Shown here: positions 1-64,000 of the stretch, one piece after another
Numbering within the stretch: position 1 is the first letter of the stretch
Layout of the letters: every line of letters begins with the position of its first letter
Source of the DNA: Candidatus Methanophagales archaeon
Lineage (GTDB): Archaea; Halobacteriota; Syntropharchaeia; Alkanophagales; Methanospirareceae
Reading direction: 5' to 3'
DNA: 64,000 bases
Assembly (NCBI GenBank): GCA_017883965.1
Contig: JAFNKG010000002.1
Span: 4,528-68,527, forward strand
Position numbers and translations under genes: made by a program
The notes under the pieces: generated by a model
What the model saw: the letters and a program-made list of their open reading frames with translations, nothing else
Database searches by the model: none
Told to the model about the DNA's origin: nothing

Positions 1-297
1 CTGGTTTCTCCCTCAATATTGTATTTTTCCTTTATGTCCTTCAAATTATATATCGCAGCGTCTGCTACGAACTTGCTTCTTAAACCCTTTCTTAAACGAT
101 TACATGAGCAACAGGCAATGCAATTTTTAATAGCCTTCTTTACATTTACAATCTGTTTTAATCCCTGCAAGTCTTCCGAATACCAATCGCCGTTCTCGGT
201 GCAAATCAAAAAACCTGCATCTTCGCTACTTTTCAGCACGTCTAAACCGTTAATTACAAGCTCCACCGATTTTTCGTTGTTAAAAACGCCGATTATT
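1..297 (-). CDS. Ntn-hydrolase-like protein with N-terminal Cys (class-II glutamine-amidotransferase type), 5' part only; continues past window start
   Basis: Minus-strand ATG at 295-297, open to position 1: MCRIIGVFNNEKSVELVINGLDVLKSSEDAGFLIC...; MC(G/R)IxG start typical of Ntn amidotransferases; not in ORF track because no stop in window. Confidence 0.35.
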
Positions 298-307
298 CTA
301 CACATTG

Positions 308-1804
308 CTAAACTATCGTTTCTATCACCCTCGCATAAGCCGGACGTGTAATAAAAATGCCTATTAGCAGTCCTACGATGGTTACAATCGCAAAACCCCT
401 CAATGCGCCGAGTGCCATGAAAGCAAGAGCAAGCATCGCCACGATGGTTGTCGTAGCAGATACGAATATTATACCAAATGCAAATGATATTCGTTTACGA
501 TACATACTGGCAGAAGAACGACCGCCAGAAAGCACTTCGTCTGTTATTATCACCAATTGGTCCACACCCGTGCCGATTACCGCTATTATCCCTGCAATGC
601 TTGGCAAATCCAGCTGCCATCCTCCCGGAACCATTACTGCGAAACCTAATATCAGAATTACCTCGCTAAAAAGCGTGAAAAACATCGGCAAAACTATCTT
701 CTTCTCCCGGTATCGCAAGAAAACGACAAGCGTAACGAAGAGGAGTGCAAATAAACCTGCAATTATTGCCCCTTCCTTGAATTTCGCTCCTAAATACGCA
801 GGAACTTCGCCCGAACCCATTATATCCACGTTTACGGGCAACGCACCTGCTCTTAAGTGAATGATCAGCTCTTTTGCCTCAGCTCTTCCTTCATCCCCTA
901 CCCCCGTGTTTGCGGTCCATGTATAAATAGGCTCCTTTTTCAAATCCGCACATGCTTCAGACGCTAACGGTGCACTATACACTACCACATCGTCAAGCAG
1001 CATTGCGAGCTCGTGTTCCGTTGGATTGTCGGTTGCACCGTAGTTCACTGCCGCATCGCGTAACGCAACCGCTCCCCCCTCCTTTAATGCAAAAGGAGCA
1101 CCCCAAGGTGAATTTTCATCGTCCCTCGTTGGCACCGTTCCCACGCTTCCTATCCCTTCACTACCATACATCACATGCGCAGTGATATTCTCAATTTCTT
1201 CTATTCTCTGTCCTTTCTCTATCTCTCCCCCCACACCTTCCGTCTGGATTCTTATCTCAAACTTCCCCGGCTTGCCTACAATATCCTTTGCAGTTCTGAT
1301 GTCTATACCTGCTAAGTCTATGATAATGAGGTTATCCCCGACGGTTCTTATGGTAGCACTCGCTAATCCCAGCATATTTATTTTTGTCTCTATTATGCGG
1401 CGAGTTTCGTCTCTCGTTGCCGGTGTTACGCCCTCTTCAAAAAAATCTATACTGCCGTTAATCGCGCTCAGCACTTCCGATAAATTATCCCTTGCGATGC
1501 TCTTCCTTATCTCGTATATCGTGCCTTCATCCGTCTTGTAATAACTCACCTCGGTATCCAGCTCTTTTTCAAGGAAATCAGCAACGGCACTCTCATTAAC
1601 CGATGCATTTATCCCGACCAAGGTGCCTTCTAATTTCAACTGCAGCCATGACCCACCCACTAAATCCAGACCATATCGTAGATTGCCGTTTATCCCTGCA
1701 TCAGGAGGCGGCTGAGGATAACCATAAATGACAAACAAAGCGGCTAAAACGAAGAATAACAATGCCATTACCTTTATGTCCCCTAACAACCCTTTTTCTT
1801 TCAT
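308..1804 (-). CDS. secD: protein-export membrane protein SecD
   Basis: 498 aa; N-terminal TM, periplasmic domain with YGLDLVGG motif, C-terminal multi-TM block (GAIIAGLFALLFVTL...VLSGG) typical of SecD. Confidence 0.7.
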   Translation of the reverse strand: MKEKGLLGDIKVMALLFFVLAALFVIYGYPQPPPDAGINGNLRYGLDLVGGSWLQLKLEGTLVGINASVNESAVADFLEKELDTEVSYYKTDEGTIYEIRKSIARDNLSEVLSAINGSIDFFEEGVTPATRDETRRIIETKINMLGLASATIRTVGDNLIIIDLAGIDIRTAKDIVGKPGKFEIRIQTEGVGGEIEKGQRIEEIENITAHVMYGSEGIGSVGTVPTRDDENSPWGAPFALKEGGAVALRDAAVNYGATDNPTEHELAMLLDDVVVYSAPLASEACADLKKEPIYTWTANTGVGDEGRAEAKELIIHLRAGALPVNVDIMGSGEVPAYLGAKFKEGAIIAGLFALLFVTLVVFLRYREKKIVLPMFFTLFSEVILILGFAVMVPGGWQLDLPSIAGIIAVIGTGVDQLVIITDEVLSGGRSSASMYRKRISFAFGIIFVSATTTIVAMLALAFMALGALRGFAIVTIVGLLIGIFITRPAYARVIETIV

Positions 1805-1857
1805 TTATTCTCACTTCTATTCTATGTTTCTATAATACTTATAACGTATTTATTTAA

Positions 1858-1956
1858 CGCCGAGATCACATCACGGAGAGCGCTAAGATGAGATAAATGC
1901 TTTTTCTGATTCTCTGTGTTTGTTCTCTGCGGGCTCAGTCAGCGGTAAACAGGTAT
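1858..1956 (+). repeat. ~100-bp intergenic repeat family, copy A
   Basis: cgccgagatcacatcacggagagcgctaagatgagataaatgctttttctgattctctgtgtttgttctctgcgggctcagtcagcggtaaacaggta. Confidence 0.6.
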
Positions 1957-1957
1957 C

Positions 1958-2536
1958 TTATACACCCACACCCACCGGCATCACGTATATCGGCTTATGC
2001 TCTTTTGGAAGACTCAAGACCTTTGCTACTTCATCATCGTAAAACGCACCTATGGCGACGGTAGCCAGACCCAATGCTTCACACTGTAAATATATGTTCT
2101 GCCCGGCATGCCCCACTTCTATGTACACGTATCCTACACCACGGCCTCCATATCTACGTGTTGTTCTTTCATATTCGGCTGCTATCACAAAAGATACGGG
2201 GGCATCAGCAATGAACGTCTGGCTTAAACAAGCAATTGCTAACTCATCTCGCAAATCGCCTTTCTTATGCATTTCTAATTCCGAATATCCTCTCCCGCTA
2301 CGGCGGTACACGCCTGCATCTATGTCATCCACGCATTCCTCGCCTATTACCGCATACAACTCCAGTGGATAAGTAGCGCCCGCAGAAGGTGCCTTTACCG
2401 CAGACCATATCAATTGCGATAGTTGTTTCTTCGTCAGCTTGGTTCTTTTGAAAGACCTCCGTGATTTCCTCTTCTCTATCGTTTCTTCTAACGATACTGT
2501 TCCTCTTTTTTCCGCTTCTTCTAATTTTAGTCGCAT
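1958..2536 (-). CDS. nitroreductase-family (SagB-type) oxidoreductase
   Basis: 192 aa; RRSxR motif, GYVYIEVGHAGQNIYLQCEALGLATVAIGAF resembles nitroreductase fold. Confidence 0.55.
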   Translation of the reverse strand: MRLKLEEAEKRGTVSLEETIEKRKSRRSFKRTKLTKKQLSQLIWSAVKAPSAGATYPLELYAVIGEECVDDIDAGVYRRSGRGYSELEMHKKGDLRDELAIACLSQTFIADAPVSFVIAAEYERTTRRYGGRGVGYVYIEVGHAGQNIYLQCEALGLATVAIGAFYDDEVAKVLSLPKEHKPIYVMPVGVGV

Positions 2537-2563
2537 TTCTCATCATAAAAAATCACGCCAGAA

Positions 2564-3034
2564 TCATCCCAACTCGATTATCTCCAGGAAATCAATTCGC
2601 TTGAAATCCGGGTCAAAAGTCGCTATTTTATCAATTCCATAGTGCTTGCACGTTGCTGCGATTAATACATCGTTTGGAAGGAGTTTATATTTTGAAGCCA
2701 ATGAACTCGCAATTTCAACAACTTCTTCGGTTATAATTAAAAATTCTATCTCAAATTCATCTGAAAACTTGGAAAATTCTCCGTAAAGATAAACATAACT
2801 ATCCATGTTTCTTTTCAATTTTTTCAGGCTAAATTTCTCTTCGGTTTCCAAGAACTTTAAAACCATCGCCTTATAAACGACTTCACTGAAAACGACTTCA
2901 TTTATGCAAAGCGATTGGCTAATTATTCTTCCTAAAATCTTTTCTGCTTCGTCGTCACCGGAAAATAAACCGATTATAATGCTCGAATCAAGGAATATCC
3001 GTTCTTTCCGCGACATATTGATAGTATAATTCAT
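2564..3034 (-). CDS. PIN-domain toxin (VapC-like)
   Basis: 156 aa; N-terminal IFLDSSIIIGLF acidic PIN motif; overlaps upstream antitoxin ORF. Confidence 0.6.
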   Translation of the reverse strand: MNYTINMSRKERIFLDSSIIIGLFSGDDEAEKILGRIISQSLCINEVVFSEVVYKAMVLKFLETEEKFSLKKLKRNMDSYVYLYGEFSKFSDEFEIEFLIITEEVVEIASSLASKYKLLPNDVLIAATCKHYGIDKIATFDPDFKRIDFLEIIELG

Positions 3035-3209
3035 TTAGCTCCTCCGAACTGACTTTCGCTTTCAAAATGCCTTTATACTTTCGAAGTCGTTCCTTTAATA
3101 AGTCTTTAATTTCAATCTTAACTTTCGTTCCCTCGGGTATCTCCTTCTCCATCGGCGTTAGCGGCTTAAACACCCCCTTTTCATAAACCACCTCTATTGT
3201 TTTTTGCAT
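2988..3209 (-). CDS. AF2212/DUF104-like antitoxin partner of PIN toxin
   Basis: 73 aa; TIEVVYEKGVFKPLTP motif; 47-bp overlap with PIN gene. Confidence 0.5.
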   Translation of the reverse strand: MQKTIEVVYEKGVFKPLTPMEKEIPEGTKVKIEIKDLLKERLRKYKGILKAKVSSEELNELYYQYVAERTDIP

Positions 3210-3314
3210 TGTTACAATACCTCCTTCTCTATATTATTGATTCTCAGCATATAATTAATATACAAACCTGCGTTTATATAAGGTTTGCTATTATGTTTAC
3301 ACTGAGATATAAAC

Positions 3315-3390
3315 ATAATCTGCGTATTTCAGATGGTCTATGGCTTCACCAACAACTTTGCCGAAGCTTCTATGTTTCAGTTCCTTTTTT
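3315..3390. repeat. ~80-bp repeat R, copy 1 (copy 2 at 6085-6165)
   Basis: ataatctgcgtatttca...tttgccgaa.cttctatgtttcagttccttttt shared ~80% with 6085-6165; both lie directly 3' of minus-strand genes and read in-frame after their TGA stops. Confidence 0.6.
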
Positions 3391-3425
3391 CCTTCGCATA
3401 CAAACAATTGTGGTATAATAAACTT

Positions 3426-4532
3426 TCACATTCCTTCGATTATTTTAATTTCTTCTTCGCGAAGCGGATTTTTGGCTTTTGGATTTAAGAATACTTTTTT
3501 CTTAAATTCATGGTCCTCATCATAACCAACAAAAAGCACTGCTGATACTCTTGTGCTAGATTGAAATACCCCTGAATTATCTCTATTTAGATATTCATCA
3601 ATAATTTCACCTGTTTTACTATTATATAAAGTGGTTACCTGTAGTTTTCCGTAAAGTGCGCCTACAATATCATATATCCCTGCATTATGCAATATAACGA
3701 CATTTGGTTCGTTTTTAGTCAATTGCCTATTCTGTTTTTTACGTAGTTTGCTCTTTATCTTATCTATATCGCCAAAACCGATTCTGGTAGGACCTACACA
3801 GTCCACAGATGTATAATCGAGATTATCTCTTGGGTGAAACATAATCTCTGCTGTGGCAGTATGCATCATATCGAAAAGTGGATACTTTTCTGGGTTGGTA
3901 TGAAGGTCACCAGGCTCGTTTATTCCATCGAAATCATACCAATCTTTAGAATCATCAGGTGAAAAATAATAGGTAGTAACAGGCTTTAAAATCCTTTTTT
4001 TCTCAAAATCTGCAATTCTCCCTTTTATTGTTTTTATTAGTGGAAACAAGTCATCTTTTGAAAAACTCTCATTAAAATCAACGATTATTGAGAATCTGGA
4101 CTTTATTTTTTCAATCCTACTATTGATCTCTTTAAAATACATATCTGACTCTTGTTTCTCTTTTGATAGCCATCTATTTGTTATTTCAAAGTTTATCCAT
4201 CGATCGTTAACCTTAACCTTCAAATCGGGTCCCTTATCTGGAAAACAAGGTTCAATGATAACAGGGAGGTCTTTATTACCAAAATACGCTGCCCATTCTA
4301 TTTCAGGTAATGTATCGTAAAACTTGTTTTTTAATTTACCTTCCAAACTTTTCTGTTTACCTTCTCTTTTTGGATCATTTTCAATGATTTGTAAGACTGC
4401 TTCGAGTTCATCATTGAATTTGCTAAGTCTTTCTGATTCCACGTTATTTATCATATCTTCAAAACACTTTACGCCTAAAAATTCTTTCAGCGTGAAGTAT
4501 TTATCCATACAACTCGGCATTTTATCTTTCAC
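3426..4532 (-). CDS. hypothetical protein (368 aa) in TA-rich island
   Basis: Long AT-rich ORF, no recognised motif; C-terminal ...EEEIKIIEGM resembles the end of the remnant ORF at 6171-6362. Confidence 0.45.
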   Translation of the reverse strand: MKDKMPSCMDKYFTLKEFLGVKCFEDMINNVESERLSKFNDELEAVLQIIENDPKREGKQKSLEGKLKNKFYDTLPEIEWAAYFGNKDLPVIIEPCFPDKGPDLKVKVNDRWINFEITNRWLSKEKQESDMYFKEINSRIEKIKSRFSIIVDFNESFSKDDLFPLIKTIKGRIADFEKKRILKPVTTYYFSPDDSKDWYDFDGINEPGDLHTNPEKYPLFDMMHTATAEIMFHPRDNLDYTSVDCVGPTRIGFGDIDKIKSKLRKKQNRQLTKNEPNVVILHNAGIYDIVGALYGKLQVTTLYNSKTGEIIDEYLNRDNSGVFQSSTRVSAVLFVGYDEDHEFKKKVFLNPKAKNPLREEEIKIIEGM

Positions 4533-4636
4533 CTTTCACCACTTTTATCTCCTCTTCTGTCATCCCATACCTGAAATTATCTCATCCTCAAATAATCTTC
4601 AACCGTCAGCTCCACATCCTTTAGAATCTTCTTAAT

Positions 4637-4864
4637 CTACACTTCTACCTCTATCTCCTGAACACCTGCGAATCTGGTAACGGGGAGCTCCTTCTCCTCT
4701 GACCTAAAAGCCTCAAGATGTGCTTCAATTGCCTCCTTCAGATTCGCCATGAGTTCGTCGAGCGTCTTTCCATAGGAGTAACAGCCCTTTAGCGAGGGGA
4801 CGGTGCCAATAAAAACGCCATCCTCATCCTTTTCTATTAATACGATGAAGCTTTGTTTTGCCAT
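4637..4864 (-). CDS. hicB: HicB-family antitoxin (UPF0150)
   Basis: 75 aa; MAKQSFIVLIEKDEDGVFIGTVPSLKGCYSYGKTLDELMANLKEAIEAHLE is a classic HicB N-domain; no hicA found nearby. Confidence 0.65.
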   Translation of the reverse strand: MAKQSFIVLIEKDEDGVFIGTVPSLKGCYSYGKTLDELMANLKEAIEAHLEAFRSEEKELPVTRFAGVQEIEVEV

Positions 4865-4974
4865 TTAGCTTATCTCAAATAAATATTGGTTTTTATATTA
4901 ATTTAATAGTATCGGACTTTTTACCTTTCTCAGTCCTTCTTCTGTGAAGCATATAATATCAAATAAGAGAATGT

Positions 4975-5016
4975 TTTTAGTCACGGTTTTTACTAAGCCC
5001 TTACAGGGCTTGGGCT
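4975..5016 (+). repeat. 42-bp direct repeat (copy 1): 3' end of a DUF5615-type gene plus start of palindromic element E
   Basis: tttagtcacggtttttactaagcccttaca.ggcttg recurs exactly 1000 bp downstream at 5975-6016. Confidence 0.6.
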
Positions 5017-5099
5017 TGCTGAAAACGGTGACGCTGAATGGAAAACCATGCAAAGATTTAAATATGGAAATGCCATTTATATCTTAAAGGTGAGAGGGA

Positions 5100-5309
5100 A
5101 TGGGAGAAATAGAAGCGATATACGAGGAAGGGGTGTTGAGGATTGTAAAGCCGACGAAGATAGAATCTGATGTTGTGACTGTAAGAATATTGAACAGGGA
5201 CGAGATACTGACGGAAGAGGATATGAAAGACACTTTGGAAGCTATGGACGAAAGAGAGAAGGGGCATTATTACAAGTTAGAAGAAGTGTTTGGAACTGTT
5301 GTAATATAA
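5100..5309 (+). CDS. AF2212/DUF104-like antitoxin-family small protein
   Basis: 69 aa; IEAIYEEGVLRIVKP is the same family as ORF 2988-3209; RBS-like ggtgagaggga upstream. Confidence 0.45.
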   Translation: MGEIEAIYEEGVLRIVKPTKIESDVVTVRILNRDEILTEEDMKDTLEAMDEREKGHYYKLEEVFGTVVI

Positions 5310-5368
5310 AGCCATTGCAAATCTTTTTAAAAAGAAAACCCCTAATCTAAATACAAAGGAGGTTTTGT

Positions 5369-5608
5369 ATGTACGAACGTATCTCGATAGACCCGAAAGT
5401 TTGCCACGGAGAAGCGTGCATCAAAGGGACTCGTATTCCTGTACACCTGATTGTTCGCATGTTAGCTAACGGGGACACAATGGAAGAACTCCTCGAAGAT
5501 TATCCCTCGTTAGAACGTGAGGATATTCTCGCTTGCCTGGATTACGCTGCGGCCCTTGCCGAAGAGCAGGTTACGCCCATTGAAGTAGTAGCAAGAGAAA
5601 AAGGATGA
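5369..5608 (+). CDS. DUF433 antitoxin-like protein
   Basis: 79 aa; PKVCHGEACIKGTRIPVHLIVRMLANGDTMEELLEDYPSLEREDILACLDYAA matches the DUF433 signature. Confidence 0.7.
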   Translation: MYERISIDPKVCHGEACIKGTRIPVHLIVRMLANGDTMEELLEDYPSLEREDILACLDYAAALAEEQVTPIEVVAREKG

Positions 5609-5995
5609 AAATCTTAGTGGACGAGAATATTCCCTTGACGACCGTGCGAGTTGCGTGTGCAGGGTCACGATGTGTTAGACATTCGGGGAACAACAGATGA
5701 AGGAATACCTGATTATGCTCTCTGGGATATGGCTCAGCGAGAGGAACGGTTGCTAATCACAACGGACAAAGGATTTGTACACAATCGTGAACAACCACAT
5801 CATGGTATCTTGATTATCCGCCTTCGGCAGCCAAATAGGCGAAAAATTGACGAACGAGTGATGCAAGCTATCGCTCAGTTTAGGGCAGCCGAATGGCTTG
5901 GACTGCTGGTCGTGATGCGAGACAGTACTCAAAGCATATGGCGGGTAAGTAAAGGCGAAAACAAAAAGGATGAGTTTAGTCACGGTTTTTACTAA
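5595..5995 (+). pseudogene. DUF5615 (PIN-like toxin partner of DUF433) with apparent frameshift near 5640-5651
   Basis: ATG at 5595 encodes family-typical MKILVDENIPLTTVRV then stops; remainder LRVQGHDVLDIRGT...ITTDKGF continues in +1 frame from 5651 (TTG) to 5995. Confidence 0.5.
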
Positions 5996-6039
5996 GCCCT
6001 TACATGGCTTGAGGGGTCGTGGGGCAGAGCCCCACAAAG
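5993..6039 (+). repeat. palindromic repeat element E (REP-like), intergenic copy
   Basis: taagcccttacatggcttgaggggtcgtggggcagagccccacaaag; two hairpins (AAGCCCT-TAC-AGGGCTT; GGGGC-AGA-GCCCC); 45/47 identical to reverse complement of 33597-33645 inside tiaS. Confidence 0.65.
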
Positions 6040-6084
6040 GTAAAAAAGTTGTTTTCAAAACTTTCCGTTGAACCAAAGATAGAG

Positions 6085-6165
6085 ATAATCTGCGTATTTC
6101 AAGAGTTCTGCGGCTTCGCCAAGCCAACTACTTTGCCGAAACTTCTATGTTTCAGTTCCTTTTTA
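6085..6165. repeat. ~80-bp repeat R, copy 2
   Basis: See 3315-3390. Confidence 0.6.
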
Positions 6166-6170
6166 CCCTC

Positions 6171-6362
6171 TCATAAATGGATGATTTTTTCAGCTTGATT
6201 TGACACTCCAAACACATCTGCTCTGAGGCTGTTTTTTCCTCTCTTCAACGATAAATCAGTTCCAACGTATTCTGAAAGACAATTCTTTTGGGGCTTCAAA
6301 AATTTTTCCGCTGTCTTTGTTGAGATTTTGAATTGTGAGACGGCCTCTAAAAACGAGGGCAT
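6171..6362 (-). pseudogene. chimeric gene remnant: att-like repeat sequence fused to a C-terminal fragment resembling the 368-aa gene
   Basis: 63-aa ORF ending ...AEKIIHL* (cf. ...EEIKIIEGM* of 3426-4532); contains the 6308-6347 direct repeat; followed by repeat R exactly as at 3426. Confidence 0.35.
6308..6347 (+). repeat. att-like direct repeat, left copy
   Basis: ccgctgtctttgttgagattttgaattgtgagacggcctc vs 9376-9413 ccgttttttgttaagattttgaattgtgggacggcctc; right copy sits ~20 bp from the tRNA 3' end. Confidence 0.55.
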
Positions 6363-6388
6363 CCATTTTGTGAGTGTAAGGGGGTTTA

Positions 6389-7321
6389 TTAATCCGTACC
6401 CAATCTCTTTTTCACTTCATTTTTGATGTGAGAATATCCTAACGCCAATCCTTTTACGATTAGATTTTGATTCGAAGTAAATATTGCACATATTTCCTTT
6501 GGTTCTGTTATTGTTCCCGTCATAACATCCATTATAAGTTCTAAATTGAATTTTTCTTCAGCTTTTAGTCGATTATATTGTGTTAACCATCCGAAAGCAT
6601 TAGCGAAGAGAGCAACAATTGCTAATATCAACAAGGATATCTTATAATCGTCTATCCCCGTTTTTCCAAATCCATAGGTATAGTAAAATATCAATACCGA
6701 TGCTATAAAAAGAGCAGCTAAAAATGGGTATTTTAATAATTCAATAGTTTTCATTCTACCTGAATCTCTTTTGCTTTTCCGAAGCTTGACATTTTCATAT
6801 AAAAAATCGCTTGCAAAAATAAAAGCGAGTATTGCAAAAAATAATTTGGAATTTGTGTTTATTATCAAAGCCAAGCTTATGAGGAGTAGAATAAATAAAA
6901 GTAAGATATTGATACTCCATTTTTTTGCTAATTCAATCACTATATTTATTATAAGTACGCCGAACAGCACAAAAACAAAAACTAAAAATATTATTTTTGT
7001 TAAATGAACATCTCTTCCATCGAACATCCCCAACAAAGTCCAAAATAACACAGCAATGAATACGATACTGCTCCCTATCATCGTTAAATATCGGTTGGAG
7101 TTTTTTTGAATTAGATCAACTCTACGCCACAAAAGAGACAGCCATTCATCTGTATTAAAAGGGGTATTTTTCTCACAGGATATATCTATTCCAGATTTAA
7201 TAATGGGGTCAATTTCTTCAGAAAAATTCAAATCTTTCAACTGTCGTATTGCTTCTCGTATCTCCAAATTTTTTAGACTTTTCATCGCTTCTTCGATGTT
7301 TGACGAATTTCTATAACTCAA
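6389..7321 (-). CDS. polytopic membrane protein of unknown function, downstream partner of OLD-family nuclease
   Basis: 310 aa, ~6-7 hydrophobic helices, soluble N- and C-terminal segments; same strand and 186 bp downstream of the OLD gene. Confidence 0.5.
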   Translation of the reverse strand: MSYRNSSNIEEAMKSLKNLEIREAIRQLKDLNFSEEIDPIIKSGIDISCEKNTPFNTDEWLSLLWRRVDLIQKNSNRYLTMIGSSIVFIAVLFWTLLGMFDGRDVHLTKIIFLVFVFVLFGVLIINIVIELAKKWSINILLLFILLLISLALIINTNSKLFFAILAFIFASDFLYENVKLRKSKRDSGRMKTIELLKYPFLAALFIASVLIFYYTYGFGKTGIDDYKISLLILAIVALFANAFGWLTQYNRLKAEEKFNLELIMDVMTGTITEPKEICAIFTSNQNLIVKGLALGYSHIKNEVKKRLGTD

Positions 7322-7414
7322 GTTTCAATATACATTTATCGTGAGATATAAAAGCTTTTTTGATTGGGTAAATAAGCATGACTAAAAACAAACCAGGTAA
7401 ATATTTCAGTAAGA

Positions 7415-7510
7415 ATGAACAAAAAGCAAGGAATATTAATCGGAATCGCTTTGTTGCTTCTCTCAGACAAATTAAATTCTCTACTTTCTAATAGGTCTCT
7501 CATGCCTTAA
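7415..7510 (+). CDS. small hydrophobic peptide ORF (31 aa), paralog of 9326-9388
   Basis: MNKKQGILIGIALLLLSDK... vs MDKKKGLMFGLALVLLSVFC; lies between the OLD and membrane genes on the opposite strand. Confidence 0.25.
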   Translation: MNKKQGILIGIALLLLSDKLNSLLSNRSLMP

Positions 7511-9156
7511 AACTCTTTTATTTCCTCAAATATTTGCTCAATAAACTCCTTAAACTCCTTTTCACTATCTATTTCTTCAGGGGTTATTTCTTCGGCGACT
7601 TTCCTTGCCAGTTGTTCCTTCCACCATTTTTTCTCTAAAATACCATTGAGTTTTTCTACCGTTTGACCCTTCGGTACATCTTCCTCTCTTAATTCTTTCC
7701 CTTTTCGTTGTTTCACAAATTCAACTATTAAGTGTCGGGGATAGAAATCCTCTATGTCTCCACTTTCCCAAATTATTATATCCTCCTCTTTTATGCCATT
7801 TTTAATAAGTTTTCCTTTGTGTTTTATGCCACTCTTATCAAAGAGGAGACGTATGGGCAAAGGAACGTTTTGACATACTTCTCTACACAGTTTATAATTT
7901 GGTTCCTCCTTTGTATCACCACCAGCATCGATAATGGCAATTCCCTCCTCTCCAAAGCTCTTTTCCAACTTCCCTGCTACGCCTCGTAAGAATATGCTAT
8001 CACTTAGCCCTTCCACAATGAGAATGAAATTTGAAAGAAGGAAATCTCCTGGGGTAATTCCCATTTGGAAGAATTTGCTACCAAGTTCTTCTTTATCTGT
8101 CACTCTTTTAATCTTGGTACTCCCTTCTTCTTGCCATATAAACCATACATTCGAAAGCGAGCCGCTATCTATAACAAATGGGGAATGTGTAGTGATGAAG
8201 AATTGCTTTTTTTGTTTCTCTGAAATTTCTTTAATCCTCTTCATTAACTTTTTGATGAGTTTTGGATGAAGATGATTTTCCGGCTCTTCAATGAGAACTA
8301 TGTCTGCAGAGGTATTCTCGATTTCATGAAGGAGATGTAAGATCATCTGCACCCCTCCACCTTTTAAGTATGGAGGAATTGGAACCGTTTCCTCTTTAAT
8401 ATTTTTGTCAAATACGAAGCTTTCTCCTACAACACTCATGGAATCATCAACAAATTGCTTCTTGTCTTTTGTATAGCTACTCCATTTTTTTCGGCGAGCT
8501 GGGACAATCTTGCTTGCATTAGATTTAATAATTTCTTCTGTACGTTCAGGGATAAGAGGATCCCTTTTGAAAAAATCTTCACTTTTGGCGGGTCTATCTC
8601 GAACCGCAGGGATAAACTTAATTTTACTCTGTAGTAAATTTTCTATCGTTTGAGTGACTGAAGTGGAATCTATATTTTTACCCGATTCGTCTGTGAAAAC
8701 ATCCTCTAATTGACCATTTTCCATCATGAACTTAGGATAATTTGCTTCTTTTGACCCAAATAAGGGAGGGAATCCTTCTCCTTCAATTGTTTTCCAATAA
8801 AAGCTGAACTCTTTATTTATCCCAACTTCTAAGGAAATAGATAAGTCACCTCTGGATACAAAAGAGGATGAAGAATCTTTTTGGATGGCTTCCCTATCTT
8901 CATGATTTAAATTTAAATCTGCCTTGATCTTAATCGGTTGATCGGCTGAGGGCTCTGCACCAAAACATAAATATTCATACCCTTCTATTTTTAGATAGGG
9001 CTTATTCTTTTTTTCTCCAAGAAGTCTTACTGCTTCGAGTAGAAAAGATTTACCTGCATCGTTTTCTCCAATTAAAATAACTAAATTAGAAATATCTTTC
9101 ATAGAAATGTCTTCAAAGCACCTATAGTTATTCACTTTTAACTTCTTGATATGCAT
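7507..9156 (-). CDS. OLD-family ATP-dependent endonuclease (ABC-type ATPase + Toprim), GajA/OLD-like
   Basis: 549 aa; Walker A LILIGENDAGKSFLLEA, ABC signature/D-loop LIEEPENHLHP, Walker B region; C-terminal Toprim motifs LIVEGLSDSIFL and IIDAGGD. Confidence 0.75.
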   Translation of the reverse strand: MHIKKLKVNNYRCFEDISMKDISNLVILIGENDAGKSFLLEAVRLLGEKKNKPYLKIEGYEYLCFGAEPSADQPIKIKADLNLNHEDREAIQKDSSSSFVSRGDLSISLEVGINKEFSFYWKTIEGEGFPPLFGSKEANYPKFMMENGQLEDVFTDESGKNIDSTSVTQTIENLLQSKIKFIPAVRDRPAKSEDFFKRDPLIPERTEEIIKSNASKIVPARRKKWSSYTKDKKQFVDDSMSVVGESFVFDKNIKEETVPIPPYLKGGGVQMILHLLHEIENTSADIVLIEEPENHLHPKLIKKLMKRIKEISEKQKKQFFITTHSPFVIDSGSLSNVWFIWQEEGSTKIKRVTDKEELGSKFFQMGITPGDFLLSNFILIVEGLSDSIFLRGVAGKLEKSFGEEGIAIIDAGGDTKEEPNYKLCREVCQNVPLPIRLLFDKSGIKHKGKLIKNGIKEEDIIIWESGDIEDFYPRHLIVEFVKQRKGKELREEDVPKGQTVEKLNGILEKKWWKEQLARKVAEEITPEEIDSEKEFKEFIEQIFEEIKEF

Positions 9157-9325
9157 TCTTCTTCTCCCGACGAACTTGTAAAATCCTACTACTCTCTTAG
9201 AACAATGGTTATAAGGGATATATAAGCTTTTTCCTTTATGCGCAGTAATTGTTGAAGGTGAAGTTGAGAAGCATATTTCGGGAGAATGTAGGGGAAGGAT
9301 AAACCGTTAAATCACGGGTGATAGT

Positions 9326-9388
9326 ATGGATAAAAAGAAAGGGTTAATGTTTGGGCTTGCATTGGTGCTTCTATCCGTTTTTTGTTAA
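9326..9388 (+). CDS. small hydrophobic peptide ORF (20 aa), paralog of 7415-7510
   Basis: MDKKKGLMFGLALVLLSVFC*; ends inside the att-like repeat 9376-9413. Confidence 0.2.
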   Translation: MDKKKGLMFGLALVLLSVFC

Positions 9389-9413
9389 GATTTTGAATTG
9401 TGGGACGGCCTCC
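9376..9413 (+). repeat. att-like direct repeat, right copy (tRNA-proximal)
   Basis: See 6308-6347. Confidence 0.55.
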
Positions 9414-9432
9414 CCATATATAAAAATAAAAA

Positions 9433-9512
9433 GGGAGATGGCGGGAGTCGAACCCGCGCCACCTGCTTTTAAGGCAGGGTCCTCACCATGAGGACAGGGA
9501 GGGTTCATCTCC
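9433..9512 (-). tRNA. atypical tRNA or tRNA-like gene; anticodon candidate UAA (Leu) but class-I variable loop and ~8 extra nt in the D region
   Basis: Minus strand: acceptor GGAGATG/CATCTCC, T-arm GCGGG-TTCGACT-CCCGC (canonical), anticodon arm CCTGC-CTTAAAA-GCAGG, 4-nt variable loop; 27 nt between acceptor and anticodon stem (normal ~19) including perfect hairpin GTCCTCA-TGG-TGAGGAC; TATA-like atataataaattatat just upstream. Confidence 0.5.
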
Positions 9513-9700
9513 CATATAATAAATTATATTGACCAAGCCAGTATATAATCATGTTACGGGATAATTGTCATAATGACAAATTATTTGAAAAGAAGCGGCG
9601 GAAGAAGTGAAATTCGCCAAATATCAAACAACATAATGAACAGTTAACTATCTTATTACTTCGGTTTTATGGTATCATAATTTTTAACTATCATTTTGAG

Positions 9701-10528
9701 TTATGACCGTCTAAAAATCTCCCATATCTTCGCACGATCAGTTTCCACTCTATCGTATTCGCGAAGGCGTTCTACGCTTTGAACTCCAGCAGAAATCGAT
9801 GCTCGAACCACGATTCCGAAGCAACGACGACGAAACTCCTTACCCAACTCGTTAAGATGCTCTCGTAGATAATAACTAGCTGCCTCGGTGCCAAGTGTTC
9901 CATATCCGCCTATAAGAAAGGCAACTCCAGGTTTTCCTGTCCTTCGGGGATTCCGAGCTTTTAAAACTATTCCGTATCCAAAACCTTCTTCACGAGGAAT
10001 GATTTCATTTGTTCGTGCATCATGTATATTCATATTATCCATTCTGTAGAAAACTTGCTCCATTAATTCATAAAAATCGAGAGATTTCTGAGACTGCCCT
10101 CCGATGACAATAATATGTCCATTCCACTCGCCATTATCCTCTGACATTCGAGTGATTCGTATATTCCTCTTTTTCCCAGCTTGCCCTAAAACATTAAGAC
10201 TATCCGCCAGAGCTGTTGCATCAACATCAGGCCATAAATCTCGTACATTCGGCACGCGTCCAATACCCACTCGCGGAACATTTTCTAATAAAGGCGTTGT
10301 TCCTGGGGTTACATCTTGAATAAATAAGTGGCGAATGAAGATTAGGCATTGCTCATCGTTATTTGCCACATCTCCTAAAATCAACATAGGTGGTCTAGAC
10401 GTGACCCAATACAGGTAGGCTTTGCGTGCAGAACCTATAATGCCTAAAAAAATACTGCTTATGATCGTTCCTAAGATAGCACCAATCCACAAATCATATG
10501 AAAGGCCAAGAATTTGCATCTCAATCAT
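9701..10528 (-). CDS. membrane-anchored protein with Rossmann-like GGxGTxxE motif (possible SLOG/LOG-like domain), cassette 1
   Basis: 275 aa; N-terminal TM helix; IVIGGQSQKS and FLIGGYGTLGTEAASYY resemble LOG/SLOG nucleotide-binding motifs (weak). Confidence 0.4.
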   Translation of the reverse strand: MIEMQILGLSYDLWIGAILGTIISSIFLGIIGSARKAYLYWVTSRPPMLILGDVANNDEQCLIFIRHLFIQDVTPGTTPLLENVPRVGIGRVPNVRDLWPDVDATALADSLNVLGQAGKKRNIRITRMSEDNGEWNGHIIVIGGQSQKSLDFYELMEQVFYRMDNMNIHDARTNEIIPREEGFGYGIVLKARNPRRTGKPGVAFLIGGYGTLGTEAASYYLREHLNELGKEFRRRCFGIVVRASISAGVQSVERLREYDRVETDRAKIWEIFRRS

Positions 10529-10564
10529 ATTTCTTTATCCTATATTGATTGATAGCCATACTAT

Positions 10565-10723
10565 TTATAGCGATTGCTCTACTATTTCTATCTCCTCCGT
10601 CAGCCCGTACAAATCATAAACCAACCGGTCAATCTGCGCATCAACAATCTTTATCTGCCGCTCGTAAAGCTCTTTATCTCTTTCCATTCTCGCCCCGTGG
10701 TATTTTTTCTGGAATTCGAGCAT
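10565..10723 (-). CDS. 52-aa ORF encoding a type IIG RM / N6-MTase C-terminal tail fragment (copy 2)
   Basis: MLEFQKKYHGARMERDKELYERQIKIVDAQIDRLVYDLYGLTEEIEIVEQSL*; ~90% nt identity to 13095-13245; ends 37 bp before the start of cassette 1. Confidence 0.35.
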   Translation of the reverse strand: MLEFQKKYHGARMERDKELYERQIKIVDAQIDRLVYDLYGLTEEIEIVEQSL

Positions 10724-11570
10724 TGTTTGGTTTCTTTGTTATATATCCTATTTCGGTAAAAATGTATAGAAATACTACAACTAGTCCCGTGATGAACAAA
10801 AATAGAACGACAGGTTTCCAAACGAGGTGTTGCTCTGGTGTTATCGGTAGTAACCCCAATGGGAGTATAACCCCAACTATTGTGAAATAAATAAGAGAGA
10901 AGATAATACTTCTGAAATGTTCGGGCAATATTATCTGGCTAACTTGGTGCTGTAATTCCTGTATTTTAGCATTTTTATAGCTGATTTCTTTATTATTTTC
11001 CTCTATTATTTTTTGATTTTCATTATAACGGTCATGTTTATGTAGATTAGCAAATGGTGCTGGGATAGTGGGTAAATCTGGTAATTGTATGCCTGCCAGC
11101 AATCCTGCAAGCTCGGATATATGTTTTGATGGTATCTCTTCTTCCTTTTCTAAGCGAATTTCTTTTATCACCGAAGTATATTTTTCTTTGAATATAGAAA
11201 TAAATTTTTCATCGAGAATCCTGATCCTATTTTCTTTAAGTAACTCTTTTAGCATCTCATCAGCAGTAGGCAAATTTTCTAAATCCAATTTCGGTTTTTT
11301 AGCTCGTAGAAAATTATTGACACTTTCTTCATCTTCTTTCCTGTCTTCTTCCTCATCTTTTCTATTAACTTCATTAATGTATTCTAAAAGAGGAGCATTT
11401 TGACGTTCTAATTCCTTTATTTCTGCATTGATTTCATTAATTCTATTCTCTATTCGGCTTCTTTCACTCGCCATCATCATGACCCTACTTGTAACTAATG
11501 CACCTATTAGTCCAACTATGACTGCTGCAGATTGTGCTATTGCAGAATAAAACCAATTTGGGTCATTCAT
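10674..11570 (-). CDS. membrane protein with coiled-coil region, cassette 2
   Basis: 298 aa; N-terminal and C-terminal TM segments, central KE-rich coiled coil; last 19 codons are encoded out-of-frame by the duplicated RM-tail segment. Confidence 0.45.
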   Translation of the reverse strand: MNDPNWFYSAIAQSAAVIVGLIGALVTSRVMMMASERSRIENRINEINAEIKELERQNAPLLEYINEVNRKDEEEDRKEDEESVNNFLRAKKPKLDLENLPTADEMLKELLKENRIRILDEKFISIFKEKYTSVIKEIRLEKEEEIPSKHISELAGLLAGIQLPDLPTIPAPFANLHKHDRYNENQKIIEENNKEISYKNAKIQELQHQVSQIILPEHFRSIIFSLIYFTIVGVILPLGLLPITPEQHLVWKPVVLFLFITGLVVVFLYIFTEIGYITKKPNNARIPEKIPRGENGKR

Positions 11571-11710
11571 TTTTCTTCAACCGCCTTCACCTCCTCCTCC
11601 GTCAGCCTGTACAAATCATAAACCCGCCTGTCGATCTGCCTATCTGTCGCTTCAATCTCTTTTTCAATCCGCTCCTTTTTCCCAACCTCTTCCGGACATT
11701 CCTCCATCAT
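11567..11710 (-). CDS. 47-aa ORF encoding a type IIG RM / N6-MTase C-terminal tail fragment (copy 3)
   Basis: MMEECPEEVGKKERIEKEIEATDRQIDRRVYDLYRLTEEEVKAVEEK*; stop overlaps the cassette 2 start codon (ATGA). Confidence 0.3.
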   Translation of the reverse strand: MMEECPEEVGKKERIEKEIEATDRQIDRRVYDLYRLTEEEVKAVEEK

Positions 11711-11739
11711 CTCATCTATGATCCTCTTATTCTCCTCTT

Positions 11740-13071
11740 TTATATTAAGCCAAACATCTTTAAAATCGCTATAAAACCTTCATAATTTGTTACCGCTGTT
11801 ATAATCATCAAGAGGACCATCACGAGGGTAAGCCCAAATATCCATTTTGTTAACCTTTTGACATCTTTCTGAAGTCCAACATTGGCATATGCAGTTACTG
11901 AATCAACAAGATCGTTTGTGTATCGCAGTCCTATATTTTGTTTTTCATCTAATTCCCTGAGCTTTTTGTCACATCTCTCTATTTGATACTCAGCATTCAA
12001 ATACAACTCTTTGAAGAAGGAAGAAACAGTTTGAGTGTCTACCCATTTCATGTGCGCTACATCATTAGGATGATCTAATTCTTTCTGTTCCTGCAAGCAT
12101 GGCTTATGATCTTCTAACAGGTCTCCTGATGAGTCTAATTCATCCTTCACTTGTGACGAGAACTCAAAGAATTCCATTTTTTCATCTATCAAATTGTTAT
12201 ATTGATTCATCAATTCGTTAAGGGTACTCGAATTCTGTGTCAGCACTTCTATACTCTCGCTTCTTTTGAATTCACGTAGTTTCGATCTAGATTTGTTGAT
12301 TTTGTTTTCCCACTCATTTAATTGTTTGATTCGGAAGAAAGAACAGTGAAACGGTTTAATCAAAGCTAACAAAGTTTCCAAACCGTCAAGCATGATTGGA
12401 GCTATTAAATTTGGTTTATTTTCAAATCCGATTATTGTAAATTTGGTGTAATCATTAAAAAACACCTGCGGGGAAACTATAGAATCACCGGTACAAGACA
12501 TTAATTTGGGGATAAACTTGATTGCATTTAGGAGGTTGGAATTTTTATCTAACCAATCTTCCAGTTTCTCATCGGCAACAATAGGATGTGCCCATGACTC
12601 AATCCCTTTGAATCCAAGCACTTCATCGAGACGTGCAATCCATAGAATGATACCATTGTGCCGCTCACTTGTATCGGTTGAAAAGATCCCGGCAATGAGG
12701 GGTGTTATATAGTGCTCAATCTCCTCTTGCGCCTTCTCTAAAAAGTTCTGCCCATCAATAGGCGTTTTTTTATGTAAATTTTCAATAACCTCTTCTTTTA
12801 ATTCCCCATAACAAGTTACATCATAAATATGGCGATGCTGTCGAATTACATATATATTTATCGACTCAAAGCAATCGGGAATTGGAAATTTGGGATTGAT
12901 AATACCCCCATATTCCTCTATAACATATGCAGTGCCACCATCCAATCTTTGAGGTGCCATTTTTTGGGGGGATTTTCCTTCGAATAATATTTTCAGTTTA
13001 TCATCCAAACTTGGTTTCTGCTTCGAATCAACGAAATCTACCAAAGCAATACCAAGGCTTTTTATTTTCAT
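11740..13071 (-). CDS. hypothetical protein with C-terminal TM anchor, cassette 3
   Basis: 443 aa; no recognised catalytic motifs; C-terminal hydrophobic helix (WIFGLTLVMVLLMIITAV); start overlaps the stop of the upstream RM-remnant ORF (ATGA). Confidence 0.45.
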   Translation of the reverse strand: MKIKSLGIALVDFVDSKQKPSLDDKLKILFEGKSPQKMAPQRLDGGTAYVIEEYGGIINPKFPIPDCFESINIYVIRQHRHIYDVTCYGELKEEVIENLHKKTPIDGQNFLEKAQEEIEHYITPLIAGIFSTDTSERHNGIILWIARLDEVLGFKGIESWAHPIVADEKLEDWLDKNSNLLNAIKFIPKLMSCTGDSIVSPQVFFNDYTKFTIIGFENKPNLIAPIMLDGLETLLALIKPFHCSFFRIKQLNEWENKINKSRSKLREFKRSESIEVLTQNSSTLNELMNQYNNLIDEKMEFFEFSSQVKDELDSSGDLLEDHKPCLQEQKELDHPNDVAHMKWVDTQTVSSFFKELYLNAEYQIERCDKKLRELDEKQNIGLRYTNDLVDSVTAYANVGLQKDVKRLTKWIFGLTLVMVLLMIITAVTNYEGFIAILKMFGLI

Positions 13072-13646
13072 CTCTCCATTCCTTCGATAACTTTTATTTC
13101 TTCATCGCTCAGCCCATACAAATTATAAACCAACCTGTCAATCTGCGTATCAACAATCTTTATCTGCCGTTCATAAAGCTCTTTATCTCGCTCCATTCTC
13201 GTCTCGTGGTATTTCTTCTGCAATTCGAGCATGTTGTCCACTAAGGGAACGAGTTTATCGTGCTGGGCTTTTTCTTCTGGGTTTGAGGAGTCTATCGTGC
13301 TCAGTTGATATGACGGGCTAACGTCCTCTTTTATGTTCACCGCAGGTTTCTTCGCTTCGACAAAGAACTTCCTTTGACCGCCAATCCTGAAACTGTAATC
13401 CGGTGCTCTGGTCGAACGCCCTACTTTTATTGCATCCTCCAGAACAACCTCCTTGTATTGCTCTGCATAGCCCTGTTTATTGCTCACGTTCCAGCCAAGC
13501 GCTTCAAAGAACGGGTCAATGAATTCTCGTCTTACCTTTGCTTCGTTATATGCCGATTTTTTATAAACGTCAATATTATCACGGAATCGCTCAACGAGTT
13601 CTTCAATCGTTTGTCTTGCTTGTTCTTTCATTTTGGCTTCAAGCAT
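13068..13646 (-). CDS. internally deleted restriction-enzyme remnant: HSDR_N-type PD-ExK nuclease domain fused directly to N6-MTase C-terminal tail
   Basis: 192 aa; EAKVRREFIDPFFEALGW...APDYSFRIGGQRKFFVEAKKP (PD...EAK nuclease motif) then ...QIDRLVYNLYGLSDEEIKVIEG (typical type IIG/BREX MTase tail); ~750 aa of helicase/MTase/TRD expected in between are absent. Confidence 0.6.
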   Translation of the reverse strand: MLEAKMKEQARQTIEELVERFRDNIDVYKKSAYNEAKVRREFIDPFFEALGWNVSNKQGYAEQYKEVVLEDAIKVGRSTRAPDYSFRIGGQRKFFVEAKKPAVNIKEDVSPSYQLSTIDSSNPEEKAQHDKLVPLVDNMLELQKKYHETRMERDKELYERQIKIVDTQIDRLVYNLYGLSDEEIKVIEGMER

Positions 13647-13702
13647 CCATCACACTGAAAATAGTAAGATATATTTCATTATATTTATAACCATAGAAAA
13701 CC

Positions 13703-15205
13703 TTACAAATTCTTCGCAGAACTTTCCAGCAAGCACAGAAAAACATAAACCGGAACAATAGCAATATCCCCCTTTGTATCAAACTCTTTTTTGCTCAATA
13801 TCAATTTTGGCATGTTAATGGCGGCGACATCCTTAAATGACACTCTCGGCTTGTATTTCACCTCTATTCCGAGATATTCACCATTTTCACGTTGGTAAAC
13901 AAAATCCAATTCTTTCCTCGCATCATAATAAAACCATAGAAATCTGTCCGCAGGCTTAATTACCGGAACCTCCTTAACTCTCGCTAAATGATTACAAACA
14001 ATGCCTTCCACAAGCAAAGAAACCTTATCTTCATCCAGCATGAATTCTTCGGAATACCGGTAGCCATCTTTACCATGCAGCCAGCTATTGAACGAATGAA
14101 ATATGAGCGAGTCCGTGAAATATATCTTCTTCATCGCTTTGTATCTTACGCGCTTCTTCGCGAAATCGTATGAATAGAGCACCTGAACTAAAAAATTGTC
14201 TTCCATTAATCGCAGGTAATCTATGATTGTGGGGTGCGATATAGGCTCCTCTATCTCCACAGCCAATCCTCTAAAATCACTTCTCGACCCAAAAATCTTT
14301 ATTATGGCGCTTACCACTTGCTGCATCGTTCTATCACTCTTACCCTGCCTTAAAGCATCTTTCGTCACCAGTTCGATGAACCGCTCATAGAACTCAGGCT
14401 TGACCCTCTCCTGCTCCTCTGCCTGGATATTTCTCAGATAATCGTTGATTACAGAAGGAAACCCGCCTGTTTTCATGTAAATATTGAAAAGAAAACTTAA
14501 ACTGGCGTTAAACTTCAACATACGGCTGAAAACAGGCACAATTTTTTCTAACGGCTCTTCCAAGTTTATTTTGCTGGAGTTTAGATTCTCAGGTAAAATC
14601 TTGAGTTCTTTTTCTAATTGTCTATCCGCTGTTAAATAATCGGGCCGCCGGCAGACTTGAAGCACGAAATCACGGAAACTTAAAGGTCTCAAGAAATACC
14701 TGTTCCCCTCTATATTTCTTCCAATGAGTTCTTGCGTATGCACTTTAATCCCAAAGGGGGAGCCTGTAAATAAAATCACAACCCTATCAAATCTATCACT
14801 GTCCGCTATCCCTTTTATTTCCAGAACCCAATCCTTAACAAAGTTTATTTCATCCAAAAATATGTATATTCTCTCATGCTCCGCCAATTTATCCATTAAG
14901 AACTCCAATACCTTCCTTAGCTCTCTTCTTGATACCAGCGTTTCACAGGAGAAATAGCAGATAGAATCCGGGTTTACACCATCATCGCGCATCAACCTCA
15001 TAATCGTTTTCTTTATTTCCGTAGTTTTACCCACTTGCCTTAGACCATGAATTGCGTAGATGTTTGACGTTTCGAGGTCGATATTCCTTCTTCCAAACCT
15101 CACCGGTGCTACTCTGTATTCATTTAGGATTTTATCGTAATGCTCGAATTCCATGCCAAATCGCCACCATGTATTTTGTTCAACAATCTTACTTATTTCC
15201 ACCAT
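13703..15205 (-). CDS. archaeal AAA+ ATPase with C-terminal DUF4143 (PD-ExK-like) domain
   Basis: 500 aa; Walker A GLRQVGKTT, Walker B IYIFLDEINF; C-terminal D...E.K block (LDFVYQRENGEYLGIEVKYK). Confidence 0.65.
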   Translation of the reverse strand: MVEISKIVEQNTWWRFGMEFEHYDKILNEYRVAPVRFGRRNIDLETSNIYAIHGLRQVGKTTEIKKTIMRLMRDDGVNPDSICYFSCETLVSRRELRKVLEFLMDKLAEHERIYIFLDEINFVKDWVLEIKGIADSDRFDRVVILFTGSPFGIKVHTQELIGRNIEGNRYFLRPLSFRDFVLQVCRRPDYLTADRQLEKELKILPENLNSSKINLEEPLEKIVPVFSRMLKFNASLSFLFNIYMKTGGFPSVINDYLRNIQAEEQERVKPEFYERFIELVTKDALRQGKSDRTMQQVVSAIIKIFGSRSDFRGLAVEIEEPISHPTIIDYLRLMEDNFLVQVLYSYDFAKKRVRYKAMKKIYFTDSLIFHSFNSWLHGKDGYRYSEEFMLDEDKVSLLVEGIVCNHLARVKEVPVIKPADRFLWFYYDARKELDFVYQRENGEYLGIEVKYKPRVSFKDVAAINMPKLILSKKEFDTKGDIAIVPVYVFLCLLESSAKNL

Positions 15206-15253
15206 ATTTGGTAATTCGATTTTCCTATTTATAAACTTTCTGGTAAACCCACT

Positions 15254-16108
15254 TTACAAATAACTTCTGCTCAACTCTACATTCTTCTTCATCTCTTCGT
15301 AATTCATCTCTCCCTTCTCATTATTTCTCCAGAAAGTCTCTATCACCAGATATTTACAATTCGTTGATTTCACAAGCTCGAATACCGCATCGAAATCCAA
15401 CTCACCTTTACCCAGTGATAAATGGTCTTGCTTCTCCGTGAAGGAGCAATCGTGCAAATGCACCACCAGTATTTTCGCACCGCATTTCGCTGTCCACCGC
15501 TGAAGATAATCCAGATAACTACTGGCTTTCCTTTTCGTTCTCGAATGCGTCACTTCCGCCATTATCGCATGCCCTACGTCGAACGTGAAACATAAATTTG
15601 GCGATGAACGAGAAAGAGATTCGAGTATCAAGTCAGACCACTCAAAAGGAACTAAATCATTCTCCACACTTACCAATATACCGAACTCCGAAGCCATTTT
15701 AGTTATTTCGTGGCATCTTCCGAGACCTTTTATTTTCATCATCTCCCGCACCTCCTCAATTTTATATGTGGAAACCCGCGGATGCAAATGGAAATTGTAG
15801 TATAGCGAAAGAGGCAGGAAATCAGCGGAAAATTCCATGCACCGCTTCAAAACCGTCATACTCGCATCGGCTACCTCGTCCCTCGGATGCGCTAAGGATA
15901 TATCAAGTGGAGAATGAAAAGCGATTTTCAATCCGAACTCCTCTAACAGCACCATTATCTCTTTCCTCTCCGCTTCTTCCATGCAATCCGGCAATGGATA
16001 ATCGAGCGAAAACTCGAAATAATCCAGACCAAGCCTGTAAAGTTCTTCTATTGTCCTCTTGAATGGGCGGTTGCCATACCACACTGGTGCTCCCAATAGA
16101 ATACTCAT
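15254..16108 (-). CDS. sugar phosphate isomerase/epimerase (xylose-isomerase-like TIM barrel)
   Basis: 284 aa; GLDYFEFS..., HLHDC, E..H metal ligands typical of AP-endonuclease-2/xylose isomerase-like TIM barrels. Confidence 0.55.
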   Translation of the reverse strand: MSILLGAPVWYGNRPFKRTIEELYRLGLDYFEFSLDYPLPDCMEEAERKEIMVLLEEFGLKIAFHSPLDISLAHPRDEVADASMTVLKRCMEFSADFLPLSLYYNFHLHPRVSTYKIEEVREMMKIKGLGRCHEITKMASEFGILVSVENDLVPFEWSDLILESLSRSSPNLCFTFDVGHAIMAEVTHSRTKRKASSYLDYLQRWTAKCGAKILVVHLHDCSFTEKQDHLSLGKGELDFDAVFELVKSTNCKYLVIETFWRNNEKGEMNYEEMKKNVELSRSYL

Positions 16109-16242
16109 CTGTTATCACCCCACGATTTCTTTAACAGCCTGATAGCGAATAGCCAATAGGAAATAGGACTTATTTGTTGCATTTGTTTAGCTTCTTTAAT
16201 TCTAAAGTGTTTTTGCATTTTTCAATTTGCATTTTGCATTTT

Positions 16243-17571
16243 TTACTCTTTCCTTTTAACAATCAACGTTAGCCCTTCGCGGTCTATTATTTCCACTTTT
16301 TCGCCTTCTTTTATCCTTTCACCTGCCAACGTTCGAGCATTCCATATCTCACCCTCTATTTTTATCGTGCCACTTTCTTCGTTGATTTCAGTCTCTGCTT
16401 TCGTTATTTTCCCGATAAGCTCTTCAGCACCTACTTGTGCCCTTCTCTTTCTCGACTTCAACACCGCACCCATGGCAAAGAAGAAAAAAGCTGCGAATGC
16501 ACCCGCAATTCCGATTATAATTACTAAGAAATCTTTAAACCACTGAGGGTTAACGAGTAAAGGTCCCTTTGGTAATATCAAAGCGCCTATTATCAAGCAT
16601 ACCGCACCTCCTGTGGTGAGTATCCCGAAGGTAGGCGTAAGCACCTCTGCAATGAATAAAATAACTGCGATAATTATTAAAAGCACGCCAAACATGTTCA
16701 CATCGAAAAACCCCATTCCATATAGTGCTAAAATCAGGCATATCGCACCTATCATCTCAGGCACGTATGTTCCCGGTGACAGGAATCCAAAAATCAATCC
16801 ATAAATGCCAATCATTAGAAGAATAACCGCTATTTGTGGGTTACCAAGCGTTTCTAACAATGAAGACCGCACAGTTTTTCCCTTTAGGTATAGCGAAGCA
16901 GTTCTTGTCGCTAAAGTCCTGTTCTCATTCCCTATTTTAACGGTCATCCCGTCAACTTTGTTTAAAAGCTCGGTTTCATCCTCTGCAATGAGGTCAATTA
17001 TTCCTCTTTCTAATGCGATATTTTCGTTAAACGCGTCATTATCGGTAACGAAGCGCTTTGCCTGCGTTGCGTTTCTACCTCTTGATGCTGCTATGCTCTC
17101 CATGTGTCCGGCGTAGAAGTTTATTGTCTTCTCATCCGCCGGCTTACTACCTTCAATACCTATCTCGACGGGCATTGCCGCTCCTGTTGTCGTTCCGGGC
17201 GCCATTACGGCGATATTTCCAGATATGAGAATGAAAGAGCCCGCAGATGCCGCTATCGCTCCTTTCGGCGCTACATACGTGATAACAGGCACTTCTGAAT
17301 TCAAAATCGCCTCCGTTATTTTAAGCGTGGAATCAACGAGTCCACCACGTGTATCGAGTTCGACCAGTGCCGCTTCAGCACCTTTTTCCTCAGCTTCTCT
17401 TAAGCCTTCCACTATATCTAAGGAAGTGCCTTCTGTAATCGTCCCATCTATTTTCAGCACGTAAATTACATTTTTATCCCCTACTTCTCCGCCGCCGTTT
17501 GCAACAAAAGCAAATAAAATAGACAGGAGAACGAGGCTGAGAAGAAACCCACGCGAAAGTTTAGTATTCAT
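16243..17571 (-). CDS. NfeD-family membrane-bound ClpP-class serine protease
   Basis: 442 aa; signal peptide, ClpP-like domain, multi-TM segment, C-terminal OB-fold (GERIKEGEKVEIIDREGLTLIVKR). Confidence 0.7.
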   Translation of the reverse strand: MNTKLSRGFLLSLVLLSILFAFVANGGGEVGDKNVIYVLKIDGTITEGTSLDIVEGLREAEEKGAEAALVELDTRGGLVDSTLKITEAILNSEVPVITYVAPKGAIAASAGSFILISGNIAVMAPGTTTGAAMPVEIGIEGSKPADEKTINFYAGHMESIAASRGRNATQAKRFVTDNDAFNENIALERGIIDLIAEDETELLNKVDGMTVKIGNENRTLATRTASLYLKGKTVRSSLLETLGNPQIAVILLMIGIYGLIFGFLSPGTYVPEMIGAICLILALYGMGFFDVNMFGVLLIIIAVILFIAEVLTPTFGILTTGGAVCLIIGALILPKGPLLVNPQWFKDFLVIIIGIAGAFAAFFFFAMGAVLKSRKRRAQVGAEELIGKITKAETEINEESGTIKIEGEIWNARTLAGERIKEGEKVEIIDREGLTLIVKRKE

Positions 17572-17725
17572 CTGTGAAAACCTCCCCTATATTTATAATT
17601 ATAATTCTTTTGATAAATCTTTCTTTCTTAAAGAAAGCTTTCTTTTGATTTTTGCACTTTTCATTTTTCATTGTCTGTTCAAAATTCCACCGAATTTTGA
17701 GCAGATACGGTCTGGCCCCTTATTT

Positions 17726-20700
17726 TTACATAAAATCGCTCAACGCTTTCTGCTTCTCCGCCACGGCAGGAAAAAGCAAATTCACATCGTGCTCCAGCAA
17801 CTCCAGCCTTTGTCTCGTGTAATCAGATACGTGATACTCTTTCGCTATGCGTAACGAGACATCGAGATATTTTATTATACTTGCCACGTGCACAGTAGGA
17901 ACTATCTTACTGCCGCACTTCTTGCACTTCCCGCTCAGTGGTATCCGCCTGTATTTTGCATTACATTTACTACACCGCATAGTTTGCGAGCCGAATGCAC
18001 GGAGGTTTCCCTTTATATCCTTGAGGAAATGGTTTTTTATGACTGCTTCCGCTACTTCGGACTCGTCCACCGCTCTTATCATCCTTGCCAAACTTAGTTG
18101 CGCATCCAGTTTCTCTACCATTGTACCCAGCGTCTTATACAACGAATTTACAGGACCTGCGGCGATGTCCGTTGTCTCATGCGTATAACCGAACCCATAA
18201 GCATCCTTCGGCTCTCCTATTCTGCTCGAGGCTGTTTCTATCTCCACCTCTTTTGGATTCTTCCCCGAACAGGTTGCTTCATAAAATTCCAGTGGATATT
18301 CCTTTGCAATGGAAACGTTATGCGCCTCTTTGTCCACCTCTTTTGGATTGATGAACGGAATGAGAACAAGAGGAGCGTCCATTTTGCCACCTCTTTTCTC
18401 AGGTAGAAAGGACAGAGAGAAATTGAGCAGTGCATCCAGCAGAAGGATGATTGAATCTTCGTCACCGTCTGCGTTCCTTCTCTTCGCCGCATGGAAAAAC
18501 GGATGCGCATAACAAGCCGATGCCTTCGTGAACCCTATTATCCTGCCCAATATTCCAGCAGAAGTATGCGGTGCGAGTCCAAGCACGAGTTCCCCTACGA
18601 GGTCTTCTTTGCTCGATGCGCTGTAATAAGAGGGTAAGCCATAAAACTTAGAGAGAAGTGAGTCCAAAAATTGCATCACTTTTAGCAAATACGATGCCGC
18701 ATCAACCGATATAATAACATCCTGCTGCTTGAGTTCGACTATTTGCGTGTCGCTATTCAACTCCTCGCCTTTTATGTCATGCGAATACCCCAACTCCTTC
18801 GCTTTTTCCACGCTCAAGCCTATCTCGCTGGGTTTGAAATGCGTTAACGGTAAATTCGTAAAATCATATCTTATCGTGCCGTCCTTAAACACGACTACAC
18901 CGTGCTTCGCCCTCAATATCCCCTTTCCTAAATGCTCAGCCACTTTTTGTTTTGAAATAAGACCTTTCACGCATTTTACGTCTAATTTGTTATTAGCCCT
19001 TACAGGACTTGCATCATGTGACAGAGCCCCATAAGGTTCACCCAATTTTTTCATCGTCTCCTGATAATATTCCCACAAATCAATGCTCTTTTTATCTCTG
19101 GATACTGGTTTGACATGCATCCTGGATCTTGCATCTTGCATCATCCCCAGACTTTGAAAATTAGAAGCGCCGCACTTGTCGCATCTACAAAAGGATGATA
19201 GAAATTCATTACCGCATTCGTTACATCTTCTCATACCTATTTCCACTTCTATCACTTTTTCCTTTAATGCTTCCTTCAACGACCTGTTCTTTCCCCCGTA
19301 TTCGCCCAATGGGAAGATAGAATGAGGAGCGGGCTTCATCCTTCTTTCTTTCGATTTCTCCGGTCTGCCCATCCGAACACCTATTCTTGTCGGCGCTTTG
19401 TCCCTCGTCTTAATCCGCACTGATTCGTCTCTTCTCAAATCCTCGCTTATCCCCAAACACCTTAACAAAGCACTCGGCTCATCTATCGCCAAAAAACCTT
19501 TTTGGTCTCGGGATGCAGGATACTGGATACTGGATACAGGTTTGACTTGCATCTTGCATCTTGCATCTTGCATCTTATCCAGAGTTTGATGCGGGACAAG
19601 CAAATCCTCCAGAATTGTCTTTACAGCATCGTCGTTGGGTATAAATAGCGTTTTTTCTTCTAAAATACCCTTTTCGCATATACACTCCGCCAGATGTTCC
19701 TTATCCTCTTCTGTTATATCCTCCCACAGATAGGTATATGCAGGATGTAACGGCACCGCAAAGCGAGCTGCGAGTTCTATTGCTTCTGCTTGACTCGGTG
19801 TTTTCAAACGCCATTTCTTCGCTTCTTCCTCTGCGCTCGTTTCCAACTCCTTTAACCACCATTCATGCGAGTATGCACCCCGCTTCAATACATGCCCTGT
19901 TTCTAAGAAATCGCCATAATCAATGAGCATCTCTCCTAAATCCACTATCTCTGCCACTTCCTCACTTACCTTACGAACTGCCTCAGCGGAATTTAATCTG
20001 AGGAGGTCACCATTTTTCAATTTCACCGTCGGTCCTTCAATGGAATCAACAGGGACGACACAACCCGCTTTTCCCGGTAGTTCGGGCTTTATCTGCGTTC
20101 CCGCCGCAGTGAATTCAAGCAAAGACATTGTAGCCGGGTTTAATCCGACAGCAGCAAGTCCCGAATTGCGAGCACGTCCATATCGAAGTCTAAAAGAACC
20201 TTTTGACGATGGGCGCCCAAATACAGGTCTCCCGGCTATTAAATCCGCCAGAAAATCCTTCTTTTTTTTCTCGCCCTTCGATTTTACCAACTTGGCTAAC
20301 CATTCCCAGCCCTCGAGTTCAAGTCGGTCAACATGTCGCTTTATCTTCGGTGCCTTCATTGCTATCCCTTCTGTGAGGACGAGTACCATTCCGCCCCTTA
20401 TTTTATCCGTTGCGACCCTTTCGAGGTCTTTATAGCCCCCGACTTCTCTATCTTCCGTAGCGTCGCCATCAATACAGATGGGACAATTTCTCACTATTTC
20501 CTTTATCTCTGCATCGGTAGGCGTGTATTGCAAGCCACTTATTTGCTCATACATCGAAACTTCCAATACATACCTTCCTATTTCCTCTTCGCGCGGATGA
20601 TAAGCCTCAAAGCCCATTCTTCTCCTTATATAATCCGCTGCCAATACAGAGAGCGCCTGAGCGGTTCCCCCTGCACTTCTTATCGGACCTGAATAAAATA

Positions 20701-21106
20701 TTTTTATATACTCGCTACCGTCATCGTTTCTACCCGCTTCAACTCGTGCTATTCCTTCAATAGGTGCTGCAACCACACCCTCGGTGAGAATCGCCACTGC
20801 AGTTCTAACTGCGTTCTCTATAACCTCAACCTTTTTATACCTGCCAAATTTGCCTTCTACGAAGTCATAGCCTATTCGTAACGCTATTTCCTCTCTACCG
20901 GAACCTTCTCGCTCTAATTCGCGTATCCTCGCACTCAAGCCTTTTATGCCAATAAGCGCCTCCACGCGTTCTGCAAGGTCTTTCGTTATGTTTATTTCCG
21001 GAGCGGGTGCGGGGTCAAACCCCGTTTTCCTCGCATCCCTCGCTATTTTCAGCTCCTTCGCTAATCTGTCTTTTAACGTTTTATGGTAGTGTGAAGTCGA
21101 AGACAT
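17726..21106 (-). CDS. DNA polymerase II (PolD) large subunit DP2
   Basis: 1126 aa from ATG at 21106 (MSSTSHYHKTLKDRLAKEL...); conserved GRPEKSKERRMKP, zinc fingers CNECG...CRCDKCG and CSKCNAKY...CKKCGS; ORF-track start at 21229 is over-extended into the neighbouring gene; no intein by length. Confidence 0.85.
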   Translation of the reverse strand: MSSTSHYHKTLKDRLAKELKIARDARKTGFDPAPAPEINITKDLAERVEALIGIKGLSARIRELEREGSGREEIALRIGYDFVEGKFGRYKKVEVIENAVRTAVAILTEGVVAAPIEGIARVEAGRNDDGSEYIKIFYSGPIRSAGGTAQALSVLAADYIRRRMGFEAYHPREEEIGRYVLEVSMYEQISGLQYTPTDAEIKEIVRNCPICIDGDATEDREVGGYKDLERVATDKIRGGMVLVLTEGIAMKAPKIKRHVDRLELEGWEWLAKLVKSKGEKKKKDFLADLIAGRPVFGRPSSKGSFRLRYGRARNSGLAAVGLNPATMSLLEFTAAGTQIKPELPGKAGCVVPVDSIEGPTVKLKNGDLLRLNSAEAVRKVSEEVAEIVDLGEMLIDYGDFLETGHVLKRGAYSHEWWLKELETSAEEEAKKWRLKTPSQAEAIELAARFAVPLHPAYTYLWEDITEEDKEHLAECICEKGILEEKTLFIPNDDAVKTILEDLLVPHQTLDKMQDARCKMQVKPVSSIQYPASRDQKGFLAIDEPSALLRCLGISEDLRRDESVRIKTRDKAPTRIGVRMGRPEKSKERRMKPAPHSIFPLGEYGGKNRSLKEALKEKVIEVEIGMRRCNECGNEFLSSFCRCDKCGASNFQSLGMMQDARSRMHVKPVSRDKKSIDLWEYYQETMKKLGEPYGALSHDASPVRANNKLDVKCVKGLISKQKVAEHLGKGILRAKHGVVVFKDGTIRYDFTNLPLTHFKPSEIGLSVEKAKELGYSHDIKGEELNSDTQIVELKQQDVIISVDAASYLLKVMQFLDSLLSKFYGLPSYYSASSKEDLVGELVLGLAPHTSAGILGRIIGFTKASACYAHPFFHAAKRRNADGDEDSIILLLDALLNFSLSFLPEKRGGKMDAPLVLIPFINPKEVDKEAHNVSIAKEYPLEFYEATCSGKNPKEVEIETASSRIGEPKDAYGFGYTHETTDIAAGPVNSLYKTLGTMVEKLDAQLSLARMIRAVDESEVAEAVIKNHFLKDIKGNLRAFGSQTMRCSKCNAKYRRIPLSGKCKKCGSKIVPTVHVASIIKYLDVSLRIAKEYHVSDYTRQRLELLEHDVNLLFPAVAEKQKALSDFM

Positions 21107-21131
21107 CGTAAGTATGTAATAGCATGTGAAG

Positions 21132-22601
21132 TTATAAGCTTTTCCACGCCTGCATTGTGTGCTTCTTCCCCTGCTCAACCAGCTCCACGTTCTTAAAGAA
21201 CTCTTGGAACAGCTCTGGATGTTCCGCATGAACTGGGTACACCCGATCAGGATTTATCTCTTTAATAATTGCCTTTAGTTCAGCGCCAGAAGCATGTCCC
21301 GAAGCATGAGCAAAATATTCTTTAATTCCAAAATGCTCTAACCAGTTCCTTTTTCTTTCCTCATCTAATTCCATCTCCTCACTGAATGGTTCACAGGACG
21401 ATTTTATCCAGATAGCCGCTTCCGGTTGGATATCTGTAAGTTGATTTATCTCCCAGAGGCTCATGGAGACCACATATTTCTCCGGATTTTTCTGCAATGC
21501 ATTGCAGGTTATTGAATTCGCTCTGCCGATATATTCTCTTTCCCAGGTTGCATAATCCTGCTCGACCAATTTAGAGTCAATTCCTTCCTTGCTAATTAAA
21601 CCCCAGCTCTTCTTCGGGACTAAAATCTTTACGTCACTGAGCGAAAAAGGAGCTAAAGCGCCCAACGCTTCTATAAGGTACGCAAGTTTTAAGGTTACAG
21701 CAAATTCGCGGTTATTTGTTTTCGCAGCTTCAAAAATAGTATTTACTCTATCTAAATCTCTAATTGGATGTTCAACAAAGACTAATCCTTTTGCCCTGTC
21801 GGCAATCAACTGCGTGATTTCTTGCTTTACGCCTGCTTCACTGTCTTGTTGCGTGCTATCAATTCGTGTCCCTTCGGATAATAGCCATTTTGGCTCAGCG
21901 GCTTTCGCTTTCGCAACGAATTTCTTACTTAACGCTTGATTGGAGCCATGAAACCGAATATCACCGGTATAAACTAAATTTCCTTCGTCAGAATAAATAA
22001 TGTAGCCACATGCGCCGGGCAGCGAATGATCCACGGGGACCATTTCAATCTCTAACGAGCCTATTGTAACTTTATCCTCTGGCTCCATCACGTAAAACGT
22101 TCGCTCGTGGACAAAATCTGTGTTTCTCCTCGTTACTCTGCCCAAGGTTCCTTTTTTCGTCTCGTAAAAGGTAAACGCATCGCAGGCGGTAATCAGGTCT
22201 GAAAAAGGGTTACTTCCTGTTTCTTCTACGACCTGGAGAATAATTTTTGTCGCTTTCGTGCAGTAAATCGGGATGTCAGTCCTCAAGAAATGGATATATT
22301 GTGCGTGGTCAGCATGTGCATGTGTAAGAAAAACAGCATCTACGCTACGCTCTTCCTTCGGACGGTTCATGTGCTTGAGGTAATCCTCCCGGTAAATGCC
22401 TTTGATATCTGGCAGAAGTCCTAATTCGAAGAAGTCGGCTAAAGCAGTGCATTTTCGCGGTTGTAAGAACTCTGCAAAGTATGTGTTTGCGATTTTGAAG
22501 CTCATGCCGAAGTCGAGGAAGATTCTTGTGCCTTCTGCTTCTAACAGTATCTTAGTGCCGCCTATTTCGTTTACGCCGCCGTAGAAGGTTAGAGTGGGCA
22601 T
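21132..22601 (-). CDS. MBL-fold beta-CASP ribonuclease (archaeal RNase J-like)
   Basis: 489 aa; GGVNEIGGTKILLE, metallo-beta-lactamase motif FLTHAHADHAQY, beta-CASP region. Confidence 0.6.
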   Translation of the reverse strand: MPTLTFYGGVNEIGGTKILLEAEGTRIFLDFGMSFKIANTYFAEFLQPRKCTALADFFELGLLPDIKGIYREDYLKHMNRPKEERSVDAVFLTHAHADHAQYIHFLRTDIPIYCTKATKIILQVVEETGSNPFSDLITACDAFTFYETKKGTLGRVTRRNTDFVHERTFYVMEPEDKVTIGSLEIEMVPVDHSLPGACGYIIYSDEGNLVYTGDIRFHGSNQALSKKFVAKAKAAEPKWLLSEGTRIDSTQQDSEAGVKQEITQLIADRAKGLVFVEHPIRDLDRVNTIFEAAKTNNREFAVTLKLAYLIEALGALAPFSLSDVKILVPKKSWGLISKEGIDSKLVEQDYATWEREYIGRANSITCNALQKNPEKYVVSMSLWEINQLTDIQPEAAIWIKSSCEPFSEEMELDEERKRNWLEHFGIKEYFAHASGHASGAELKAIIKEINPDRVYPVHAEHPELFQEFFKNVELVEQGKKHTMQAWKSL

Positions 22602-22901
22602 TGTATCTTAACTATAGACTATCTGTATTTGTATAGCTTTTGGAAAATACCAAATCTCAAGCACCAAACTCTTTCGCAAAAAAGTTTGTTTTGGTCATTT
22701 GAATTTTGGGATTTGAGTTAACCATAGAGAATAGAGATACATGAATTGTGTCCCAAAGCCAATTTAAGCGAAAACTTTTTATTGCGCTATGCCAAAAACA
22801 AGTTTTAGATGAATAAATGAGTAAATTTACACTTAAAGAAATCCAAAAACAAATATATAAAATTAAGAGCATGAGTGGGTGAAGGTGACGGAGGGGAGAG
22901 A

Positions 22902-23609
22902 ATGAATAAAACAATAACACTCAAAGAACATATAATCAGTTACGCAAAGAATAAAAGTTATTTCAATATAAATGACTTGAGGACGTATTTTGCTGAGAGA
23001 AGAATTGATTTCAAAAATGACACATTAAAAGGATATCTCTATCTCCTGAAAAAAGAAAACTTCATCTACGGAGCAGGTAGAGGATGGTATTCCACCATAA
23101 AAGAGGAATTTGAATTGAATACAAAGCCCGTGGAAGAACTTATAGCATTAATAAAAGACGAGTTCCCACTTCTTGATTTTTCTTGCTGGAGCACTGAACA
23201 GATAAAAGGTTTCTATCATCACCTGCCAAGCCAATTTGTCACCTTCGTTTATGCGGATAAAGATTTTCTACAAGCCATAAAAGATTTTCTGGCAGACAAT
23301 GGCTACAATACATATCTAAATCCCCGCAAAAGTGAAGTGGAAAAATATGTAGAATTAAAAAACCGAACTGTTATATTAAGACCTTTTGTTTCTTCTCGTG
23401 AGCCTAAAAATCAGCGTTTGGCGAAAATAGAAAAGATACTCGTGGATTTGTTTATGGAGACAAAAAGGGTCAATCTCATGGATAGGGAAGAGTGCCAGAA
23501 AATTATTTCCAATATACTCCTTAATTACCGCATAAATATGGCTGAGATGCTCGATTACGCTGAAAGGAGAAAGATAAAGGAAATTATGCGGGAGATGTGT
23601 ACGGGTTAA
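22902..23609 (+). CDS. hypothetical protein
   Basis: 235 aa from MNKTITLKEH with RBS ggagggga upstream; no recognised motif. Confidence 0.4.
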   Translation: MNKTITLKEHIISYAKNKSYFNINDLRTYFAERRIDFKNDTLKGYLYLLKKENFIYGAGRGWYSTIKEEFELNTKPVEELIALIKDEFPLLDFSCWSTEQIKGFYHHLPSQFVTFVYADKDFLQAIKDFLADNGYNTYLNPRKSEVEKYVELKNRTVILRPFVSSREPKNQRLAKIEKILVDLFMETKRVNLMDREECQKIISNILLNYRINMAEMLDYAERRKIKEIMREMCTG

Positions 23610-23679
23610 AATCCACCTATGTCACATTTTTGTAAAATGTGACAATAGTGATACAGTAGTAGCGGGACAGTGGGCGAAA

Positions 23680-23990
23680 AATGATTGACGGAACATGTTT
23701 TGAAAGTAAATGGATAATGAAAAAACATGATGAAACAAATGCAGACCCAATATTGATATTCTTTTTCAAATGCTAAAGAGGATGCTTCAAAAGTTGCCTG
23801 TCTTGCTTTTTTAATTAAGGATGGTCGTTTGGATATAGATATAGAAGGACTGAAGCAAAATAGAGAAGACGTGGAGAGAATAATGGATGTTTTTCTTCCA
23901 GAGGAATTCGGTATTCTGAATAAACTAAAGGTGAGTTCTCCAGAGAGTTTTTATTTATGGGCGATAGCTACTAAAGTAATATAGAAGCAG
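23680..23990 (+). pseudogene. possible decayed gene (three consecutive frame-shifted coding segments)
   Basis: MIDGTCFESKWIMKKHDETNADPILIFFFKC* then FQMLKRMLQKLPVLLF* then ...IKDGRLDIDIEGLKQNREDVERIMDVFLPEEFGILNKLKV... in shifted frames. Confidence 0.2.
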
Positions 23991-24094
23991 AAAGGGGGAT
24001 ACCGAAGAGTTTACTTGTTAATAGGGGGATGGTTAGAAGGGCATCCAAAGGCTCAGGAGGACTTATATTATAAATAAGACCCAAACTCTAAATC

Positions 24095-24376
24095 TTATCT
24101 TATATATATCGCTACCCCATCTGCCATATCCTTCTTAGTTTCTTCTCCTGTTTCCGTTTCTTTTCCACTCACCATTGTTGCCACAGTTTCGAGAAAGTTT
24201 TTCTCTATCAGAGTTACTTCCGCTTTACTCAGTTTTTCGTGTTTTTTCACCAACTTTCCGTCCGGATCGTAGAGACATATTGTTCCATCCACAGGATTTG
24301 ACACTACCTTATATATATTTCCACTTGGCATGACCCATGCCCAGATCTTCGTTTCTTCTTCTCTCATTTTATGCAA
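24095..24376 (-). CDS. conserved small protein, W-x-W-x-MPSG family (paralog A)
   Basis: 93 aa; aligns with ORF 40373-40654: W.W.MPSG...KVV.NP..GT...YD..GKLV.K.EKLS...IEK.FLE...ETE.G..TK...YIR. Confidence 0.5.
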   Translation of the reverse strand: MHKMREEETKIWAWVMPSGNIYKVVSNPVDGTICLYDPDGKLVKKHEKLSKAEVTLIEKNFLETVATMVSGKETETGEETKKDMADGVAIYIR

Positions 24377-24442
24377 TAAATGTTGGCAAATATACTCACA
24401 ACATTTGCAAATTTGCTTGTAGAAAATGTCTCATTATAACAC

Positions 24443-24613
24443 TTATTTCTTTTCCATAAACGCGAACCCTTCAACAACACGATAGCGTAATCTCCAACTG
24501 TCCTTCTCCATCTGTTTTAACCGCTTCGCATTCTCTTCGAGTTCTGCTATCATCTCATCTATGCTTCTTGCACCGTTACAAAAATCCTGTATCATTATTG
24601 TTTTTCTTATCAT
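24443..24613 (-). CDS. possible 56-aa ORF upstream of paralog A
   Basis: MIRKTIMIQDFCNGARSIDEMIAELEENAKRLKQMEKDSWRLRYRVVEGFAFMEKK with RBS ggagaaaatg; below ORF-track size cutoff. Confidence 0.2.
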   Translation of the reverse strand: MIRKTIMIQDFCNGARSIDEMIAELEENAKRLKQMEKDSWRLRYRVVEGFAFMEKK

Positions 24614-24773
24614 TTTCTCCTTCTAATGCTTTATACCGAGCCAATATAAAAAACCGCAGTAGCTGGTTAGAATCAAAAATTAGAACCTTAGGTAAGATTT
24701 GCATGGAAAATGGGCTCGTAGAAGCACTTTTCCGTAAACACTATACACAATAAAAAAGAAAGAGGTAAAAAAA

Positions 24774-25559
24774 TTACCTCACATAAAGCACACCTTTTGC
24801 CTTCTTCTCCGTCATTGCAAGGTCGCCCTGATATTTCTTATACTCCTCACCTTCTACCGTTGTAGTCTCCACGAACTTAAACGAAGGCATCATATCCAGC
24901 ACCTTACCCTTCACTACTACCTCTCCTCCGGTCATATCCGCCCCGGGCATTACTGCATCGCCTTCTATCGTTATTTTACCGCCTTTCATGTTCAACCCTG
25001 CGAGAATGTCCACGTTCCTTTTTATCACTATCTCGCCTCCCGCCATGTATTGCCCGACACACTCACCGGCATTTCCACCCACGACCACTCTACCGCCTGT
25101 CATACCTGTCATCTCGCCTCTATACATCGCGCAGAGGTTATCACCCGCATCGCCTTCTATAATCAGCTCTCCACCACGCATCTCACGACCTGCCCAGCAA
25201 TCTGCATTTCCCTTAACTGTGATTCGACCTCCTGCCATCATCGCACCACAGTGCATATCCACGTCACTATTTGCCTCTATCTCGCCTGCTTTCATACCTT
25301 CTCCTATGTGTTTCACCCTTGACAAATCGCCTTCCATTACTGTCTTCACTTCTTCCGCACTACCGGCTTCTCCTTCCACGCTCACATCGAACAGCTCGCC
25401 CGTATTCTCTTCCCGGTTACCCCACCAGACCTTCACAGCTTTTATTTCTGATTCTCTCTTACCAAAAAGTTTATCAGGGGTTAATGAACTCGCATCAACG
25501 GGTATCCTTGCATTTCTTACTGCAACTTCTTCCCTCAACTTCAATCTTATTGTCTGCAT
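24774..25559 (-). CDS. fwdC: formylmethanofuran dehydrogenase subunit C
   Basis: 261 aa; repeated GxxGG(x)4-5G beta-helix units (GGELIIEGDAGDN..., GGRVVVGGNAGE..., GGEIVIKRNVD...) diagnostic of FwdC/GltB C-terminal domain fold. Confidence 0.85.
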   Translation of the reverse strand: MQTIRLKLREEVAVRNARIPVDASSLTPDKLFGKRESEIKAVKVWWGNREENTGELFDVSVEGEAGSAEEVKTVMEGDLSRVKHIGEGMKAGEIEANSDVDMHCGAMMAGGRITVKGNADCWAGREMRGGELIIEGDAGDNLCAMYRGEMTGMTGGRVVVGGNAGECVGQYMAGGEIVIKRNVDILAGLNMKGGKITIEGDAVMPGADMTGGEVVVKGKVLDMMPSFKFVETTTVEGEEYKKYQGDLAMTEKKAKGVLYVR

Positions 25560-25584
25560 TTTTTATTTCTTCCTCCTTTATTAG

Positions 25585-27276
25585 CTAGCCACGCATTGGC
25601 GCTTTTATCTCGTATGGATTCGGCACGTAAGCATCCTGAACCGGATAATTCGCGAAAGTGACCGAGTAGTAATGCTCGAATTTGTCTTTCAGATTAGGCA
25701 TCATCTCTTCAGTTAGTTTCGGGTCACATTCCGGCGTTACGAAAAACGTTCTACCCGCAGGTGCTGCTACTACTTCCCCGTCCATCACCACTACTTGACC
25801 GCCTTTTATGGTGTATTTCGTATTTAAGAACGCTTTTTGTATTTTTCCCGCATCTCGCTCCTCGGGTGTAATATCATAAATCGCAACGTCTGCGTCTGCA
25901 CCTAAACCTAAATGCCCCTTTCCATGCGCGTCTAACCCCAATATCTTCGCCGTGCCTGCTCTCGTTATTATTGCTATCTCATATAAATCAAGCTCTCTGT
26001 CTATCGAAGGCAGTTCTGCTTTTTTGTATATCGCGGAATGCATATCTGCCGCTGATTCATCACGTCTCTTCTTGCTCATGAGCATCGAAATTAGAATCGG
26101 ATACCCGACAAAAGGACCGGCATTTGGATGGTCTGTCGTAAGTGCAACCTTCCACGGGTCTTTAATCAATAACGCAAGTTCCATGCCTATCGCCCATTGA
26201 AGGGTATGCACGCTCACTTTCCCGGAATATAAGAAAGGAGTTATTCCTGAGCCTGTTTCAAGTTCGACATCGTGATTCGTCCATTTACGACCCGTTATCT
26301 GATGCAAACTATATTCCATCGGTCCATCTGCGGTCATTGTCGTTGTATCACCAAGGATTACCGAGCCGAGGTCAATGCTAACGTGCTCGTTATTGTTTAC
26401 ATAATCCGCAATAGCCTTCGCCTTAGACTCGAAATCGCCCCAGGTCGTTCCTCCGTATGCAAAGAACTGCGTATGCGTCGCATGCATAACCGGACGGTCT
26501 TTGGTGGCTTTCACGCCCTTCACGAGGTCATATGTATCCAATGTCATTTCGTAATTCCCCGGATGCCCGAGCATATTCCCATGCACGTGGATGCTGTGCG
26601 GCATCTCGAACTTCTCATTCGCCTCCGCTAACGCCTTTACGATTTCCGCAGGCGTAACGTCGAAATGAGGCACTGCATCATTTAAATCGCAGTTCTTTGC
26701 CCACGCCCACGCCTCTGTTCCTCCTGGATTTACCACTTTTACGCCATATCCCTTCGTTGCTTTTATTATCCACGCAATGTATGCTGCAAGCAGGTCTATA
26801 TCACCACTCTTCACGTAATCCATCGTCATCCAGTTGTTATCAATAAGCGGAATTGTAGCATTGTCCAGTATGGGCGTGTCAATCAGTTCCTCATGTGTGT
26901 GCCGTGCCGCAAGAGGTGGCATTGCTGGCTCCATCACAAATGTATAGCCCATCTTCGCATACCGGTAGCCAGTAGCAAATGTGTTTGGCACGGAATAGCC
27001 GGAACATGCACGGCATGCTGTCGTTTTTGGTTCACTTCCTCTTCTACCATCTTCAGGTCTGAAAAGCCGTCCAGAATTTACTTTACCACCTGCAATGTGC
27101 GCATGTACGTCAACACCGCCTGGCATCACCACTCTTCCTTTTGCATCTAACACCGTCGGATTCTTTACCTCTGCCACTACCTTGCCATCTCTAATGCAAA
27201 TATCCTTCTTCTCTCCGTTCACTCCATTTATAGGGTCGTAAACCACTCCATTTTTTATCAATAATTCTATTGCCAT
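25585..27276 (-). CDS. fwdA: formylmethanofuran dehydrogenase subunit A (amidohydrolase)
   Basis: 563 aa; PGGVDVHAHIAGGKVN metal-binding motif, length and order match FwdA. Confidence 0.9.
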   Translation of the reverse strand: MAIELLIKNGVVYDPINGVNGEKKDICIRDGKVVAEVKNPTVLDAKGRVVMPGGVDVHAHIAGGKVNSGRLFRPEDGRRGSEPKTTACRACSGYSVPNTFATGYRYAKMGYTFVMEPAMPPLAARHTHEELIDTPILDNATIPLIDNNWMTMDYVKSGDIDLLAAYIAWIIKATKGYGVKVVNPGGTEAWAWAKNCDLNDAVPHFDVTPAEIVKALAEANEKFEMPHSIHVHGNMLGHPGNYEMTLDTYDLVKGVKATKDRPVMHATHTQFFAYGGTTWGDFESKAKAIADYVNNNEHVSIDLGSVILGDTTTMTADGPMEYSLHQITGRKWTNHDVELETGSGITPFLYSGKVSVHTLQWAIGMELALLIKDPWKVALTTDHPNAGPFVGYPILISMLMSKKRRDESAADMHSAIYKKAELPSIDRELDLYEIAIITRAGTAKILGLDAHGKGHLGLGADADVAIYDITPEERDAGKIQKAFLNTKYTIKGGQVVVMDGEVVAAPAGRTFFVTPECDPKLTEEMMPNLKDKFEHYYSVTFANYPVQDAYVPNPYEIKAPMRG

Positions 27277-27304
27277 CGTTTTTTATCTCCTCTGTAATGC
27301 TATT

Positions 27305-28603
27305 TTATAATCTCCTGCTCAGCGTCAGTAGCCTGGTTTCTTTCAATATCCCCTTCATTATCGCTTCATCCGTCATGTATTCCGTATCTACTATCTTCCG
27401 CAGTCTCAACGGGATGTTGTCCATCCTATAAACCGTTCCTTCCGCTTCTATTCCGCTTATCGCAGCCGGAATAACAACATCTGCAAATTCGGTCGTTGGG
27501 TTCGCATAAGGGTCTATTTGAATAACAGGGATCTTAGATAGGTGTCTTATTGACTCGCCGGGGAAATGTGCTCCCGGGTCAGTAGCGATAAACAATGCCG
27601 CATCACACTCGCCTCTCATTAAAAGGTCCGTAGATGACGTCTCACCAGGGTTATACCACGCATAACCTTCAGATAAGTCAACGGAATATGGAAACCCGGT
27701 TTCCCACGTGCATACCTGATTGAACCCATTTACGTTGTAATGACCCCTCATTGGCATTATATTAAATTTAGTATGCTTATGAGCGGCTCTCGTTACCTGT
27801 ATTGCATTTACGATGTTGTTGTGCCTCCCGCGGGAATGCGTCACGCCCATACCGAAGAAAATTATCCCGAATTTCGTTTCTTCCATCATCTTCACAAGTT
27901 CTAACAGGTCTTTCTTCGGCACGCCTCCTACTTCTTCCGGAACCACGTCTTCATAGCCCAGTAAAAGTGCTCTTAGCGCAGAGAGCACCAAATAATCTTT
28001 ACCCGGCTCTATCCGTATGAATACGTCCGCAAGCTTCGCCGACTTCGTCTCTCTTACATCTACCACTGCGAGCTTCTTCTCTTTCTTGCCCTCCGGCAGG
28101 AAATAGCCCTTTGAAATATATGAATACCGCTTCATGTGGTTACCATGTGCCGCGGCAGGATTCGCACCCCAGTATATCACGAGGTCTGCACGGTTCTTTA
28201 CCTCTCCAAGCGTGCAGGAAGGCAGACCAACATCCTGAATCGCCAGCACAGAAGGTCCGTGACACACCGAAGCCGTGTTATCTATAACCGCACCTATTTC
28301 CTCCGCAAGCTCTATCCCTACTTTACTCGCTTCACAAACCGTTGAACTCCAACCATACATAAGCGGTCTTCTCGCAGCCGCCAGTATTTCCGCTGTCCTT
28401 TTTATCGCCGCATCGTAAGAACAGTCCTTCAAAATGCCGTTCTCTCGTATCGCAGGACTTGTTATCCTCCCATGCCCCATTAACTTGCTCTTTCCCACCG
28501 CACATGCTCCCTTCACTTTCGTCACCTTGTTATCCTCGACTTCCACCACCACGTCATCGCATACACAGCCGCACAATGGACATACAACGTCTGTTACTTC
28601 CAT
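27305..28603 (-). CDS. fwdB: formylmethanofuran dehydrogenase subunit B (W/Mo-pterin subunit), Cys-type
   Basis: 432 aa; N-terminal CPLCGCVCDD [4Fe-4S] motif, TASVCHGPS active-site Cys (not Sec). Confidence 0.9.
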   Translation of the reverse strand: MEVTDVVCPLCGCVCDDVVVEVEDNKVTKVKGACAVGKSKLMGHGRITSPAIRENGILKDCSYDAAIKRTAEILAAARRPLMYGWSSTVCEASKVGIELAEEIGAVIDNTASVCHGPSVLAIQDVGLPSCTLGEVKNRADLVIYWGANPAAAHGNHMKRYSYISKGYFLPEGKKEKKLAVVDVRETKSAKLADVFIRIEPGKDYLVLSALRALLLGYEDVVPEEVGGVPKKDLLELVKMMEETKFGIIFFGMGVTHSRGRHNNIVNAIQVTRAAHKHTKFNIMPMRGHYNVNGFNQVCTWETGFPYSVDLSEGYAWYNPGETSSTDLLMRGECDAALFIATDPGAHFPGESIRHLSKIPVIQIDPYANPTTEFADVVIPAAISGIEAEGTVYRMDNIPLRLRKIVDTEYMTDEAIMKGILKETRLLTLSRRL

Positions 28604-28624
28604 TTTTTATCATTTACCCCCTTT

Positions 28625-29038
28625 TTATTTCATATAACCCTGCAACAGTTCTTTTACAGGCAGAACTGCCTCTCCTGTCTTCTCTATCTTCGCATCCATA
28701 CCCTTAAATTGAGGCATGCCGGCACCATGTGTATTCCCGCTCACCACAGCATTTGCCCAGGGACCCATAGGCATAAAAGCAACCCCTTCTGGATTGCCAT
28801 CCGCTTTCTTCGCTTTCACTACCACTTCTCCGGCATTCGTTTTTACTTTCACATGCTCACCCACAGCCACGCCCAGTTTTTCCATGTCACTCCCGTTTAA
28901 CTCGCAGATTGCCGCTGCATTGAAGTATTCTTCCGAGAGTTTGTTCTCCAAATTAGAACCTTGAGCAACCGTTCTCCCATTTATTAACTTTACTTCTATC
29001 CCCATTTTTATCCGCTTTTTACTCATGCAGACAAACAT
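28625..29038 (-). CDS. fwdD: formylmethanofuran dehydrogenase subunit D
   Basis: 137 aa (or 126 aa from M12 at 29005, favoured by a TATA-like tttaaat at 29048-29054); molybdopterin-dinucleotide-binding-domain-like small subunit preceding fwdB. Confidence 0.8.
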   Translation of the reverse strand: MFVCMSKKRIKMGIEVKLINGRTVAQGSNLENKLSEEYFNAAAICELNGSDMEKLGVAVGEHVKVKTNAGEVVVKAKKADGNPEGVAFMPMGPWANAVVSGNTHGAGMPQFKGMDAKIEKTGEAVLPVKELLQGYMK

Positions 29039-29045
29039 TTAAACT

Positions 29046-29058
29046 TTTCGATATTTAC
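29046..29058 (-). promoter_or_regulatory. candidate BRE/TATA box of fwdDBAC operon
   Basis: Minus-strand cgaaaagTTTAAATg ~25-30 nt upstream of the probable start (29005) of fwdD. Confidence 0.3.
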
Positions 29059-29159
29059 TCGTGTTACATCTGGTTCACGAGAATCACGACCCTTTATTTA
29101 AGTTATACTTTAGATTTCTTATTGTAAATTTGGAAATACTCATGAGGTGTGCGTGTGCG

Positions 29160-29987
29160 ATGAAAAAAATATACGGTATTATCGGCGACCCAATAGCACA
29201 CAGCCTTTCTCCAGTTATGCATAATGCCGTTTTTGAGAAACTCGGCCTGGATGCGATTTATCTTGCGTTTAGAGTCTCAAAGGATGAGCTTGGAGATGCG
29301 ATAAGAGGGGCGAAAAGCCTCGGCATTTCAGGTCTTAGCGTTACCATACCGCTGAAGGAAAAAGCGCTCTCTTTCGTGGATGCTGAAGAAGTAGCGAAGA
29401 AAATAGGTGCAATAAATACCATTGATTTCAGCAGTGGCACGCCCGTTGCCTATAATACCGATGGGATAGGTTCGTTGAGAGTATTGAAAGAGACAGTGAG
29501 CGAAATAAAAGGTAAAAAGGTGTTAATTCTCGGTGCTGGTGGTGCTGCAAAAGCTATTTCCTTTTATCTCGATGCTGAAGGTGCAAGGGTGACAATAGCA
29601 AACAGGACGAAAGAAAGAGCCGCTCTGTTGGCTTCTAATCTCCGTAATGCGAATTCTATTGGCTTAGATACCGATACGCTCACAAAGAGGATTGAAGATT
29701 CGGATATTTTGATAAATGCAACTTCCGTGGGTATGCATCCACACGAGGATGCTACTTTAGTTAATGCTGATATGATGCATCCCGACCTTGTTGTATTCGA
29801 TGTCGTGTATAACCCGATGGAGACGAAATTGCTGAAAGAAGCGAAGCGTGCGGGCGTAAAAAAGATAGTGGATGGTGTGAAGATGCTCGTCTACCAGGGT
29901 GCCGCTTCGTTCAGGATATGGACAAAGGAGGAGCCGCCGATAGATGTGATGGAGAAGGCGGTTAGGGATGTTTTGATTCAGGATTAA
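29160..29987 (+). CDS. aroE: shikimate dehydrogenase
   Basis: 275 aa from MKKIYGIIGDPIAHSLSPVMHNAVF; SVTIPLKE, NTDGIG, GAGGAAKA NADP-binding motifs. Confidence 0.85.
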   Translation: MKKIYGIIGDPIAHSLSPVMHNAVFEKLGLDAIYLAFRVSKDELGDAIRGAKSLGISGLSVTIPLKEKALSFVDAEEVAKKIGAINTIDFSSGTPVAYNTDGIGSLRVLKETVSEIKGKKVLILGAGGAAKAISFYLDAEGARVTIANRTKERAALLASNLRNANSIGLDTDTLTKRIEDSDILINATSVGMHPHEDATLVNADMMHPDLVVFDVVYNPMETKLLKEAKRAGVKKIVDGVKMLVYQGAASFRIWTKEEPPIDVMEKAVRDVLIQD

Positions 29988-32272
29988 TCTTTACCCGAAT
30001 AAAGACAAAAAGAGGCAATCAGCGCATCCAGTTGAATTCGCTCATTTGCTCCCTCGGTAATTCTGTAATCCGCTTCTCCAATTCTGTCCATCAATTCCAC
30101 TTTCTTATTCGCCGGAATATCCATGTTTATCACGAGCCGATGCATCTGCGCCAATATTTCGTCCCCTGATATACCTTTATCCATCAACTCCCCCAATTTA
30201 TCCAGCGCTTCAAAGAATTTACCGTCCAATGCCTCTTTTATCAACTCTTCTATCTCCTCAGGTCTTGCAGTTGCCGTTATCTCGTATATCATCTCAGGTT
30301 TTATTTCATTGCTCAGCACCGCAGCACTTTGCAATGCATTTACTGCTCTTCGCATATCACCCACCGAAACATAGTTTATTGCCGCGACAGCATCTTCAGA
30401 CAACTTCACGCCCTCCATATCCGCTATATAATTTATACGAGACGCGATTGCATCATAAGAAAGCGATTTGAACCTGTACACGGAACATCGGGATTGGATG
30501 GGCTCTATTATCTTATATGAATAATTGCAACTGAGAATAAATCTGCACGTCCCCGAATATCGCTCCATCGTTCTTCTCAGTGCTGACTGCGCGGCATCTG
30601 TCAAAGCATCTGCCTCGTCGAGGAAAATGATTTTGAAGGCGGCATCGCCAATGGGCATGGTTCTTGCGAAGTTCTTTATGTTGTTACGGACCACTTCTAT
30701 GCCCCGTTCATCACTGTTGTGTAAAAGTATAGGTGCTGTCCCACCCCAGAACATTTCAGTCCCCGGAACAGCGACATCATAGACAAAGTCATTATATTCT
30801 TTTATCTCTATATTCTTCACCAAAACCACGGAAAGAGGTGAGTCTAACAACTTTTTCAGCTTCTTTAGCTCTTCTTCAGAGTTCGCCTCTTTTATCTTGC
30901 TGAGAATTCCCTTCACGATGCCCTTTGATATTCTCTTGCTTTTCTTGGAATAGAGCTGATGCCGCAAGGTGTACCTCCACCTCAAATTTATTTTCTTGCT
31001 TACCCTGTCTAAAAGACAAATTACAGTCCCTGCGGGCAAAAACTCTGACTTTATATATGAATAAGATGGTAGTTTCCAGGCAACCCTTGCTTCTTCTTCA
31101 AAACATGAAGTATTTAAGCCAGAAATCTTGCCCAGCCAAGTAACATCAATTAGATTCTCCTTTGACCGGGAAGAATACCTTAAAAATTCACCCCACTCCC
31201 CCATTCCGTCATTCATATATCCCTTCAGAAGTTCTAATCTATAAGGAAGGGCGGAGTTGTAGATAAAAGAAGGCGTCCTTTTTGTAGTAGCATTGTGCTT
31301 ATAGCCATCGTAAAAATTGTCCCTGACGAATTTAGCCAATTGAGTATTAAAAGTTCGTAGTTGAATCGAACTTCCTTTATTTCGATTAAATCCTGAATAT
31401 CCTATCTTCAAACCGCTCTTTAAACCAAATTTTTCGTCTAATATCTCTTGCGCTCTTTCCACTGCTTCCATCTCTTGCGAATACCCAAATACAAATACTA
31501 AACCACCGCTGGTATTTCCTCTGAAGCTTAAACACCCTTCAGCCAAGTAAGCACCGAAGAGCCAAGCCAAATCTTCATCTATATTCACATCCTTTAAGAT
31601 ATTCCCGACTTTAGGATTTCTAACCAGGACACCTTTCAAATCAATGTATAATTGTGGTTTATATCTTCCTATCTCCAATAATTTGTCCCCGTTTTCTATA
31701 ACAGTAGTAAATGTAATTAACAAATCGCTTTCCTTCAATTTGGAGACCTCTTTTGAAATTAAATTTCCCTCTTTATCCATAACTATTACAGAATGATTTA
31801 AACTGGTCTTCACCTCGCCGCCTTCATATCTTATTTCCGCTATTTTTTCCACTTTATGCCTGGAGATCAAACTTACTGGCGTGAATTTTACTTGATAATC
31901 CTTATCCACGGAAAGAACCTCTAAATCCGACAACTTTGCATATCTCTCATCTCCTTTGAAGCTTTTTTTTGCTAATTCACCAAAATTTATTCGCTTTATC
32001 TCCCCTTTCTCTCTAATTAGAATGGGTGTTTCAGGGGTTACACTCGCATTAAGTTCGGTAAAGTTCTCCGCCCAGGTATCACCATAGAGTTCCCTCGCCA
32101 TAGCGACAGCCGCGGCTGTTTTACCTACACCCGCAGGTCCGGAAAAGATGAGATGCGGTAAGTTTCTCCGCCTGACATAAGACTGGAGATTATTTATTAT
32201 GGCGTTCTGTCCTGCTACCTCTTCCAGTTTCCTCGGTCTGTATTTCTCAGTCCATATCTCCTCTCTCTGCAT
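29984..32272 (-). CDS. rfcS: replication factor C small subunit, intein-containing
   Basis: 762 aa; exteins (76 + 243 aa) give canonical RFC-S: EKYRPRKLEEV, Walker A GPAGVGKT, FTELNA|SDERGIEVVR split by insertion, DEAD box FLDEAD, SRC motif. Confidence 0.9.
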   Translation of the reverse strand: MQREEIWTEKYRPRKLEEVAGQNAIINNLQSYVRRRNLPHLIFSGPAGVGKTAAAVAMARELYGDTWAENFTELNASVTPETPILIREKGEIKRINFGELAKKSFKGDERYAKLSDLEVLSVDKDYQVKFTPVSLISRHKVEKIAEIRYEGGEVKTSLNHSVIVMDKEGNLISKEVSKLKESDLLITFTTVIENGDKLLEIGRYKPQLYIDLKGVLVRNPKVGNILKDVNIDEDLAWLFGAYLAEGCLSFRGNTSGGLVFVFGYSQEMEAVERAQEILDEKFGLKSGLKIGYSGFNRNKGSSIQLRTFNTQLAKFVRDNFYDGYKHNATTKRTPSFIYNSALPYRLELLKGYMNDGMGEWGEFLRYSSRSKENLIDVTWLGKISGLNTSCFEEEARVAWKLPSYSYIKSEFLPAGTVICLLDRVSKKINLRWRYTLRHQLYSKKSKRISKGIVKGILSKIKEANSEEELKKLKKLLDSPLSVVLVKNIEIKEYNDFVYDVAVPGTEMFWGGTAPILLHNSDERGIEVVRNNIKNFARTMPIGDAAFKIIFLDEADALTDAAQSALRRTMERYSGTCRFILSCNYSYKIIEPIQSRCSVYRFKSLSYDAIASRINYIADMEGVKLSEDAVAAINYVSVGDMRRAVNALQSAAVLSNEIKPEMIYEITATARPEEIEELIKEALDGKFFEALDKLGELMDKGISGDEILAQMHRLVINMDIPANKKVELMDRIGEADYRITEGANERIQLDALIASFCLYSGKD
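30716..32044 (-). mobile_element. intein (443 aa) with LAGLIDADG homing-endonuclease domain in rfcS
   Basis: Begins SVTPETPILIREKGE after ELNA, ends ...ILLHN followed by +1 Ser of SDERG; contains LAWLFGAYLAEGCL. Confidence 0.8.
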
Positions 32273-32317
32273 TATTGTTCACATACCTTTTTACGTCTTC
32301 ATGTATCATAAAATATT

Positions 32318-32911
32318 ATGGATATAAATTTGGATTTTGAATTATTGGTGAAGGCATTCATCATGCTATTCGTGATAATGGACCCCCCGGGCAATATTCC
32401 GATATTTATAGCGGTAACGAAGGATTTGAGGAAGAGAGAAAGGAAAAAGGAGCTTAATCACGCTGTTATCGTTGCTGCATTGCTTCTTCTTCTTTTTACA
32501 TTCCTCGGAAAGCTTGTCCTGGACATGTTGGGTATATCTCTAAATAGCTTTATGATAGCAGGCGGTATTCTCCTTTTACTCATCTCCTTCGACCTTTTAA
32601 GAGGTGAGCGCAAATACGGAGTGAGAGAAGAATCTGGAGCGGGGGTAGGAGCAGTTCCGATAGGGACTCCTTTGCTCGCCGGTCCCGGTGCTATAACAGC
32701 AGTTATGATAATACAAGCTTGGGGTGTGCCCACTGTTCTTTTTGCTATTTTCTCCGCTATCATCGCGACAAAGCTCGTATTAGGGCAATCTGAAAGGATA
32801 TACGGTATAATAGGGAAGGAGGGCTCAGAAGTATTAAGCCGTGTAATGGGGATAATAGTTGCGGCAATTGCAATAGAGTTTATTAGAAATGGATTAATGG
32901 AGATGTTTTGA
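32318..32911 (+). CDS. MarC-family (UPF0056) integral membrane protein
   Basis: 197 aa; IMDPPGNIPIF motif and 6 TM helices typical of MarC family. Confidence 0.65.
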   Translation: MDINLDFELLVKAFIMLFVIMDPPGNIPIFIAVTKDLRKRERKKELNHAVIVAALLLLLFTFLGKLVLDMLGISLNSFMIAGGILLLLISFDLLRGERKYGVREESGAGVGAVPIGTPLLAGPGAITAVMIIQAWGVPTVLFAIFSAIIATKLVLGQSERIYGIIGKEGSEVLSRVMGIIVAAIAIEFIRNGLMEMF

Positions 32912-32924
32912 GTAATTAAAAGGA

Positions 32925-32940
32925 AGGGTTTATTTTTAAA
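32925..32940 (+). promoter_or_regulatory. candidate TATA box for tRNA-Thr
   Basis: gggtttatttttaaaag ~30 bp upstream of tRNA 5' end. Confidence 0.3.
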
Positions 32941-32968
32941 AGAGAAAAAATAATAAGAAAAAACCATA

Positions 32969-33042
32969 GCCTCGGTAGCTTAGCCTGGATGAGCGGCTGA
33001 TTTGTAATCAGCAGGTCGAGGGTTCAAATCCCTCCCGGGGCT
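32969..33042 (+). tRNA. tRNA-Thr (anticodon UGU)
   Basis: Canonical cloverleaf: acceptor GCCTCGG/CCGGGGC, D-arm GCTT-AGCCTGGAT-GAGC, anticodon arm GCTGA-TTTGTAA-TCAGC, T-arm GAGGG-TTCAAAT-CCCTC; 74 nt, CCA not encoded. Confidence 0.85.
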
Positions 33043-33072
33043 TACGTGGAAAAGTTTAAAGCCTGAAATAGC

Positions 33073-34464
33073 TCATCTACTCGGATGAATTTTCTTATTC
33101 GTTCCCTCCATACGCATACGTATCACTGGTTTTGATATATGCCTTCTCGCAACCGGTGGGACTTCGTATAAGCCTTCTTCCATACCTCTATCAACAATCA
33201 CCACATCCTTATCCGCACGATAAGTCCCGCAGTGTTTACACCGGTATCCCTGCAATCTTCCCGCTGATTTCATAGTCCTCCCGCACTTATCACATTTTGG
33301 ATTCCTCTCCACCGCATTATTCAATTTCCTTATCTCTACCTTCTCGAGATTTATTGTCTTTTTCTTCAGTGACCCGAACACCGTAATTTCATCACCAACC
33401 CGTAACTCCCTTATAATATCACGAAATCCCTTCGTCGGCTCGTAAGCAATGCACTCGATACTTTTTTCCGCTGGCTTTCTGGATAGCGCGATGGAGAATA
33501 GGACATGCCCTCCTTCTATCGTCCGGGGATTGGAGCAGACCACGCCGTCCAGGACATATGAGTGGTAGTCTTGCAGCTTTTCCTTTGCATCACCAAACTT
33601 TGTGGGGCTCTGCCCCACGACCCCGCAAGCCCTGTAAGGGCTTATCAAGTGAAAATCCGTGCCTTGATTCGTTACGAACAGCATTTTCCGCTCCACCGGC
33701 TCTGCATGTATGAGTTCGTAAGCTTTGTATATAGCATCTATGCTGTCGCCTCGTATCCCAAAGAGGACTGGGCAGGGAGAGTGAGGTGCAAAAACTATAT
33801 TATTGTTCGCTACATCTACCGTATCCCAGACTAAGGGATAAGTAGCTTCATCTGATTCCCACACACTCGCTTCCTCTATAAACCTTGACTTCCCCCAGCT
33901 TTCTTTTCGCCTGTATGCCATCAGCTCGTAAGTGAAATCGTAATAATTAGGATTATTTTTTTGTAACGCTAAAAACGAAACAGCAGCTAAAGCGCCTATT
34001 ATCCCGCGTTTATTCTTCAATCCAAAGTAATCGAAGTGCAATTCGGAAATGATTGCATAAGCATTTTCTATCTTCAGCACTTCTCTCACTGCATTCTCGT
34101 AAAAGTTCTTTAACATGCTCTCGCTCTGCTCTTCTCGCTCTTTTCCACTAATCGCATTTAAGGCGTTATCATCAATAAAAACAACTCCGGGATTTGTTTC
34201 CTCTTCTCTTAACTCCGATAGCTCACTTACTCGCGCTTTGACCACTTCTTTCACTTTTTCCTCTTTCCCGTTGGCTATCCTTATCTCAAAAGATACTGCT
34301 CCGTTGCCTCTTGTTTTAAATGGTATGCAGGGATTCAGTCTCACCAACCTCGGAGTCGAAACTTCTCCATATCCTCGTTTCTTGAGCTCGTCAACTAAAA
34401 CTGCACATAGATATGTGGTGCACAACCCTTTCCTCGAATCTGTATCGTCTATTCCGATGATCAT
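33073..34464 (-). CDS. tiaS: tRNA(Ile2) 2-agmatinylcytidine synthetase TiaS, with in-frame palindromic-repeat insertion
   Basis: 463 aa; N-terminal MIIGIDDTDSRKGLCTTYL, C-terminal OB and zinc ribbon (CDKCGRTMKSAG...CKHCG); residues ...LISPYRACGVVGQSPTKF encoded by element E copy (33597-33645). Confidence 0.75.
   Translation of the reverse strand: MIIGIDDTDSRKGLCTTYLCAVLVDELKKRGYGEVSTPRLVRLNPCIPFKTRGNGAVSFEIRIANGKEEKVKEVVKARVSELSELREEETNPGVVFIDDNALNAISGKEREEQSESMLKNFYENAVREVLKIENAYAIISELHFDYFGLKNKRGIIGALAAVSFLALQKNNPNYYDFTYELMAYRRKESWGKSRFIEEASVWESDEATYPLVWDTVDVANNNIVFAPHSPCPVLFGIRGDSIDAIYKAYELIHAEPVERKMLFVTNQGTDFHLISPYRACGVVGQSPTKFGDAKEKLQDYHSYVLDGVVCSNPRTIEGGHVLFSIALSRKPAEKSIECIAYEPTKGFRDIIRELRVGDEITVFGSLKKKTINLEKVEIRKLNNAVERNPKCDKCGRTMKSAGRLQGYRCKHCGTYRADKDVVIVDRGMEEGLYEVPPVARRHISKPVIRMRMEGTNKKIHPSR
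33597..33645 (-). repeat. palindromic repeat element E, intragenic in-frame copy within tiaS
   Basis: Reverse complement taagcccttacagggcttgcggggtcgtggggcagagccccacaaag = 45/47 match to 5993-6039. Confidence 0.65.
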
Positions 34465-34541
34465 ACCAACTTTCTTTTAAAAAGAAAATTTGAGCAAAAA
34501 AATTTATATTATAAGCTATTTCTAAATTTAAAGTGATAAAA

Positions 34542-36188
34542 ATGGATTCGTATTATCTGACATTGGTGCTGTACATATTTCTGATTTACTGGCTTATTGT
34601 GGCAGTTCTCAATAGAAAGGGCATTTTGCAGAAATATAATATCTCTGCATTTGGACCTTTTCTGATGATAAGAACGAGAAGGGGGGATAAATTATTGGAG
34701 AGATTGGCAAAAGGAGCGATACGGGAAAGATTTTGGAGGAGCTATGCCAACATCGGCACTGTTTTAGTGCTTATAGCCATGACCTCCATGTCTATTCTCG
34801 TATTACTCGGTGCTTATGCAACGTTTATGGTGCAGCCAGAACCAACGGAGTTACATGAGCCGAGGAATTGGCTGCTTATACCCGGATTAAACGAGTTCAT
34901 ACCTTTGTGCGCCTGGATTGGTTTTGTTGTTGCGTTAGTGGTGCACGAGCTTTCACATGCGATATTGAGTACCGTAGAGAAGATAAAAGTGAAGTCAATG
35001 GGGCTTTTAGTCGCAGTGATACCAATAGGAGCATTCGCAGAGCCTGATAGCGAGCAACTATTTGGCGAAAAAAAGAAAAGAAGCGGTGAAAAGACCATAG
35101 AAGAGAATGAGACGGGTGGAGTGGAAAAGGAAAGAAAGAGAGTAGCAACGGCACGTGAAAGAACTCGCATACTTTCTGCCGGTGTGACGAGCAATTTCTT
35201 CGTGGCGTTAATTGCTTTTTCGCTTTTCTTTGCTATCCTGTACTCCGTTCAGCCTGTCGGCGATACCGTGCTTTATGTTTACAATGTTGCGGGGGGAAGT
35301 CCGGCAGAAAAATTGGGAATAGAATCTGAAACGTTCATCACAATGGTTGATGGTTCAAAGACGAAGAGTGTAGAAGAAATGAATAAAGCGATGGGAGAAA
35401 AAGATGAGATTTTTCTCACTGTATTGAATAAAAAAGGAAAAGAAAGAGAAATAGCAGTGAAAGGGGGTTATGAGAGTGCAGGAGTGGCAATAGCATGGGT
35501 TGAAGAAGGCTTACCCGCAGCTAAAGCGGGTTTAAAGGACGGTATGAGCATTACAAGGATGGATAATATGAGCATAAACAGTTATGAGGATTTTCGTGAG
35601 TTCTTGAATCATACCATACCCGGGCAGGTAATAGAAGTGCAAACAAAAGAAAAAACATTTATTGTGGAGTTAGGGGAATGGCCTTACGGTAAGAGAGGAT
35701 ACTTAGGCGTTTTCATTGCAAATAACCCTTTAGGAATGGCAGTAATGGAATTTCCCACAAAGGGATACCTGGAATATCTACGGGGCATACCTTCTTCTCT
35801 TGTCTCCCTTTCGCCAGGTGGCTGGTTGCTATTGACAGCAATGCCGGTTTTACCCCTTCCTTTGGGCTTCAGTAGTTTTAATCCTCTTCTCTCTCATTTA
35901 TACGAGCCCGTGGGTGCTGCATCATTCTTAGGTGGTGGTATCTTTATCATTGCCGATGTGCTATTCTGGATAGGCTGGATAAATTTCTACGTTGGACTGT
36001 TTAACTGCCTGCCTGCCATTCCTCTTGACGGTGGCTACGTATTCCGAGAGATGCTGAATCCGGTGTTAAGGATAGGTATAAAGGAGGAGAAGAAAAAAGA
36101 AAGATTTTCAAATACAATCGCTACCATTATCGCAATTTTTATCGCCTCTTCCATCTTTTTCATGTTAGCAGGTCCTCATCTTCTGTAA
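34542..36188 (+). CDS. site-2 protease family (M50) membrane metalloprotease with PDZ domains
   Basis: ~548 aa; HELSHAILS zinc motif in TM helix, two PDZ-like segments, C-terminal TM core with LDGG motif. Confidence 0.7.
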   Translation: MDSYYLTLVLYIFLIYWLIVAVLNRKGILQKYNISAFGPFLMIRTRRGDKLLERLAKGAIRERFWRSYANIGTVLVLIAMTSMSILVLLGAYATFMVQPEPTELHEPRNWLLIPGLNEFIPLCAWIGFVVALVVHELSHAILSTVEKIKVKSMGLLVAVIPIGAFAEPDSEQLFGEKKKRSGEKTIEENETGGVEKERKRVATARERTRILSAGVTSNFFVALIAFSLFFAILYSVQPVGDTVLYVYNVAGGSPAEKLGIESETFITMVDGSKTKSVEEMNKAMGEKDEIFLTVLNKKGKEREIAVKGGYESAGVAIAWVEEGLPAAKAGLKDGMSITRMDNMSINSYEDFREFLNHTIPGQVIEVQTKEKTFIVELGEWPYGKRGYLGVFIANNPLGMAVMEFPTKGYLEYLRGIPSSLVSLSPGGWLLLTAMPVLPLPLGFSSFNPLLSHLYEPVGAASFLGGGIFIIADVLFWIGWINFYVGLFNCLPAIPLDGGYVFREMLNPVLRIGIKEEKKKERFSNTIATIIAIFIASSIFFMLAGPHLL

Positions 36189-36200
36189 GGAACTAAGGTA

Positions 36201-36288
36201 GTACTTGTTTACCACTGAGCCCGCAGAGAACACAGAGAGTTAGAAAAACCATTTATCTCATCTCAGCGCTCTCCGTGATCTCGGCGGT
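36201..36288 (-). repeat. ~100-bp intergenic repeat family, copy C (inverted)
   Basis: Reverse complement ccgccgagatcacggagagcgctgagatgagataaatggtttttctaactctctgtgttctctgcgggctcagtggtaaacaagta matches 1858-1956 and 45160-45266. Confidence 0.6.
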
Positions 36289-36343
36289 AATAAACCATCA
36301 AAAGTTCCGTATTGAAATTTAAGATTTAGAGGTTGGGATTTAT

Positions 36344-37009
36344 CTACATCCCGCTCCTTATGCCAATCGCCTTTCTTATCACTTGCGTTATTGGTATCGA
36401 GCATATCATATACCAGAGTATCCAGTAAGGCATTCTCAAACGGATTATAAAAAACTCCGAAAGTTCCTTCGCACCTACTAAAGGAAAAATCACCGCTCCG
36501 CCAGAGTATGTTCCCACATGTCCCCACATCCACATGAATATGGGTATAGTGATAATCATAATGTAAATCATGGGCTTCATTTGCTGCCTCATCATCTCAC
36601 CGGAAAATTGTGTTTGCTTTCGCATCACTTCTGCCCTCTTTTTTTCTATTTTCTTTAGCCTATGCTTGTTGTTCTCCTTTTTCGCTTCCATGTACTCCTT
36701 TTGAAGCTCTCTTATCTGCTTTTGATACTCCTTCGACTTCGCTATTAGCTCCCAGTTCATTGTGTATTTTTGGATTACCGAAGTATAGATACCTGTAATA
36801 ACAGATAGGATGAGGATGGTGAGTAAAAAATTATCAACGAAAGCAGCGAGAGGACCAAGAACGACGTCCAGAGCATTGCCCATTCCTTCTCGTTGTCCGG
36901 GGATTATCATAATTAACAAGACGAAAAAACCTAAACCCATAGCTGCTCCTTCTACGAGCCTTTTCACCTGCTCTTTCTTTCGCTGTATTACTCTCTCTTT
37001 CTTTACCAT
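36344..37009 (-). CDS. DUF106-family membrane protein (archaeal YidC/Oxa1-like insertase candidate)
   Basis: 221 aa; 3 TM helices with long coiled-coil cytoplasmic loop rich in K/E (QKEYMEAKKENNKHRLKKIEKKRAE). Confidence 0.4.
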   Translation of the reverse strand: MVKKERVIQRKKEQVKRLVEGAAMGLGFFVLLIMIIPGQREGMGNALDVVLGPLAAFVDNFLLTILILSVITGIYTSVIQKYTMNWELIAKSKEYQKQIRELQKEYMEAKKENNKHRLKKIEKKRAEVMRKQTQFSGEMMRQQMKPMIYIMIITIPIFMWMWGHVGTYSGGAVIFPLVGAKELSEFFIIRLRMPYWILWYMICSIPITQVIRKAIGIRSGM

Positions 37010-37065
37010 CTTCCCCTTCGGAAATAAATTTGAAGCGCATATACTTAAACTTTTACTGTAATGTG

Positions 37066-37109
37066 ATTGCTCAATATCTTGTGGTAGAAATTAGGATTTA
37101 GGATTTTCC
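37066..37109 (-). repeat. fragment related to MITE-like element at 48586-48815 (AAATCCT repeats joined to cacaagatattgagcaat)
   Basis: Reverse complement ggaaaatcctaaatcctaatttctaccacaagatattgagcaat matches the left-TIR and right-flank sequences of the 48.6-kb element. Confidence 0.5.
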
Positions 37110-37574
37110 ACCTCTTATTGAGCATGTACCTTCCTTCTCCCTTTTCTTCTTCTCCAGCGCCAATTCGTATATAGCACGTGTCAGTGCACGGCACTGAGTT
37201 GAAGGGTTCCCTCTCTTCGTGATGTATCGCTCCGCGCCCTTCTTTAAAGCTTCTTTTGCTACTTCTGCTCCACCCTTACCAGTGAAGATGATAAAGGGCA
37301 CATCCGCATATTTGTCTCCTTTTCTCACCGCGTCCAAAAGTTCTATTCCATCCATCCCCGGCATCTTGTAATCAGAAACAACGACATCGAACTCCTCTGT
37401 TTCAAGTTTTTCCAGTGCTTCCTCTGCCGAAAGCACGCTGACAATATCAAAATCGCCTTTCACTACCCTTTTCACGAATACTCTCGTTATCGCCAGCTGC
37501 GCCGGCTCGTCATCCACATGCAAAACTCGTATCGGCCTCGAGTCTATATGCTTGGGCTGAAAATCATTTATCAT
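37098..37574 (-). CDS. response regulator (CheY-like receiver domain)
   Basis: 158 aa; LHVDDEP, DYKMPGMDG, FIIFTGKG receiver signature. Confidence 0.75.
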   Translation of the reverse strand: MINDFQPKHIDSRPIRVLHVDDEPAQLAITRVFVKRVVKGDFDIVSVLSAEEALEKLETEEFDVVVSDYKMPGMDGIELLDAVRKGDKYADVPFIIFTGKGGAEVAKEALKKGAERYITKRGNPSTQCRALTRAIYELALEKKKREKEGTCSIRGGKS

Positions 37575-37664
37575 TAGTTATTTATAATTCGTAAGATTAA
37601 TATAAAAGTGTTACTTTATCATATTCGGATTTCTGATTTCTGCCCTCAAGATTTTTAGCAATTA

Positions 37665-39545
37665 CTAAATAAGCACCGCCACCTCTTTACTACTCATCAC
37701 ATTTACTTCCCGCTCCAACTGATGCAACTCAACCTCACTCAATGTTAGCGCATCGAATGGAATTATCAAGCGACACTTGCTTGTCGTGACGAGGTCTGTC
37801 ACCGATTCGACGAACCGAAGAACAACCTCAAATCCGTTCTGGTCAATGAGATATTCTAAACCTTCCAGCATGATTACGCTCTCAACTTCATTTTCCACAA
37901 ATTCTTTTACTGCTATGCTCAACTGTGTTATATTTGTTGGAACAATGCATTTTTCTTCCTGGATATGTGTTAGCCAGATTATCGGGACATCCACATCCTT
38001 TATATTGTATTCCTCGTGAATGTGCGATGGATGAATCCTTGAAATGAGCAGCCCTTTAAACTCGTATTCAATCAGTTTGCCGAACAATTTGAAACTCGTA
38101 TCAGGTTTTTCCTCAGTGATTAAATAGCATTTTCCTTGCTTGAATAATCTATGCAACGCAGGTAGCTCAAGTTTTTTTACTCTTTTTTCCGCACGTTCAC
38201 GCTCGCGGATTTCTCGTTTCAGTCCTTCGTTTGCTTTTAACAGTTCGGCGGTGCGTTCCTTTACTCGAAGTTCCAGTTCGTCATGTGCTTTTCGCAGCGC
38301 CTCCTCCGCTCGCTTACGCTCAGTGATGTCGCGGGCGAAAATAGCCAGCCGTTCTACCTTTCCTTGCGCATCAAAGACCGGATAAACACAGTGATCAAGA
38401 ACCATTCCTTCATGCTCGTCCTCGAAGCAAACAGACTCACCTGAACGAATGACCTCATCAACTCGTGCCTTTCTGGATTCTGCCAGAGCAGGTGAGAGAA
38501 AGTCATAAATAAACGTGCCGATAAGTTCATCTGCACTCCTGCCAAGTCTCTTTGCCGCTACTTCGTTTGTGGCAAGAATGCTCCCCTCGTCTGTTATTAG
38601 CATCGCCGATTCTGTGGGGGCGTTCAGCAGTGCCCGTGCCGTCTCCTCACTTTCCCGCAGCGACTCCTCCACCCGCTTCCGCTCCTCTTCCTGCTCTATA
38701 TTGCGCATGGCGAATGCGATGTCGTCAGCTACCTCACGAAACAGCAATTGCTCATCAGCAGCAGTTGCCATCTCGACAGGGGTGGAAACGGATAGGATGC
38801 CCTGGACACGAGCACCTTGTTCCATGCGAACTGCCATGCACGCCCTGCCGATGCAAGTTTCCGCTAACGGGCAATCGGCACAGGTATCAGCGACGTCCTC
38901 GACTATCACGATGTCGGATTGCTTAAGTGCATTCTGCCCGCACCGGGTGAACTCGCCTCGCTTCATCTTCTCGACGACGGTGGAGAAACTCTTCCCATGT
39001 CCCGCCCCGGCAGCGGTTAAGAATCCATTGTTTTCGTCCACGAGGGCAATCCACGCGCTGTAGTATCCTCTGGTCTCGATGAGCGTCTCGCATACACCCT
39101 GAATCATACGGTCCCTGTCCTTCTCTATCGCCATGAGTTGGTTGACGTCTCGTATAGCGCGCAGGACGGCATTGAGATGGGTAGTCCTCGCCTCCGCCGC
39201 CGCAATCCGCTCACTTAACGCAGCAACTACAAAGGCAATAACGATAAACATAATAGCCCGGAGATAATCATTAAGATTCATCACCGCTTCTCTAATAAAA
39301 ATGTGGCTGCAAATCAGCATTGCCGCTAAAAATATTGCCACCACCAAACCTTTTCTTTTCCACCAAAGACATGCTAAAATAATCGGAGTATAGAAGAAGT
39401 GTGTAAAAACCCTGCCGGTTCCAAGCACCGCATGAAAATAATACGTGAGAAGGCAAGCGACAACTAAAAGGATAGCCATTACCGCAATATTGTATTTTTC
39501 TTCTAGTCCCTCAAATTTTATTCCCTTGATGTTGCCCCCCCACAT
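37665..39545 (-). CDS. membrane sensor protein: N-terminal TM sensor domain + GAF + PAS + C-terminal DUF835
   Basis: 626 aa; N-terminal TM block shared with HK at 43043; GAF and PAS-like segments; C-terminal ...YLITEEKPDTSFKLF...PIIWLTH...MLEGLEYLIDQNGFEVVLRFVESVTDLV matches DUF835; no HisKA/HATPase. Confidence 0.6.
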   Translation of the reverse strand: MWGGNIKGIKFEGLEEKYNIAVMAILLVVACLLTYYFHAVLGTGRVFTHFFYTPIILACLWWKRKGLVVAIFLAAMLICSHIFIREAVMNLNDYLRAIMFIVIAFVVAALSERIAAAEARTTHLNAVLRAIRDVNQLMAIEKDRDRMIQGVCETLIETRGYYSAWIALVDENNGFLTAAGAGHGKSFSTVVEKMKRGEFTRCGQNALKQSDIVIVEDVADTCADCPLAETCIGRACMAVRMEQGARVQGILSVSTPVEMATAADEQLLFREVADDIAFAMRNIEQEEERKRVEESLRESEETARALLNAPTESAMLITDEGSILATNEVAAKRLGRSADELIGTFIYDFLSPALAESRKARVDEVIRSGESVCFEDEHEGMVLDHCVYPVFDAQGKVERLAIFARDITERKRAEEALRKAHDELELRVKERTAELLKANEGLKREIRERERAEKRVKKLELPALHRLFKQGKCYLITEEKPDTSFKLFGKLIEYEFKGLLISRIHPSHIHEEYNIKDVDVPIIWLTHIQEEKCIVPTNITQLSIAVKEFVENEVESVIMLEGLEYLIDQNGFEVVLRFVESVTDLVTTSKCRLIIPFDALTLSEVELHQLEREVNVMSSKEVAVLI

Positions 39546-39665
39546 GATTTTTGGAAATCTCTAATTTTCCCAGTTGATGAAACCCATATATAAAACTTTC
39601 GGTTACTATTCATTATGCACGTTCATATAGGCTAATATCCTCTGAAATATTCTCACATATTAATA

Positions 39666-40055
39666 TTACATATTAATTGCTTTCTCTATTGCATCCATCA
39701 TCCTTGTTATGGTAAACGGCTTTTCTATGAAATCTACAACCTGTTGCGAAGCAAACAAACCTTCTTCCTCCGCCTCCGGCAGATGAACCGCCGTCATAAA
39801 TATAATCTTTACCGTTGATAATTTACTGTCTTTTTCTATTGCTCTTAATATCTCCTTGGTCGTCAATCCCGGCATCATTATGTCCAGCAGTATAACATCA
39901 GGAATTATGTCCTTTAATTTGTCTAGGCACTCCTGCCCATCCTTTGCTTTTATTGTTTTAAAATCGTTCGCTTCTAAAATTTGCGCTATCTTGTTCAACA
40001 CATCCGGTTCATCATCTACAATCATAACCGTTTTAGTTTCAGCCTCCCTGGTCAT
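39666..40055 (-). CDS. single-domain response regulator (CheY-like)
   Basis: 129 aa; IVDDEPD, DIMMPGL, IIFMTA motifs. Confidence 0.75.
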   Translation of the reverse strand: MTREAETKTVMIVDDEPDVLNKIAQILEANDFKTIKAKDGQECLDKLKDIIPDVILLDIMMPGLTTKEILRAIEKDSKLSTVKIIFMTAVHLPEAEEEGLFASQQVVDFIEKPFTITRMMDAIEKAINM

Positions 40056-40372
40056 TGTTTCTCACTACTATAATTGGTTTGTATAGCGTGATAAAAATAC
40101 CAAGCACCAAATCCCAAAATCCGACGATATCAAATATCAAAATCATAAAAGATTTTCGGTTCATTGTTTGATATAGTGAATATTTAGAATTAAGAAGAAA
40201 CGGAAAAGAAAATATATGCAACAATTTTTTCAAATATTGATAATTCTTTTTTCAAAGGTTTGGAATTTTTCTTATTGAGTTAGAAAAATTTATATGTATC
40301 ATTAATAAACACCTTATTCATGGTTACCATGAAGGGTTACCATGAGAGGAGACAGCAAGTGGGGAGGTAAAA

Positions 40373-40654
40373 ATGGAAGAAAAGAAAGAGAGAACATGGA
40401 CATGGCTAATGCCAAGTGGGAAAACATGTAAAGTAGTGACGAACCCAGAGAGCGGAACAGTAAAAGTCTATGACCAAAACGGAAAGTTGGTGAGGAAAGA
40501 GGAAAAACTGAGCGAAGAGGCAGTAAGCATCATTGAGAAAGACTTTCTCGAAATCACGACAGCAAAAGTGAAGGAGAAGGAGAAAGGAACGGAAACGGAA
40601 ATGGGAAATGGAACCAAAAACGAGCTCCTTGAGACCGAGATGTATATCAGATAA
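40373..40654 (+). CDS. conserved small protein, W-x-W-x-MPSG family (paralog B)
   Basis: 93 aa; see 24095-24376; immediately upstream of the MCP gene. Confidence 0.5.
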
Positions 40655-40686
40655 AAAAAACCAAAAAGGAGGTGAAATGCGAAAAA

Positions 40687-42846
40687 ATGAACTTGGGAAA
40701 CATGAAACTTGGACCGAGATTGTTTGGTGCTTTTGGTGTCGTGCTGATATTGACAGCAGCGCTGGGAATGGTTGCATTTATGCAAATAAGCGCCATGCAA
40801 GAGCAAACCGATTTGATGGACAAAGCGATAGACCTGAAGGTGGAAATGAAAACGGTCAGGCAGCAGGAAAAGAATTATATAATGCGAGTGGACCAGGCGA
40901 GCATTGACAATACCAATGCCGCCGTGGCGAAAGTAAAGAGCCTGACAACTGAGCTCTCAGGAATGGTGAAAACTGTGGAAGGCAAAACGGCAATAGAGGA
41001 AGCCAAGGCAACGATTCCGAAGTATGAGAGTGCCTTCGCTGAGCTTCAGACACTTACAAACACCAAAGCTGAACAATTAGCGACCTGTGAAGCTCACGCA
41101 CGGGATATAGAGAGTGTGATAAAAGGCAGTTCCGCCGACCAGGCGACCGAAGATAAACTGATGATTAATCTGCTAACTATCAGGCGAGCGGAAAAGAACT
41201 TCGTCGCAAGGGAAGACGACCAATACGTTACACAGGTGTCTGACGAGGTAAACGCGTTGAAGGCAGATGCCGATGCCGCGGCGATTACGGGTGCGGAAAA
41301 GAGCGCAATCAAAAGTGCGGCAGATACGTACCTGAAGGACTTCAATGCATACGTGAGCACGACGAAAGACTTTGCTGATATTCAGTCTACGGACGGTCCG
41401 CTGGTGCAGTCAGGACGTGGTATAGATGCTGCAGCAACCAGTCTGCTTGCGAATGCAAAGGCAGGATCGGCAAAGGCAGCTTCAACCGCCACTATGTTCG
41501 TGATAGCATTTATTGTCGCAGCGATTGCAGTCGGCGTAGGGGTTGCCATTACCATTACCCGGGCAATCGTCGGACCAGTTACTGACGTGGTAAAAGTCGT
41601 GAAGGATTTCGCAACAGGTAAACTCGGCACCAGAGCGGAAACAAAAGCACTTGGCGAGCTCCTGGAAATGCGCGACACCCTGAACCAGTTCGGAGATGAG
41701 TTGCAGGGTATTATCCAGGACGTCGGTAAAGTAACGGGAGACATGGCAGCAGGGGACTTGAGCACCGATTTCACTGCCAAGACACCCGGGGAATTCAATG
41801 CGATACGAGACAACCTCAACCAGGCTAACGAGAGTTTATCGGATTTAATCTCAGAGCTACGAAGCGCAGTGGATAACGTCGCAGGGGTAGGCAAAGAATC
41901 TGCTTCTTCTGTACAGCAGGTGAATTCCGGTATGCAGCAGATTTCTTCTGCATCGCAGCAAATAGCAAAGGGCTCTCAGGAAACTTCTAACACCGTTAAC
42001 GAATCGGCAAAGGAGGTTAAGGAGACGAACGCAGTGTTACAGCAGATGCAGTCTAATGCAGAGGAATCAAATAAGTTCGCCGAGGAGAGTGCGGAAAGCG
42101 CAAAAGAGATGAATGAAGTGGCTACGAAATCGTCAGAGGGTATGAAGGAGATACAGGATGCAATCGCAGGTGCCGTGGAGGTAATAAAGAACCTGGGCGG
42201 TTCGATAGAGCAAATAGGACAGACTACAGAGATGATAGAAAGCATTGCAGACCAGACGAATCTATTGGCTTTGAACGCCGCGATAGAAGCTGCACGTGCC
42301 GGAGAACATGGACGGGGCTTTGCCGTCGTTGCCGAAGAAGTTAGAAAACTGGCAGAGAACTCGAAGAAGTCAACCGCAGAGATAGATACAATGATAAAGA
42401 GCTTGCAGGAGGAGATGGAGAAAGTGATGAATGCCACAGAAGCCATCACGCAGCGTGCCGAGGTAGGTCGTGAAGACCTCGAAAAAGTGGTAGAGAGCGT
42501 AGAAAAAACCTCTGGTATGATTGATGACATCAAGAACAGGATGGCGCAAATTACTGATGGTGCGAGAAAAGGTGCGGAGAGCATGGAAAGAGTATCGAAG
42601 GGCGTGGACGAGATTGCGAGCTCTGCGGAACAGGCGGCATCGTCGTCAGAAGAGAGCTCTTCTGCCGTAGAAGAGCAAACGGCAGCCGTAGAACAGCTCA
42701 GCGGTGGTATCCAGAAACTTTCGGAAATCTCTGAACAAGCAGCAGAGATGATTGCGAAATTTAAACTGAAGGCGGGCATGGGTAAGAGACAGGAAATCGA
42801 AAGCGCTGCTGAAAAACAGGAAGTTGCAAGCGCTGAAGAAGAGTAA
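40687..42846 (+). CDS. methyl-accepting chemotaxis protein
   Basis: ~719 aa from MNLGNM (RBS aaggaggtg upstream; GTG at 40672 also possible); two TM, HAMP, MCP signalling domain with [33 protein letters not shown]. Confidence 0.85.
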
Positions 42847-43042
42847 AGAGGCGTCATACCTCTTTTCTCTTCTTTTTTTTATTTGCTATACTGAATTGAT
42901 ACTGCACGTGAAACGGAAGTTGTCAGAAGGGAGCGTAAAATTGACCCATTAAGGGGTAAGGGTATTTAAATAAGTTTGCTGTATAATTATAATATTATCA
43001 TAGTATTATCATAAAAGATAACCGAACGAAAAGGAAGAGGTA

Positions 43043-44122
43043 ATGGTTGAATCAAATGAAAAATATAAAATTCTGGTAATGGCTATCTTTTTAGCTGGCG
43101 CTTGCTATCTCACTTATTATTTTCACGTGGTAGTTGAAACCGACACTGTTTTTACTCACTTCTTTTATATTCCTATTATCTTAGCATCAATGTGGTGGAG
43201 AAGAAAAGGTTTAGCGGTGGCAATATTTTTAGCGGTATTCCTGATTTTCAGCCACTTTTTTATCAGACCGAATGTGGAGACTATTAATGATTTGATTCGC
43301 GCTCCCATGTTTATAGCTGTTGCCCTGGTGACTGCTATTTTGAGTGAGAGGATTGCGAAGGTGGAGGAACTAAAAGCAAAAGAGACGCAGCTTATTCATG
43401 CCGGGAGACTCTCTTCTCTTGGAGAGATGGCTACTGCAATAGCTCATGAGATAAACCAGCCTTTGTCCGTAATCTCCATGGCTGCGGAAAGCACGTTACG
43501 GGATGTAGAGAAAAAACGAGTTGATGTGAGTGCGCTTCCAAAAGACTTAGAAGATATAATGAGGAACGTAAAGCGAATTGACCGGATTATCACACACATG
43601 CGAACTTTTGCGAGGAAAACAGAGGAAAAGCGAGTAGTAAAGCCTGAAGAAGTGCTGAATAATGCTTTTAGCTTACTTGATGAGCAGTTCCGAGTGCACG
43701 GCATTTCGGTTTCTCGTAAAATAGAGGAAAATTTGCCTCTCATCGAGGTAGACCCAAATCAACTGGAGCAGGTATTTATAAACATCCTGACGAATGCGAG
43801 GCAGGTATTGGATGAGCGAGGCGAAGAAGCAAAAAGAGAAGGCAAGAGTTTTCAAAAACAATTAGGATGCAATATCTCAAGACAGAACAATAAGATAGTA
43901 TTTGAATTTGCAGACAATGCTTATGGCGTGCCGGATGAGCTAAAAACAAGAGTATTCGAGCCTTTCTTCACTACAAAAGAATCAAGTGAAGGCACTGGTT
44001 TAGGCCTTTCTATTGCATACGGCATTGTAACTCGTTCGCTGGGTGGGAAGATATGGATAGAAGATAATGCAGCAGGAGGAGCGAGTTTTATGGTGGCGCT
44101 GACGATAGGGAATAGAAAATAG
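43043..44122 (+). CDS. sensor histidine kinase
   Basis: 359 aa; N-terminal TM sensor domain paralogous to 37665-39545; HisKA H-box IAHEINQPL; HATPase_c N, G1 (FEFADNAYGVPDE), G2 (GTGLGLSIA) boxes. Confidence 0.8.
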   Translation: MVESNEKYKILVMAIFLAGACYLTYYFHVVVETDTVFTHFFYIPIILASMWWRRKGLAVAIFLAVFLIFSHFFIRPNVETINDLIRAPMFIAVALVTAILSERIAKVEELKAKETQLIHAGRLSSLGEMATAIAHEINQPLSVISMAAESTLRDVEKKRVDVSALPKDLEDIMRNVKRIDRIITHMRTFARKTEEKRVVKPEEVLNNAFSLLDEQFRVHGISVSRKIEENLPLIEVDPNQLEQVFINILTNARQVLDERGEEAKREGKSFQKQLGCNISRQNNKIVFEFADNAYGVPDELKTRVFEPFFTTKESSEGTGLGLSIAYGIVTRSLGGKIWIEDNAAGGASFMVALTIGNRK

Positions 44123-44252
44123 GGAATAGAGAATAGAAAACAGAGAATAGAGGTGGAGGGGAGAGAGAGATGGGGAGAATAAAGTCTTGCAAGGACCTTA
44201 AAGTTTATAACAAGGCTTTTGAGCTGGCTATGCAAATTTTCGAAATGACATT

Positions 44253-45128
44253 ATGAAGCTAAAAGAAGCTTTAAAGGAGGTATTAGCTGAAAACGAGCTA
44301 ACTAAGCTGATAAAATCTTACGACATCATCGGTGATATAATCATCATAAAGCTTCATCCGGAATTGGAATCGAAGAGTGAGATTATTGCAGAAGCACTCC
44401 GCATGATTTATCCACGAGTGAGAACCATCGCCGCTGTTCCTCTTTACGCTCATACAGAGGTGCTATACAGAACAAGGGACTTAGAAGTGATTTGGGGAGA
44501 TGAGAACACGGAAACTACGCATAAAGAGTGCGGATGCATATTCAAAGTAAACCTCAAACACGTTTTCTTCTCTCCACGGCTCTCTTACGAGAGGATACGA
44601 GTTGCCAAAAAAGTTTTACCGTGCGAAACGATAATAAACATGTTTTCAGGTGCAGGCTGCTTCTCTATTCTCATAGCGAAGATGCAACCGCAAACGAAGA
44701 TTTATTCCATTGATGTGAATCCTTATGCGGTTGAATACATGAAGGAGAACGTGGCGTTGAACAGGGTGGAAGGAAGGGTGATACCTATTCTCGGAGATGC
44801 GAGAGAAGAACTGGAGAAGTTAGAAGGCGTTGCAGACCGTGTGCTCATGCCGTTGCCCGAAGAAGCGCATTCTTTTCTGCCTTTAGCAGTAAGGGCATTG
44901 AATTTGGATAAAGAAGTGGCAAGAGGCGTGATACATTATTATGACGTTGCTACGGGAAGAAAAGATGATGATTTATTTAATGCGCCCTTAGAGAGGGCAA
45001 GAGATATTATCTCTTCTGCTTTCGGTGACTCATTAAGAATAGAAGTGGAAGAGAAGAGGATTGTGCGTTCTGTTGCACCACGGAAATATCATGTGGTTCT
45101 GGATTTGCGTGTCGTTGCGTTGAAATGA
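44253..45128 (+). CDS. class I SAM-dependent tRNA methyltransferase, Trm5/TYW2 family
   Basis: 291 aa; MFSGAGCFSI SAM motif I, DVNPYAVEY, NLPE-like region; archaeal Trm5/Taw architecture. Confidence 0.65.
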   Translation: MKLKEALKEVLAENELTKLIKSYDIIGDIIIIKLHPELESKSEIIAEALRMIYPRVRTIAAVPLYAHTEVLYRTRDLEVIWGDENTETTHKECGCIFKVNLKHVFFSPRLSYERIRVAKKVLPCETIINMFSGAGCFSILIAKMQPQTKIYSIDVNPYAVEYMKENVALNRVEGRVIPILGDAREELEKLEGVADRVLMPLPEEAHSFLPLAVRALNLDKEVARGVIHYYDVATGRKDDDLFNAPLERARDIISSAFGDSLRIEVEEKRIVRSVAPRKYHVVLDLRVVALK

Positions 45129-45159
45129 AGAACATCGAAATGTTTTTTATTTGTTCACC

Positions 45160-45266
45160 GCCGAGATCGAGGAGAGCGCTGAGATGACGAAAAAAGAGGG
45201 ACTCAACAGGATAATTGATTTTTCTGACTCTCTGTGTTCTCTGGGTGCTCAGCGGTAAACAAGTAT
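45160..45266 (+). repeat. ~100-bp intergenic repeat family, copy B (with ~25-bp internal insertion)
   Basis: ccgccgagatcgaggagagcgctgagatgacgaaaaaagagggactcaacaggataattgatttttctgactctctgtgttctctgggtgctcagcggtaaacaagta. Confidence 0.6.
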
Positions 45267-45329
45267 GCTTTTTTATATTGTTTCGTCACTTTTAATAAAT
45301 GTGTTATCTATTTGAAGGAGATGGTATAG

Positions 45330-46052
45330 ATGGAAGAATATATAAAGAACGTTAAAAATATTGTGGATGCATTAAGTATAGAAAAAGAGCCAGTCGGGGT
45401 AAAGTACACGGATGAAGACCCAAAGGTTGAGCTTGAAATAGGGAGCTATACCGTGTGTGGAGCGATACTGGAAGCTTCTGAAGGGAAAGTCATATTGCTA
45501 TCAGAAGATAAATGTGCCTGTTTCGGAGGAAAGAGCCATCTTGGTCTTACACCGAGGAGAGAAATACCATGGAAGATGCTTGTTGAGGGCGAGAAGCTCT
45601 GGTTTGACGTTAAAACAGCAGTAAGGTCGAGCGTAGCGGTTGAAAGGATTGCAAAGCCACCCGTTGGTCTTTCAAAGAAGATATTTCTTTATCCTGTAAG
45701 AACAGGTCTTTTTCAGCCGGACCTCATCCTCATGCTTGTAAACGCGGAGCAGGCATCAAGGCTCATCACCTTAAATCAGTTCTGGGATGGAAAAACGCCA
45801 TCTATCGAGATGAGAGAACCTCTCTGTTGGAGCATGATAACCTACCCACTTGTATCAGGGAACTTCAACCTCTCGGTTGGCGACATAACTGCAAGGAGGA
45901 TGGAGAGGTGGGACCCGGGGCTTATGGTCGCATCAATTCCGTGGGAGAGGCTAAGAGGTATTGCAAAAGCGGTTGATTTCAGCACCGCGGGACGGGCAGA
46001 GCGGTCTGAGGAGTTTGAAAGGATGACCGAGAAGATGAGGTCACGAAGATAG
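45330..46052 (+). CDS. DUF169-family protein
   Basis: 240 aa; PVGVKY...CGAILEAS...CACFGG pattern resembles DUF169 (COG2043). Confidence 0.4.
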   Translation: MEEYIKNVKNIVDALSIEKEPVGVKYTDEDPKVELEIGSYTVCGAILEASEGKVILLSEDKCACFGGKSHLGLTPRREIPWKMLVEGEKLWFDVKTAVRSSVAVERIAKPPVGLSKKIFLYPVRTGLFQPDLILMLVNAEQASRLITLNQFWDGKTPSIEMREPLCWSMITYPLVSGNFNLSVGDITARRMERWDPGLMVASIPWERLRGIAKAVDFSTAGRAERSEEFERMTEKMRSRR

Positions 46053-46064
46053 ATAATACTATTT

Positions 46065-47234
46065 ATGAAAAAGAACGGACTATCAAAAAAGCATCTTCTC
46101 ATTTTATTGTATTTTTCAGTACTTCTTGGACCTTTTGGAGGAAGTACTGTGTTTGCGTTGATTAAATCACTTAAAGGATTCTTCATTGACGAGCCCTGGT
46201 TTATACCAGTATCTATTACGATTTACATGATTCCGTTTGCATTCGTTCAGCTCTTTTCCGGTGCGCTTTCAGATATTTATGGAAGAAAGAGAACCATTCT
46301 TTTTGGATTATTTACGTTCTCATTTGCATCGCTATTATGCGCATCATCGAATAATACCGGGTTATTCCTCGGTGCAAGGGCATTACAAGGGCTTGGAAGT
46401 GCATTTATAGCCCCTATCATCATGGCGACCATCGGCGATGTCTTTTCATACAAGGAGCGTGGTAGGGTAATGGGTGGATATGGAGCAGCAACACAAGCAG
46501 GAATCGCATTTGGTCCGTTAGTTGCTGGATTTCTTGCATTGATTGATTGGAGGCTTGTATTCTTGACGTTGTTCCTCTTCTCCGGACTGCTCGGCTCTAT
46601 TTACCTCGTTTATTTCGATGCATCAAAGGGTGAAGGAGAATTAAAGGATGTATTGAGGCGGATGAGCGGTGTATTCAAGAATAAAGATGCTTTACGGCTT
46701 TGTATGGTTGGACTACTCGTATTCTTTGGAAATATCGCAGCGATGACGTTCTTAGCAGATACACTGACGACATCCGTGAGCGAGGATAAGATAGGTATTT
46801 TGATTTCCACAGTTGGATTCATAGGGATTGCGACAGCGCCGATTGCCGGCTATCTTACGGATTTTATCGGTAGAAAGAATACATTGCTTATCGGGTTGGT
46901 TATCATGCTCGGTGCGTTTTTGATATTTATGCAGGTGAATACATATATGGCATTTTTCATTCCGATTTTGATCATGGGTATTGGAGGCGCAACGGTATTT
47001 ACCTCGCTTAACACGATGGTCGTGGAGTGCGTGCCCGAATCAAGAGGAGCGGCATCGTCCATATATAATAGTTTCCGTTTTTTAGGCTACGGCTTATCGC
47101 CTGTGGTGACCTTACCTGTTTATTTAGTGTATGGTCTAAAAGGAATCATCTTTGTATGTATATGTCTCGTGTTGACGAATATTTTAATTTCAACGTTTTT
47201 GAGATACAAGGTGGAAGACGTGACAAAGGAATGA
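46065..47234 (+). CDS. MFS transporter
   Basis: 389 aa; 12 predicted TM, GRKRT-like loop motif (DIYGRKRTILF). Confidence 0.75.
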   Translation: MKKNGLSKKHLLILLYFSVLLGPFGGSTVFALIKSLKGFFIDEPWFIPVSITIYMIPFAFVQLFSGALSDIYGRKRTILFGLFTFSFASLLCASSNNTGLFLGARALQGLGSAFIAPIIMATIGDVFSYKERGRVMGGYGAATQAGIAFGPLVAGFLALIDWRLVFLTLFLFSGLLGSIYLVYFDASKGEGELKDVLRRMSGVFKNKDALRLCMVGLLVFFGNIAAMTFLADTLTTSVSEDKIGILISTVGFIGIATAPIAGYLTDFIGRKNTLLIGLVIMLGAFLIFMQVNTYMAFFIPILIMGIGGATVFTSLNTMVVECVPESRGAASSIYNSFRFLGYGLSPVVTLPVYLVYGLKGIIFVCICLVLTNILISTFLRYKVEDVTKE

Positions 47235-47244
47235 CCATTGAGAA

Positions 47245-48585
47245 ATGGAAGAAGAAGAGAAAGAGAAGATAATAGAAACAGCGGTATGTCCCTTCTGCGC
47301 CTGTCTATGCGATGATGTGGTTATTTCCGTAGATGTAGAGGGAAACAAAATAAAAGAGGTAAGAAACGCATGCAAGTTCGGTGTGAAAAAGTTCCTTTCG
47401 CCACAAAATGCGGGGAGGTTAAGAAAGCCGAGAGTAAATGGAGAAGCGACGGATTACGAACATGCATTAGGAAAGGCGGTGGAGATACTAAGAAAAGCGA
47501 ATAAGCCGCTTGTCTATGGGCTGAGCAATAGCGGATACAACGCTCAGCATGTCGCGCTGGAAATAGCAAAGCACAAGAAGGGCGTATATGACGTCACGGA
47601 ATCTATTTGCCATAATCTTCTGTATCCAGAGTTGCGAAAAGGTAAAAACCCGTTTTACTATGCTCTGCTGGATGAGATAAGGGACAACGCCAACACCATC
47701 ATTTACTGGGGCTCTAATCCCGTTGAATCGCATCCAAGACATCTTTCCAGGTTCGCGGTATATCCGGTTGGAAGATATGCAATGAGAGGAGTGCTGGATA
47801 GGGAAATGATTACTATTGACGTGGTTGATAGCGAATTGAAGAAACTATCGAGGTGGTTCTTGCGGGTGAACGCCGGCACGGGAGGAGGAGATGTTAAAAT
47901 AGCAGAGATTATGACGCGGTTGGTAAAAGGAGAGACGAACGGGTTAGGAGAACTTGTAGAGGACTCAGTAGACTTTGATGCCGTAAGAAAAATAGCAGAC
48001 AGGTTGAAGAAAGCGTTTTACGGTGTTATTTTCGTTGGTCTTGGTGTTTTTTCAAGCGAAAACGCATCGAAAAAAGTAGAAGCTATTTTGGCTCTCGTTG
48101 ATGCGCTCAACAAAGAGGGTGTGAAATTCGTGCTGTTTCCTATGAAGGGGCATTTCAATGTGGTCGGTGCGGTGCAGCTTTTGTTACGAGAGACCGGGTA
48201 TCCTTATGGCGTGGATTTTTCTCGTGACAAAATCTTCATGCCGGGTAAGACAACGGTTCTGGACGTGATAGAGCAAGGAGAGGTGGATGCGGCGTTAATC
48301 GTAGGTGCAGACCCTTTTTCGTCGTTTCCTCGCGATAAAGCGAGAAAATTGTGCAATATGCCTGTAATCTTAATAGACCCATTTGAGAGTCCAACTACGC
48401 AGTTCGCCTCTGTTGCGATTCCTACTGCGATTACGGGTGTCGAAACGGACGCGATAGCATACCGGATGGATGGTCTTCCTTTGAAGCTTGATAAAATTGT
48501 GGATTGCGGGTATCCTTCGGATATGGAGATTTTGGAGAGGATTTATGAGGGGTTGGTTTTTTCGAATATGCTCAATAAAGAGTGA
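47245..48585 (+). CDS. formylmethanofuran dehydrogenase subunit B paralog (molybdopterin oxidoreductase family)
   Basis: 446 aa; N-terminal CPFCACLCDD Fe-S motif; collinear similarity with FwdB at 27305-28603. Confidence 0.8.
   Translation: MEEEEKEKIIETAVCPFCACLCDDVVISVDVEGNKIKEVRNACKFGVKKFLSPQNAGRLRKPRVNGEATDYEHALGKAVEILRKANKPLVYGLSNSGYNAQHVALEIAKHKKGVYDVTESICHNLLYPELRKGKNPFYYALLDEIRDNANTIIYWGSNPVESHPRHLSRFAVYPVGRYAMRGVLDREMITIDVVDSELKKLSRWFLRVNAGTGGGDVKIAEIMTRLVKGETNGLGELVEDSVDFDAVRKIADRLKKAFYGVIFVGLGVFSSENASKKVEAILALVDALNKEGVKFVLFPMKGHFNVVGAVQLLLRETGYPYGVDFSRDKIFMPGKTTVLDVIEQGEVDAALIVGADPFSSFPRDKARKLCNMPVILIDPFESPTTQFASVAIPTAITGVETDAIAYRMDGLPLKLDKIVDCGYPSDMEILERIYEGLVFSNMLNKE
48470..48556 (+). 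repeat. 87-bp direct repeat, copy 1 (native 3' end of fwdB paralog)
   Basis: atggtcttcctttgaagcttgataaaattgtggattgcg.gtatccttcggata.gga.attttggagaggatttatgaggggtt repeated at 49385-49470 with 4 mismatches. Confidence 0.7.
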
Positions 48586-48795
48586 AAAATCCTAAATACT
48601 AATTTCTAAACTCTAAACAATTTCAAAATTCGAAATCCAAATACCAAAACAAACTTTTTTGCTTCGCAAAAACCTTTACTAAAAATAATAGTTTCTTTGG
48701 TAAAGCTTTCTTTTCTAAAGAAAGGTTTGTTTTGAATTTGTAATTTTTGTCATTGGGATTTGTTTAGGATTTCGGATTTCGTATTTAGGATTTCG
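48586..48795. mobile_element. MITE-like element with ~60-bp imperfect terminal inverted repeats built from AAATCCT/AGGATTT units
   Basis: Left end aaatcctaaatactaatttctaaactc...cgaaatccaaatacc; right end gggatttgtttaggatttcggatttcgtatttaggatttcg; internal palindromes and T-runs; non-coding. Confidence 0.5.
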
Positions 48796-48861
48796 TCCAC
48801 AAGATATTGAGCAATTACGTTTTTTCGTAGCTCTTAGAAATCAGAAAACAGTACAGTCTGG

Positions 48862-49137
48862 TTATGGCTTACTAAGTGTGTAAAGCTCTTTCCAATCCAC
48901 GGGATATGTCAGCATCAATTTCCCTGCTTTTGTCCTGACCAAATCAGCGGCTTCCAATCTTTCAATTGCTTTCTGAATATTTTCATAGTTCCATCCAGTC
49001 AATTTCTCGTAATCCTGGATACTTAGCCCCGGGTTTTCACATATCACTTCGTATAGTTCAAGGTCCTTTTCTTCATATTCGACAGATAGTTCATGGAAAG
49101 ATTCTCTCACACCCTTAATATTTTTTGCAGAAACCAT
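48862..49137 (-). CDS. small winged-helix DNA-binding protein
   Basis: 91 aa; LSIQDYEKLTGWNYENIQKAIERLEAADLVRTKAGKLMLTYPV resembles wHTH regulators. Confidence 0.4.
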   Translation of the reverse strand: MVSAKNIKGVRESFHELSVEYEEKDLELYEVICENPGLSIQDYEKLTGWNYENIQKAIERLEAADLVRTKAGKLMLTYPVDWKELYTLSKP

Positions 49138-49242
49138 TTTTCTCTTTTTTAATATTGCTATTCTGTATTTATAAAAAGCAAGTTCAGGTCAGATCAAAGA
49201 GGATATGTCACAGCAACGCTTAAAAAGTTACGCAGGAAAGGT

Positions 49243-49341
49243 ATGATACGAGAACACCCGACAAGAGGCGGGCTAACCTACGAATTGACTGTTGAAGGTC
49301 GTGATATTGCGAAACGATTGCAAGAAGAGAAGGGGGGATAA
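49243..49341 (+). pseudogene. C-terminal fragment of a winged-helix regulator (wing region)
   Basis: ...TLKKLRRKGMIREHPTRGGLTYELTVEGRDIAKRLQEEKGG*; no N-terminal HTH or proper start. Confidence 0.3.
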
Positions 49342-49384
49342 TTTTTTAATGCAGATGGGTTCAAGAGGAGATGTAATAAAAGGA

Positions 49385-49470
49385 ATGGTCTTCCTTTGAA
49401 GCTTGATAAAATTGTGGATTGCGAGTATCCTTCGGATAAGGAAATTTTGGAGAGGATTTATGAGGGGTTA
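49385..49470 (+). repeat. 87-bp direct repeat, copy 2 (orphan duplicate of fwdB-paralog 3' end)
   Basis: See 48470-48556; out of any long ORF. Confidence 0.7.
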
Positions 49471-49660
49471 GCTCTTTAAAAATCCCAATACTAACAATAA
49501 ACTTTTCCTCAGTAGGACTAAAAAGTATAAGTCGGTATAAGATTAGGGAAAATGTTAAATATACCTAAAATAAATTATGTAACATATGCCCTGTATGTTG
49601 AGAATACGTGGTATGCAACTTTAAAACGCATAGAAAGGTAAATCGTCAGGGAGAGGACCA

Positions 49661-49882
49661 ATGGGGATTGAGGATATACTTGAAATTCCAAAAAGGATAC
49701 TCGGAGCTGTAGTTGCAATAATTACACTCATATTTACAATTATTTTGATGCAAATTAAAGGAGAGATACAAAATACCCTCTTACAAGCGTTTGGTGTTGG
49801 AACGCCGATAATAATTATCCTTACCATTCTCGGTTTTATAGCGGTTTTTTATGTTATAAAAGAGACTGTAAAAAAATTATGA
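49661..49882 (+). CDS. small two-TM membrane protein
   Basis: 73 aa, two hydrophobic helices. Confidence 0.3.
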   Translation: MGIEDILEIPKRILGAVVAIITLIFTIILMQIKGEIQNTLLQAFGVGTPIIIILTILGFIAVFYVIKETVKKL

Positions 49883-49975
49883 AAATAACACCTTAGTTAG
49901 GGTGGTACACTTCTCCACCTATTCCAACACTCTACACGGATAATTTTATTACAATTAGTCACCATTAATCGTATT

Positions 49976-50725
49976 ATGTTAGGTAGAGATCACGTACTCA
50001 TAGCTTTTCTTATTGGTGTTGTTATTTCTGCTTGTTTTTACATGGTTACTGAAATTGATTTGGCGTTTCTGTTGATCTTCATGTTTGGAATAGTTTCTGG
50101 TTCTCTGATTCCAGACATAGATTCTCCAGATTCAGCCATGAACTATCAAAGAATAAGAGGCAAATATATGGACCTATTGGCATTCTTTACTCAAATAAAC
50201 CCTTTGATTGCAAAAATTACCAGAATAATGGTTGTTCCGTTCATCTATCTGTTAAAGACGAAGTATCCGGATGTAGATGAAACCCATAGAGGAATCTTTC
50301 ACTCTGTGACTGGGGTTTTCATCATAACGCTGGTTTGGTTAATAATAATGGGTCTTTTAACTCTTGTTACAATGAATAACGGTAGTTTTACGTTACTATT
50401 CATGGCTTTTCCCGTAGGGCTATTCGTTGGCGGAATAATCCACCTGATTGAAGATAGCTTTACCGTTTCTGGAATATATTGGTTACAGCCCTTTAATCAA
50501 ATACATACGAAAGGAAAAATCAAGACGATGCCAGAATATATAGCGAAGAAGAGAGAAATAGAATTAAGAGAGCGAGAATACATTCTTACATGGTACTTCA
50601 TAGGATTGACTATAATAGTGATTGCAACGCTTTATTTTCTGAAAATAATCTTATTAACAATCTTATTAATGTTTTTGGGGTTAATAGTAGCAGGAAAGAT
50701 ATGGGGCGTAAAAATATCAAGATAA
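49976..50725 (+). CDS. membrane-bound metal-dependent hydrolase (DUF457/YdjM-like)
   Basis: 249 aa; multi-TM with IPDIDSPDS and HRGIFHSVTG motifs. Confidence 0.5.
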   Translation: MLGRDHVLIAFLIGVVISACFYMVTEIDLAFLLIFMFGIVSGSLIPDIDSPDSAMNYQRIRGKYMDLLAFFTQINPLIAKITRIMVVPFIYLLKTKYPDVDETHRGIFHSVTGVFIITLVWLIIMGLLTLVTMNNGSFTLLFMAFPVGLFVGGIIHLIEDSFTVSGIYWLQPFNQIHTKGKIKTMPEYIAKKREIELREREYILTWYFIGLTIIVIATLYFLKIILLTILLMFLGLIVAGKIWGVKISR

Positions 50726-50930
50726 AGTATCCACGGCTCGTGGATAGGGGTTCTAATTTTTCCGCATCTTCAATCATTGCAGAGAATTGATTCGGCTTTA
50801 CTCAATGATAATTCGGTTGCAAACCAATCGGTAGGATTGGAACATGCTGAAGCCAAGTTCGAGAAAAGAACCAAGCTAAGAATTAACCTTAACACAAACT
50901 ATATATCAAAGTCTTTTCAACTCTTGTTGG

Positions 50931-52055
50931 ATGTGTGGTATGCAAATGAACGAACAAACGCTTTCAGGGACGATTGTATATGGCGATGAATTCGAGGAGA
51001 AGGAAGGGTATGTAGTAGTAGAGCAAGGTAAGATAAAGGAAATTGGTGCGGAAAAGATAGAAACAGCGGTAAGCGGCATCATAATTCCCTCGTTCGTCAA
51101 TGCACATACGCACGTCGGCGATTCAGTGGCAAAAGAGCCTGATTTTATGCCCGTGGAGAAGTTAGTGGGTCCGGGTGGATTCAAGCATAATTTATTGGCT
51201 GAAACTTCTTACGAAGTGCTTGTTTCCTCGATGAAGGATACTATTGAGGACATTTTTGCCACAGGGACACAAATATTTGCAGATTTCCGCGAAGGTGGTG
51301 TTTTTGGTGTGAGAGCGTTGAAAGAAGCTTTGAGTTTGACGGAAGCGAAGGTGCGAGAAAAGTTAAGCGTGAGAATATTTGGCAGACCTGCTGAGGGAAG
51401 TGGAAGTGGAACTGAAGATATTGACGGGCTTTTTGAATCGGTAGATGGAATAGGCATGAGCAGTGTCGCAGACCATCCGCGGGAAGACCTGGAATTTTTA
51501 GCTGCGGAGGCGAAGAGAAGGAAGAAAATGTTCGCACTTCACGCTGGTGAAAGAAACGCGGAGGACATAAAAGGTGCGATAGAGCTTGAGCCGGATTTCA
51601 TCGTGCACCTTACAAAAGCAATGCCGCAGGACTTCAAGAAAATGCATGATAAGAACATAGCGGCTGTCGTTTGCATTCGCTCTAACCTGATGACAGGATT
51701 GGGATTGCCTCCTTTACATCAGATGCTCGAATCAGGATTAACCGTGGGTGCCGGCACAGATAACGTAATGCTCAACTCGCCTGACGTATTTTCTGAAATG
51801 GAATTCATCTCGAAGATTTTTCACATTGAGGAAGGAGAAGTGCTGAAGATGTGCACGCTTAATTCCGCAAAGGTGCTGAATGCGGAAAAATTCGCTGGCT
51901 CAATAGAGGAAGGTAAAAATGCGAATTTAGTGGTGATTAGAAACGACACACCAAATATGAGAAACGTAAGGAATCCGATAAAAGGAGTAGTGAGAAGAGC
52001 GACACGTAATGACATCGCAGCAATAATATATGAAGGGGAAGTTGTGAAGTTTTGA
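50931..52055 (+). CDS. amidohydrolase-superfamily metal-dependent hydrolase (deaminase/chlorohydrolase-like)
   Basis: 374 aa; PSFVNAHTHVGDS, HAGE, GTD metal-binding motifs. Confidence 0.7.
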   Translation: MCGMQMNEQTLSGTIVYGDEFEEKEGYVVVEQGKIKEIGAEKIETAVSGIIIPSFVNAHTHVGDSVAKEPDFMPVEKLVGPGGFKHNLLAETSYEVLVSSMKDTIEDIFATGTQIFADFREGGVFGVRALKEALSLTEAKVREKLSVRIFGRPAEGSGSGTEDIDGLFESVDGIGMSSVADHPREDLEFLAAEAKRRKKMFALHAGERNAEDIKGAIELEPDFIVHLTKAMPQDFKKMHDKNIAAVVCIRSNLMTGLGLPPLHQMLESGLTVGAGTDNVMLNSPDVFSEMEFISKIFHIEEGEVLKMCTLNSAKVLNAEKFAGSIEEGKNANLVVIRNDTPNMRNVRNPIKGVVRRATRNDIAAIIYEGEVVKF

Positions 52056-52158
52056 TTTTTGATTTTTTATGTTGATGAGAAGCCAGCAAGTTGGAATATG
52101 ACAGGAGATGTTTTAAATAACAAAAACCAAATTATATATATTAAGGTGAGAAGAAAAG

Positions 52159-52398
52159 ATGGAAGAGAAAGTTAAAGTAAGGATAGTTATTGATGATAGA
52201 ATAAGACATGGAAAACCGATTGTTAAGGGAACAAGAATAACGGTAGATGAAGTTTTGGGGGCTCTAATAGGTGGTATGAGTTACGAGGAAATTGAGAGAG
52301 AATATGGAATAGAAAGGGAAGATATACTTGCTGTAATAGAGTATACAGCTTCTTTTGTTAGAGGAGAGGAAATTAGACCTTTGGGTATAAAAGCATGA
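52159..52398 (+). CDS. DUF433 antitoxin-like protein (second copy)
   Basis: 79 aa; DDRIRHGKPIVKGTRITVDEVLGALIGGMSYEEIEREYGIEREDILAVIEY. Confidence 0.7.
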   Translation: MEEKVKVRIVIDDRIRHGKPIVKGTRITVDEVLGALIGGMSYEEIEREYGIEREDILAVIEYTASFVRGEEIRPLGIKA

Positions 52399-52748
52399 GA
52401 TTCCTTCTTGATGCAAATATGCCTTACTCTTCTAAGGAAGTATTCAAAAAATTTGGTCAGGTAAACCATGCAAGAGATGTTGGTCTGGCAAGAGCGACAG
52501 ATAGAGAGATTATTGAACATGCATCAGAGCACAAAGCGATTCTTGTTACCAAAGATTTGGAGTTTGCCAATGTTCTTTTATATCCACTGAATTCACATTC
52601 TGGAGTAATAGTTCTGAGATTGCCATTTTACTTCACTGCAAAACAAATAAATAATGTTTTGAGAGAATTCCTATCTTCCCTTGATGTAAAAGAGTTAGAG
52701 AATGCAGTAACCATTCTTGAATTAGGAAGGTATAGGATGAGAAGATAA
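52395..52748 (+). CDS. DUF5615 toxin-like partner (second copy, intact)
   Basis: 117 aa; MRFLLDANMP...ILVTKDLEF; ATGA overlap with DUF433 gene. Confidence 0.65.
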   Translation: MRFLLDANMPYSSKEVFKKFGQVNHARDVGLARATDREIIEHASEHKAILVTKDLEFANVLLYPLNSHSGVIVLRLPFYFTAKQINNVLREFLSSLDVKELENAVTILELGRYRMRR

Positions 52749-52807
52749 AATAGAAATGAACTTAAGTAAGAAATAATTAGACATCGTTTATAATATCTTT
52801 AGAGGTG

Positions 52808-53746
52808 ATGACAATGGGGGGAGGACTCCAAGAAGAAGGGAAAATATGGTATAACGGTGAGTTTGTGGATTGGAAGGAAGCGAAAGTGCACGTTCTCTCG
52901 CACGGTCTGCATTACGGGTCTGGCGTTTTCGAGGGGATAAGGTGCTATGCAACGGAAAAAGGCTCGTTTATCTTCAGGTTGAAGGAACACATGGATAGGT
53001 TGTATCGGTCTGCGGATTTGTATAAGATGGAAATACCTTACTCGAAGGAAGAAGTGAAAGAAGCAGCAAAAGAAACGATTCGTATAAACGGACTTGATGC
53101 GTGCTACATAAGACCAATCGCTTTCTATGGGTTCCATCACTTAGGTGTGAACCCGGCAGACTGTCCTGTGGATTGTGCAATTGCAGTATGGCGGTGGGGC
53201 GCTTATCTTGGCGAGGAAGCGTTAGAGAGCGGTATAAGGTGCACTTTATCCCCCTGGCGAAGGATAGACCCAAACACATTGCCTGTTACGGCAAAAGCTA
53301 CGGGGCATTATTTGAATTCGATGTTAGCAGTGCAGGACGCAAAGGAAAGAGGATTTGACGAGGCGATAATGCTCGACAACAGTGGATACGTAGCAGAAGG
53401 TCCGGGCGAGAATATATTCGCAGTAAAAAACGCAATTTTATACACACCAGGAGCAGAATCTTCTATTTTACCCGGCATCACCAGAAGTTCAGTAATCGAG
53501 CTTGCACAGGATATTGGTTACGAGGTGGTAGAGAAGCCCATAACGAAGGAAGAACTATTGAGTGCCGATGAACTCTTTTTCACGGGGACAGCCGCAGAGG
53601 TGTCGCCGATAAGGGAGATAGATAACGTAACGATAGGAGAAGGTAAGAGAGGTGAAGTAACAGGCGATATACAAAGGAAGTTCTTTGACGTGGTGAATGC
53701 GAAAGAGGAGAAATATATGAGGTGGCTGGAGCCGGTGTACGAATAG
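52808..53746 (+). CDS. ilvE: branched-chain amino acid aminotransferase
   Basis: ~312 aa; YGSGVFEGIRCY, PLP-lysine region, class IV aminotransferase fold. Confidence 0.85.
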   Translation: MTMGGGLQEEGKIWYNGEFVDWKEAKVHVLSHGLHYGSGVFEGIRCYATEKGSFIFRLKEHMDRLYRSADLYKMEIPYSKEEVKEAAKETIRINGLDACYIRPIAFYGFHHLGVNPADCPVDCAIAVWRWGAYLGEEALESGIRCTLSPWRRIDPNTLPVTAKATGHYLNSMLAVQDAKERGFDEAIMLDNSGYVAEGPGENIFAVKNAILYTPGAESSILPGITRSSVIELAQDIGYEVVEKPITKEELLSADELFFTGTAAEVSPIREIDNVTIGEGKRGEVTGDIQRKFFDVVNAKEEKYMRWLEPVYE

Positions 53747-53911
53747 ATTATTTGAAAGTGCTCAAGAGTTGTTTTCAATATCTGTTTTTTTATATATTCC
53801 TTTAACATGCGTTCTTTCTACTTGAAGTCTTTTATAGTGAGTTGAAATAGAATTTAACGGTGCTGATAAGAGAGCACGATAAAGAATAAAAAGATTAGGA
53901 GGTGATAAAAA

Positions 53912-54244
53912 ATGAAATCGGAAATTTTAGCTGGTGTAGTTGCTGTCGGGCTACTAATCTTAGCAGCGGTGTTAAGTCTGGCTGGTATTGAAACGATAGC
54001 GGGATTCCCGCTCGCCGACTCTGGACAATTCGCAGGTGGGTATCTTGCCGCAGGGGACTTTGCCATTGGAGTATTTTCAGCTGGTATCTTTGCATTCGGA
54101 GTTTTCGCTGCGGGCATCTTCTCAATCGGTATATTCTCAATCGGTATTTTTTCCATTGGCTTATTCTCTTTTGGAATATACGCAGCAGGGATATACGCAG
54201 CTCAAAGATACATCAGAGCTTCAAAAACGAGCGAAAACGAATAA
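53912..54244 (+). CDS. small glycine-zipper repeat membrane protein
   Basis: 110 aa; signal/TM then tandem (G-I/V-F-S/A-x-G) hexad repeats GIFSIGIFSIGIFSIGLFSFGIYAAGIYAA; 18-bp tandem repeats at DNA level. Confidence 0.45.
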   Translation: MKSEILAGVVAVGLLILAAVLSLAGIETIAGFPLADSGQFAGGYLAAGDFAIGVFSAGIFAFGVFAAGIFSIGIFSIGIFSIGLFSFGIYAAGIYAAQRYIRASKTSENE

Positions 54245-54358
54245 GAATAAGACTGCAATGAAGTAAGGATGTGAAAGAGCCAACAATACTGTATGAGTAT
54301 TTGTTTTTTTCTTTATAATACAGGACAAATATTATTTCCATAGCATATATATTCGACT

Positions 54359-55057
54359 ATGGATAGAATCTATATACTGTATCACGGGTCGTTTGGGGAA
54401 CTGGTAATGGAGCATCTGGCTATGAGCGGACTTGCAGACAGGATTGTGAGCCTCTACGACCTTAAAATCACGTCCGTGTCGCTTGACGAGCCGGAGAATG
54501 ACATGCCGGAAGACATACCACTACCCAAATGCGAGCTTCTATTAGTGCTTGGAATACTCCCAAAGGCAGGCGACCTCGTACCCATCATAGCCGAGAGAAC
54601 AGGAGCAAAGGCGGTCCTCTGGCCTATTGATGACCCGAACTTGATACCAGAGGGTAAATATTCCATTGAAGAGGAACTCAAAAAGAAGGGGATACACGTG
54701 GAATTTCCGGAACCTCTTTGCTCGCTGGACAGGAGCGATAATGAAGTGGTCAATTCTTTTGCCGAATTCTTCGGTAAGCCTGAGTTTGAACTGAGAGTGA
54801 ATGCGAAGAACAAAGTTATCGAAGCCGTGAAGGTTATCCGAGATACACCCTGCGGCTCCGCTTCAAAAGTAGCGCCGAAGCTTGTGGGGAAGTCATACAA
54901 CGATATGAAATCGTTTGAGGAACAGGTCGGGCAGATGCACGATAACGAGTGCGTGGCTTACATGGGGCCGGAGAGACCAGTAATGCAGCAGGCAGGTAGA
55001 TTGCTCATAGACGCAATAAAGGAGGCGTTGTTGAATGGAAAATCAAAATTTTCATAA
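54359..55057 (+). CDS. hypothetical conserved protein
   Basis: 232 aa; no confident motif. Confidence 0.4.
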   Translation: MDRIYILYHGSFGELVMEHLAMSGLADRIVSLYDLKITSVSLDEPENDMPEDIPLPKCELLLVLGILPKAGDLVPIIAERTGAKAVLWPIDDPNLIPEGKYSIEEELKKKGIHVEFPEPLCSLDRSDNEVVNSFAEFFGKPEFELRVNAKNKVIEAVKVIRDTPCGSASKVAPKLVGKSYNDMKSFEEQVGQMHDNECVAYMGPERPVMQQAGRLLIDAIKEALLNGKSKFS

Positions 55058-55236
55058 CCATATCACAACCTTTATATAAGCACAGACCTTGTATGTTAAT
55101 GTAAACTAGGGAGACAGGGGGTTGGTGGTAAAATGAGCGAAAAAGAAAGCGAATTTGACGCTCTTGTAAAATTGCATACTAAGATGAACGAAAGCAATTT
55201 TGTGTTTGGTGGGCATGATTCTCTTGTCAGAATGCT

Positions 55237-55602
55237 ATGAAAAAAGAAGTTAAGAATTGGTTGGAACAAGCCGAACACGACATAGAAGTTGCGGAATACA
55301 ATCTTAAAGGAAATATGCTGGACGCGGCTGCTTTTTATTCACAGCAAGCGGCGGAAAAGGCATTGAAATCTTTATACATCTCAAAGTTTAACGAACTGTG
55401 GAAGGTGCACGATTTAGTTAGAATTGCAAAGAGGATTCAAGCGCCGACTAAAATTGTCGAATTATGTGCGAAGATTACTCCCGCATATTCCACCACTCGT
55501 TATCCAGATGTAGGTAAAGAGTATGCTCGTGGAGATGTGGAAGAGATTTTAACGAGTGCAAAGGAGGTATTGGAATGGGTGAAGAAGAATCTAAACTTAT
55601 AA
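55237..55602 (+). CDS. HEPN-domain protein (toxin component of HEPN/MNT pair)
   Basis: 121 aa; WLEQAEHDIEVAEYNLKGNMLDAAAFYSQQAAEKALKSLYI HEPN helices with R-x4-6-H-like region. Confidence 0.65.
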   Translation: MKKEVKNWLEQAEHDIEVAEYNLKGNMLDAAAFYSQQAAEKALKSLYISKFNELWKVHDLVRIAKRIQAPTKIVELCAKITPAYSTTRYPDVGKEYARGDVEEILTSAKEVLEWVKKNLNL

Positions 55603-55895
55603 AAGCATTAAAAGGGTTTAAAGAGAAGATGTGTCAAAAATACGACATAAAAGAGATGATATTGTTTGGTTCTCAGGTGAGAGGAGTGGCTGATGAGAAT
55701 AGCGATGTTGATTTAATCGTAGTTGGTGATGAGTTTAAGGATAAAAGTCCTCTCAAAAGACCTTTTGAACTCTATTTGGAATGGACGATGGATTATCCGG
55801 TAGATTTTTTATGCTATACGCCAGAGGAATTTGAAGAGAAGCGAAGGGAGATAAGTATTGTTCGTCATGCGATAAAAGAAGGGGTTGTAATTTGA
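55575..55895 (+). CDS. minimal nucleotidyltransferase (MNT antitoxin component)
   Basis: 106 aa; ILFGSQVRGVADENSDVDLIVV = GS...DxD nucleotidyltransferase motif; 28-bp overlap with HEPN gene. Confidence 0.7.
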   Translation: MGEEESKLIKALKGFKEKMCQKYDIKEMILFGSQVRGVADENSDVDLIVVGDEFKDKSPLKRPFELYLEWTMDYPVDFLCYTPEEFEEKRREISIVRHAIKEGVVI

Positions 55896-55930
55896 GGGGT
55901 TGTTTCCCTTCTTGAGATTTGCCTTTTTAT

Positions 55931-57502
55931 TTAAAGATACTTCGGAAAATAGAGCTCGCCGACGAACTTTTCCATAAAGTTATCTTCTTCTTCAAGCTTA
56001 ACGTGCTCTATTCGCTTTGCAACATCTTCTGCATCTTCTCTTTTTGTCTTTGATATTAACGCCTGCCTTGCACCTTCTATCGCCGCATTTCCCACTTTTT
56101 TCACTTTTCCACGCTCAATTGAGGGAAGAAGTCCTATGCGTATCGCATTCTCCGTGTTTATAAAGTTTCCGAAAGCCCCAGCCAGAAAGAGGCGGTCTAT
56201 CGCTTCAAGCACAATCCCGTATCTTTCCAGCAGGACATTTATGCCGACTGATACGGCGGACTTCGCAAGATTTAGCTGGTCAATATCCTTCTCTGATATG
56301 CTAATTCCTTCGGCTATTCTAAATTCTTTTTCAGCGCCATAGAACTTGCCTCTACCGTTGATTATTTTGTTGTCCAGAAGCTCTGCAAGAACGTCTATCA
56401 AACCGGAACCACAAACTCCAACCGGGCGGCGGTCGGCATCGTCAATCGTTTTATACATGACTGCTCCGTTCTCTATTCTCACTTCTTTTATCGCACCACT
56501 TACGCCACCGATTCCGCACGTTATGCTGGCGCCCTCAAACGCGGGACCCGCTGCACATGACGTTGCAATCAACCTCTCTTTGTTTCCCAGTATGAGTTCC
56601 GTGTTGGTCCCGATGTCTATCGCCATGCATATTTTCTCGTTTTTGTATATTTCCGTAGCCAGCACGACAGCCAGAGCGTCAGCACCGACAAAACTACCTA
56701 TCAGGGGAAGCCCGTAAACACGTGCTTCTGGATTCGCATTAATCCCGAGTTCTTTTGACTTTTTACTTACCGCCGTTTCACTCAGCGGTTCGTAAGGGCT
56801 TTTGCCAAGCGATTCGACGGAATAACCAAAGAACAAGTCTCTCATTACCGGATTGCCGACGACTACTACCTCATAGACTTTGCCCGGGTCTGCCCGTGCC
56901 GTAATCATCTCCTTCGCAGCGTTTCTGATTTCTCTTTCGAGTATATCCCGCCCTCTTCTCGCATATTCTATCCGAGAAATTACGTTATTCCCATATTTAG
57001 TCTGCGGATTTTCTCTTGAAATGACAGAAAGCACTTCGCCGGTCTCAAGGTCAATTAAATATATAACAAGCGTTGTTGTGCCTATGTCAAGAGCGATGCC
57101 GTATAAACCGCCTGTATATTCGCCCATATCTATTGACTCGCAAAAGACTCTTTCACCCTCGCGGTGCACGAAAGGTTCAATGGGAATTTCTTTATATTCG
57201 CCGGATTCTAAAATGTAATAGCCTCTTTTTGGCACTCGGACGTAAATGTGTTCGTCGGTTTTTAAAATTATCGCCTGGCAGGCAAGTCTATGCGTGTCAT
57301 CCTGAACAAAATTTTTTTCCGCTTCTGTTTTCTCTAAAAGGGCTCCGGGTGCGCACTCAACCTCGACCAGACACTGTCCGCACTTTCCCTCGCCGCCGCA
57401 CGATGCGTTTATCTCTATTTCCAACTCTTGCAGATATGAAAGTATGTTCCTTCCCTTAACGAGTTCGGCTTCTTTTCCGTAATCATTGAATATGATGTTC
57501 AT
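55931..57502 (-). CDS. RACo-like reductive activator of corrinoid proteins (2Fe-2S ferredoxin + ASKHA ATPase)
   Basis: 523 aa; N-terminal CGGEGKCGQC plant-type ferredoxin motif, then DUF4445/ASKHA-type ATPase body. Confidence 0.65.
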   Translation of the reverse strand: MNIIFNDYGKEAELVKGRNILSYLQELEIEINASCGGEGKCGQCLVEVECAPGALLEKTEAEKNFVQDDTHRLACQAIILKTDEHIYVRVPKRGYYILESGEYKEIPIEPFVHREGERVFCESIDMGEYTGGLYGIALDIGTTTLVIYLIDLETGEVLSVISRENPQTKYGNNVISRIEYARRGRDILEREIRNAAKEMITARADPGKVYEVVVVGNPVMRDLFFGYSVESLGKSPYEPLSETAVSKKSKELGINANPEARVYGLPLIGSFVGADALAVVLATEIYKNEKICMAIDIGTNTELILGNKERLIATSCAAGPAFEGASITCGIGGVSGAIKEVRIENGAVMYKTIDDADRRPVGVCGSGLIDVLAELLDNKIINGRGKFYGAEKEFRIAEGISISEKDIDQLNLAKSAVSVGINVLLERYGIVLEAIDRLFLAGAFGNFINTENAIRIGLLPSIERGKVKKVGNAAIEGARQALISKTKREDAEDVAKRIEHVKLEEEDNFMEKFVGELYFPKYL

Positions 57503-57616
57503 GGTTTCTTTTTACTTTAAAAAACAATCCTTTTAAGAAAACTGTTTACAAACTTTTCTTTCAAAAAAGAAAAAGTTTATGCGCATAAATTTCAAATAAA
57601 GATACAAATTTATATA

Positions 57617-58564
57617 ATGGCGCATATAAAAATAATAATCTTGGTAACAATCGTAGCGGTGGCTCTATTTACGGGATGCCTTGAAGAGGGAGTCCCAACA
57701 TCTACAAAGCTGCCTAAAATACCAGAACTAACTGAGTTTTTCAATCCTAACATTACTGAACAAACGCTGCCTTACTCTAAAGCTTCAGGGTCGCAAGTGT
57801 GTCTCGTTAACTACAAGAACGCCACTGACCCCACATGGAATGAATTAATGTCTTTCTTAGAAAAGGATGACACGGATGAGCAACCTTATATTGAAGGTTC
57901 GTTTGTTTGTGCGGACTTTGCCGAGATGCTGCATAACAATGCCGAAGCGTCAGGTATCAAAGCCGCGTTTGTCGGTGTGGATTTTGTCGTGGGTGAGGGA
58001 CATGCACTTAATGCTTTCAACACCACGGATAGAGGGCAGGTCTATGTAGATTGCACTGGTGAAGGTTTTCATCCCCCTGTGTCTCCGTCACGCATATCCC
58101 AGGAGACCGATTCTTACCGCGAATATCATCATTTTGACTATTCGTCGGATAAGATTGCTTATGTAGTTGACGGTAAAGAGTATGGCTCGATAAGTATAGA
58201 CAAGGCAACGTCTCCTGAGTACTGGTTTTATGAGGACTATAATCAGAAGTGGGATGCGTATGACAGGGAGTTAGAAGCATACAATAGCGATATCGAGGAA
58301 TATAACAAAGCTGTTGAAGCATACGAGCGAGATGTTGATGCGTATGAAAGGGCTGTGGGTGGTAGGACGCATATAAGCGACCCTGAGGAATATGAACGAC
58401 TGAACAAACTGTATAATGACCTGAAAGCGAGAGAGAATAAATTGGACATTCGGGTGAACGAATTGGATGCAAGGCGTGAGAGGTTGGATGAATGGCAAGA
58501 GGAATTGGGATACTACTGCTGGGAGCCGTTAGGCGTTGTTACGAATGTTGATATTTATTGGTGA
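57617..58564 (+). CDS. putative secreted/lipoprotein with C-terminal coiled-coil repeats
   Basis: 315 aa; signal peptide with lipobox-like LFTGC; C-terminal EAYNSDIEEYNKAVEAYERDVDAYERAV heptad repeats. Confidence 0.45.
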   Translation: MAHIKIIILVTIVAVALFTGCLEEGVPTSTKLPKIPELTEFFNPNITEQTLPYSKASGSQVCLVNYKNATDPTWNELMSFLEKDDTDEQPYIEGSFVCADFAEMLHNNAEASGIKAAFVGVDFVVGEGHALNAFNTTDRGQVYVDCTGEGFHPPVSPSRISQETDSYREYHHFDYSSDKIAYVVDGKEYGSISIDKATSPEYWFYEDYNQKWDAYDRELEAYNSDIEEYNKAVEAYERDVDAYERAVGGRTHISDPEEYERLNKLYNDLKARENKLDIRVNELDARRERLDEWQEELGYYCWEPLGVVTNVDIYW

Positions 58565-58886
58565 TAAATGCGGAGCATCAATTTGCAGATTGGTTTAGCT
58601 GAAATTAAAGCATGGTAAAAAATGAAGAGCCAAAAAGCAATAAATCGAGAAATCGAAATAGAAATTTTTAGGCTTGTAGTGCAGGTCACAGAAAGAAGAT
58701 TTTAAATCCCGCTTTTACAAAAATTGGGATCGGAGTTGCCTGTAAGGAAAAACATGGGCATAGAGAGTATTATGCGACTCAAGACTTTCAAGGTTAAATA
58801 AAAATAAATATGAGGCGAAGAAGTTCTTTTTGGCTGGCAACTATTTATATTATAACGTTTGATGTAATAAAATTAGGACGATAAAT

Positions 58887-59366
58887 ATGATGGATGAGGA
58901 AAAGAAAGAATTGAAGGAGGGAAAAGAGTCCATGGAAAAGGATTTGGAAAAAAGCATTAATGAGCAGAAAGAAATCCTAAAAGTCCCTCAAAGTGATATA
59001 AGAGACATAAAAGAAAGTTTGCAAGAAATTAGAGGTATACTGGAGGAGACATCAAAAGTTAGTTTGTTGTATGTACTCGGTGGCGTGTATATTGCAATAG
59101 GTCTTGCAATGATGGGATTTAGTGTTTCTTCATCGTCATTAAAAATTTTGGGAGTTCTTGTTGGTCTTTTCATATTTTTAGCAGGCGTGTTCATAATCAT
59201 TGGCACATACTATGCTAGGACAAACGTTAACAAATATCCTGATCTATGTATAAATGCATTAAAAGAACTTAAGCACACGAATAAATGGTTATTTTGTAGT
59301 TTTTTGTGTATAGTCTGTGCCATTTTAACCTTTATCGTGCTTTTCTGTTTTTCGTTTGGGTTATGA
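58887..59366 (+). CDS. hypothetical membrane protein
   Basis: 159 aa; acidic N-terminus, 4 hydrophobic helices. Confidence 0.35.
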   Translation: MMDEEKKELKEGKESMEKDLEKSINEQKEILKVPQSDIRDIKESLQEIRGILEETSKVSLLYVLGGVYIAIGLAMMGFSVSSSSLKILGVLVGLFIFLAGVFIIIGTYYARTNVNKYPDLCINALKELKHTNKWLFCSFLCIVCAILTFIVLFCFSFGL

Positions 59367-59564
59367 AACTTTCAGAGCTCACAAAGTATAGTGAATGCTT
59401 CAAAAAATAGGACACCATATATGCTCGCTGATCCGTGTGAGGTTTTATTTCTCTTTAATTGTCTATAATAGCTCCGTTCATTTCCTCCACAGAAGAAAAA
59501 GGTCTGTCGCAATATTTTATGAGGTTCCTATAGTCCAAATGCAAATCGCTTATGAGGAATATCA

Positions 59565-60227
59565 TCACGACCACCAGAATATCTTTTTAACCTTAGCTAA
59601 TGCTTTCCTAAAGAATATTTTCATCTTAAATCTTAAAATAGTTTTCTTCCATATTCGTTTGCTCAATGCCGCTCTTCGATTCAATAACCTTTTGAGCATG
59701 AGGTCATGCTCATACAGTATTTTACCATTTCTCAGAATTGTTATTCGCAAGAGATATTGGTTAATGTTGGGTTTTTCTTTGCTTTTCAGGTATCTCCAAA
59801 CGTCAGAAAATTTCCTATCAATGTCCTTAAAAGCGATTGTGGCGTGAAATGAGAATTTCATATTCTTATCTCCTCCTTTGAGTTCAACATACTTCATTAA
59901 TCTCTTTGCTAATTTCCACCGTAATTCTTCGAGTTCTTTTGAAGGTTCAATATCAACATAAATGACTTTACCTTCTGGGTTATTAAAATAGCCAAACCCT
60001 TTGAGTTTAAAATTCACAAGATTATAATTTTTGCCAACACTTTCCACATCCCTAATTACTCTTTCTATCTCTCTCGTTTCAAAGGGACCTGCCAATGTGA
60101 TATGAGGAAGAGGTCTTTTTCTTGTTACACCTCTAACATGAAATCTTCTTGCAACTTCAAAAATTAACCTTTTAAGATACCTCCTGGCGTATCCATGGAA
60201 TCTGAATTCTATAAGGTAATGTGTCAT
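59565..60227 (-). CDS. 2H phosphoesterase (LigT-like 2'-5' RNA ligase / cyclic phosphodiesterase family)
   Basis: 220 aa; two H-x-T/S-x motifs (HITLAG, HATIAF). Confidence 0.6.
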   Translation of the reverse strand: MTHYLIEFRFHGYARRYLKRLIFEVARRFHVRGVTRKRPLPHITLAGPFETREIERVIRDVESVGKNYNLVNFKLKGFGYFNNPEGKVIYVDIEPSKELEELRWKLAKRLMKYVELKGGDKNMKFSFHATIAFKDIDRKFSDVWRYLKSKEKPNINQYLLRITILRNGKILYEHDLMLKRLLNRRAALSKRIWKKTILRFKMKIFFRKALAKVKKIFWWS

Positions 60228-60583
60228 TTATCTGTTGTAGGTTTATTTCAAGTGTTGGAATATAGATAGTATAATTGTAGTATAAAAGTATAACCCTGCT
60301 CTGTAAATCAAATAAAAAACGCGCAGGAGTGAAATAAATGGCACATAAGAGAAAAAGAGGGACAGCAATAGTAGAGACAAGTAAGGGTATTTTAGTAACT
60401 TCTGGTCATAAGAATATCCCTTACCACAAAATCAATTATTGACAGATATTACAAATGGAAAAAGCGAAGTATCTTTTATAGGCTTTTCAATATTTTTAGA
60501 TAACCCGGATAACCGTTAAAATAATTTGTTTCCGTGATTTCCTTGACCTATCCAACCAATTTGTTTTAGACTCAAGCTTATTT

Positions 60584-60769
60584 TTATTTCCCTCTAAACC
60601 TTTCTTTATCGCCTTTAGCTTGAACCCAAGATTGTCTCTTTCCACAAATCATACAATATCTCTTCCAATTTTTTACATTTGAAGTGGAACCATAATCTAT
60701 ATAGGTCTTCCTTGACCATTTATGTATGCCAATTTTACAAAGAAGTTTCCTAACTTTTGATTTTTTCAT
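60584..60769 (-). CDS. small Cys-containing hypothetical protein
   Basis: 61 aa; CxxxxH...CMICGK; weak. Confidence 0.2.
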   Translation of the reverse strand: MKKSKVRKLLCKIGIHKWSRKTYIDYGSTSNVKNWKRYCMICGKRQSWVQAKGDKERFRGK

Positions 60770-60995
60770 TTTGTCTCCTTCCTCTTCCTTTCCAATATCC
60801 TCCTGTCTCTCTTGATAGGGGTCATAAGACCCCTCTAATTTTCTCTCTAAACACTAAACATCTTTTTATCACCTCTTTTTAACATTTATCCTCATTTTAT
60901 CGCTGGTATCCAAATATGGGTTTTTATCAATCCATTCACACTTTATTTTTTACTCTATAATTATAAGTAATCCTGAAAGTAAAAGAAATAAGGGA

Positions 60996-61223
60996 GTGAA
61001 GCAGACCATGTTGAGGCATTTTACATTGGAATATTGGATAGACGACGATTGGTATGTTGGGAGACTGAAAGAAGTTCCTGGTGTATTTAGCCAGGGCGAA
61101 TCTCTGGAAGCGTTAGAAGAAAATATCCGTGACGCATACCGCTTAATGGTGGAGGTGGAGATTTCACATCGGACTATGGCGCAGACTAAAGAACTAATCA
61201 GAAAGCAGCTCGGGCTCAAATGA
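60996..61223 (+). CDS. HicB-like (UPF0150/DUF1902) small protein
   Basis: 75 aa; HFTLEYWIDDDWYVGRLKEVPGVFSQGESLEALEENIRDA typical HicB N-domain; ATGA overlap with corrinoid protein gene. Confidence 0.5.
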   Translation: MKQTMLRHFTLEYWIDDDWYVGRLKEVPGVFSQGESLEALEENIRDAYRLMVEVEISHRTMAQTKELIRKQLGLK

Positions 61224-61891
61224 TGCACCATAATTTTAAAGCTTCAGTCACATTATCTTATTCCATGGAATATACAATAGTAATAATTGACGCATTGCTT
61301 GACGTGAGAAAAAAGAAAATAGAAGCATTTTGCGAAGAGAGGCTGAACAGTGGAACGGATGCGTATGAGATTATTGACGAGATGACTAAAGGACTAAGGG
61401 AAATCGGGGAAGGATACAAAGAGATATATTTCGACGCTGAACTGATGGTTTCAGGATGGAATGCAAAAAAAGCATTACAGATTCTCAAGCCATTGTTGCA
61501 AGAAGAGGTAGAGGTAACTGACAGGATAGGAAAAGTCGTTATCGGCACGGTCAAAGGAGACGTGCACGATATAGGAAAAGATATAGTAAATATAATGCTA
61601 TCTTCAGAGGGCTTTGAGGTCATTGACCTTGGAACAGACGTTGTAAAGGAGAACTATGCGGATGCCGTCCGTGAAGCCGGAGCTGATATTCTCGCAATGT
61701 CCGCATTATTGACGACGACGAGGGAATACATGGCAGAAGTTATCGAATATTTCAGGGCTGAAGGTCTGGAGGTAAAGATAATGGTTGGCGGTGGTGCAGT
61801 CAGTGCGGAATACGCTAACGAAATCGGTGCAGACGCCTACGGTAGAGATGCCGTTGAAGCGGTCAGGAAGGCGAAGGAGCTTTTGGTATAG
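61220..61891 (+). CDS. corrinoid (cobalamin-binding) protein of methyltransferase systems
   Basis: 223 aa; B12-binding DxHxxG motif GDVHDIGKDIV, Rossmann-like B12 domain (ADILAMSALLTTT), N-terminal helical cap. Confidence 0.75.
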   Translation: MMHHNFKASVTLSYSMEYTIVIIDALLDVRKKKIEAFCEERLNSGTDAYEIIDEMTKGLREIGEGYKEIYFDAELMVSGWNAKKALQILKPLLQEEVEVTDRIGKVVIGTVKGDVHDIGKDIVNIMLSSEGFEVIDLGTDVVKENYADAVREAGADILAMSALLTTTREYMAEVIEYFRAEGLEVKIMVGGGAVSAEYANEIGADAYGRDAVEAVRKAKELLV

Positions 61892-62061
61892 TATCTTGAA
61901 TGCTTGATGGTGTTTTTGCCGTATTTACTGAACATTGAGACTGCGAGAGGAAAAGTCTTACCTCAGGTTCTAACTTCTGGTTCTAACCAGTTGTCTCGGT
62001 TTTTTATGAATATCTTTTAAACCTCTTAATCAGTGCATGACGATTCTATGGGGGTTTTGAA

Positions 62062-64000
62062 ATGAGTTCGATGAGAAAAATAAAGAAAACGGTGCTGGTT
62101 GCTTTGGTGCTGATTTCCCTGACATTACTCTCAGCGAATATAAGTGCGACACAGCAGACATCCACAAACATTTCAATTAACTCAACGGACGATGATTTTC
62201 GAGAAGAGACAATCTACTTTTTGATGACCGACAGGTTTGTCAACGGGAATATGAGTAATGATTATTCCTGGCGTGACGATTTCGGAGGAAACATAGGCTA
62301 TAATGGCGGCGATTTTCAAGGGATAATTGACAATCTTGATTATATCAAGGGTATGGGTTTCACAGCCATCTGGATAACACCAGTAGTAGATAATCCTGAT
62401 TACCGATTTAATGGCGAGGGGATAGATAAAAATAAGGCATCCTATCATGGTTATTGGGGTATGGATTTCACTAAAAGCGATGAACACTGGGAATCTTCAA
62501 ACGCAACATTCGATGATTTAGTAAATGCTGTTCATGCAAAAGGTATGAAGCTGGTTTTAGATATCGTATGCAACCATGCAAGTCCTGCTTATACTATGAA
62601 TCCCGAGTTAGAGGGATTTGGTGAGGTTTGGGAAAATGGAATCAAGATTCATGATCATGGCAACCATCCAACAGACCCCTATGCCGAGATGGATGACCCA
62701 TACTGGTTCCATCACAATGGACCCGGTGGTGACCCAGACCATGACTTAGCCCAGTTAGCTGATTTTAACACAGAAAATGAAAATGTTCGGATTTGGCTTA
62801 AGAACGTTTATAAGGGTTGGCAGAACAAGGGTGTGGATGCCTTCCGGATTGATACAATTATGTGGTGTCCACATGATTATTGGAAGGATTTTACCGCTGC
62901 AATGGACACGGATTTCTTTATGTTCGGTGAAGCATTCAGCTTTGATTACGGGACTGTTTCTTCTTACACCTATGATGGAATGAGTGTTCTTGATTTCGTT
63001 GGACACGATAGAATTAAAAGCGTATTTAGAGGTGGAAACTACGCTGATATGCATGGCTTATTAGACAACGATTGGCGTTACTCAGATGCAGACTATCTTG
63101 TTAATTTTATAGATAATCATGATGTACGTAGATTTGAAGGAAGTGAAGAGCAGTTAATTGATGCATTAAACTGGGTATTCACAATCAGGGGGATTCCTTG
63201 TGTGTATTATGGAACAGAAATGGCATTCAATGCCGGTAGGGGAGAATATGATGGTGGTAGGGCTTATTACGGCACTGAAAATATCGCAAACGCTCCCAAT
63301 TCGCCAGTATACCAACAAATTGTTAAGTTAAACACAGTAAGAAAAGAAAACGTTGCCCTGCAAAAGGGTTCGATGGATAGGTCGAACGTATGGGTGAGTG
63401 ATACAAGCAATGCCTTTGCATTCAAAAGAGCTTATAGCGATAACAAGGTCCTTGTAGCACTCAATAAGGCGGATGGATGGAGTAATTACCGCTTTAGTAA
63501 TGTGGAGAATGGCAATTGGACCGATGCAATTAGTGGATGGACTATAATGGTCACTGACAACACTTTAAGTTTTGGAGTAAGTCCGCATTCTGTTGCCGTT
63601 TATGTATTTGAACGGGAGGGCGTGATGTATCTACGTGGCACATTCAACAACTGGAGTTTATCAGACCAAATGTTCAAAAATCCAGAAGGTTTGTGGGAAA
63701 TAACAAAGAATCTTTCCGCTGGAACAATAGAATATAAATTCGATACCGGGAAGTGGACTGCGAATGAGAACTGGGGTCACGGAGACGAGGGCACTGAGGT
63801 GCCGCAATCAGGTTATGCTGTTCCCAACGCCCCGAATATCGTGCTCAATATCCTGAGACCGGGAGAATATACGTTCAAATTCAACGATGCCAGTAGGTAT
63901 TTCTCTGTAACGGGTGTTGAACCTATGAAAACCACCTTCAGAGTTCATTACGATGTGGGTTGGGGCAATAACATTGCCATTCGCGGCAGTATTCCGCAAC
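62062..64000 (+). CDS. secreted GH13 alpha-amylase-family glycosidase with C-terminal carbohydrate-binding region; 3' end beyond window
   Basis: Open from ATG 62062 to window end; signal peptide; GH13 regions LDIVCNHAS, GVDAFRIDTIMW, FGEAF, FIDNHD; absent from ORF track because no stop in window. Confidence 0.85.
   Translation, partial: MSSMRKIKKTVLVALVLISLTLLSANISATQQTSTNISINSTDDDFREETIYFLMTDRFVNGNMSNDYSWRDDFGGNIGYNGGDFQGIIDNLDYIKGMGFTAIWITPVVDNPDYRFNGEGIDKNKASYHGYWGMDFTKSDEHWESSNATFDDLVNAVHAKGMKLVLDIVCNHASPAYTMNPELEGFGEVWENGIKIHDHGNHPTDPYAEMDDPYWFHHNGPGGDPDHDLAQLADFNTENENVRIWLKNVYKGWQNKGVDAFRIDTIMWCPHDYWKDFTAAMDTDFFMFGEAFSFDYGTVSSYTYDGMSVLDFVGHDRIKSVFRGGNYADMHGLLDNDWRYSDADYLVNFIDNHDVRRFEGSEEQLIDALNWVFTIRGIPCVYYGTEMAFNAGRGEYDGGRAYYGTENIANAPNSPVYQQIVKLNTVRKENVALQKGSMDRSNVWVSDTSNAFAFKRAYSDNKVLVALNKADGWSNYRFSNVENGNWTDAISGWTIMVTDNTLSFGVSPHSVAVYVFEREGVMYLRGTFNNWSLSDQMFKNPEGLWEITKNLSAGTIEYKFDTGKWTANENWGHGDEGTEVPQSGYAVPNAPNIVLNILRPGEYTFKFNDASRYFSVTGVEPMKTTFRVHYDVGWGNNIAIRGSIPQ

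Follow-up and report, generated by a model that had tools for sequence, protein, structure and literature searches.

In the 64,000-nt stretch of ANME-1 archaeal DNA analyzed here (the window), three co-oriented copies of the same methyltransferase tail are each followed by a different membrane-protein gene. This raises the question of how the end of a restriction enzyme gene came to be repeated between such genes. The array genes are all located on the minus strand, and the following features were annotated (positions in the window):

13703-15205, minus strand: upstream neighbour, AAA_14 + DUF4143 ATPase, PADLOC candidate system PDC-S01 (domain and PADLOC matches)
13068-13646, minus strand: 192-aa ORF, internally deleted type IIG enzyme (Pfam, PADLOC, full-length relatives)
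13068-13303, minus strand: tail copy 1, 3′ part of the 192-aa ORF (nhmmer E 1.7e-73, profile positions 98-324)
11740-13071, minus strand: cassette 1, 443-aa ORF, family K4 (ORF)
11567-11715, minus strand: tail copy 2, orphan, with a 47-aa ORF at 11567-11710 (nhmmer E 1.3e-17)
10674-11570, minus strand: cassette 2, 298-aa ORF, family K2 (ORF, alignment of six family members)
10565-10727, minus strand: tail copy 3, orphan, with a 52-aa ORF at 10565-10723 (nhmmer E 2.6e-51, profile positions 167-327)
9701-10528, minus strand: cassette 3, 275-aa ORF, family K77 (ORF)
7507-9156, minus strand: downstream neighbour, OLD-family nuclease, AAA_15 + TOPRIM, GajA-like (domain and PADLOC matches)
4522-4570, minus strand: fourth tail remnant, degenerate, about 49 nt, ending in ...YGMTEEEIKVVKGER and a stop (nhmmer E 0.0018)
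3426-4532, minus strand: cassette 4, 368-aa ORF, family K19, outside the region of the original prediction (homologues in L039 and L099)

The tail array of the window

The tails were searched at the nucleotide level with an nhmmer profile of the last 330 nt of 40 full-length relatives. Because of the three profile matches and the PADLOC type IIG matches to the 192-aa ORF, their likeness is attributed to true homology and not to low complexity, and the claim that three segments encode one methyltransferase tail was borne out. A 51-nt core is present in three copies with 84-86% identity, and the two copies described as about 90% identical (10593-10723 and 13102-13232) share 89% over 131 nt. The overlap of each tail ORF with the next gene was found for the 192/443-aa and the 47/298-aa pairs (both ATGA), whereas tail 3 and the 275-aa gene are separated by a gap of 36 nt. 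The DUF4143 ATPase gene, which had been said to follow the array, is located upstream of it in the direction of transcription and lies outside the tail array; in the syntenic contig L003 its place is taken by an ATPase_2/DUF234 ATPase. At the OLD-family nuclease gene no remnant was detected with the tail profile. Distant relatives of this nuclease (22-29% identity) are cassettes behind relics (family K16 of L073, L097 and L111).

As judged from its sequence, the 192-aa ORF is an in-frame internal deletion of an approximately 1000-aa Eco57I/MmeI-like type IIG enzyme, in agreement with the original prediction. An HSDR_N-type PD-(D/E)xK nuclease domain (about aa 1-116; Pfam HSDR_N match 2.2e-9) is fused straight onto the conserved C-terminal tail, without methylase and specificity domains. 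The PADLOC model REase_MTase_IIG matches both the N-terminus (2e-43) and the tail (1.6e-6), and full-length relatives consist of HSDR_N, Eco57I/N6_Mtase/MmeI_Mtase and TaqI_C. By comparison with full-length genes the deletion junction was placed at 13299/13300. The identical junction is present in L003, where the 192-aa ORF shows 85% amino acid identity and a dN/dS of about 0.23.

The K4 443-aa protein has a coiled-coil C-terminal half and a C-terminal TM helix. Pfam, PADLOC, NCBIfam, PHROGs and PDB gave no match, no more than 25 clusters of close homologues were recovered, and the AF2 model is of low confidence (pLDDT 57). K4 is located directly 3′ of a long type IIG frame in L075, L097, L114, L118 and L151, which is complete in L097, L114 and L118. 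The K2 298-aa protein has one TM at its N-terminus and two TM helices at its C-terminus, together with a coiled coil whose length varies, and its gene follows enzymes in L014, L040 and L112 and relics in other loci. Its last approximately 17 codons (ending in ...PEKIPRGENGKR and a stop; 19 codons in the original prediction) are read out of frame from tail 3. The 52-aa ORF of tail 3 itself falls into a cluster (90% identity) of 58 tail ORFs, all stand-alone and 40-55 aa long. The K77 275-aa protein combines a long N-terminal TM helix with an alpha/beta domain in which a GGxGT motif is invariant; reading the GGxGTxxE motif as LOG/SLOG was not supported. None of the three window proteins matched a known defence family; they may nevertheless act in defence. 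The fourth remnant abuts the start of the 368-aa gene and can be aligned both to the junction between full-length tail and cassette in L039 and to the relics of L099 and L128. The K19 protein is 85% identical to the product of the gene directly 3′ of the complete type IIG enzyme in L039 and 77% identical to the cassette behind a relic in L099.

Recurrence of the layout in related loci

The comparison set comprised 162 related loci from metagenomes and MAGs, nearly all of them short-read contigs. Two to five tails were found in 66 of these loci, on the same strand within every one. Where it could be judged, the gene of the first tail is usually the enzyme: it is complete in 19 arrays and a long ORF truncated by the contig edge in another 19; 12 arrays begin with a short, edge-truncated frame and 16 with a short or orphan head. 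In related loci an intact enzyme can thus be found heading arrays like that of the window. The 103 later tails are without exception short relics, none in a frame of at least 300 codons, and each array contains a single N-terminal nuclease domain, in its head gene. Arrays are also carried by the single-cell ANME-1 assemblies L110 and L148. The window layout was seen again in the independent assemblies L001 and L002, and a 13.5-kb Logan contig encodes its 187-aa, 47-aa and ATPase proteins.

Among the 78 families into which the 178 tail-adjacent ORFs were grouped, the majority of the larger ones are found behind intact enzymes as well as relics. Their domains include SIR2_2, TIR, CAP12-TIR, HEPN, Schlafen/AlbA_2 and OLD/GajA, furthermore PIN, MazF, DUF3800, DUF6414, PycTM-like and several PADLOC candidate families. 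Membrane proteins are not supported as a defining property of the cassettes. The proposed analogy to toxin/immunity arrays was not supported either: each cassette consists of one gene, in many cases with a known anti-phage effector domain, and no variable toxin domain is fused to the repeat. The arrays are a recurrent layout of single-gene defence-type cassettes behind a type IIG enzyme, separated by relics of its 3′-end. A published description of this tail-separated layout was not found in the literature, in line with the original prediction, and it is apparently undescribed.

Tail relics and the exchange of cassettes

Nucleotide identity within the type IIG family is about 0.8 for aa 1-550 (nuclease, linker and methylase), 0.35-0.46 for the specificity domain and 0.82-0.87 for the tail, a conserved block of the last approximately 75 residues right after this hypervariable domain. 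Since conserved ends surround the specificity domain, the tail represents portable homology common to alleles, paralogous loci and organisms. Relic starts are scattered over profile positions 83-262 (11 of 157 lie further upstream), nearly all within the conserved block and almost all within the last approximately 250 nt of the 3-kb enzyme gene. The upstream cassette ORF ends 3-270 nt ahead of the relic or within it. Orphan tails vary in length from about 23 to 82 codons, and stops or frameshifts are present in 47 of 159 (30%), so that functional tail ORFs are not supported. Compared with the nearest enzyme tail, relics give a pN/pS of 0.28, the same level as among enzymes (0.25).

These relics bear on the best-surviving alternative, an unlikely one, in which each cassette is an abortive-infection effector restrained by the type IIG enzyme in the manner of PrrC/EcoprrI. 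If the tail peptide were the docking element, the orphan tail ORFs would be functional regulators of the cassettes. Such RM-guard systems are established (PMC12707154), effector-type domains are frequent among the cassettes, the ATGA overlap is the commonest tail-cassette spacing (43 of 178), and the 192-aa ORF has a dN/dS of about 0.23 since the shared deletion. However, one docking interface for 78 unrelated families is implausible, the orphan tails are too often disrupted and too variable in length, and members of the 275-aa family occur elsewhere as stand-alone genes.

The distance from cassette to relic is nearly constant within a family (K12, -28; K8, -21; K4, -94 to -103 in 6 of 7 loci), and the K2 junction into the downstream tail is kept in all loci, even with a decayed tail. 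The next cassette differs between loci: K4 is succeeded by K2, K31, K59 or K32, K1 by K25, K10, K5 or K0, and K2 by K35, K43 or K77, an apparent shuffling that mis-joins of short-read contigs at the shared repeat could inflate. Tails 1 and 2 are each more closely related to tails of other loci than to any tail of the window and are of independent origins; the nearest relatives of tail 1 precede the same 443-aa family elsewhere (L127, 92.5%; L097, 88.7%). Tail 2 is demonstrably a chimera of a K4-linked relic (5′ part) and a K2-linked tail (3′ end). Over profile columns 195-255 it shares 97-98% identity with the K4-linked relics of L097 and L118, in which the same profile stretch is missing, but only 64-78% with K2-linked tails; over columns 290-327 it shares 86-91% with the K2-linked tails of L032, L040 and L048. 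From the fixed family junctions, the differing downstream neighbours and the chimeric tail 2 it is concluded that the cassettes are probably shuffled by homologous recombination; ORF clustering of the fetched flanks points to no dedicated recombinase. One result counts against this model, as tail pairs with the same upstream cassette family are not more alike in their 5′ part (0.804 versus a background of 0.830), while its simple prediction is greater likeness.

The window is therefore regarded as a probable recombination-built array of defence-type cassettes anchored on the conserved 3′ block of a type IIG gene. The gene just 3′ of the enzyme often starts on its stop codon (ATGA), and cassettes are presumably co-expressed with the enzyme. 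Each examined family would have been captured once, giving a family-specific junction into a truncated tail copy 3′ of the cassette; the origin of this first junction lies outside what homologous recombination explains. The resulting unit of tail 3′-end, cassette and 5′ tail relic could then be inserted, deleted or re-paired within any tail, with RadA/RecA-type homologous recombination as the putative agent. The product would be co-oriented enzyme-cassette-relic-cassette-relic arrays with non-functional, decaying relics. The window probably represents a late stage, in which an in-frame 2.4-kb deletion took the methylase and specificity domains of the head enzyme and left three contiguous cassettes, with a fourth further downstream behind the 49-nt remnant. 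The original prediction was partly supported as a whole: recombination within the shared block has demonstrably re-paired cassettes, as seen from the chimeric tail, the fixed junctions and the differing cassette orders. Its second option, a decayed RM locus used repeatedly as an insertion site, amounts to a different view of the same process.

A graveyard of tandem RM genes, in which enzyme-plus-partner modules suffered unrelated random deletions and tails were left by chance, is disfavoured and rated as improbable. Internal deletions are indeed common in type IIG enzymes (the window and L003, L106, and many 160-320-aa N-terminus-plus-tail proteins in other lineages), and relics do decay. But no array contains a second full-length gene, no N-terminal remnant is left 3′ of the first tail, the later tails all lack a long frame, and relic starts are concentrated at the gene end. 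One cassette-to-relic junction combined with different next cassettes and the chimeric tail 2 disagree with it as well.

Even less credence is given to an integron-like system with a dedicated recombinase acting on a site in the tail, analogous to attI/attC. Co-oriented single-gene cassettes, a repeat on the 3′ side and an expressed partner at the head would fit, and the storage of defence genes in integrons is established (bioRxiv 10.1101/2024.07.02.601686). Yet ORF clustering within the fetched flanks revealed no conserved recombinase or other conserved gene family, junction positions spread over about 180 nt between cassette families, tail strands show no stable fold and fold no better than shuffles (z -0.4 to +0.4), and the exchange tracts resemble ordinary homology mosaics. 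Short-read chimeric joins as the source of the arrays, or at least of the variable cassette orders, are the least probable explanation, since, although the tails are 80-90% identical repeats of 100-250 nt and many contigs end at or near a tail (e.g., L003), joining at shared sequence cannot yield a junction from a cassette 3′-end to mid-tail, and the layout recurs in independent assemblies, the Logan contig and single-cell genomes.

Comparison with known systems

In cdiA/rhs loci, silent downstream orphan toxin/immunity modules keep a short piece of the conserved sequence of the main gene, which lets recombination bring a new module beside the expressed gene. The downstream units of the tail arrays likewise keep a short conserved piece of the main gene. 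Unlike in cdiA/rhs loci, the retained piece comes from the extreme end of the enzyme, what varies is a separate gene downstream of it, toxin/immunity pairs are absent and the main gene does not encode a toxin-delivery protein. Chromosomal integron arrays share co-oriented, mostly single, promoter-proximal-ordered cassettes with a recombination element 3′ of each, a combinatorial order and defence-gene cargo. The tail arrays differ from them in that ORF clustering of the flanks revealed no integrase and the tails form no attC-like hairpin; the repeated element derives from the 3′-end of a protein-coding gene, the exchange looks homology-driven, the platform is a restriction enzyme gene and the hosts are mainly archaea.

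As in defence islands and hotspots and for PrrC in EcoprrI, RM genes cluster here with suicide or abortive-infection effectors and toxin-antitoxin modules. According to a report on ANME-1 variable hotspots, structural variants affect adenine methyltransferase genes (PMC13385816). Orphaned enzyme tails between cassettes, or tails as recombination handles, were not found in the accessible parts of the defence-island, PrrC/EcoprrI and ANME-1 hotspot reports. At RM loci, "insertion with long target duplication" was described, in which the insert is flanked by target-duplicating direct repeats of tens to hundreds of bp (Furuta, Abe and Kobayashi 2010, PMC2853133), and type IIG genes carry a variable specificity domain between conserved arms with allelic swapping (PMC2853133). 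The tail arrays resemble these cases in the insert between direct repeats and in the variable domain between conserved arms. There, however, RM genes are the inserted cargo, whereas in the tail arrays the end of the RM gene is the repeated target, and the cargo consists of other defence genes, iterated up to five times and reshuffled.

Layout of the tail array and the surrounding hotspot

The window belongs to a contig of a 134-kb Methanophagales (ANME-1) metagenome assembly. All genes of the window that are relevant for the array are located on the minus strand. They are listed together with the remaining features of the region, where K4, K2 and K77 denote families of tail-adjacent cassette genes:

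15205-13703 (-), AAA_14/DUF4143 ATPase, first in the order of transcription, PADLOC PDC-S01
13646-13068 (-), 192-aa ORF, second in the order of transcription
13071-11740 (-), 443-aa ORF, K4
11710-11567 (-), 47-aa tail ORF
11570-10674 (-), 298-aa ORF, K2
10723-10565 (-), 52-aa tail ORF
10528-9701 (-), 275-aa ORF, K77
9512-9430 (-), tRNA-like element
9156-7507 (-), OLD-family nuclease, GajA-like, GajB partner not obvious
6389-7321, 310-aa multi-TM protein within the rest of the hotspot
5369-5995, DUF433 and DUF5615 genes, rest of the hotspot
4637-4864, HicB-like gene, rest of the hotspot
2564-3209, gene pair resembling VapBC, judged by eye

K4, K2 and K77 follow each other behind a dead head enzyme, each led by a copy of the conserved 3′ end of a type IIG restriction enzyme gene (tails 1 to 3). 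A repeat finder detected 89% identity between 10593-10723 and 13102-13232 (131 nt) and a 51-nt core in three copies (84-86%). A nucleotide profile of the final 330 nt, built from 40 full-length relatives, matches all three tails (E = 1.7e-73 for tail 1, 1.3e-17 for tail 2 and 2.6e-51 for tail 3), and both ends of the 192-aa ORF are matched by PADLOC type IIG models. The repeats are therefore homologous type IIG pieces, as originally predicted, and an origin from low-complexity sequence was rejected due to the profile E-values. Each tail ORF had been predicted to end at the start of its cassette or to overlap it (ATGA); the overlap is present at the first two junctions, and the third has a 36-nt spacer.

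Beyond the tRNA-like element, the OLD nuclease, the multi-TM protein and genes of toxin-antitoxin type follow. Past the latter, a 49-nt tail-end remnant adjoins a 368-aa gene (K19), which is 85% identical to the cassette located directly after an intact enzyme in another locus (L039). For this reason, the region from ~3.4 to 15.2 kb is regarded as one variable defence hotspot amid housekeeping genes. One flank carries SecD and an ORF similar to nitroreductases (read from translations), the other AP_endonuc_2 and NfeD. Known and candidate anti-phage genes are enriched in the window, namely the GajA-like OLD nuclease and PDC-S01, along with domains characteristic of toxin-antitoxin modules. The ATPase upstream of the array belongs to DUF4143 (PDC-S01) in the window (13703-15205 (-)) and to ATPase_2/DUF234 in the syntenic locus L003 (4796-6190), so the gene ahead of the enzyme varies as well.

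The tRNA-like element (9430-9512 (-), 83 nt), which separates the array from the OLD gene, has a folding z-score of -4.25. It comprises an 8-bp acceptor stem, a canonical T-arm (GGGUUCGACUCCC), a 5-bp anticodon stem with the loop CUUAAAA and a 7-bp hairpin where a normal D-arm is expected. It was not called by ARAGORN, and the search against Rfam resulted only in a sub-threshold tmRNA-like match (E 3.3e-8). It could be an aberrant tRNA, a tRNA-like element or what is left of an integration site.

Origin of the 192-aa ORF and of the relic tails

The N-terminal part of the 192-aa ORF is a PD-(D/E)xK domain (Pfam HSDR_N, 2.2e-9; PADLOC REase_MTase_IIG, 2e-43, profile positions 6-113). Full-length relatives of the enzyme have 950-1040 aa with the order HSDR_N, Eco57I/N6_Mtase/MmeI_Mtase and TaqI_C, and complete genes of this kind head 19 arrays. 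By Pfam, the 192-aa ORF contains neither the N6-adenine methyltransferase domain, for which the relatives have Eco57I, N6_Mtase and MmeI_Mtase, nor the TaqI_C-like target-recognition domain that they also carry. It is a deletion remnant of a type IIG enzyme and not itself a member of this class.

At the deletion junction (13299/13300, microhomology of at most 1-2 nt), '...VSPSYQL' of the nuclease domain is joined to the tail start '(R)TIDFSNP...'. The identical junction is present in L003, a syntenic locus that has NfeD and AP_endonuc_2 upstream; the two proteins share 85% of their amino acids, and dN/dS is ~0.23 in both halves (window 13068-13646 vs. L003 6687-7262). The deletion is therefore either old or was spread by recombination. 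The low dN/dS may reflect either a functional mini-protein, whose PD...EAK motif is intact, or differences imported from intact paralogues by gene conversion. L106, a further candidate for synteny with the window, proved to be a different locus.

Proteins of 160-320 aa with the same nuclease domain in frame with the tail occur in many unrelated lineages with varied deletion end-points, e.g., in the loci L004-L008 and as the proteins P0051, P0056, P0064, P0068, P0083 and others. In the three contexts that were fetched, one of these ORFs ends 3 nt before a DUF3800 gene, and two have stops overlapping the start of a DUF6883 gene, with DUF4926 next. That the frame is retained repeatedly may indicate that downstream expression needs translation up to the tail stop, but the protein-based search itself favours in-frame cases.

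Among 37 non-redundant full-length genes, nucleotide identity is ~0.8 for aa 1-550, falls to 0.35-0.46 in the specificity domain (aa 550-925) and reaches the maximum of the gene, 0.82-0.87, in the last ~75 aa. The tail is therefore the right-hand conserved arm beside a hypervariable segment. With conserved arms of this kind around a variable segment, type IIG specificity domains are known to be exchanged between alleles (PMC2853133).

The relics copy ~70-250 nt of the 3′ end of the enzyme gene. Enzyme tails align to the nucleotide profile from position 2, and the match of orphan tails starts at positions 83-262 in 146 of 157 cases, with peaks at 164-169, 128-129 and 229-230, roughly where the reading frame closes. 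The ORF of the preceding cassette stops 3-270 nt short of the relic or, in 14 of 65 cases (eight families), within it. As starts and ORF ends are scattered, the junctions are not single-site, yet nearly all of them are located within the conserved block. Random deletion in a 3-kb gene cannot be the source of this pattern. Relics reaching into the hypervariable domain may escape detection.

A stop codon or frameshift interrupts the 44-codon core in 47 of 159 relics. The pN/pS of relic vs. enzyme (0.28) and of enzyme vs. enzyme (0.25) were treated as equal, so the differences are allelic and were not built up under a new constraint. The relics are decaying DNA rather than small genes. The tail may also supply the ribosome-binding site to whichever gene comes next. 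As a side observation, the conserved 'LTEEEV/I' codons of the window tails read ACGGAGGAGGAGGTGA, a strong Shine-Dalgarno-like string (e.g., 11575-11605 (-)), which in tail 2 is located 16 nt upstream of the start codon of the cassette.

Recurrence of tail arrays and their cassette genes

A total of 162 loci were compared. Of these, 154 were recovered with the 52-aa tail as query, from metagenome contigs and from a GTDB set with a single genome for each species; the window and seven contigs retrieved for other proteins complete the set. The set is redundant, since the same region was recovered from different samples (e.g., L051/L125 and L006-L008). In 66 of the 162 loci, two to five tails are present, every tail on one strand, which confirms and extends the predicted array with repeated tails. 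The first tail of these 66 arrays belongs to a complete full-length gene in 19, a long edge-cut ORF in 19, and a short edge-cut frame in 12, and the other 16 have a head that is short or an orphan. All 103 later tails are short. There is one nuclease domain per array, and only at the head. The longest arrays (L099, L120 and L127) have five tails each; L127 consists of five relics with no enzyme in the fetched region and is headless like the window.

The hosts are mostly ANME-1, but also ANME-2 and other Methanosarcinales, Syntrophoarchaeum, Argoarchaeum and Ethanoperedens. Genomes carry several loci each, and arrays are also present in two single-cell assemblies (L110, L148). Some contigs were binned as Desulfobacteria, Stahlbacteria, Atribacterota and others, and this binning is uncertain. 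The same enzyme family is present in L097 (Stahlbacteria MAG), L151 (Atribacterota MAG) and L138 (Desulfobacteria MAG); L097 and L151 also contain the 443-aa family of the window, and their tails are close to archaeal ones. Enzyme and K4 in these contigs indicate either recent cross-domain transfer in methane-oxidising communities or mis-binning. If such occurrences are real and no binning errors, the tails would mark a channel of gene flow within methane-oxidising consortia.

The 178 tail-adjacent ORFs fall into 78 families. The most common spacing is a 4-nt overlap with the stop codon of the tail (43 of 178). Most of the larger families were found after both enzymes and relics (K0 six and six times, K1 five and three, K2 three and five, K4 five and two). 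The cassettes are mostly single genes of unrelated families and the relics consist of the tail only, so the framing as toxin/immunity cassettes is unsupported.

Representatives contain SIR2_2, TIR_2, CAP12/Pycsar TIR, HEPN (LA2681, RiboL-PSP), Schlafen/AlbA_2, OLD/GajA, PIN, MazF, DUF3800, DUF6414, DUF2254, radical SAM and PycTM domains, and the PADLOC candidate families PDC-M04A, PDC-S28, PDC-S65, PDC-S70 and PD-Lambda-4 are also among them. The arrays are enriched in known and candidate anti-phage genes and thus qualify as defence islands or hotspots.

About half or more of the 65 scanned representatives, including the three of the window, have no Pfam domain. For the 443-, 298-, 275-, 368- and 310-aa proteins, only sub-threshold noise was obtained in Pfam, PADLOC, NCBIfam and PHROGs. 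The family profile of the 443-aa protein did not match any PDB sequence, and its structure model (pLDDT 57) is unreliable and too poor for a structure search. In the model of the 275-aa protein (pLDDT 90.6), a long TM helix is combined with an alpha/beta domain, which resembles BcsB and N-terminal domains of glycoside hydrolases in the fold search. With respect to the LOG/SLOG motif PGGxGTxxE, the protein contains GGYGTLGTE with glycines invariant in 34 homologues. This motif is real and alone does not define LOG/SLOG; since the fold search gave no match to the Rossmann-like LOG fold, this identity was rejected.

Exchange within the tails and comparison with known systems

In each family examined, the cassette runs into the next relic at a near-constant point specific to the family. 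For K2 this is one and the same nucleotide in every locus, including those in which the relic is terminal and decayed, and the distance to the next relic is -28 nt for K12, -21 nt for K8 and -94 to -103 nt for K4 in six of seven loci. The neighbours are combinatorial: K4 is followed by K2, K31, K59 or K32, K1 by K25, K10, K5 or K0, K2 by K35, K43 or K77, and K12 by K10, K8 or K11. The last codons of the tail co-vary with the downstream cassette; this is apparent for K2, and the pooled test gave an identity of 0.837 vs. 0.787. A higher similarity in the 5′ part of tails with a shared upstream cassette was not seen in the pooled test; the case of K4 is clear.

In the window, tail 1 is closest to tails preceding K4 elsewhere and tail 2 to relics after K4 elsewhere. 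Over its 5′ 40 nt, tail 2 shares 97-98% identity with the K4-linked relics of L097 and L118, in which the same profile stretch is missing as in tail 2, and K2-linked tails are the best match for its 3′ 35 nt (86-91%). Tail 2 is a clear chimera. Together with the combinatorial neighbours, it supports the original prediction that the shared block serves as a recombination handle.

Clustering of the ORFs in the fetched flanks of the 66 arrays revealed no conserved gene family and no recombinase. Compared with shuffled sequences, the folding of the three window tails is not improved (z 0.27, -0.40 and 0.37), and none of ten pattern matches in IMG/VR encodes a relative. General homologous recombination is therefore the simplest agent. 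It would exchange cassettes within the tails, with a paralogous locus or incoming DNA as the partner, and each family would have been captured first by a rare illegitimate event.

In function, the tail arrays come closest to the cassette arrays of integrons and to orphan modules of polymorphic-toxin loci; in mechanism, to 'insertion with long target duplication' and to the swapping of specificity domains in RM loci. They fit none of these systems as a family. Like integrons, they consist of co-oriented cassettes, each with a 3′ recombination element, but the window tails do not match attC sites, which are imperfect inverted repeats folding as single-stranded hairpins; attC-like hairpins were rejected because no fold beyond that of shuffled sequence was found. 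Integrons also have an adjacent tyrosine-recombinase integrase (IntI), and in the fetched flanks of the arrays no conserved family was seen that could correspond to it. As in CDI/Rhs loci, a homology block common with the main gene permits module exchange (chimeric tail, combinatorial neighbours), whereas the orphan modules there comprise a variable toxin C-terminal domain with the cognate immunity gene and the relics here only the conserved tail. In the insertions with long target duplication defined by the Kobayashi group (PMC2853133), flanking direct repeats of >30 bp duplicate the target, as the relics do, but the inserted unit is an RM gene complex and not a non-RM cassette. The arrangement is an apparently undescribed form of cassette-array and defence-hotspot organisation; no description of tail-separated cassette arrays was found in the literature searched, including a 2026 study of ANME-1 hotspots, and their absence there does not prove novelty.

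Tentatively, and with somewhat less than even confidence, we propose that the tail of this type IIG family is a universal landing pad without integrase, by which any relic-bearing gene could enter, leave or move in any genome with such an enzyme. The arrays would then amount to a reservoir of second-line defence genes that is open to exchange and possibly common to ANME archaea and the bacteria living with them, and in effect a homology-driven analogue of integrons. For defence islands, this would show a concrete sequence-level route of assembly and reshuffling without the machinery of mobile elements, and the conserved arm for specificity-domain swapping would double as a handle for the exchange of neighbouring immune genes. 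Adjacency to a tail relic would be a cheap guilt-by-association marker, with 78 candidate defence families from uncultured archaea. The underlying data are short-read assemblies, and the tails are a possible explanation for breaks of ANME-1 assemblies at these loci. Furthermore, tail arrays may explain some of the structural variants reported in 'adenine methyltransferase' genes of ANME-1 hotspots.

What the first reader, a model, noticed from the sequence alone, without database searches (positions are those of the whole stretch)
33597..33645. Palindromic REP-like element inserted in-frame within tiaS, with a near-identical intergenic copy and a truncated third copy
The 47-bp element taagcccttaca(g/t)ggcttg(c/a)ggggtcgtggggcagagccccacaaag contains two short hairpins. 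It occurs intergenically at 5993-6039, overlapping the stop of the DUF5615 gene, and as a truncated copy at 4994-5016. Its reverse complement lies inside the tiaS coding sequence, where it encodes ...ISPYRACGVVGQSPTK... while keeping the frame; TiaS here is ~40 aa longer than typical. A small palindromic repeat that is tolerated, or exapted, inside an essential tRNA-modification enzyme is unusual. The [DUF5615 3' end + E] unit also forms a 42-bp direct repeat exactly 1 kb apart (4975-5016 and 5975-6016) bracketing the DUF433/DUF5615 toxin-antitoxin cassette, which suggests cassette duplication or mobility.
Basis: seen in the sequence. Interest (0 to 1): 0.6.

Follow-up and report, generated by a model that had tools for sequence, protein, structure and literature searches.

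The report
Tiny hairpin repeat invading archaeal genes

Summary
A 42-nt element (E: AAGCCCTTACAGGGCTTGCGGGGTCGTGGGGCAGAGCCCCAC, two GC-rich hairpins) lies in frame in tiaS (33602-33643, minus strand). There is a near-identical copy at 5994-6035 and a half copy at 4994-5012. The tiaS insert adds 14 residues after the FLD domain and is absent from A. fulgidus TiaS and from 116 of 120 ANME-1 orthologue clusters.

E is a dispersed family, with at least 114 loci in ANME-1-type MAGs. It is almost always exactly 42 nt and sits between T and A, with no terminal inverted repeats and no target duplication. About a quarter to a third of copies lie in frame inside housekeeping genes (guaA, argC, ogt, metG, leuA-like, pyrH, pheA, gyrA). 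None lies in a stop-containing frame, so E is translated. It works like a Rickettsia palindromic element or a mitochondrial double-hairpin element, but it is not a REP or a MITE.

The toxin-antitoxin "cassette mobility" idea is not supported. That direct repeat is two copies of a composite repeat (family F plus E).

Two things remain unexplained: the mobilising enzyme, and why E in tiaS is far better conserved than the gene around it.

The parts
33602..33643 (-). Element E, a consensus 42-nt copy inside tiaS, between T33644 and A33601. It encodes SPYRACGVVGQSPT (TiaS residues 275-288).
33627..33643 (-). Hairpin 1 of E (AAGCCCT-TAC-AGGGCTT)
   Evidence: The AAACCC...GGGTTT subfamily shows compensatory changes.
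33602..33618 (-). Hairpin 2 of E (GTGGGGC-AGA-GCCCCAC)
   Evidence: Variant stems GCGGGC/GCCCGC, CACGGGC/GCCCGTG and ACGGGGC/GCCCCGT stay complementary.
33073..34464 (-). tiaS, the host gene (463 aa). The insert falls right after the FLD domain, which ends at residue 272, in the linker before the next folded segment.
5994..6035 (+). Second full copy of E with 2 mismatches, one of which breaks a pair in hairpin 1. It is nested in the loop of repeat F. Its flanking T plus the first two bases of E give the TAA stop (5993-5995) of the DUF5615 ORF.
4994..5012 (+). Half copy: hairpin 1 only, hairpin 2 deleted, inside another copy of repeat F
18993..19033 (+). Decayed copy of E (34 of 44 positions kept, one codon deleted), in frame in polD on the opposite strand. 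It encodes ...YGALSHDASPVRAN...; the canonical reverse-frame peptide is CGA(L/P)PHDPASPVRA.
17726..21229 (-). polD (DNA polymerase II large subunit, 1167 aa), host of the decayed copy. Close ANME-1 orthologues lack about 10 residues here.
4965..4993 (+). Left arm of dispersed repeat F (AGAGAATGTTTTTAGTCA(A/C)GGTTTTTAC), copy 1
   Evidence: (D11)
5964..5992 (+). Left arm of repeat F, copy 2. It supplies the last codons (EFSHGFY) of the DUF5615 ORF.
6036..6060 (+). Right arm of repeat F (AAAGGTAAAAAAGTTGTT...), which pairs with the left arm around E

Best explanation
E is a non-autonomous, selfish, ultra-short double-hairpin repeat of ANME-1 (Methanophagales-type) archaea.

Shown:
- A fixed 42-nt unit (14 codons) sits at a TA dinucleotide, without terminal inverted repeats and without target-site duplication. 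It occurs in either orientation, in intergenic DNA (often inside other palindromic repeats) and inside genes.
- The length is a multiple of three and four of the six frames have no stop codon. Two thirds of hits in a gene therefore only add 14 residues.
- Copies in stop-containing frames are absent from genes, so the element is transcribed and translated with its host.
- In this window it adds SPYRACGVVGQSPT to TiaS just after the FLD domain, in a stretch whose length and sequence vary among orthologues.
- An older, decaying copy sits in polD.
- Copies are later lost by deletion. Remnants are seen in sister alleles.

Inferred:
- The insert is tolerated and not exapted.
- E is moved in trans by an enzyme that recognises its hairpins, perhaps a single-strand HUH-type transposase. 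This is a low-confidence guess.
- Either E re-enters the same permissive TA, or resident copies are corrected against other genomic copies.
For: Family and boundaries:
- At least 114 loci carry the 23-nt core.
- 102 of 103 copies are exactly 42 nt. T is at -1 in 43 of 47 unique sites and A is at +1 in 44 of 47. No other flank signal appears.

Empty versus filled sites:
- tiaS: ATA|AAG empty versus filled, a net gain of 42 nt.
- argC: two 91%-identical orthologues each carry E at a different site and are empty at the other's site.
- ogt: removing 42 nt restores NPYPIIIPCHRVV.

Intragenic copies:
- 26 copies have at least 100 open codons on both sides, and 37 have at least 60.
- Pfam domains span the insert in GuaA, ArgC, Ogt, MetRS, a LeuA-like protein, PyrH, PheA, a PLP enzyme and GyrA.
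- 0 of 26 are in a stop-containing frame where one third is expected (P = 2.6e-5).

Lineage-specific in TiaS:
- 4 of 120 orthologue clusters carry it, in four separate clades with insert-free sisters.
- It is absent from solved A. fulgidus TiaS.

Decay and loss:
- P0015 has a decayed copy.
- P0012 keeps CCTTACA next to a 48-nt deletion.
- polD carries a decayed copy.

Hairpins under constraint: compensatory stem variants.
Against: - No transposase or other partner enzyme was identified. Of 95 neighbouring ORFs, 2 hit a transposase domain (DDE_Tnp_1) and no mobilisation family was among the most frequent ones; the frequent families are housekeeping. No h1...gene...h2 arrangement was seen in the loci held.
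- No population-level polymorphism (empty allele of the window lineage) was found.
- E in tiaS is 42/42 and 41/42 identical between orthologues whose four-fold sites are only 67% identical. A passive passenger would not show this.
- With TA as the only target signal and 89 TA dinucleotides in tiaS, repeated hits on one site need strong filtering by selection.
- Translation is inferred from frame statistics, not from peptides.
Confidence: 0.78

Rival explanations
1. History of the tiaS copy, version A. One ancient insertion occurred at this TA in an ANME-1 ancestor and was inherited vertically. It was lost many times by precise or imprecise deletion. Surviving copies were kept identical by copy-correction (gene conversion) from other E copies, or by selection on the hairpins.
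For: - Remnants or possible footprints in sisters of filled alleles: P0012 CGA CCT TAC A plus a 48-nt deletion; P0019 ATA AGA AAG, which equals the filled site minus the 39-nt core; P0016 HLTTFE.
- The P0015 copy is decayed, so it is old.
- TA is the only target signal and tiaS has 89 TAs, which makes four independent hits on one site unlikely.
Against: - It needs a correcting process acting on a 42-nt tract, and that process failed in P0015 although that genome holds a fresh E (L004:12947-12990).
- The nearest relatives (d4 = 0.12-0.14) have clean empty sites.
Confidence: 0.4
2. History of the tiaS copy, version B. The same permissive TA in the stretch after the FLD domain was hit by independent, recent insertions in several lineages, with turnover by deletion in between.
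For: - The filled alleles sit in four separate clades.
- E is pristine in three of them although neutral sites differ by d4 = 0.36-0.44 (P about 5e-8 and 1e-6 under neutral descent).
- The closest relative, CSMAG_1265, has an empty site but at least 12 E copies elsewhere in its genome.
- argC shows reciprocal recent gains.
- TiaS, GuaA and ArgC each have two different occupied sites.
Against: - The P0005/P0012 and P0011/P0016 ancestors were apparently already filled, so those copies are not brand new.
- The codon next to E in P0011 has two substitutions.
- There is no target signal beyond TA.
Confidence: 0.38
3. E is not selfish. It is a functional structured signal at DNA or RNA level, for example a protein-binding, processing, pausing or terminator-like motif, and is kept by selection wherever it occurs.
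For: - Near-identity of copies.
- Compensatory stem changes.
- Conservation above the neutral expectation inside tiaS.
- The intergenic copy ends an ORF.
Against: - Copies occur in both orientations and at arbitrary positions inside unrelated housekeeping genes.
- Copies are nested in other repeats.
- Half copies and decayed copies exist.
- Presence and absence differ between 91-93%-identical orthologues.
- No Rfam family matches.
Confidence: 0.1
4. E is removed or skipped at RNA level (a bulge-helix-bulge intron cut by the tRNA splicing endonuclease, or ribosomal bypassing as in yeast mitochondrial byp elements), so host proteins are unaffected.
For: Some insertions lie next to catalytic motifs: just before IPCHRVV of Ogt, before YGVQFHPE of GuaA, and before HCHND of the LeuA-like enzyme. 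A 14-residue insert looks risky at these places.
Against: - Flanks share nothing beyond T and A, so no exon-intron helix can form in general.
- The two ends of E are not complementary.
- Copies in genes avoid stop-containing frames completely (0 of 26), which is unnecessary if E were skipped or excised.
- The length is always a multiple of three.
Confidence: 0.03
5. The repeats bracketing DUF433/DUF5615 are recombination sites (attC-like) or duplication scars that make the toxin-antitoxin pair a mobile cassette.
For: - A 48-nt, 90%-identical direct repeat lies 999 nt apart around the pair (D11).
- The region 2.5-6 kb holds several small toxin-antitoxin-type genes: PIN, AF2212-like, HicB-like, DUF433 and DUF5615.
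Against: - The repeat is F-left arm plus E. The same composite occurs in many loci with other neighbours.
- E also sits inside housekeeping genes.
- The upstream copy lacks hairpin 2.
- Between the repeats there is an additional unrelated 69-aa ORF.
- No integrase was seen.
Confidence: 0.03
6. The intergenic copies derive from tiaS (capture of a piece of coding sequence).
For: None beyond the shared sequence.
Against: - 116 of 120 TiaS orthologue clusters and A. fulgidus TiaS lack the segment.
- Similarity stops exactly at the 42-nt borders in all copies.
Confidence: 0.01

Closest known systems
Rickettsia palindromic elements (RPE; Ogata et al. 2000, as summarised in PMC10969869)
   Same: A palindromic, multi-copy, non-coding repeat found both between genes and in frame inside many unrelated, often essential, protein-coding genes. 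It is translated as an extra peptide, and no transposase is known.
   Different: RPEs are about 100-150 bp and are confined to an obligate intracellular bacterium. E is 42 nt, consists of two unlike hairpins, sits at TA without duplication and occurs in free-living, uncultured archaea. Its copies are nearly identical to each other and better conserved than the host gene.
Mitochondrial G+C clusters, double-hairpin elements and repetitive hairpin-forming elements (RHE, PMC2800124; GC clusters, DHE and byp elements from my own knowledge)
   Same: An ultra-short (about 30-80 nt), GC-rich hairpin or double-hairpin unit in an AT-rich genome (E 69% GC, window 41.5%). It is dispersed, nests in other repeats and is occasionally found inside rRNA and protein genes.
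   Different: Those elements are organellar. Yeast GC clusters have a TAG-type target with duplication. Byp elements are skipped by the ribosome, whereas E appears to be translated.
REP / BIME / REPIN elements with RAYT transposases (PMC12306157, PMC3733652, PMC3116915, PMC2817692)
   Same: Short, GC-rich stem-loops in high copy number, arranged in mosaics with other repeat modules, with sequence subfamilies that keep the stem.
   Different: REPs are by definition extragenic, carry a GTAG or CGTC tag, usually occur as inverted pairs, and are tied to a RAYT gene. E has none of the first three features, and no RAYT was found near it.
IS200/IS605-derived miniature elements (PATE-type; from my own knowledge)
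   Same: No terminal inverted repeats, no target duplication, and a hairpin at each end.
   Different: Those elements insert 3' of a conserved 4-5-nt target and their two hairpins are alike. E shows only T at -1 and A at +1, and its hairpins differ. No cognate TnpA or TnpB was seen.
Classical MITEs (PMC10969869)
   Same: Small, non-autonomous and multi-copy.
   Different: MITEs are defined by terminal inverted repeats and target-site duplications. E has neither.

Membership tests
REP (repetitive extragenic palindrome) | Forms a stem-loop and occurs as many highly similar copies | tested here: met
REP (repetitive extragenic palindrome) | Extragenic location (seldom overlaps coding regions; PMC12306157) | tested here: not met
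   Of 107 copies, 26-37 lie inside long ORFs. Pfam domains span the insert.
REP (repetitive extragenic palindrome) | GTAG or CGTC tag at one end of the hairpin (PMC3733652) | tested here: not met
   Neither tetranucleotide occurs on either strand of the 44-nt consensus (read).
REP (repetitive extragenic palindrome) | Associated RAYT (Y1 HUH) transposase gene flanked by the repeats | tested here: inconclusive
   The listed (most frequent) families among 95 ORFs within 400 nt of copies include no Y1 or RAYT family. Whole genomes were not searched.
MITE | Terminal inverted repeats | tested here: not met
   The ends AAGCCC... and ...CCCCAC are not complementary.
MITE | Target-site duplication | tested here: not met
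   Empty and filled pairs in tiaS and argC show a net gain of 42 nt at T|A with nothing duplicated.
Rickettsia palindromic elements | Palindromic repeat inserted in frame into many unrelated protein-coding genes and read through | tested here: met
Rickettsia palindromic elements | Size of about 100-150 bp and membership of one of the RPE sequence families of Rickettsia | tested here: not met
   E is 42 nt and archaeal.
IS200/IS605-derived miniature element | No inverted terminal repeats, no duplication, hairpins at both ends | tested here: met
IS200/IS605-derived miniature element | Conserved 4-5-nt target immediately 5' of the left end | tested here: not met
   Only position -1 (T) carries information (1.5 bits). 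Positions -2 to -5 carry 0.3 bits or less.
IS200/IS605-derived miniature element | Full-length relative with tnpA/tnpB between the same ends | tested here: inconclusive
   No h1...gene...h2 arrangement was seen in 885 kb of loci. Genomes were not searched exhaustively.
Integron attC / gene cassette | Imperfect palindrome at the 3' end of each promoterless cassette, in an array next to an integrase | tested here: not met
   E lies inside housekeeping genes and inside other repeats. No integrase is among the annotated neighbours in 2.5-7.5 kb.
TiaS (host gene) | TCKD, FLD and C-terminal zinc-ribbon domains, full-length similarity to solved A. fulgidus TiaS | tested here: met
   The NCBIfam score (411 bits) is below the equivalog cut-off of 600, so this is a divergent TiaS.

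The most novel reading that the evidence does not exclude
E is a currently active element shaped for life inside coding sequence. It is exactly 14 codons long, stop-free in four frames, and needs only a TA. An unknown hairpin-recognising enzyme of ANME-1 both inserts it and keeps resident copies identical, by re-insertion or copy-correction. This would be an archaeal REPIN/RAYT-like partnership that operates inside essential genes and repeatedly remodels protein linkers.
Probability: 0.3. Interest if true: 0.85.

Novelty: new variant of a known kind. Interest (0 to 1): 0.68.

Why it matters
In-frame colonisation of protein-coding genes by palindromic selfish DNA is a classic oddity of Rickettsia and of some mitochondria. 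I found no report of it in archaea, nor of this sequence or its peptides, in the searchable literature.

Why it would matter if confirmed:
- It shows that uncultured methane-oxidising archaea carry a very small element that repeatedly edits essential enzymes (TiaS, PolD, MetRS, GyrA, GuaA, ArgC).
- It explains unexplained length differences and shared 14-residue motifs among unrelated ANME-1 proteins.
- It may contribute to assembly breaks. The contig ends seen here fall inside a group II intron that has itself inserted into E.
- It gives strain-level presence/absence markers.
- It poses a concrete question: which enzyme places a 42-nt hairpin pair at TA without a footprint, and why do copies stay identical while their host genes diverge?

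Tried and rejected
- AlphaFold2 model of the window TiaS on a 29-sequence alignment: residues 178-295 have pLDDT below 50, so it says nothing about the insert. I used the PDB sequence alignment and Pfam domain borders instead.
- Rfam: only tRNAs in the window. Nothing at E.
- IMG/VR viral contigs: no copy of the core, so no evidence for viral carriage.
- JGI metagenomes: no empty allele with the window-type flanks GTDFHLIKFxDAKE.
- Preference for hairpin loops as targets: suggested by nesting in repeat F and two other repeats, but not significant after de-duplication (P = 0.13).
- Partner enzyme near copies: among 95 neighbouring ORFs the frequent families are housekeeping. Two ORFs hit DDE_Tnp_1.
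- Search for an autonomous parent (hairpin 1 ... gene ... hairpin 2): none. Solo hairpins are deletion products, members of tandem hairpin arrays, or are split by a group II intron.
- Bulge-helix-bulge intron and ribosomal bypass: rejected on flank diversity and frame statistics.
- Cross-order spread (Methanosarcinales, Syntrophoarchaeum, 'Nitrosotalea', 'Desulfobacteria' labels): not accepted, because the labels checked proved unreliable. The 'Methanosarcinales' ArgC is 91% identical to a Methanophagales ArgC over aligned positions. 'Nitrosotalea' L054 is 93% identical in nucleotides to Yes46-13 L083.
- The HLI-R 'footprint' reading (ATA AGR) of several empty alleles: possible, but a simple K-to-R change explains it equally well.
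Full report
**1. Observation**

No match appeared in 100 shuffles. The repeat finder reports the pair as a 47-nt inverted repeat, 96% complementary (I4).
- Hairpin 1 alone recurs at 4994-5011.
- A profile built from family members finds a fourth, decayed copy at 18993-19033 (E = 1.7e-4).
- As RNA, the tiaS copy folds into two independent hairpins (-28.2 kcal/mol, z = -3.1; other strand z = -3.6).
- The host ORF 33073-34464 (minus strand, 463 aa) is TiaS. It hits NCBIfam NF040849 at 411 bits, below the equivalog cut-off of 600, so it is a divergent TiaS. The Pfam TCKD, FLD and zinc-ribbon domains all hit, and it aligns over its full length to solved A. fulgidus TiaS.
- The organism is an ANME-1 (Methanophagales) archaeon, judging from the names attached to the closest TiaS homologues. 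The source contig is ENA ERZ23499174 scaffold_41, 134 kb.

**2. The insert in TiaS**

- In an alignment of 29 orthologues, the window protein carries 14 extra residues (SPYRACGVVGQSPT, residues 275-288) directly after the invariant TNQGTDxHL motif.
- The Pfam FLD domain ends at residue 272.
- In A. fulgidus TiaS the insertion point falls between ...TDMHLI and GEEEV. This stretch, between the FLD domain and the next folded segment, varies in length and sequence among orthologues.
- Among the 120 best orthologue clusters, only four carry the insert. It is pristine in the window protein P0001 and in P0005, has one change in P0011, and is decayed in P0015.
- These four lie in four different clades, each with insert-free sisters.
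- At DNA level the closest relatives have clean empty sites...TTG ATA|AAG TTA... in L005 and ATA|AGG CTA in L006. Filled alleles have exactly 42 more bases.
The segment was inserted into tiaS, not captured from it.
- The AlphaFold model was too poor in residues 178-295 to add anything.

**3. What the element is**

All are in archaeal MAGs of the ANME-1 type.
- Lined up, the copies share a sharply bounded unit: AAGCCCTTACAGGGCTTGC GGGGTCGTGGGGC(A/G)GAGCCCCAC.
- 102 of 103 copies are exactly 42 nt. T precedes the unit in 43 of 47 unique sites and A follows it in 44 of 47. No other flank position carries information.
- There are no terminal inverted repeats and no target-site duplication.
- Empty and filled comparisons agree:
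  - tiaS.
  - Two argC orthologues, 91% identical, each carry E at a different site and are empty at the other's site.
  - In ogt, removing 42 nt restores the canonical NPYPIIIPCHRVV.
- Subfamilies keep both stems through compensatory changes. Hairpin 1 varies as AAGCCC/GGGCTT versus AAACCC/GGGTTT. Hairpin 2 varies as GTGGGGC/GCCCCAC, GCGGGC/GCCCGC, CACGGGC/GCCCGTG and ACGGGGC/GCCCCGT.
- E is 69% G+C in a 41.5% G+C window.
- Many intergenic copies are nested in the loops of other dispersed palindromic repeats. Hairpin-2-like modules also occur in tandem arrays. The overall picture is a mosaic like the bacterial BIMEs.

**4. Colonisation of genes**

- Of 107 full copies in 885 kb of fetched DNA, 47 lie in reading frames open for at least 40 codons on both sides. 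At least 60 codons are open for 37 copies, and at least 100 for 26.
- Pfam confirms real host genes, with the domain match running across the insert. These are GuaA (GATase), ArgC, Ogt fused to Mut7-C, MetRS, a LeuA/homocitrate-synthase-like enzyme, UMP kinase, prephenate dehydratase, a PLP enzyme and GyrA.
- Others recognised by eye include a VWA/Mg-chelatase subunit, an AsnB-Dph6 fusion, an NFACT protein and PssA. A Mur-ligase-like gene carries two copies.
- Four of the six frames of E are open. The observed peptides are SPYRACGVVGQSPT and KPLQGLRGRGAEPH (forward), and CGA(P/L)PHDPASPVRA and WGSAPRPRKPCKGL (reverse).
- A fifth frame is used only when the flanking T that would make TAA is replaced.
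- No copy with at least 100 open codons on both sides sits in a stop-containing frame (0 of 26, where one third is expected; P = 2.6e-5).
- This is the signature of purifying selection on a translated insert. It argues against RNA-level removal or ribosomal bypass.
- In the window itself, the decayed copy at 18993-19033 lies in frame in polD (17726-21229, minus strand). It reads YGALSHDASPVRAN and has lost one codon. The closest orthologue fragments lack about ten residues there.

**5. History in tiaS, and what is not explained**

- Loss is documented. P0012, sister of the filled P0005, retains ATA CGA CCT TAC A followed by a 48-nt deletion.
- P0019, which is 96% identical to the decayed P0015, reads ATA AGA AAG. 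That is the filled site minus its 39-nt core.
- P0016, sister of P0011, reads HLTTFE, as if a shifted 42-nt deletion had kept E's last codon.
- Yet E is 42/42 identical between the window and L001, and 41/42 between the window and L002. Four-fold degenerate sites of the same genes are only 67% identical (d4 = 0.44). Under neutral descent this has P of about 5e-8 and 1e-6.
- The nearest relative, CSMAG_1265, has an empty site but at least 12 copies elsewhere in its genome.
- Either the same permissive TA has been hit repeatedly (89 TAs are available in tiaS, so selection would have to filter strongly), or resident copies are corrected against other copies, or the hairpins themselves are under selection. 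I could not decide between these and give the first two similar weight.

**6. Mechanism**

Shown:
- A fixed 42-nt unit sits at TA, in both orientations, with no duplication.
- It is translated in frame.
- It decays and is deleted.

Inferred:
- It is mobilised in trans by an enzyme that reads the hairpins.

The architecture (no inverted ends, no duplication, a hairpin at each end) recalls the single-strand HUH transposons (IS200/IS605, REP/RAYT, IS91/Helitron-like). The conserved 4-5-nt target expected for IS200/IS605 is absent. No partner gene was found near copies, none in viral contigs, and hairpin loops are not preferred targets once duplicates are removed. The enzyme therefore remains unknown.

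**7. The toxin-antitoxin cassette**

- DUF433 (5369-5608) and DUF5615 (5651-5995) are confirmed by Pfam.
- The 'direct repeat' is 48 nt, 90% identical, with 999-nt spacing (D11).
- It consists of the left arm of a dispersed repeat, F (AGAGAATGTTTTTAGTCA(A/C)GGTTTTTAC), followed by E.
- F occurs intact (loop CGAAG) and with E in its loop in many other loci that have unrelated neighbours.
- The upstream copy has lost hairpin 2.
- The DUF5615 ORF simply runs into F+E, which supplies its last seven codons and its stop.
- This is repeat clutter in intergenic spacers, not evidence that the cassette moves.

**8. Comparison and novelty**

- Functionally, E behaves like the Rickettsia palindromic elements, which insert in frame into many unrelated genes (PMC10969869).
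- It also behaves like the GC-rich hairpin elements of mitochondria, which occasionally enter rRNA and protein genes (PMC2800124; double-hairpin and byp elements from my own knowledge).
- It fails the defining tests for REP (extragenic location, GTAG/CGTC tag) and for MITE (inverted ends, duplication).
- It is far shorter than RPEs.
- Searches of the paper library for the sequence, its peptides, or ANME-1 repeats of this kind found nothing. The library is incomplete, so this is absence of evidence only.
- I class it as a new variant of a known kind.

**9. Caveats**

- All genomes are MAGs, so copy numbers are lower bounds and taxon labels are unreliable.
- The set of copies was ascertained with an exact 23-nt core, which inflates apparent conservation outside tiaS. 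The tiaS comparison is free of that bias, because those alleles were found through the protein.
- Translation is inferred, not observed.

Noticed in passing
window 19098-19157 and 19530-19589 (inside polD, 17726-21229 minus strand): A second, different in-frame repeat lies in polD. It is a 60-nt unit (87% identical copies) encoding ...MQDAR(C/S)(K/R)M(Q/H)VKPVS... twice. One copy is a 24-residue insertion absent from a 78%-identical orthologue (P0127). The other replaces part of the zinc-finger region. It was not found in the other loci held.
   Followed up: partly
L047:51-125 and L015:4709-4783: The 3' end of a group II intron (Rfam RF00029, 56 bits) abuts hairpin 2 of E directly (...ctactctacc|GTGGGGC...). 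The intron has therefore inserted inside E after GCGGGGTC, so E may serve as an intron homing site. The contigs break inside the intron.
   Followed up: partly
window 29984-32272 (minus strand): The replication factor C small subunit is 762 aa and carries an intein (Intein_splicing hit on the same gene in L124; LAGLIDADG_3 hit, marked faint, on the orthologue in L002). The orthologues next to tiaS in L005 and L006 are intein-free (326 and 319 aa).
   Followed up: no
window 5605-5700: The DUF5615 gene appears frameshifted. An ATG at 5605 overlaps the DUF433 stop (ATGA) and encodes MKILVDENIPLTTVR..., but then runs into a stop. The Pfam match (from profile position 18) continues in another frame from 5651. 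This is either a pseudogene or an assembly error.
   Followed up: partly
TiaS orthologues P0035 / L056 (archaeon Yes46-13), and P0061, P0066, P0076, P0079: A second, independent E insertion lies in TiaS at another variable loop (after NPGVVFIDD...). It reads KALTGLAGSWGRAPQ, in the frame that normally starts with TAA; here the flanking base is A, not T. Four other orthologues carry an unrelated insert of about 28 residues (..NNNRTQMIADNQDLKYKKVGE..) in the same loop.
   Followed up: partly
window 1870-1939, 36202-36309, 45136-45265: Another dispersed repeat family (about 100 nt, containing ...CACAGAGAG... and ...CTCAGCGCTCTCCGTGATCTCGGCGGTAA...) has three copies in the window and copies in seven other loci. 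Further small repeats lie at 37060-37125 and 48568-48821.
   Followed up: partly
L083:431-833 (archaeon Yes46-13) and L054: One Mur-ligase-like gene (no Pfam hit at 1e-5) carries two E copies in two different frames (DKPLQGLRGRGAEPHT and ISPYRACGVVGQSPTV).
   Followed up: no
loci L011-L114 (DYFG01...), L036, L096 and others: NCBI organism labels of several E-bearing MAGs ('Nitrosotalea sp.', 'Methanosarcinales archaeon', 'Desulfobacteria bacterium') conflict with their gene content. The genes checked are 91-93% identical to ANME-1 genes. Mis-binning or mis-labelling is likely.
   Followed up: partly
window 9441-9496 (minus strand): A partial tRNA match (model positions 8-63 of 71, 35 bits), possibly a tRNA fragment such as is left by integrating elements. 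A complete tRNA lies at 32969-33042, just downstream of tiaS.
   Followed up: no
window 39191-39500 and 43058-43367: A 310-nt inverted repeat (77% complementary) brackets 3.6 kb. Direct repeats at 10592-10723, 11594-11644 and 13101-13232 look like paralogous gene ends.
   Followed up: no
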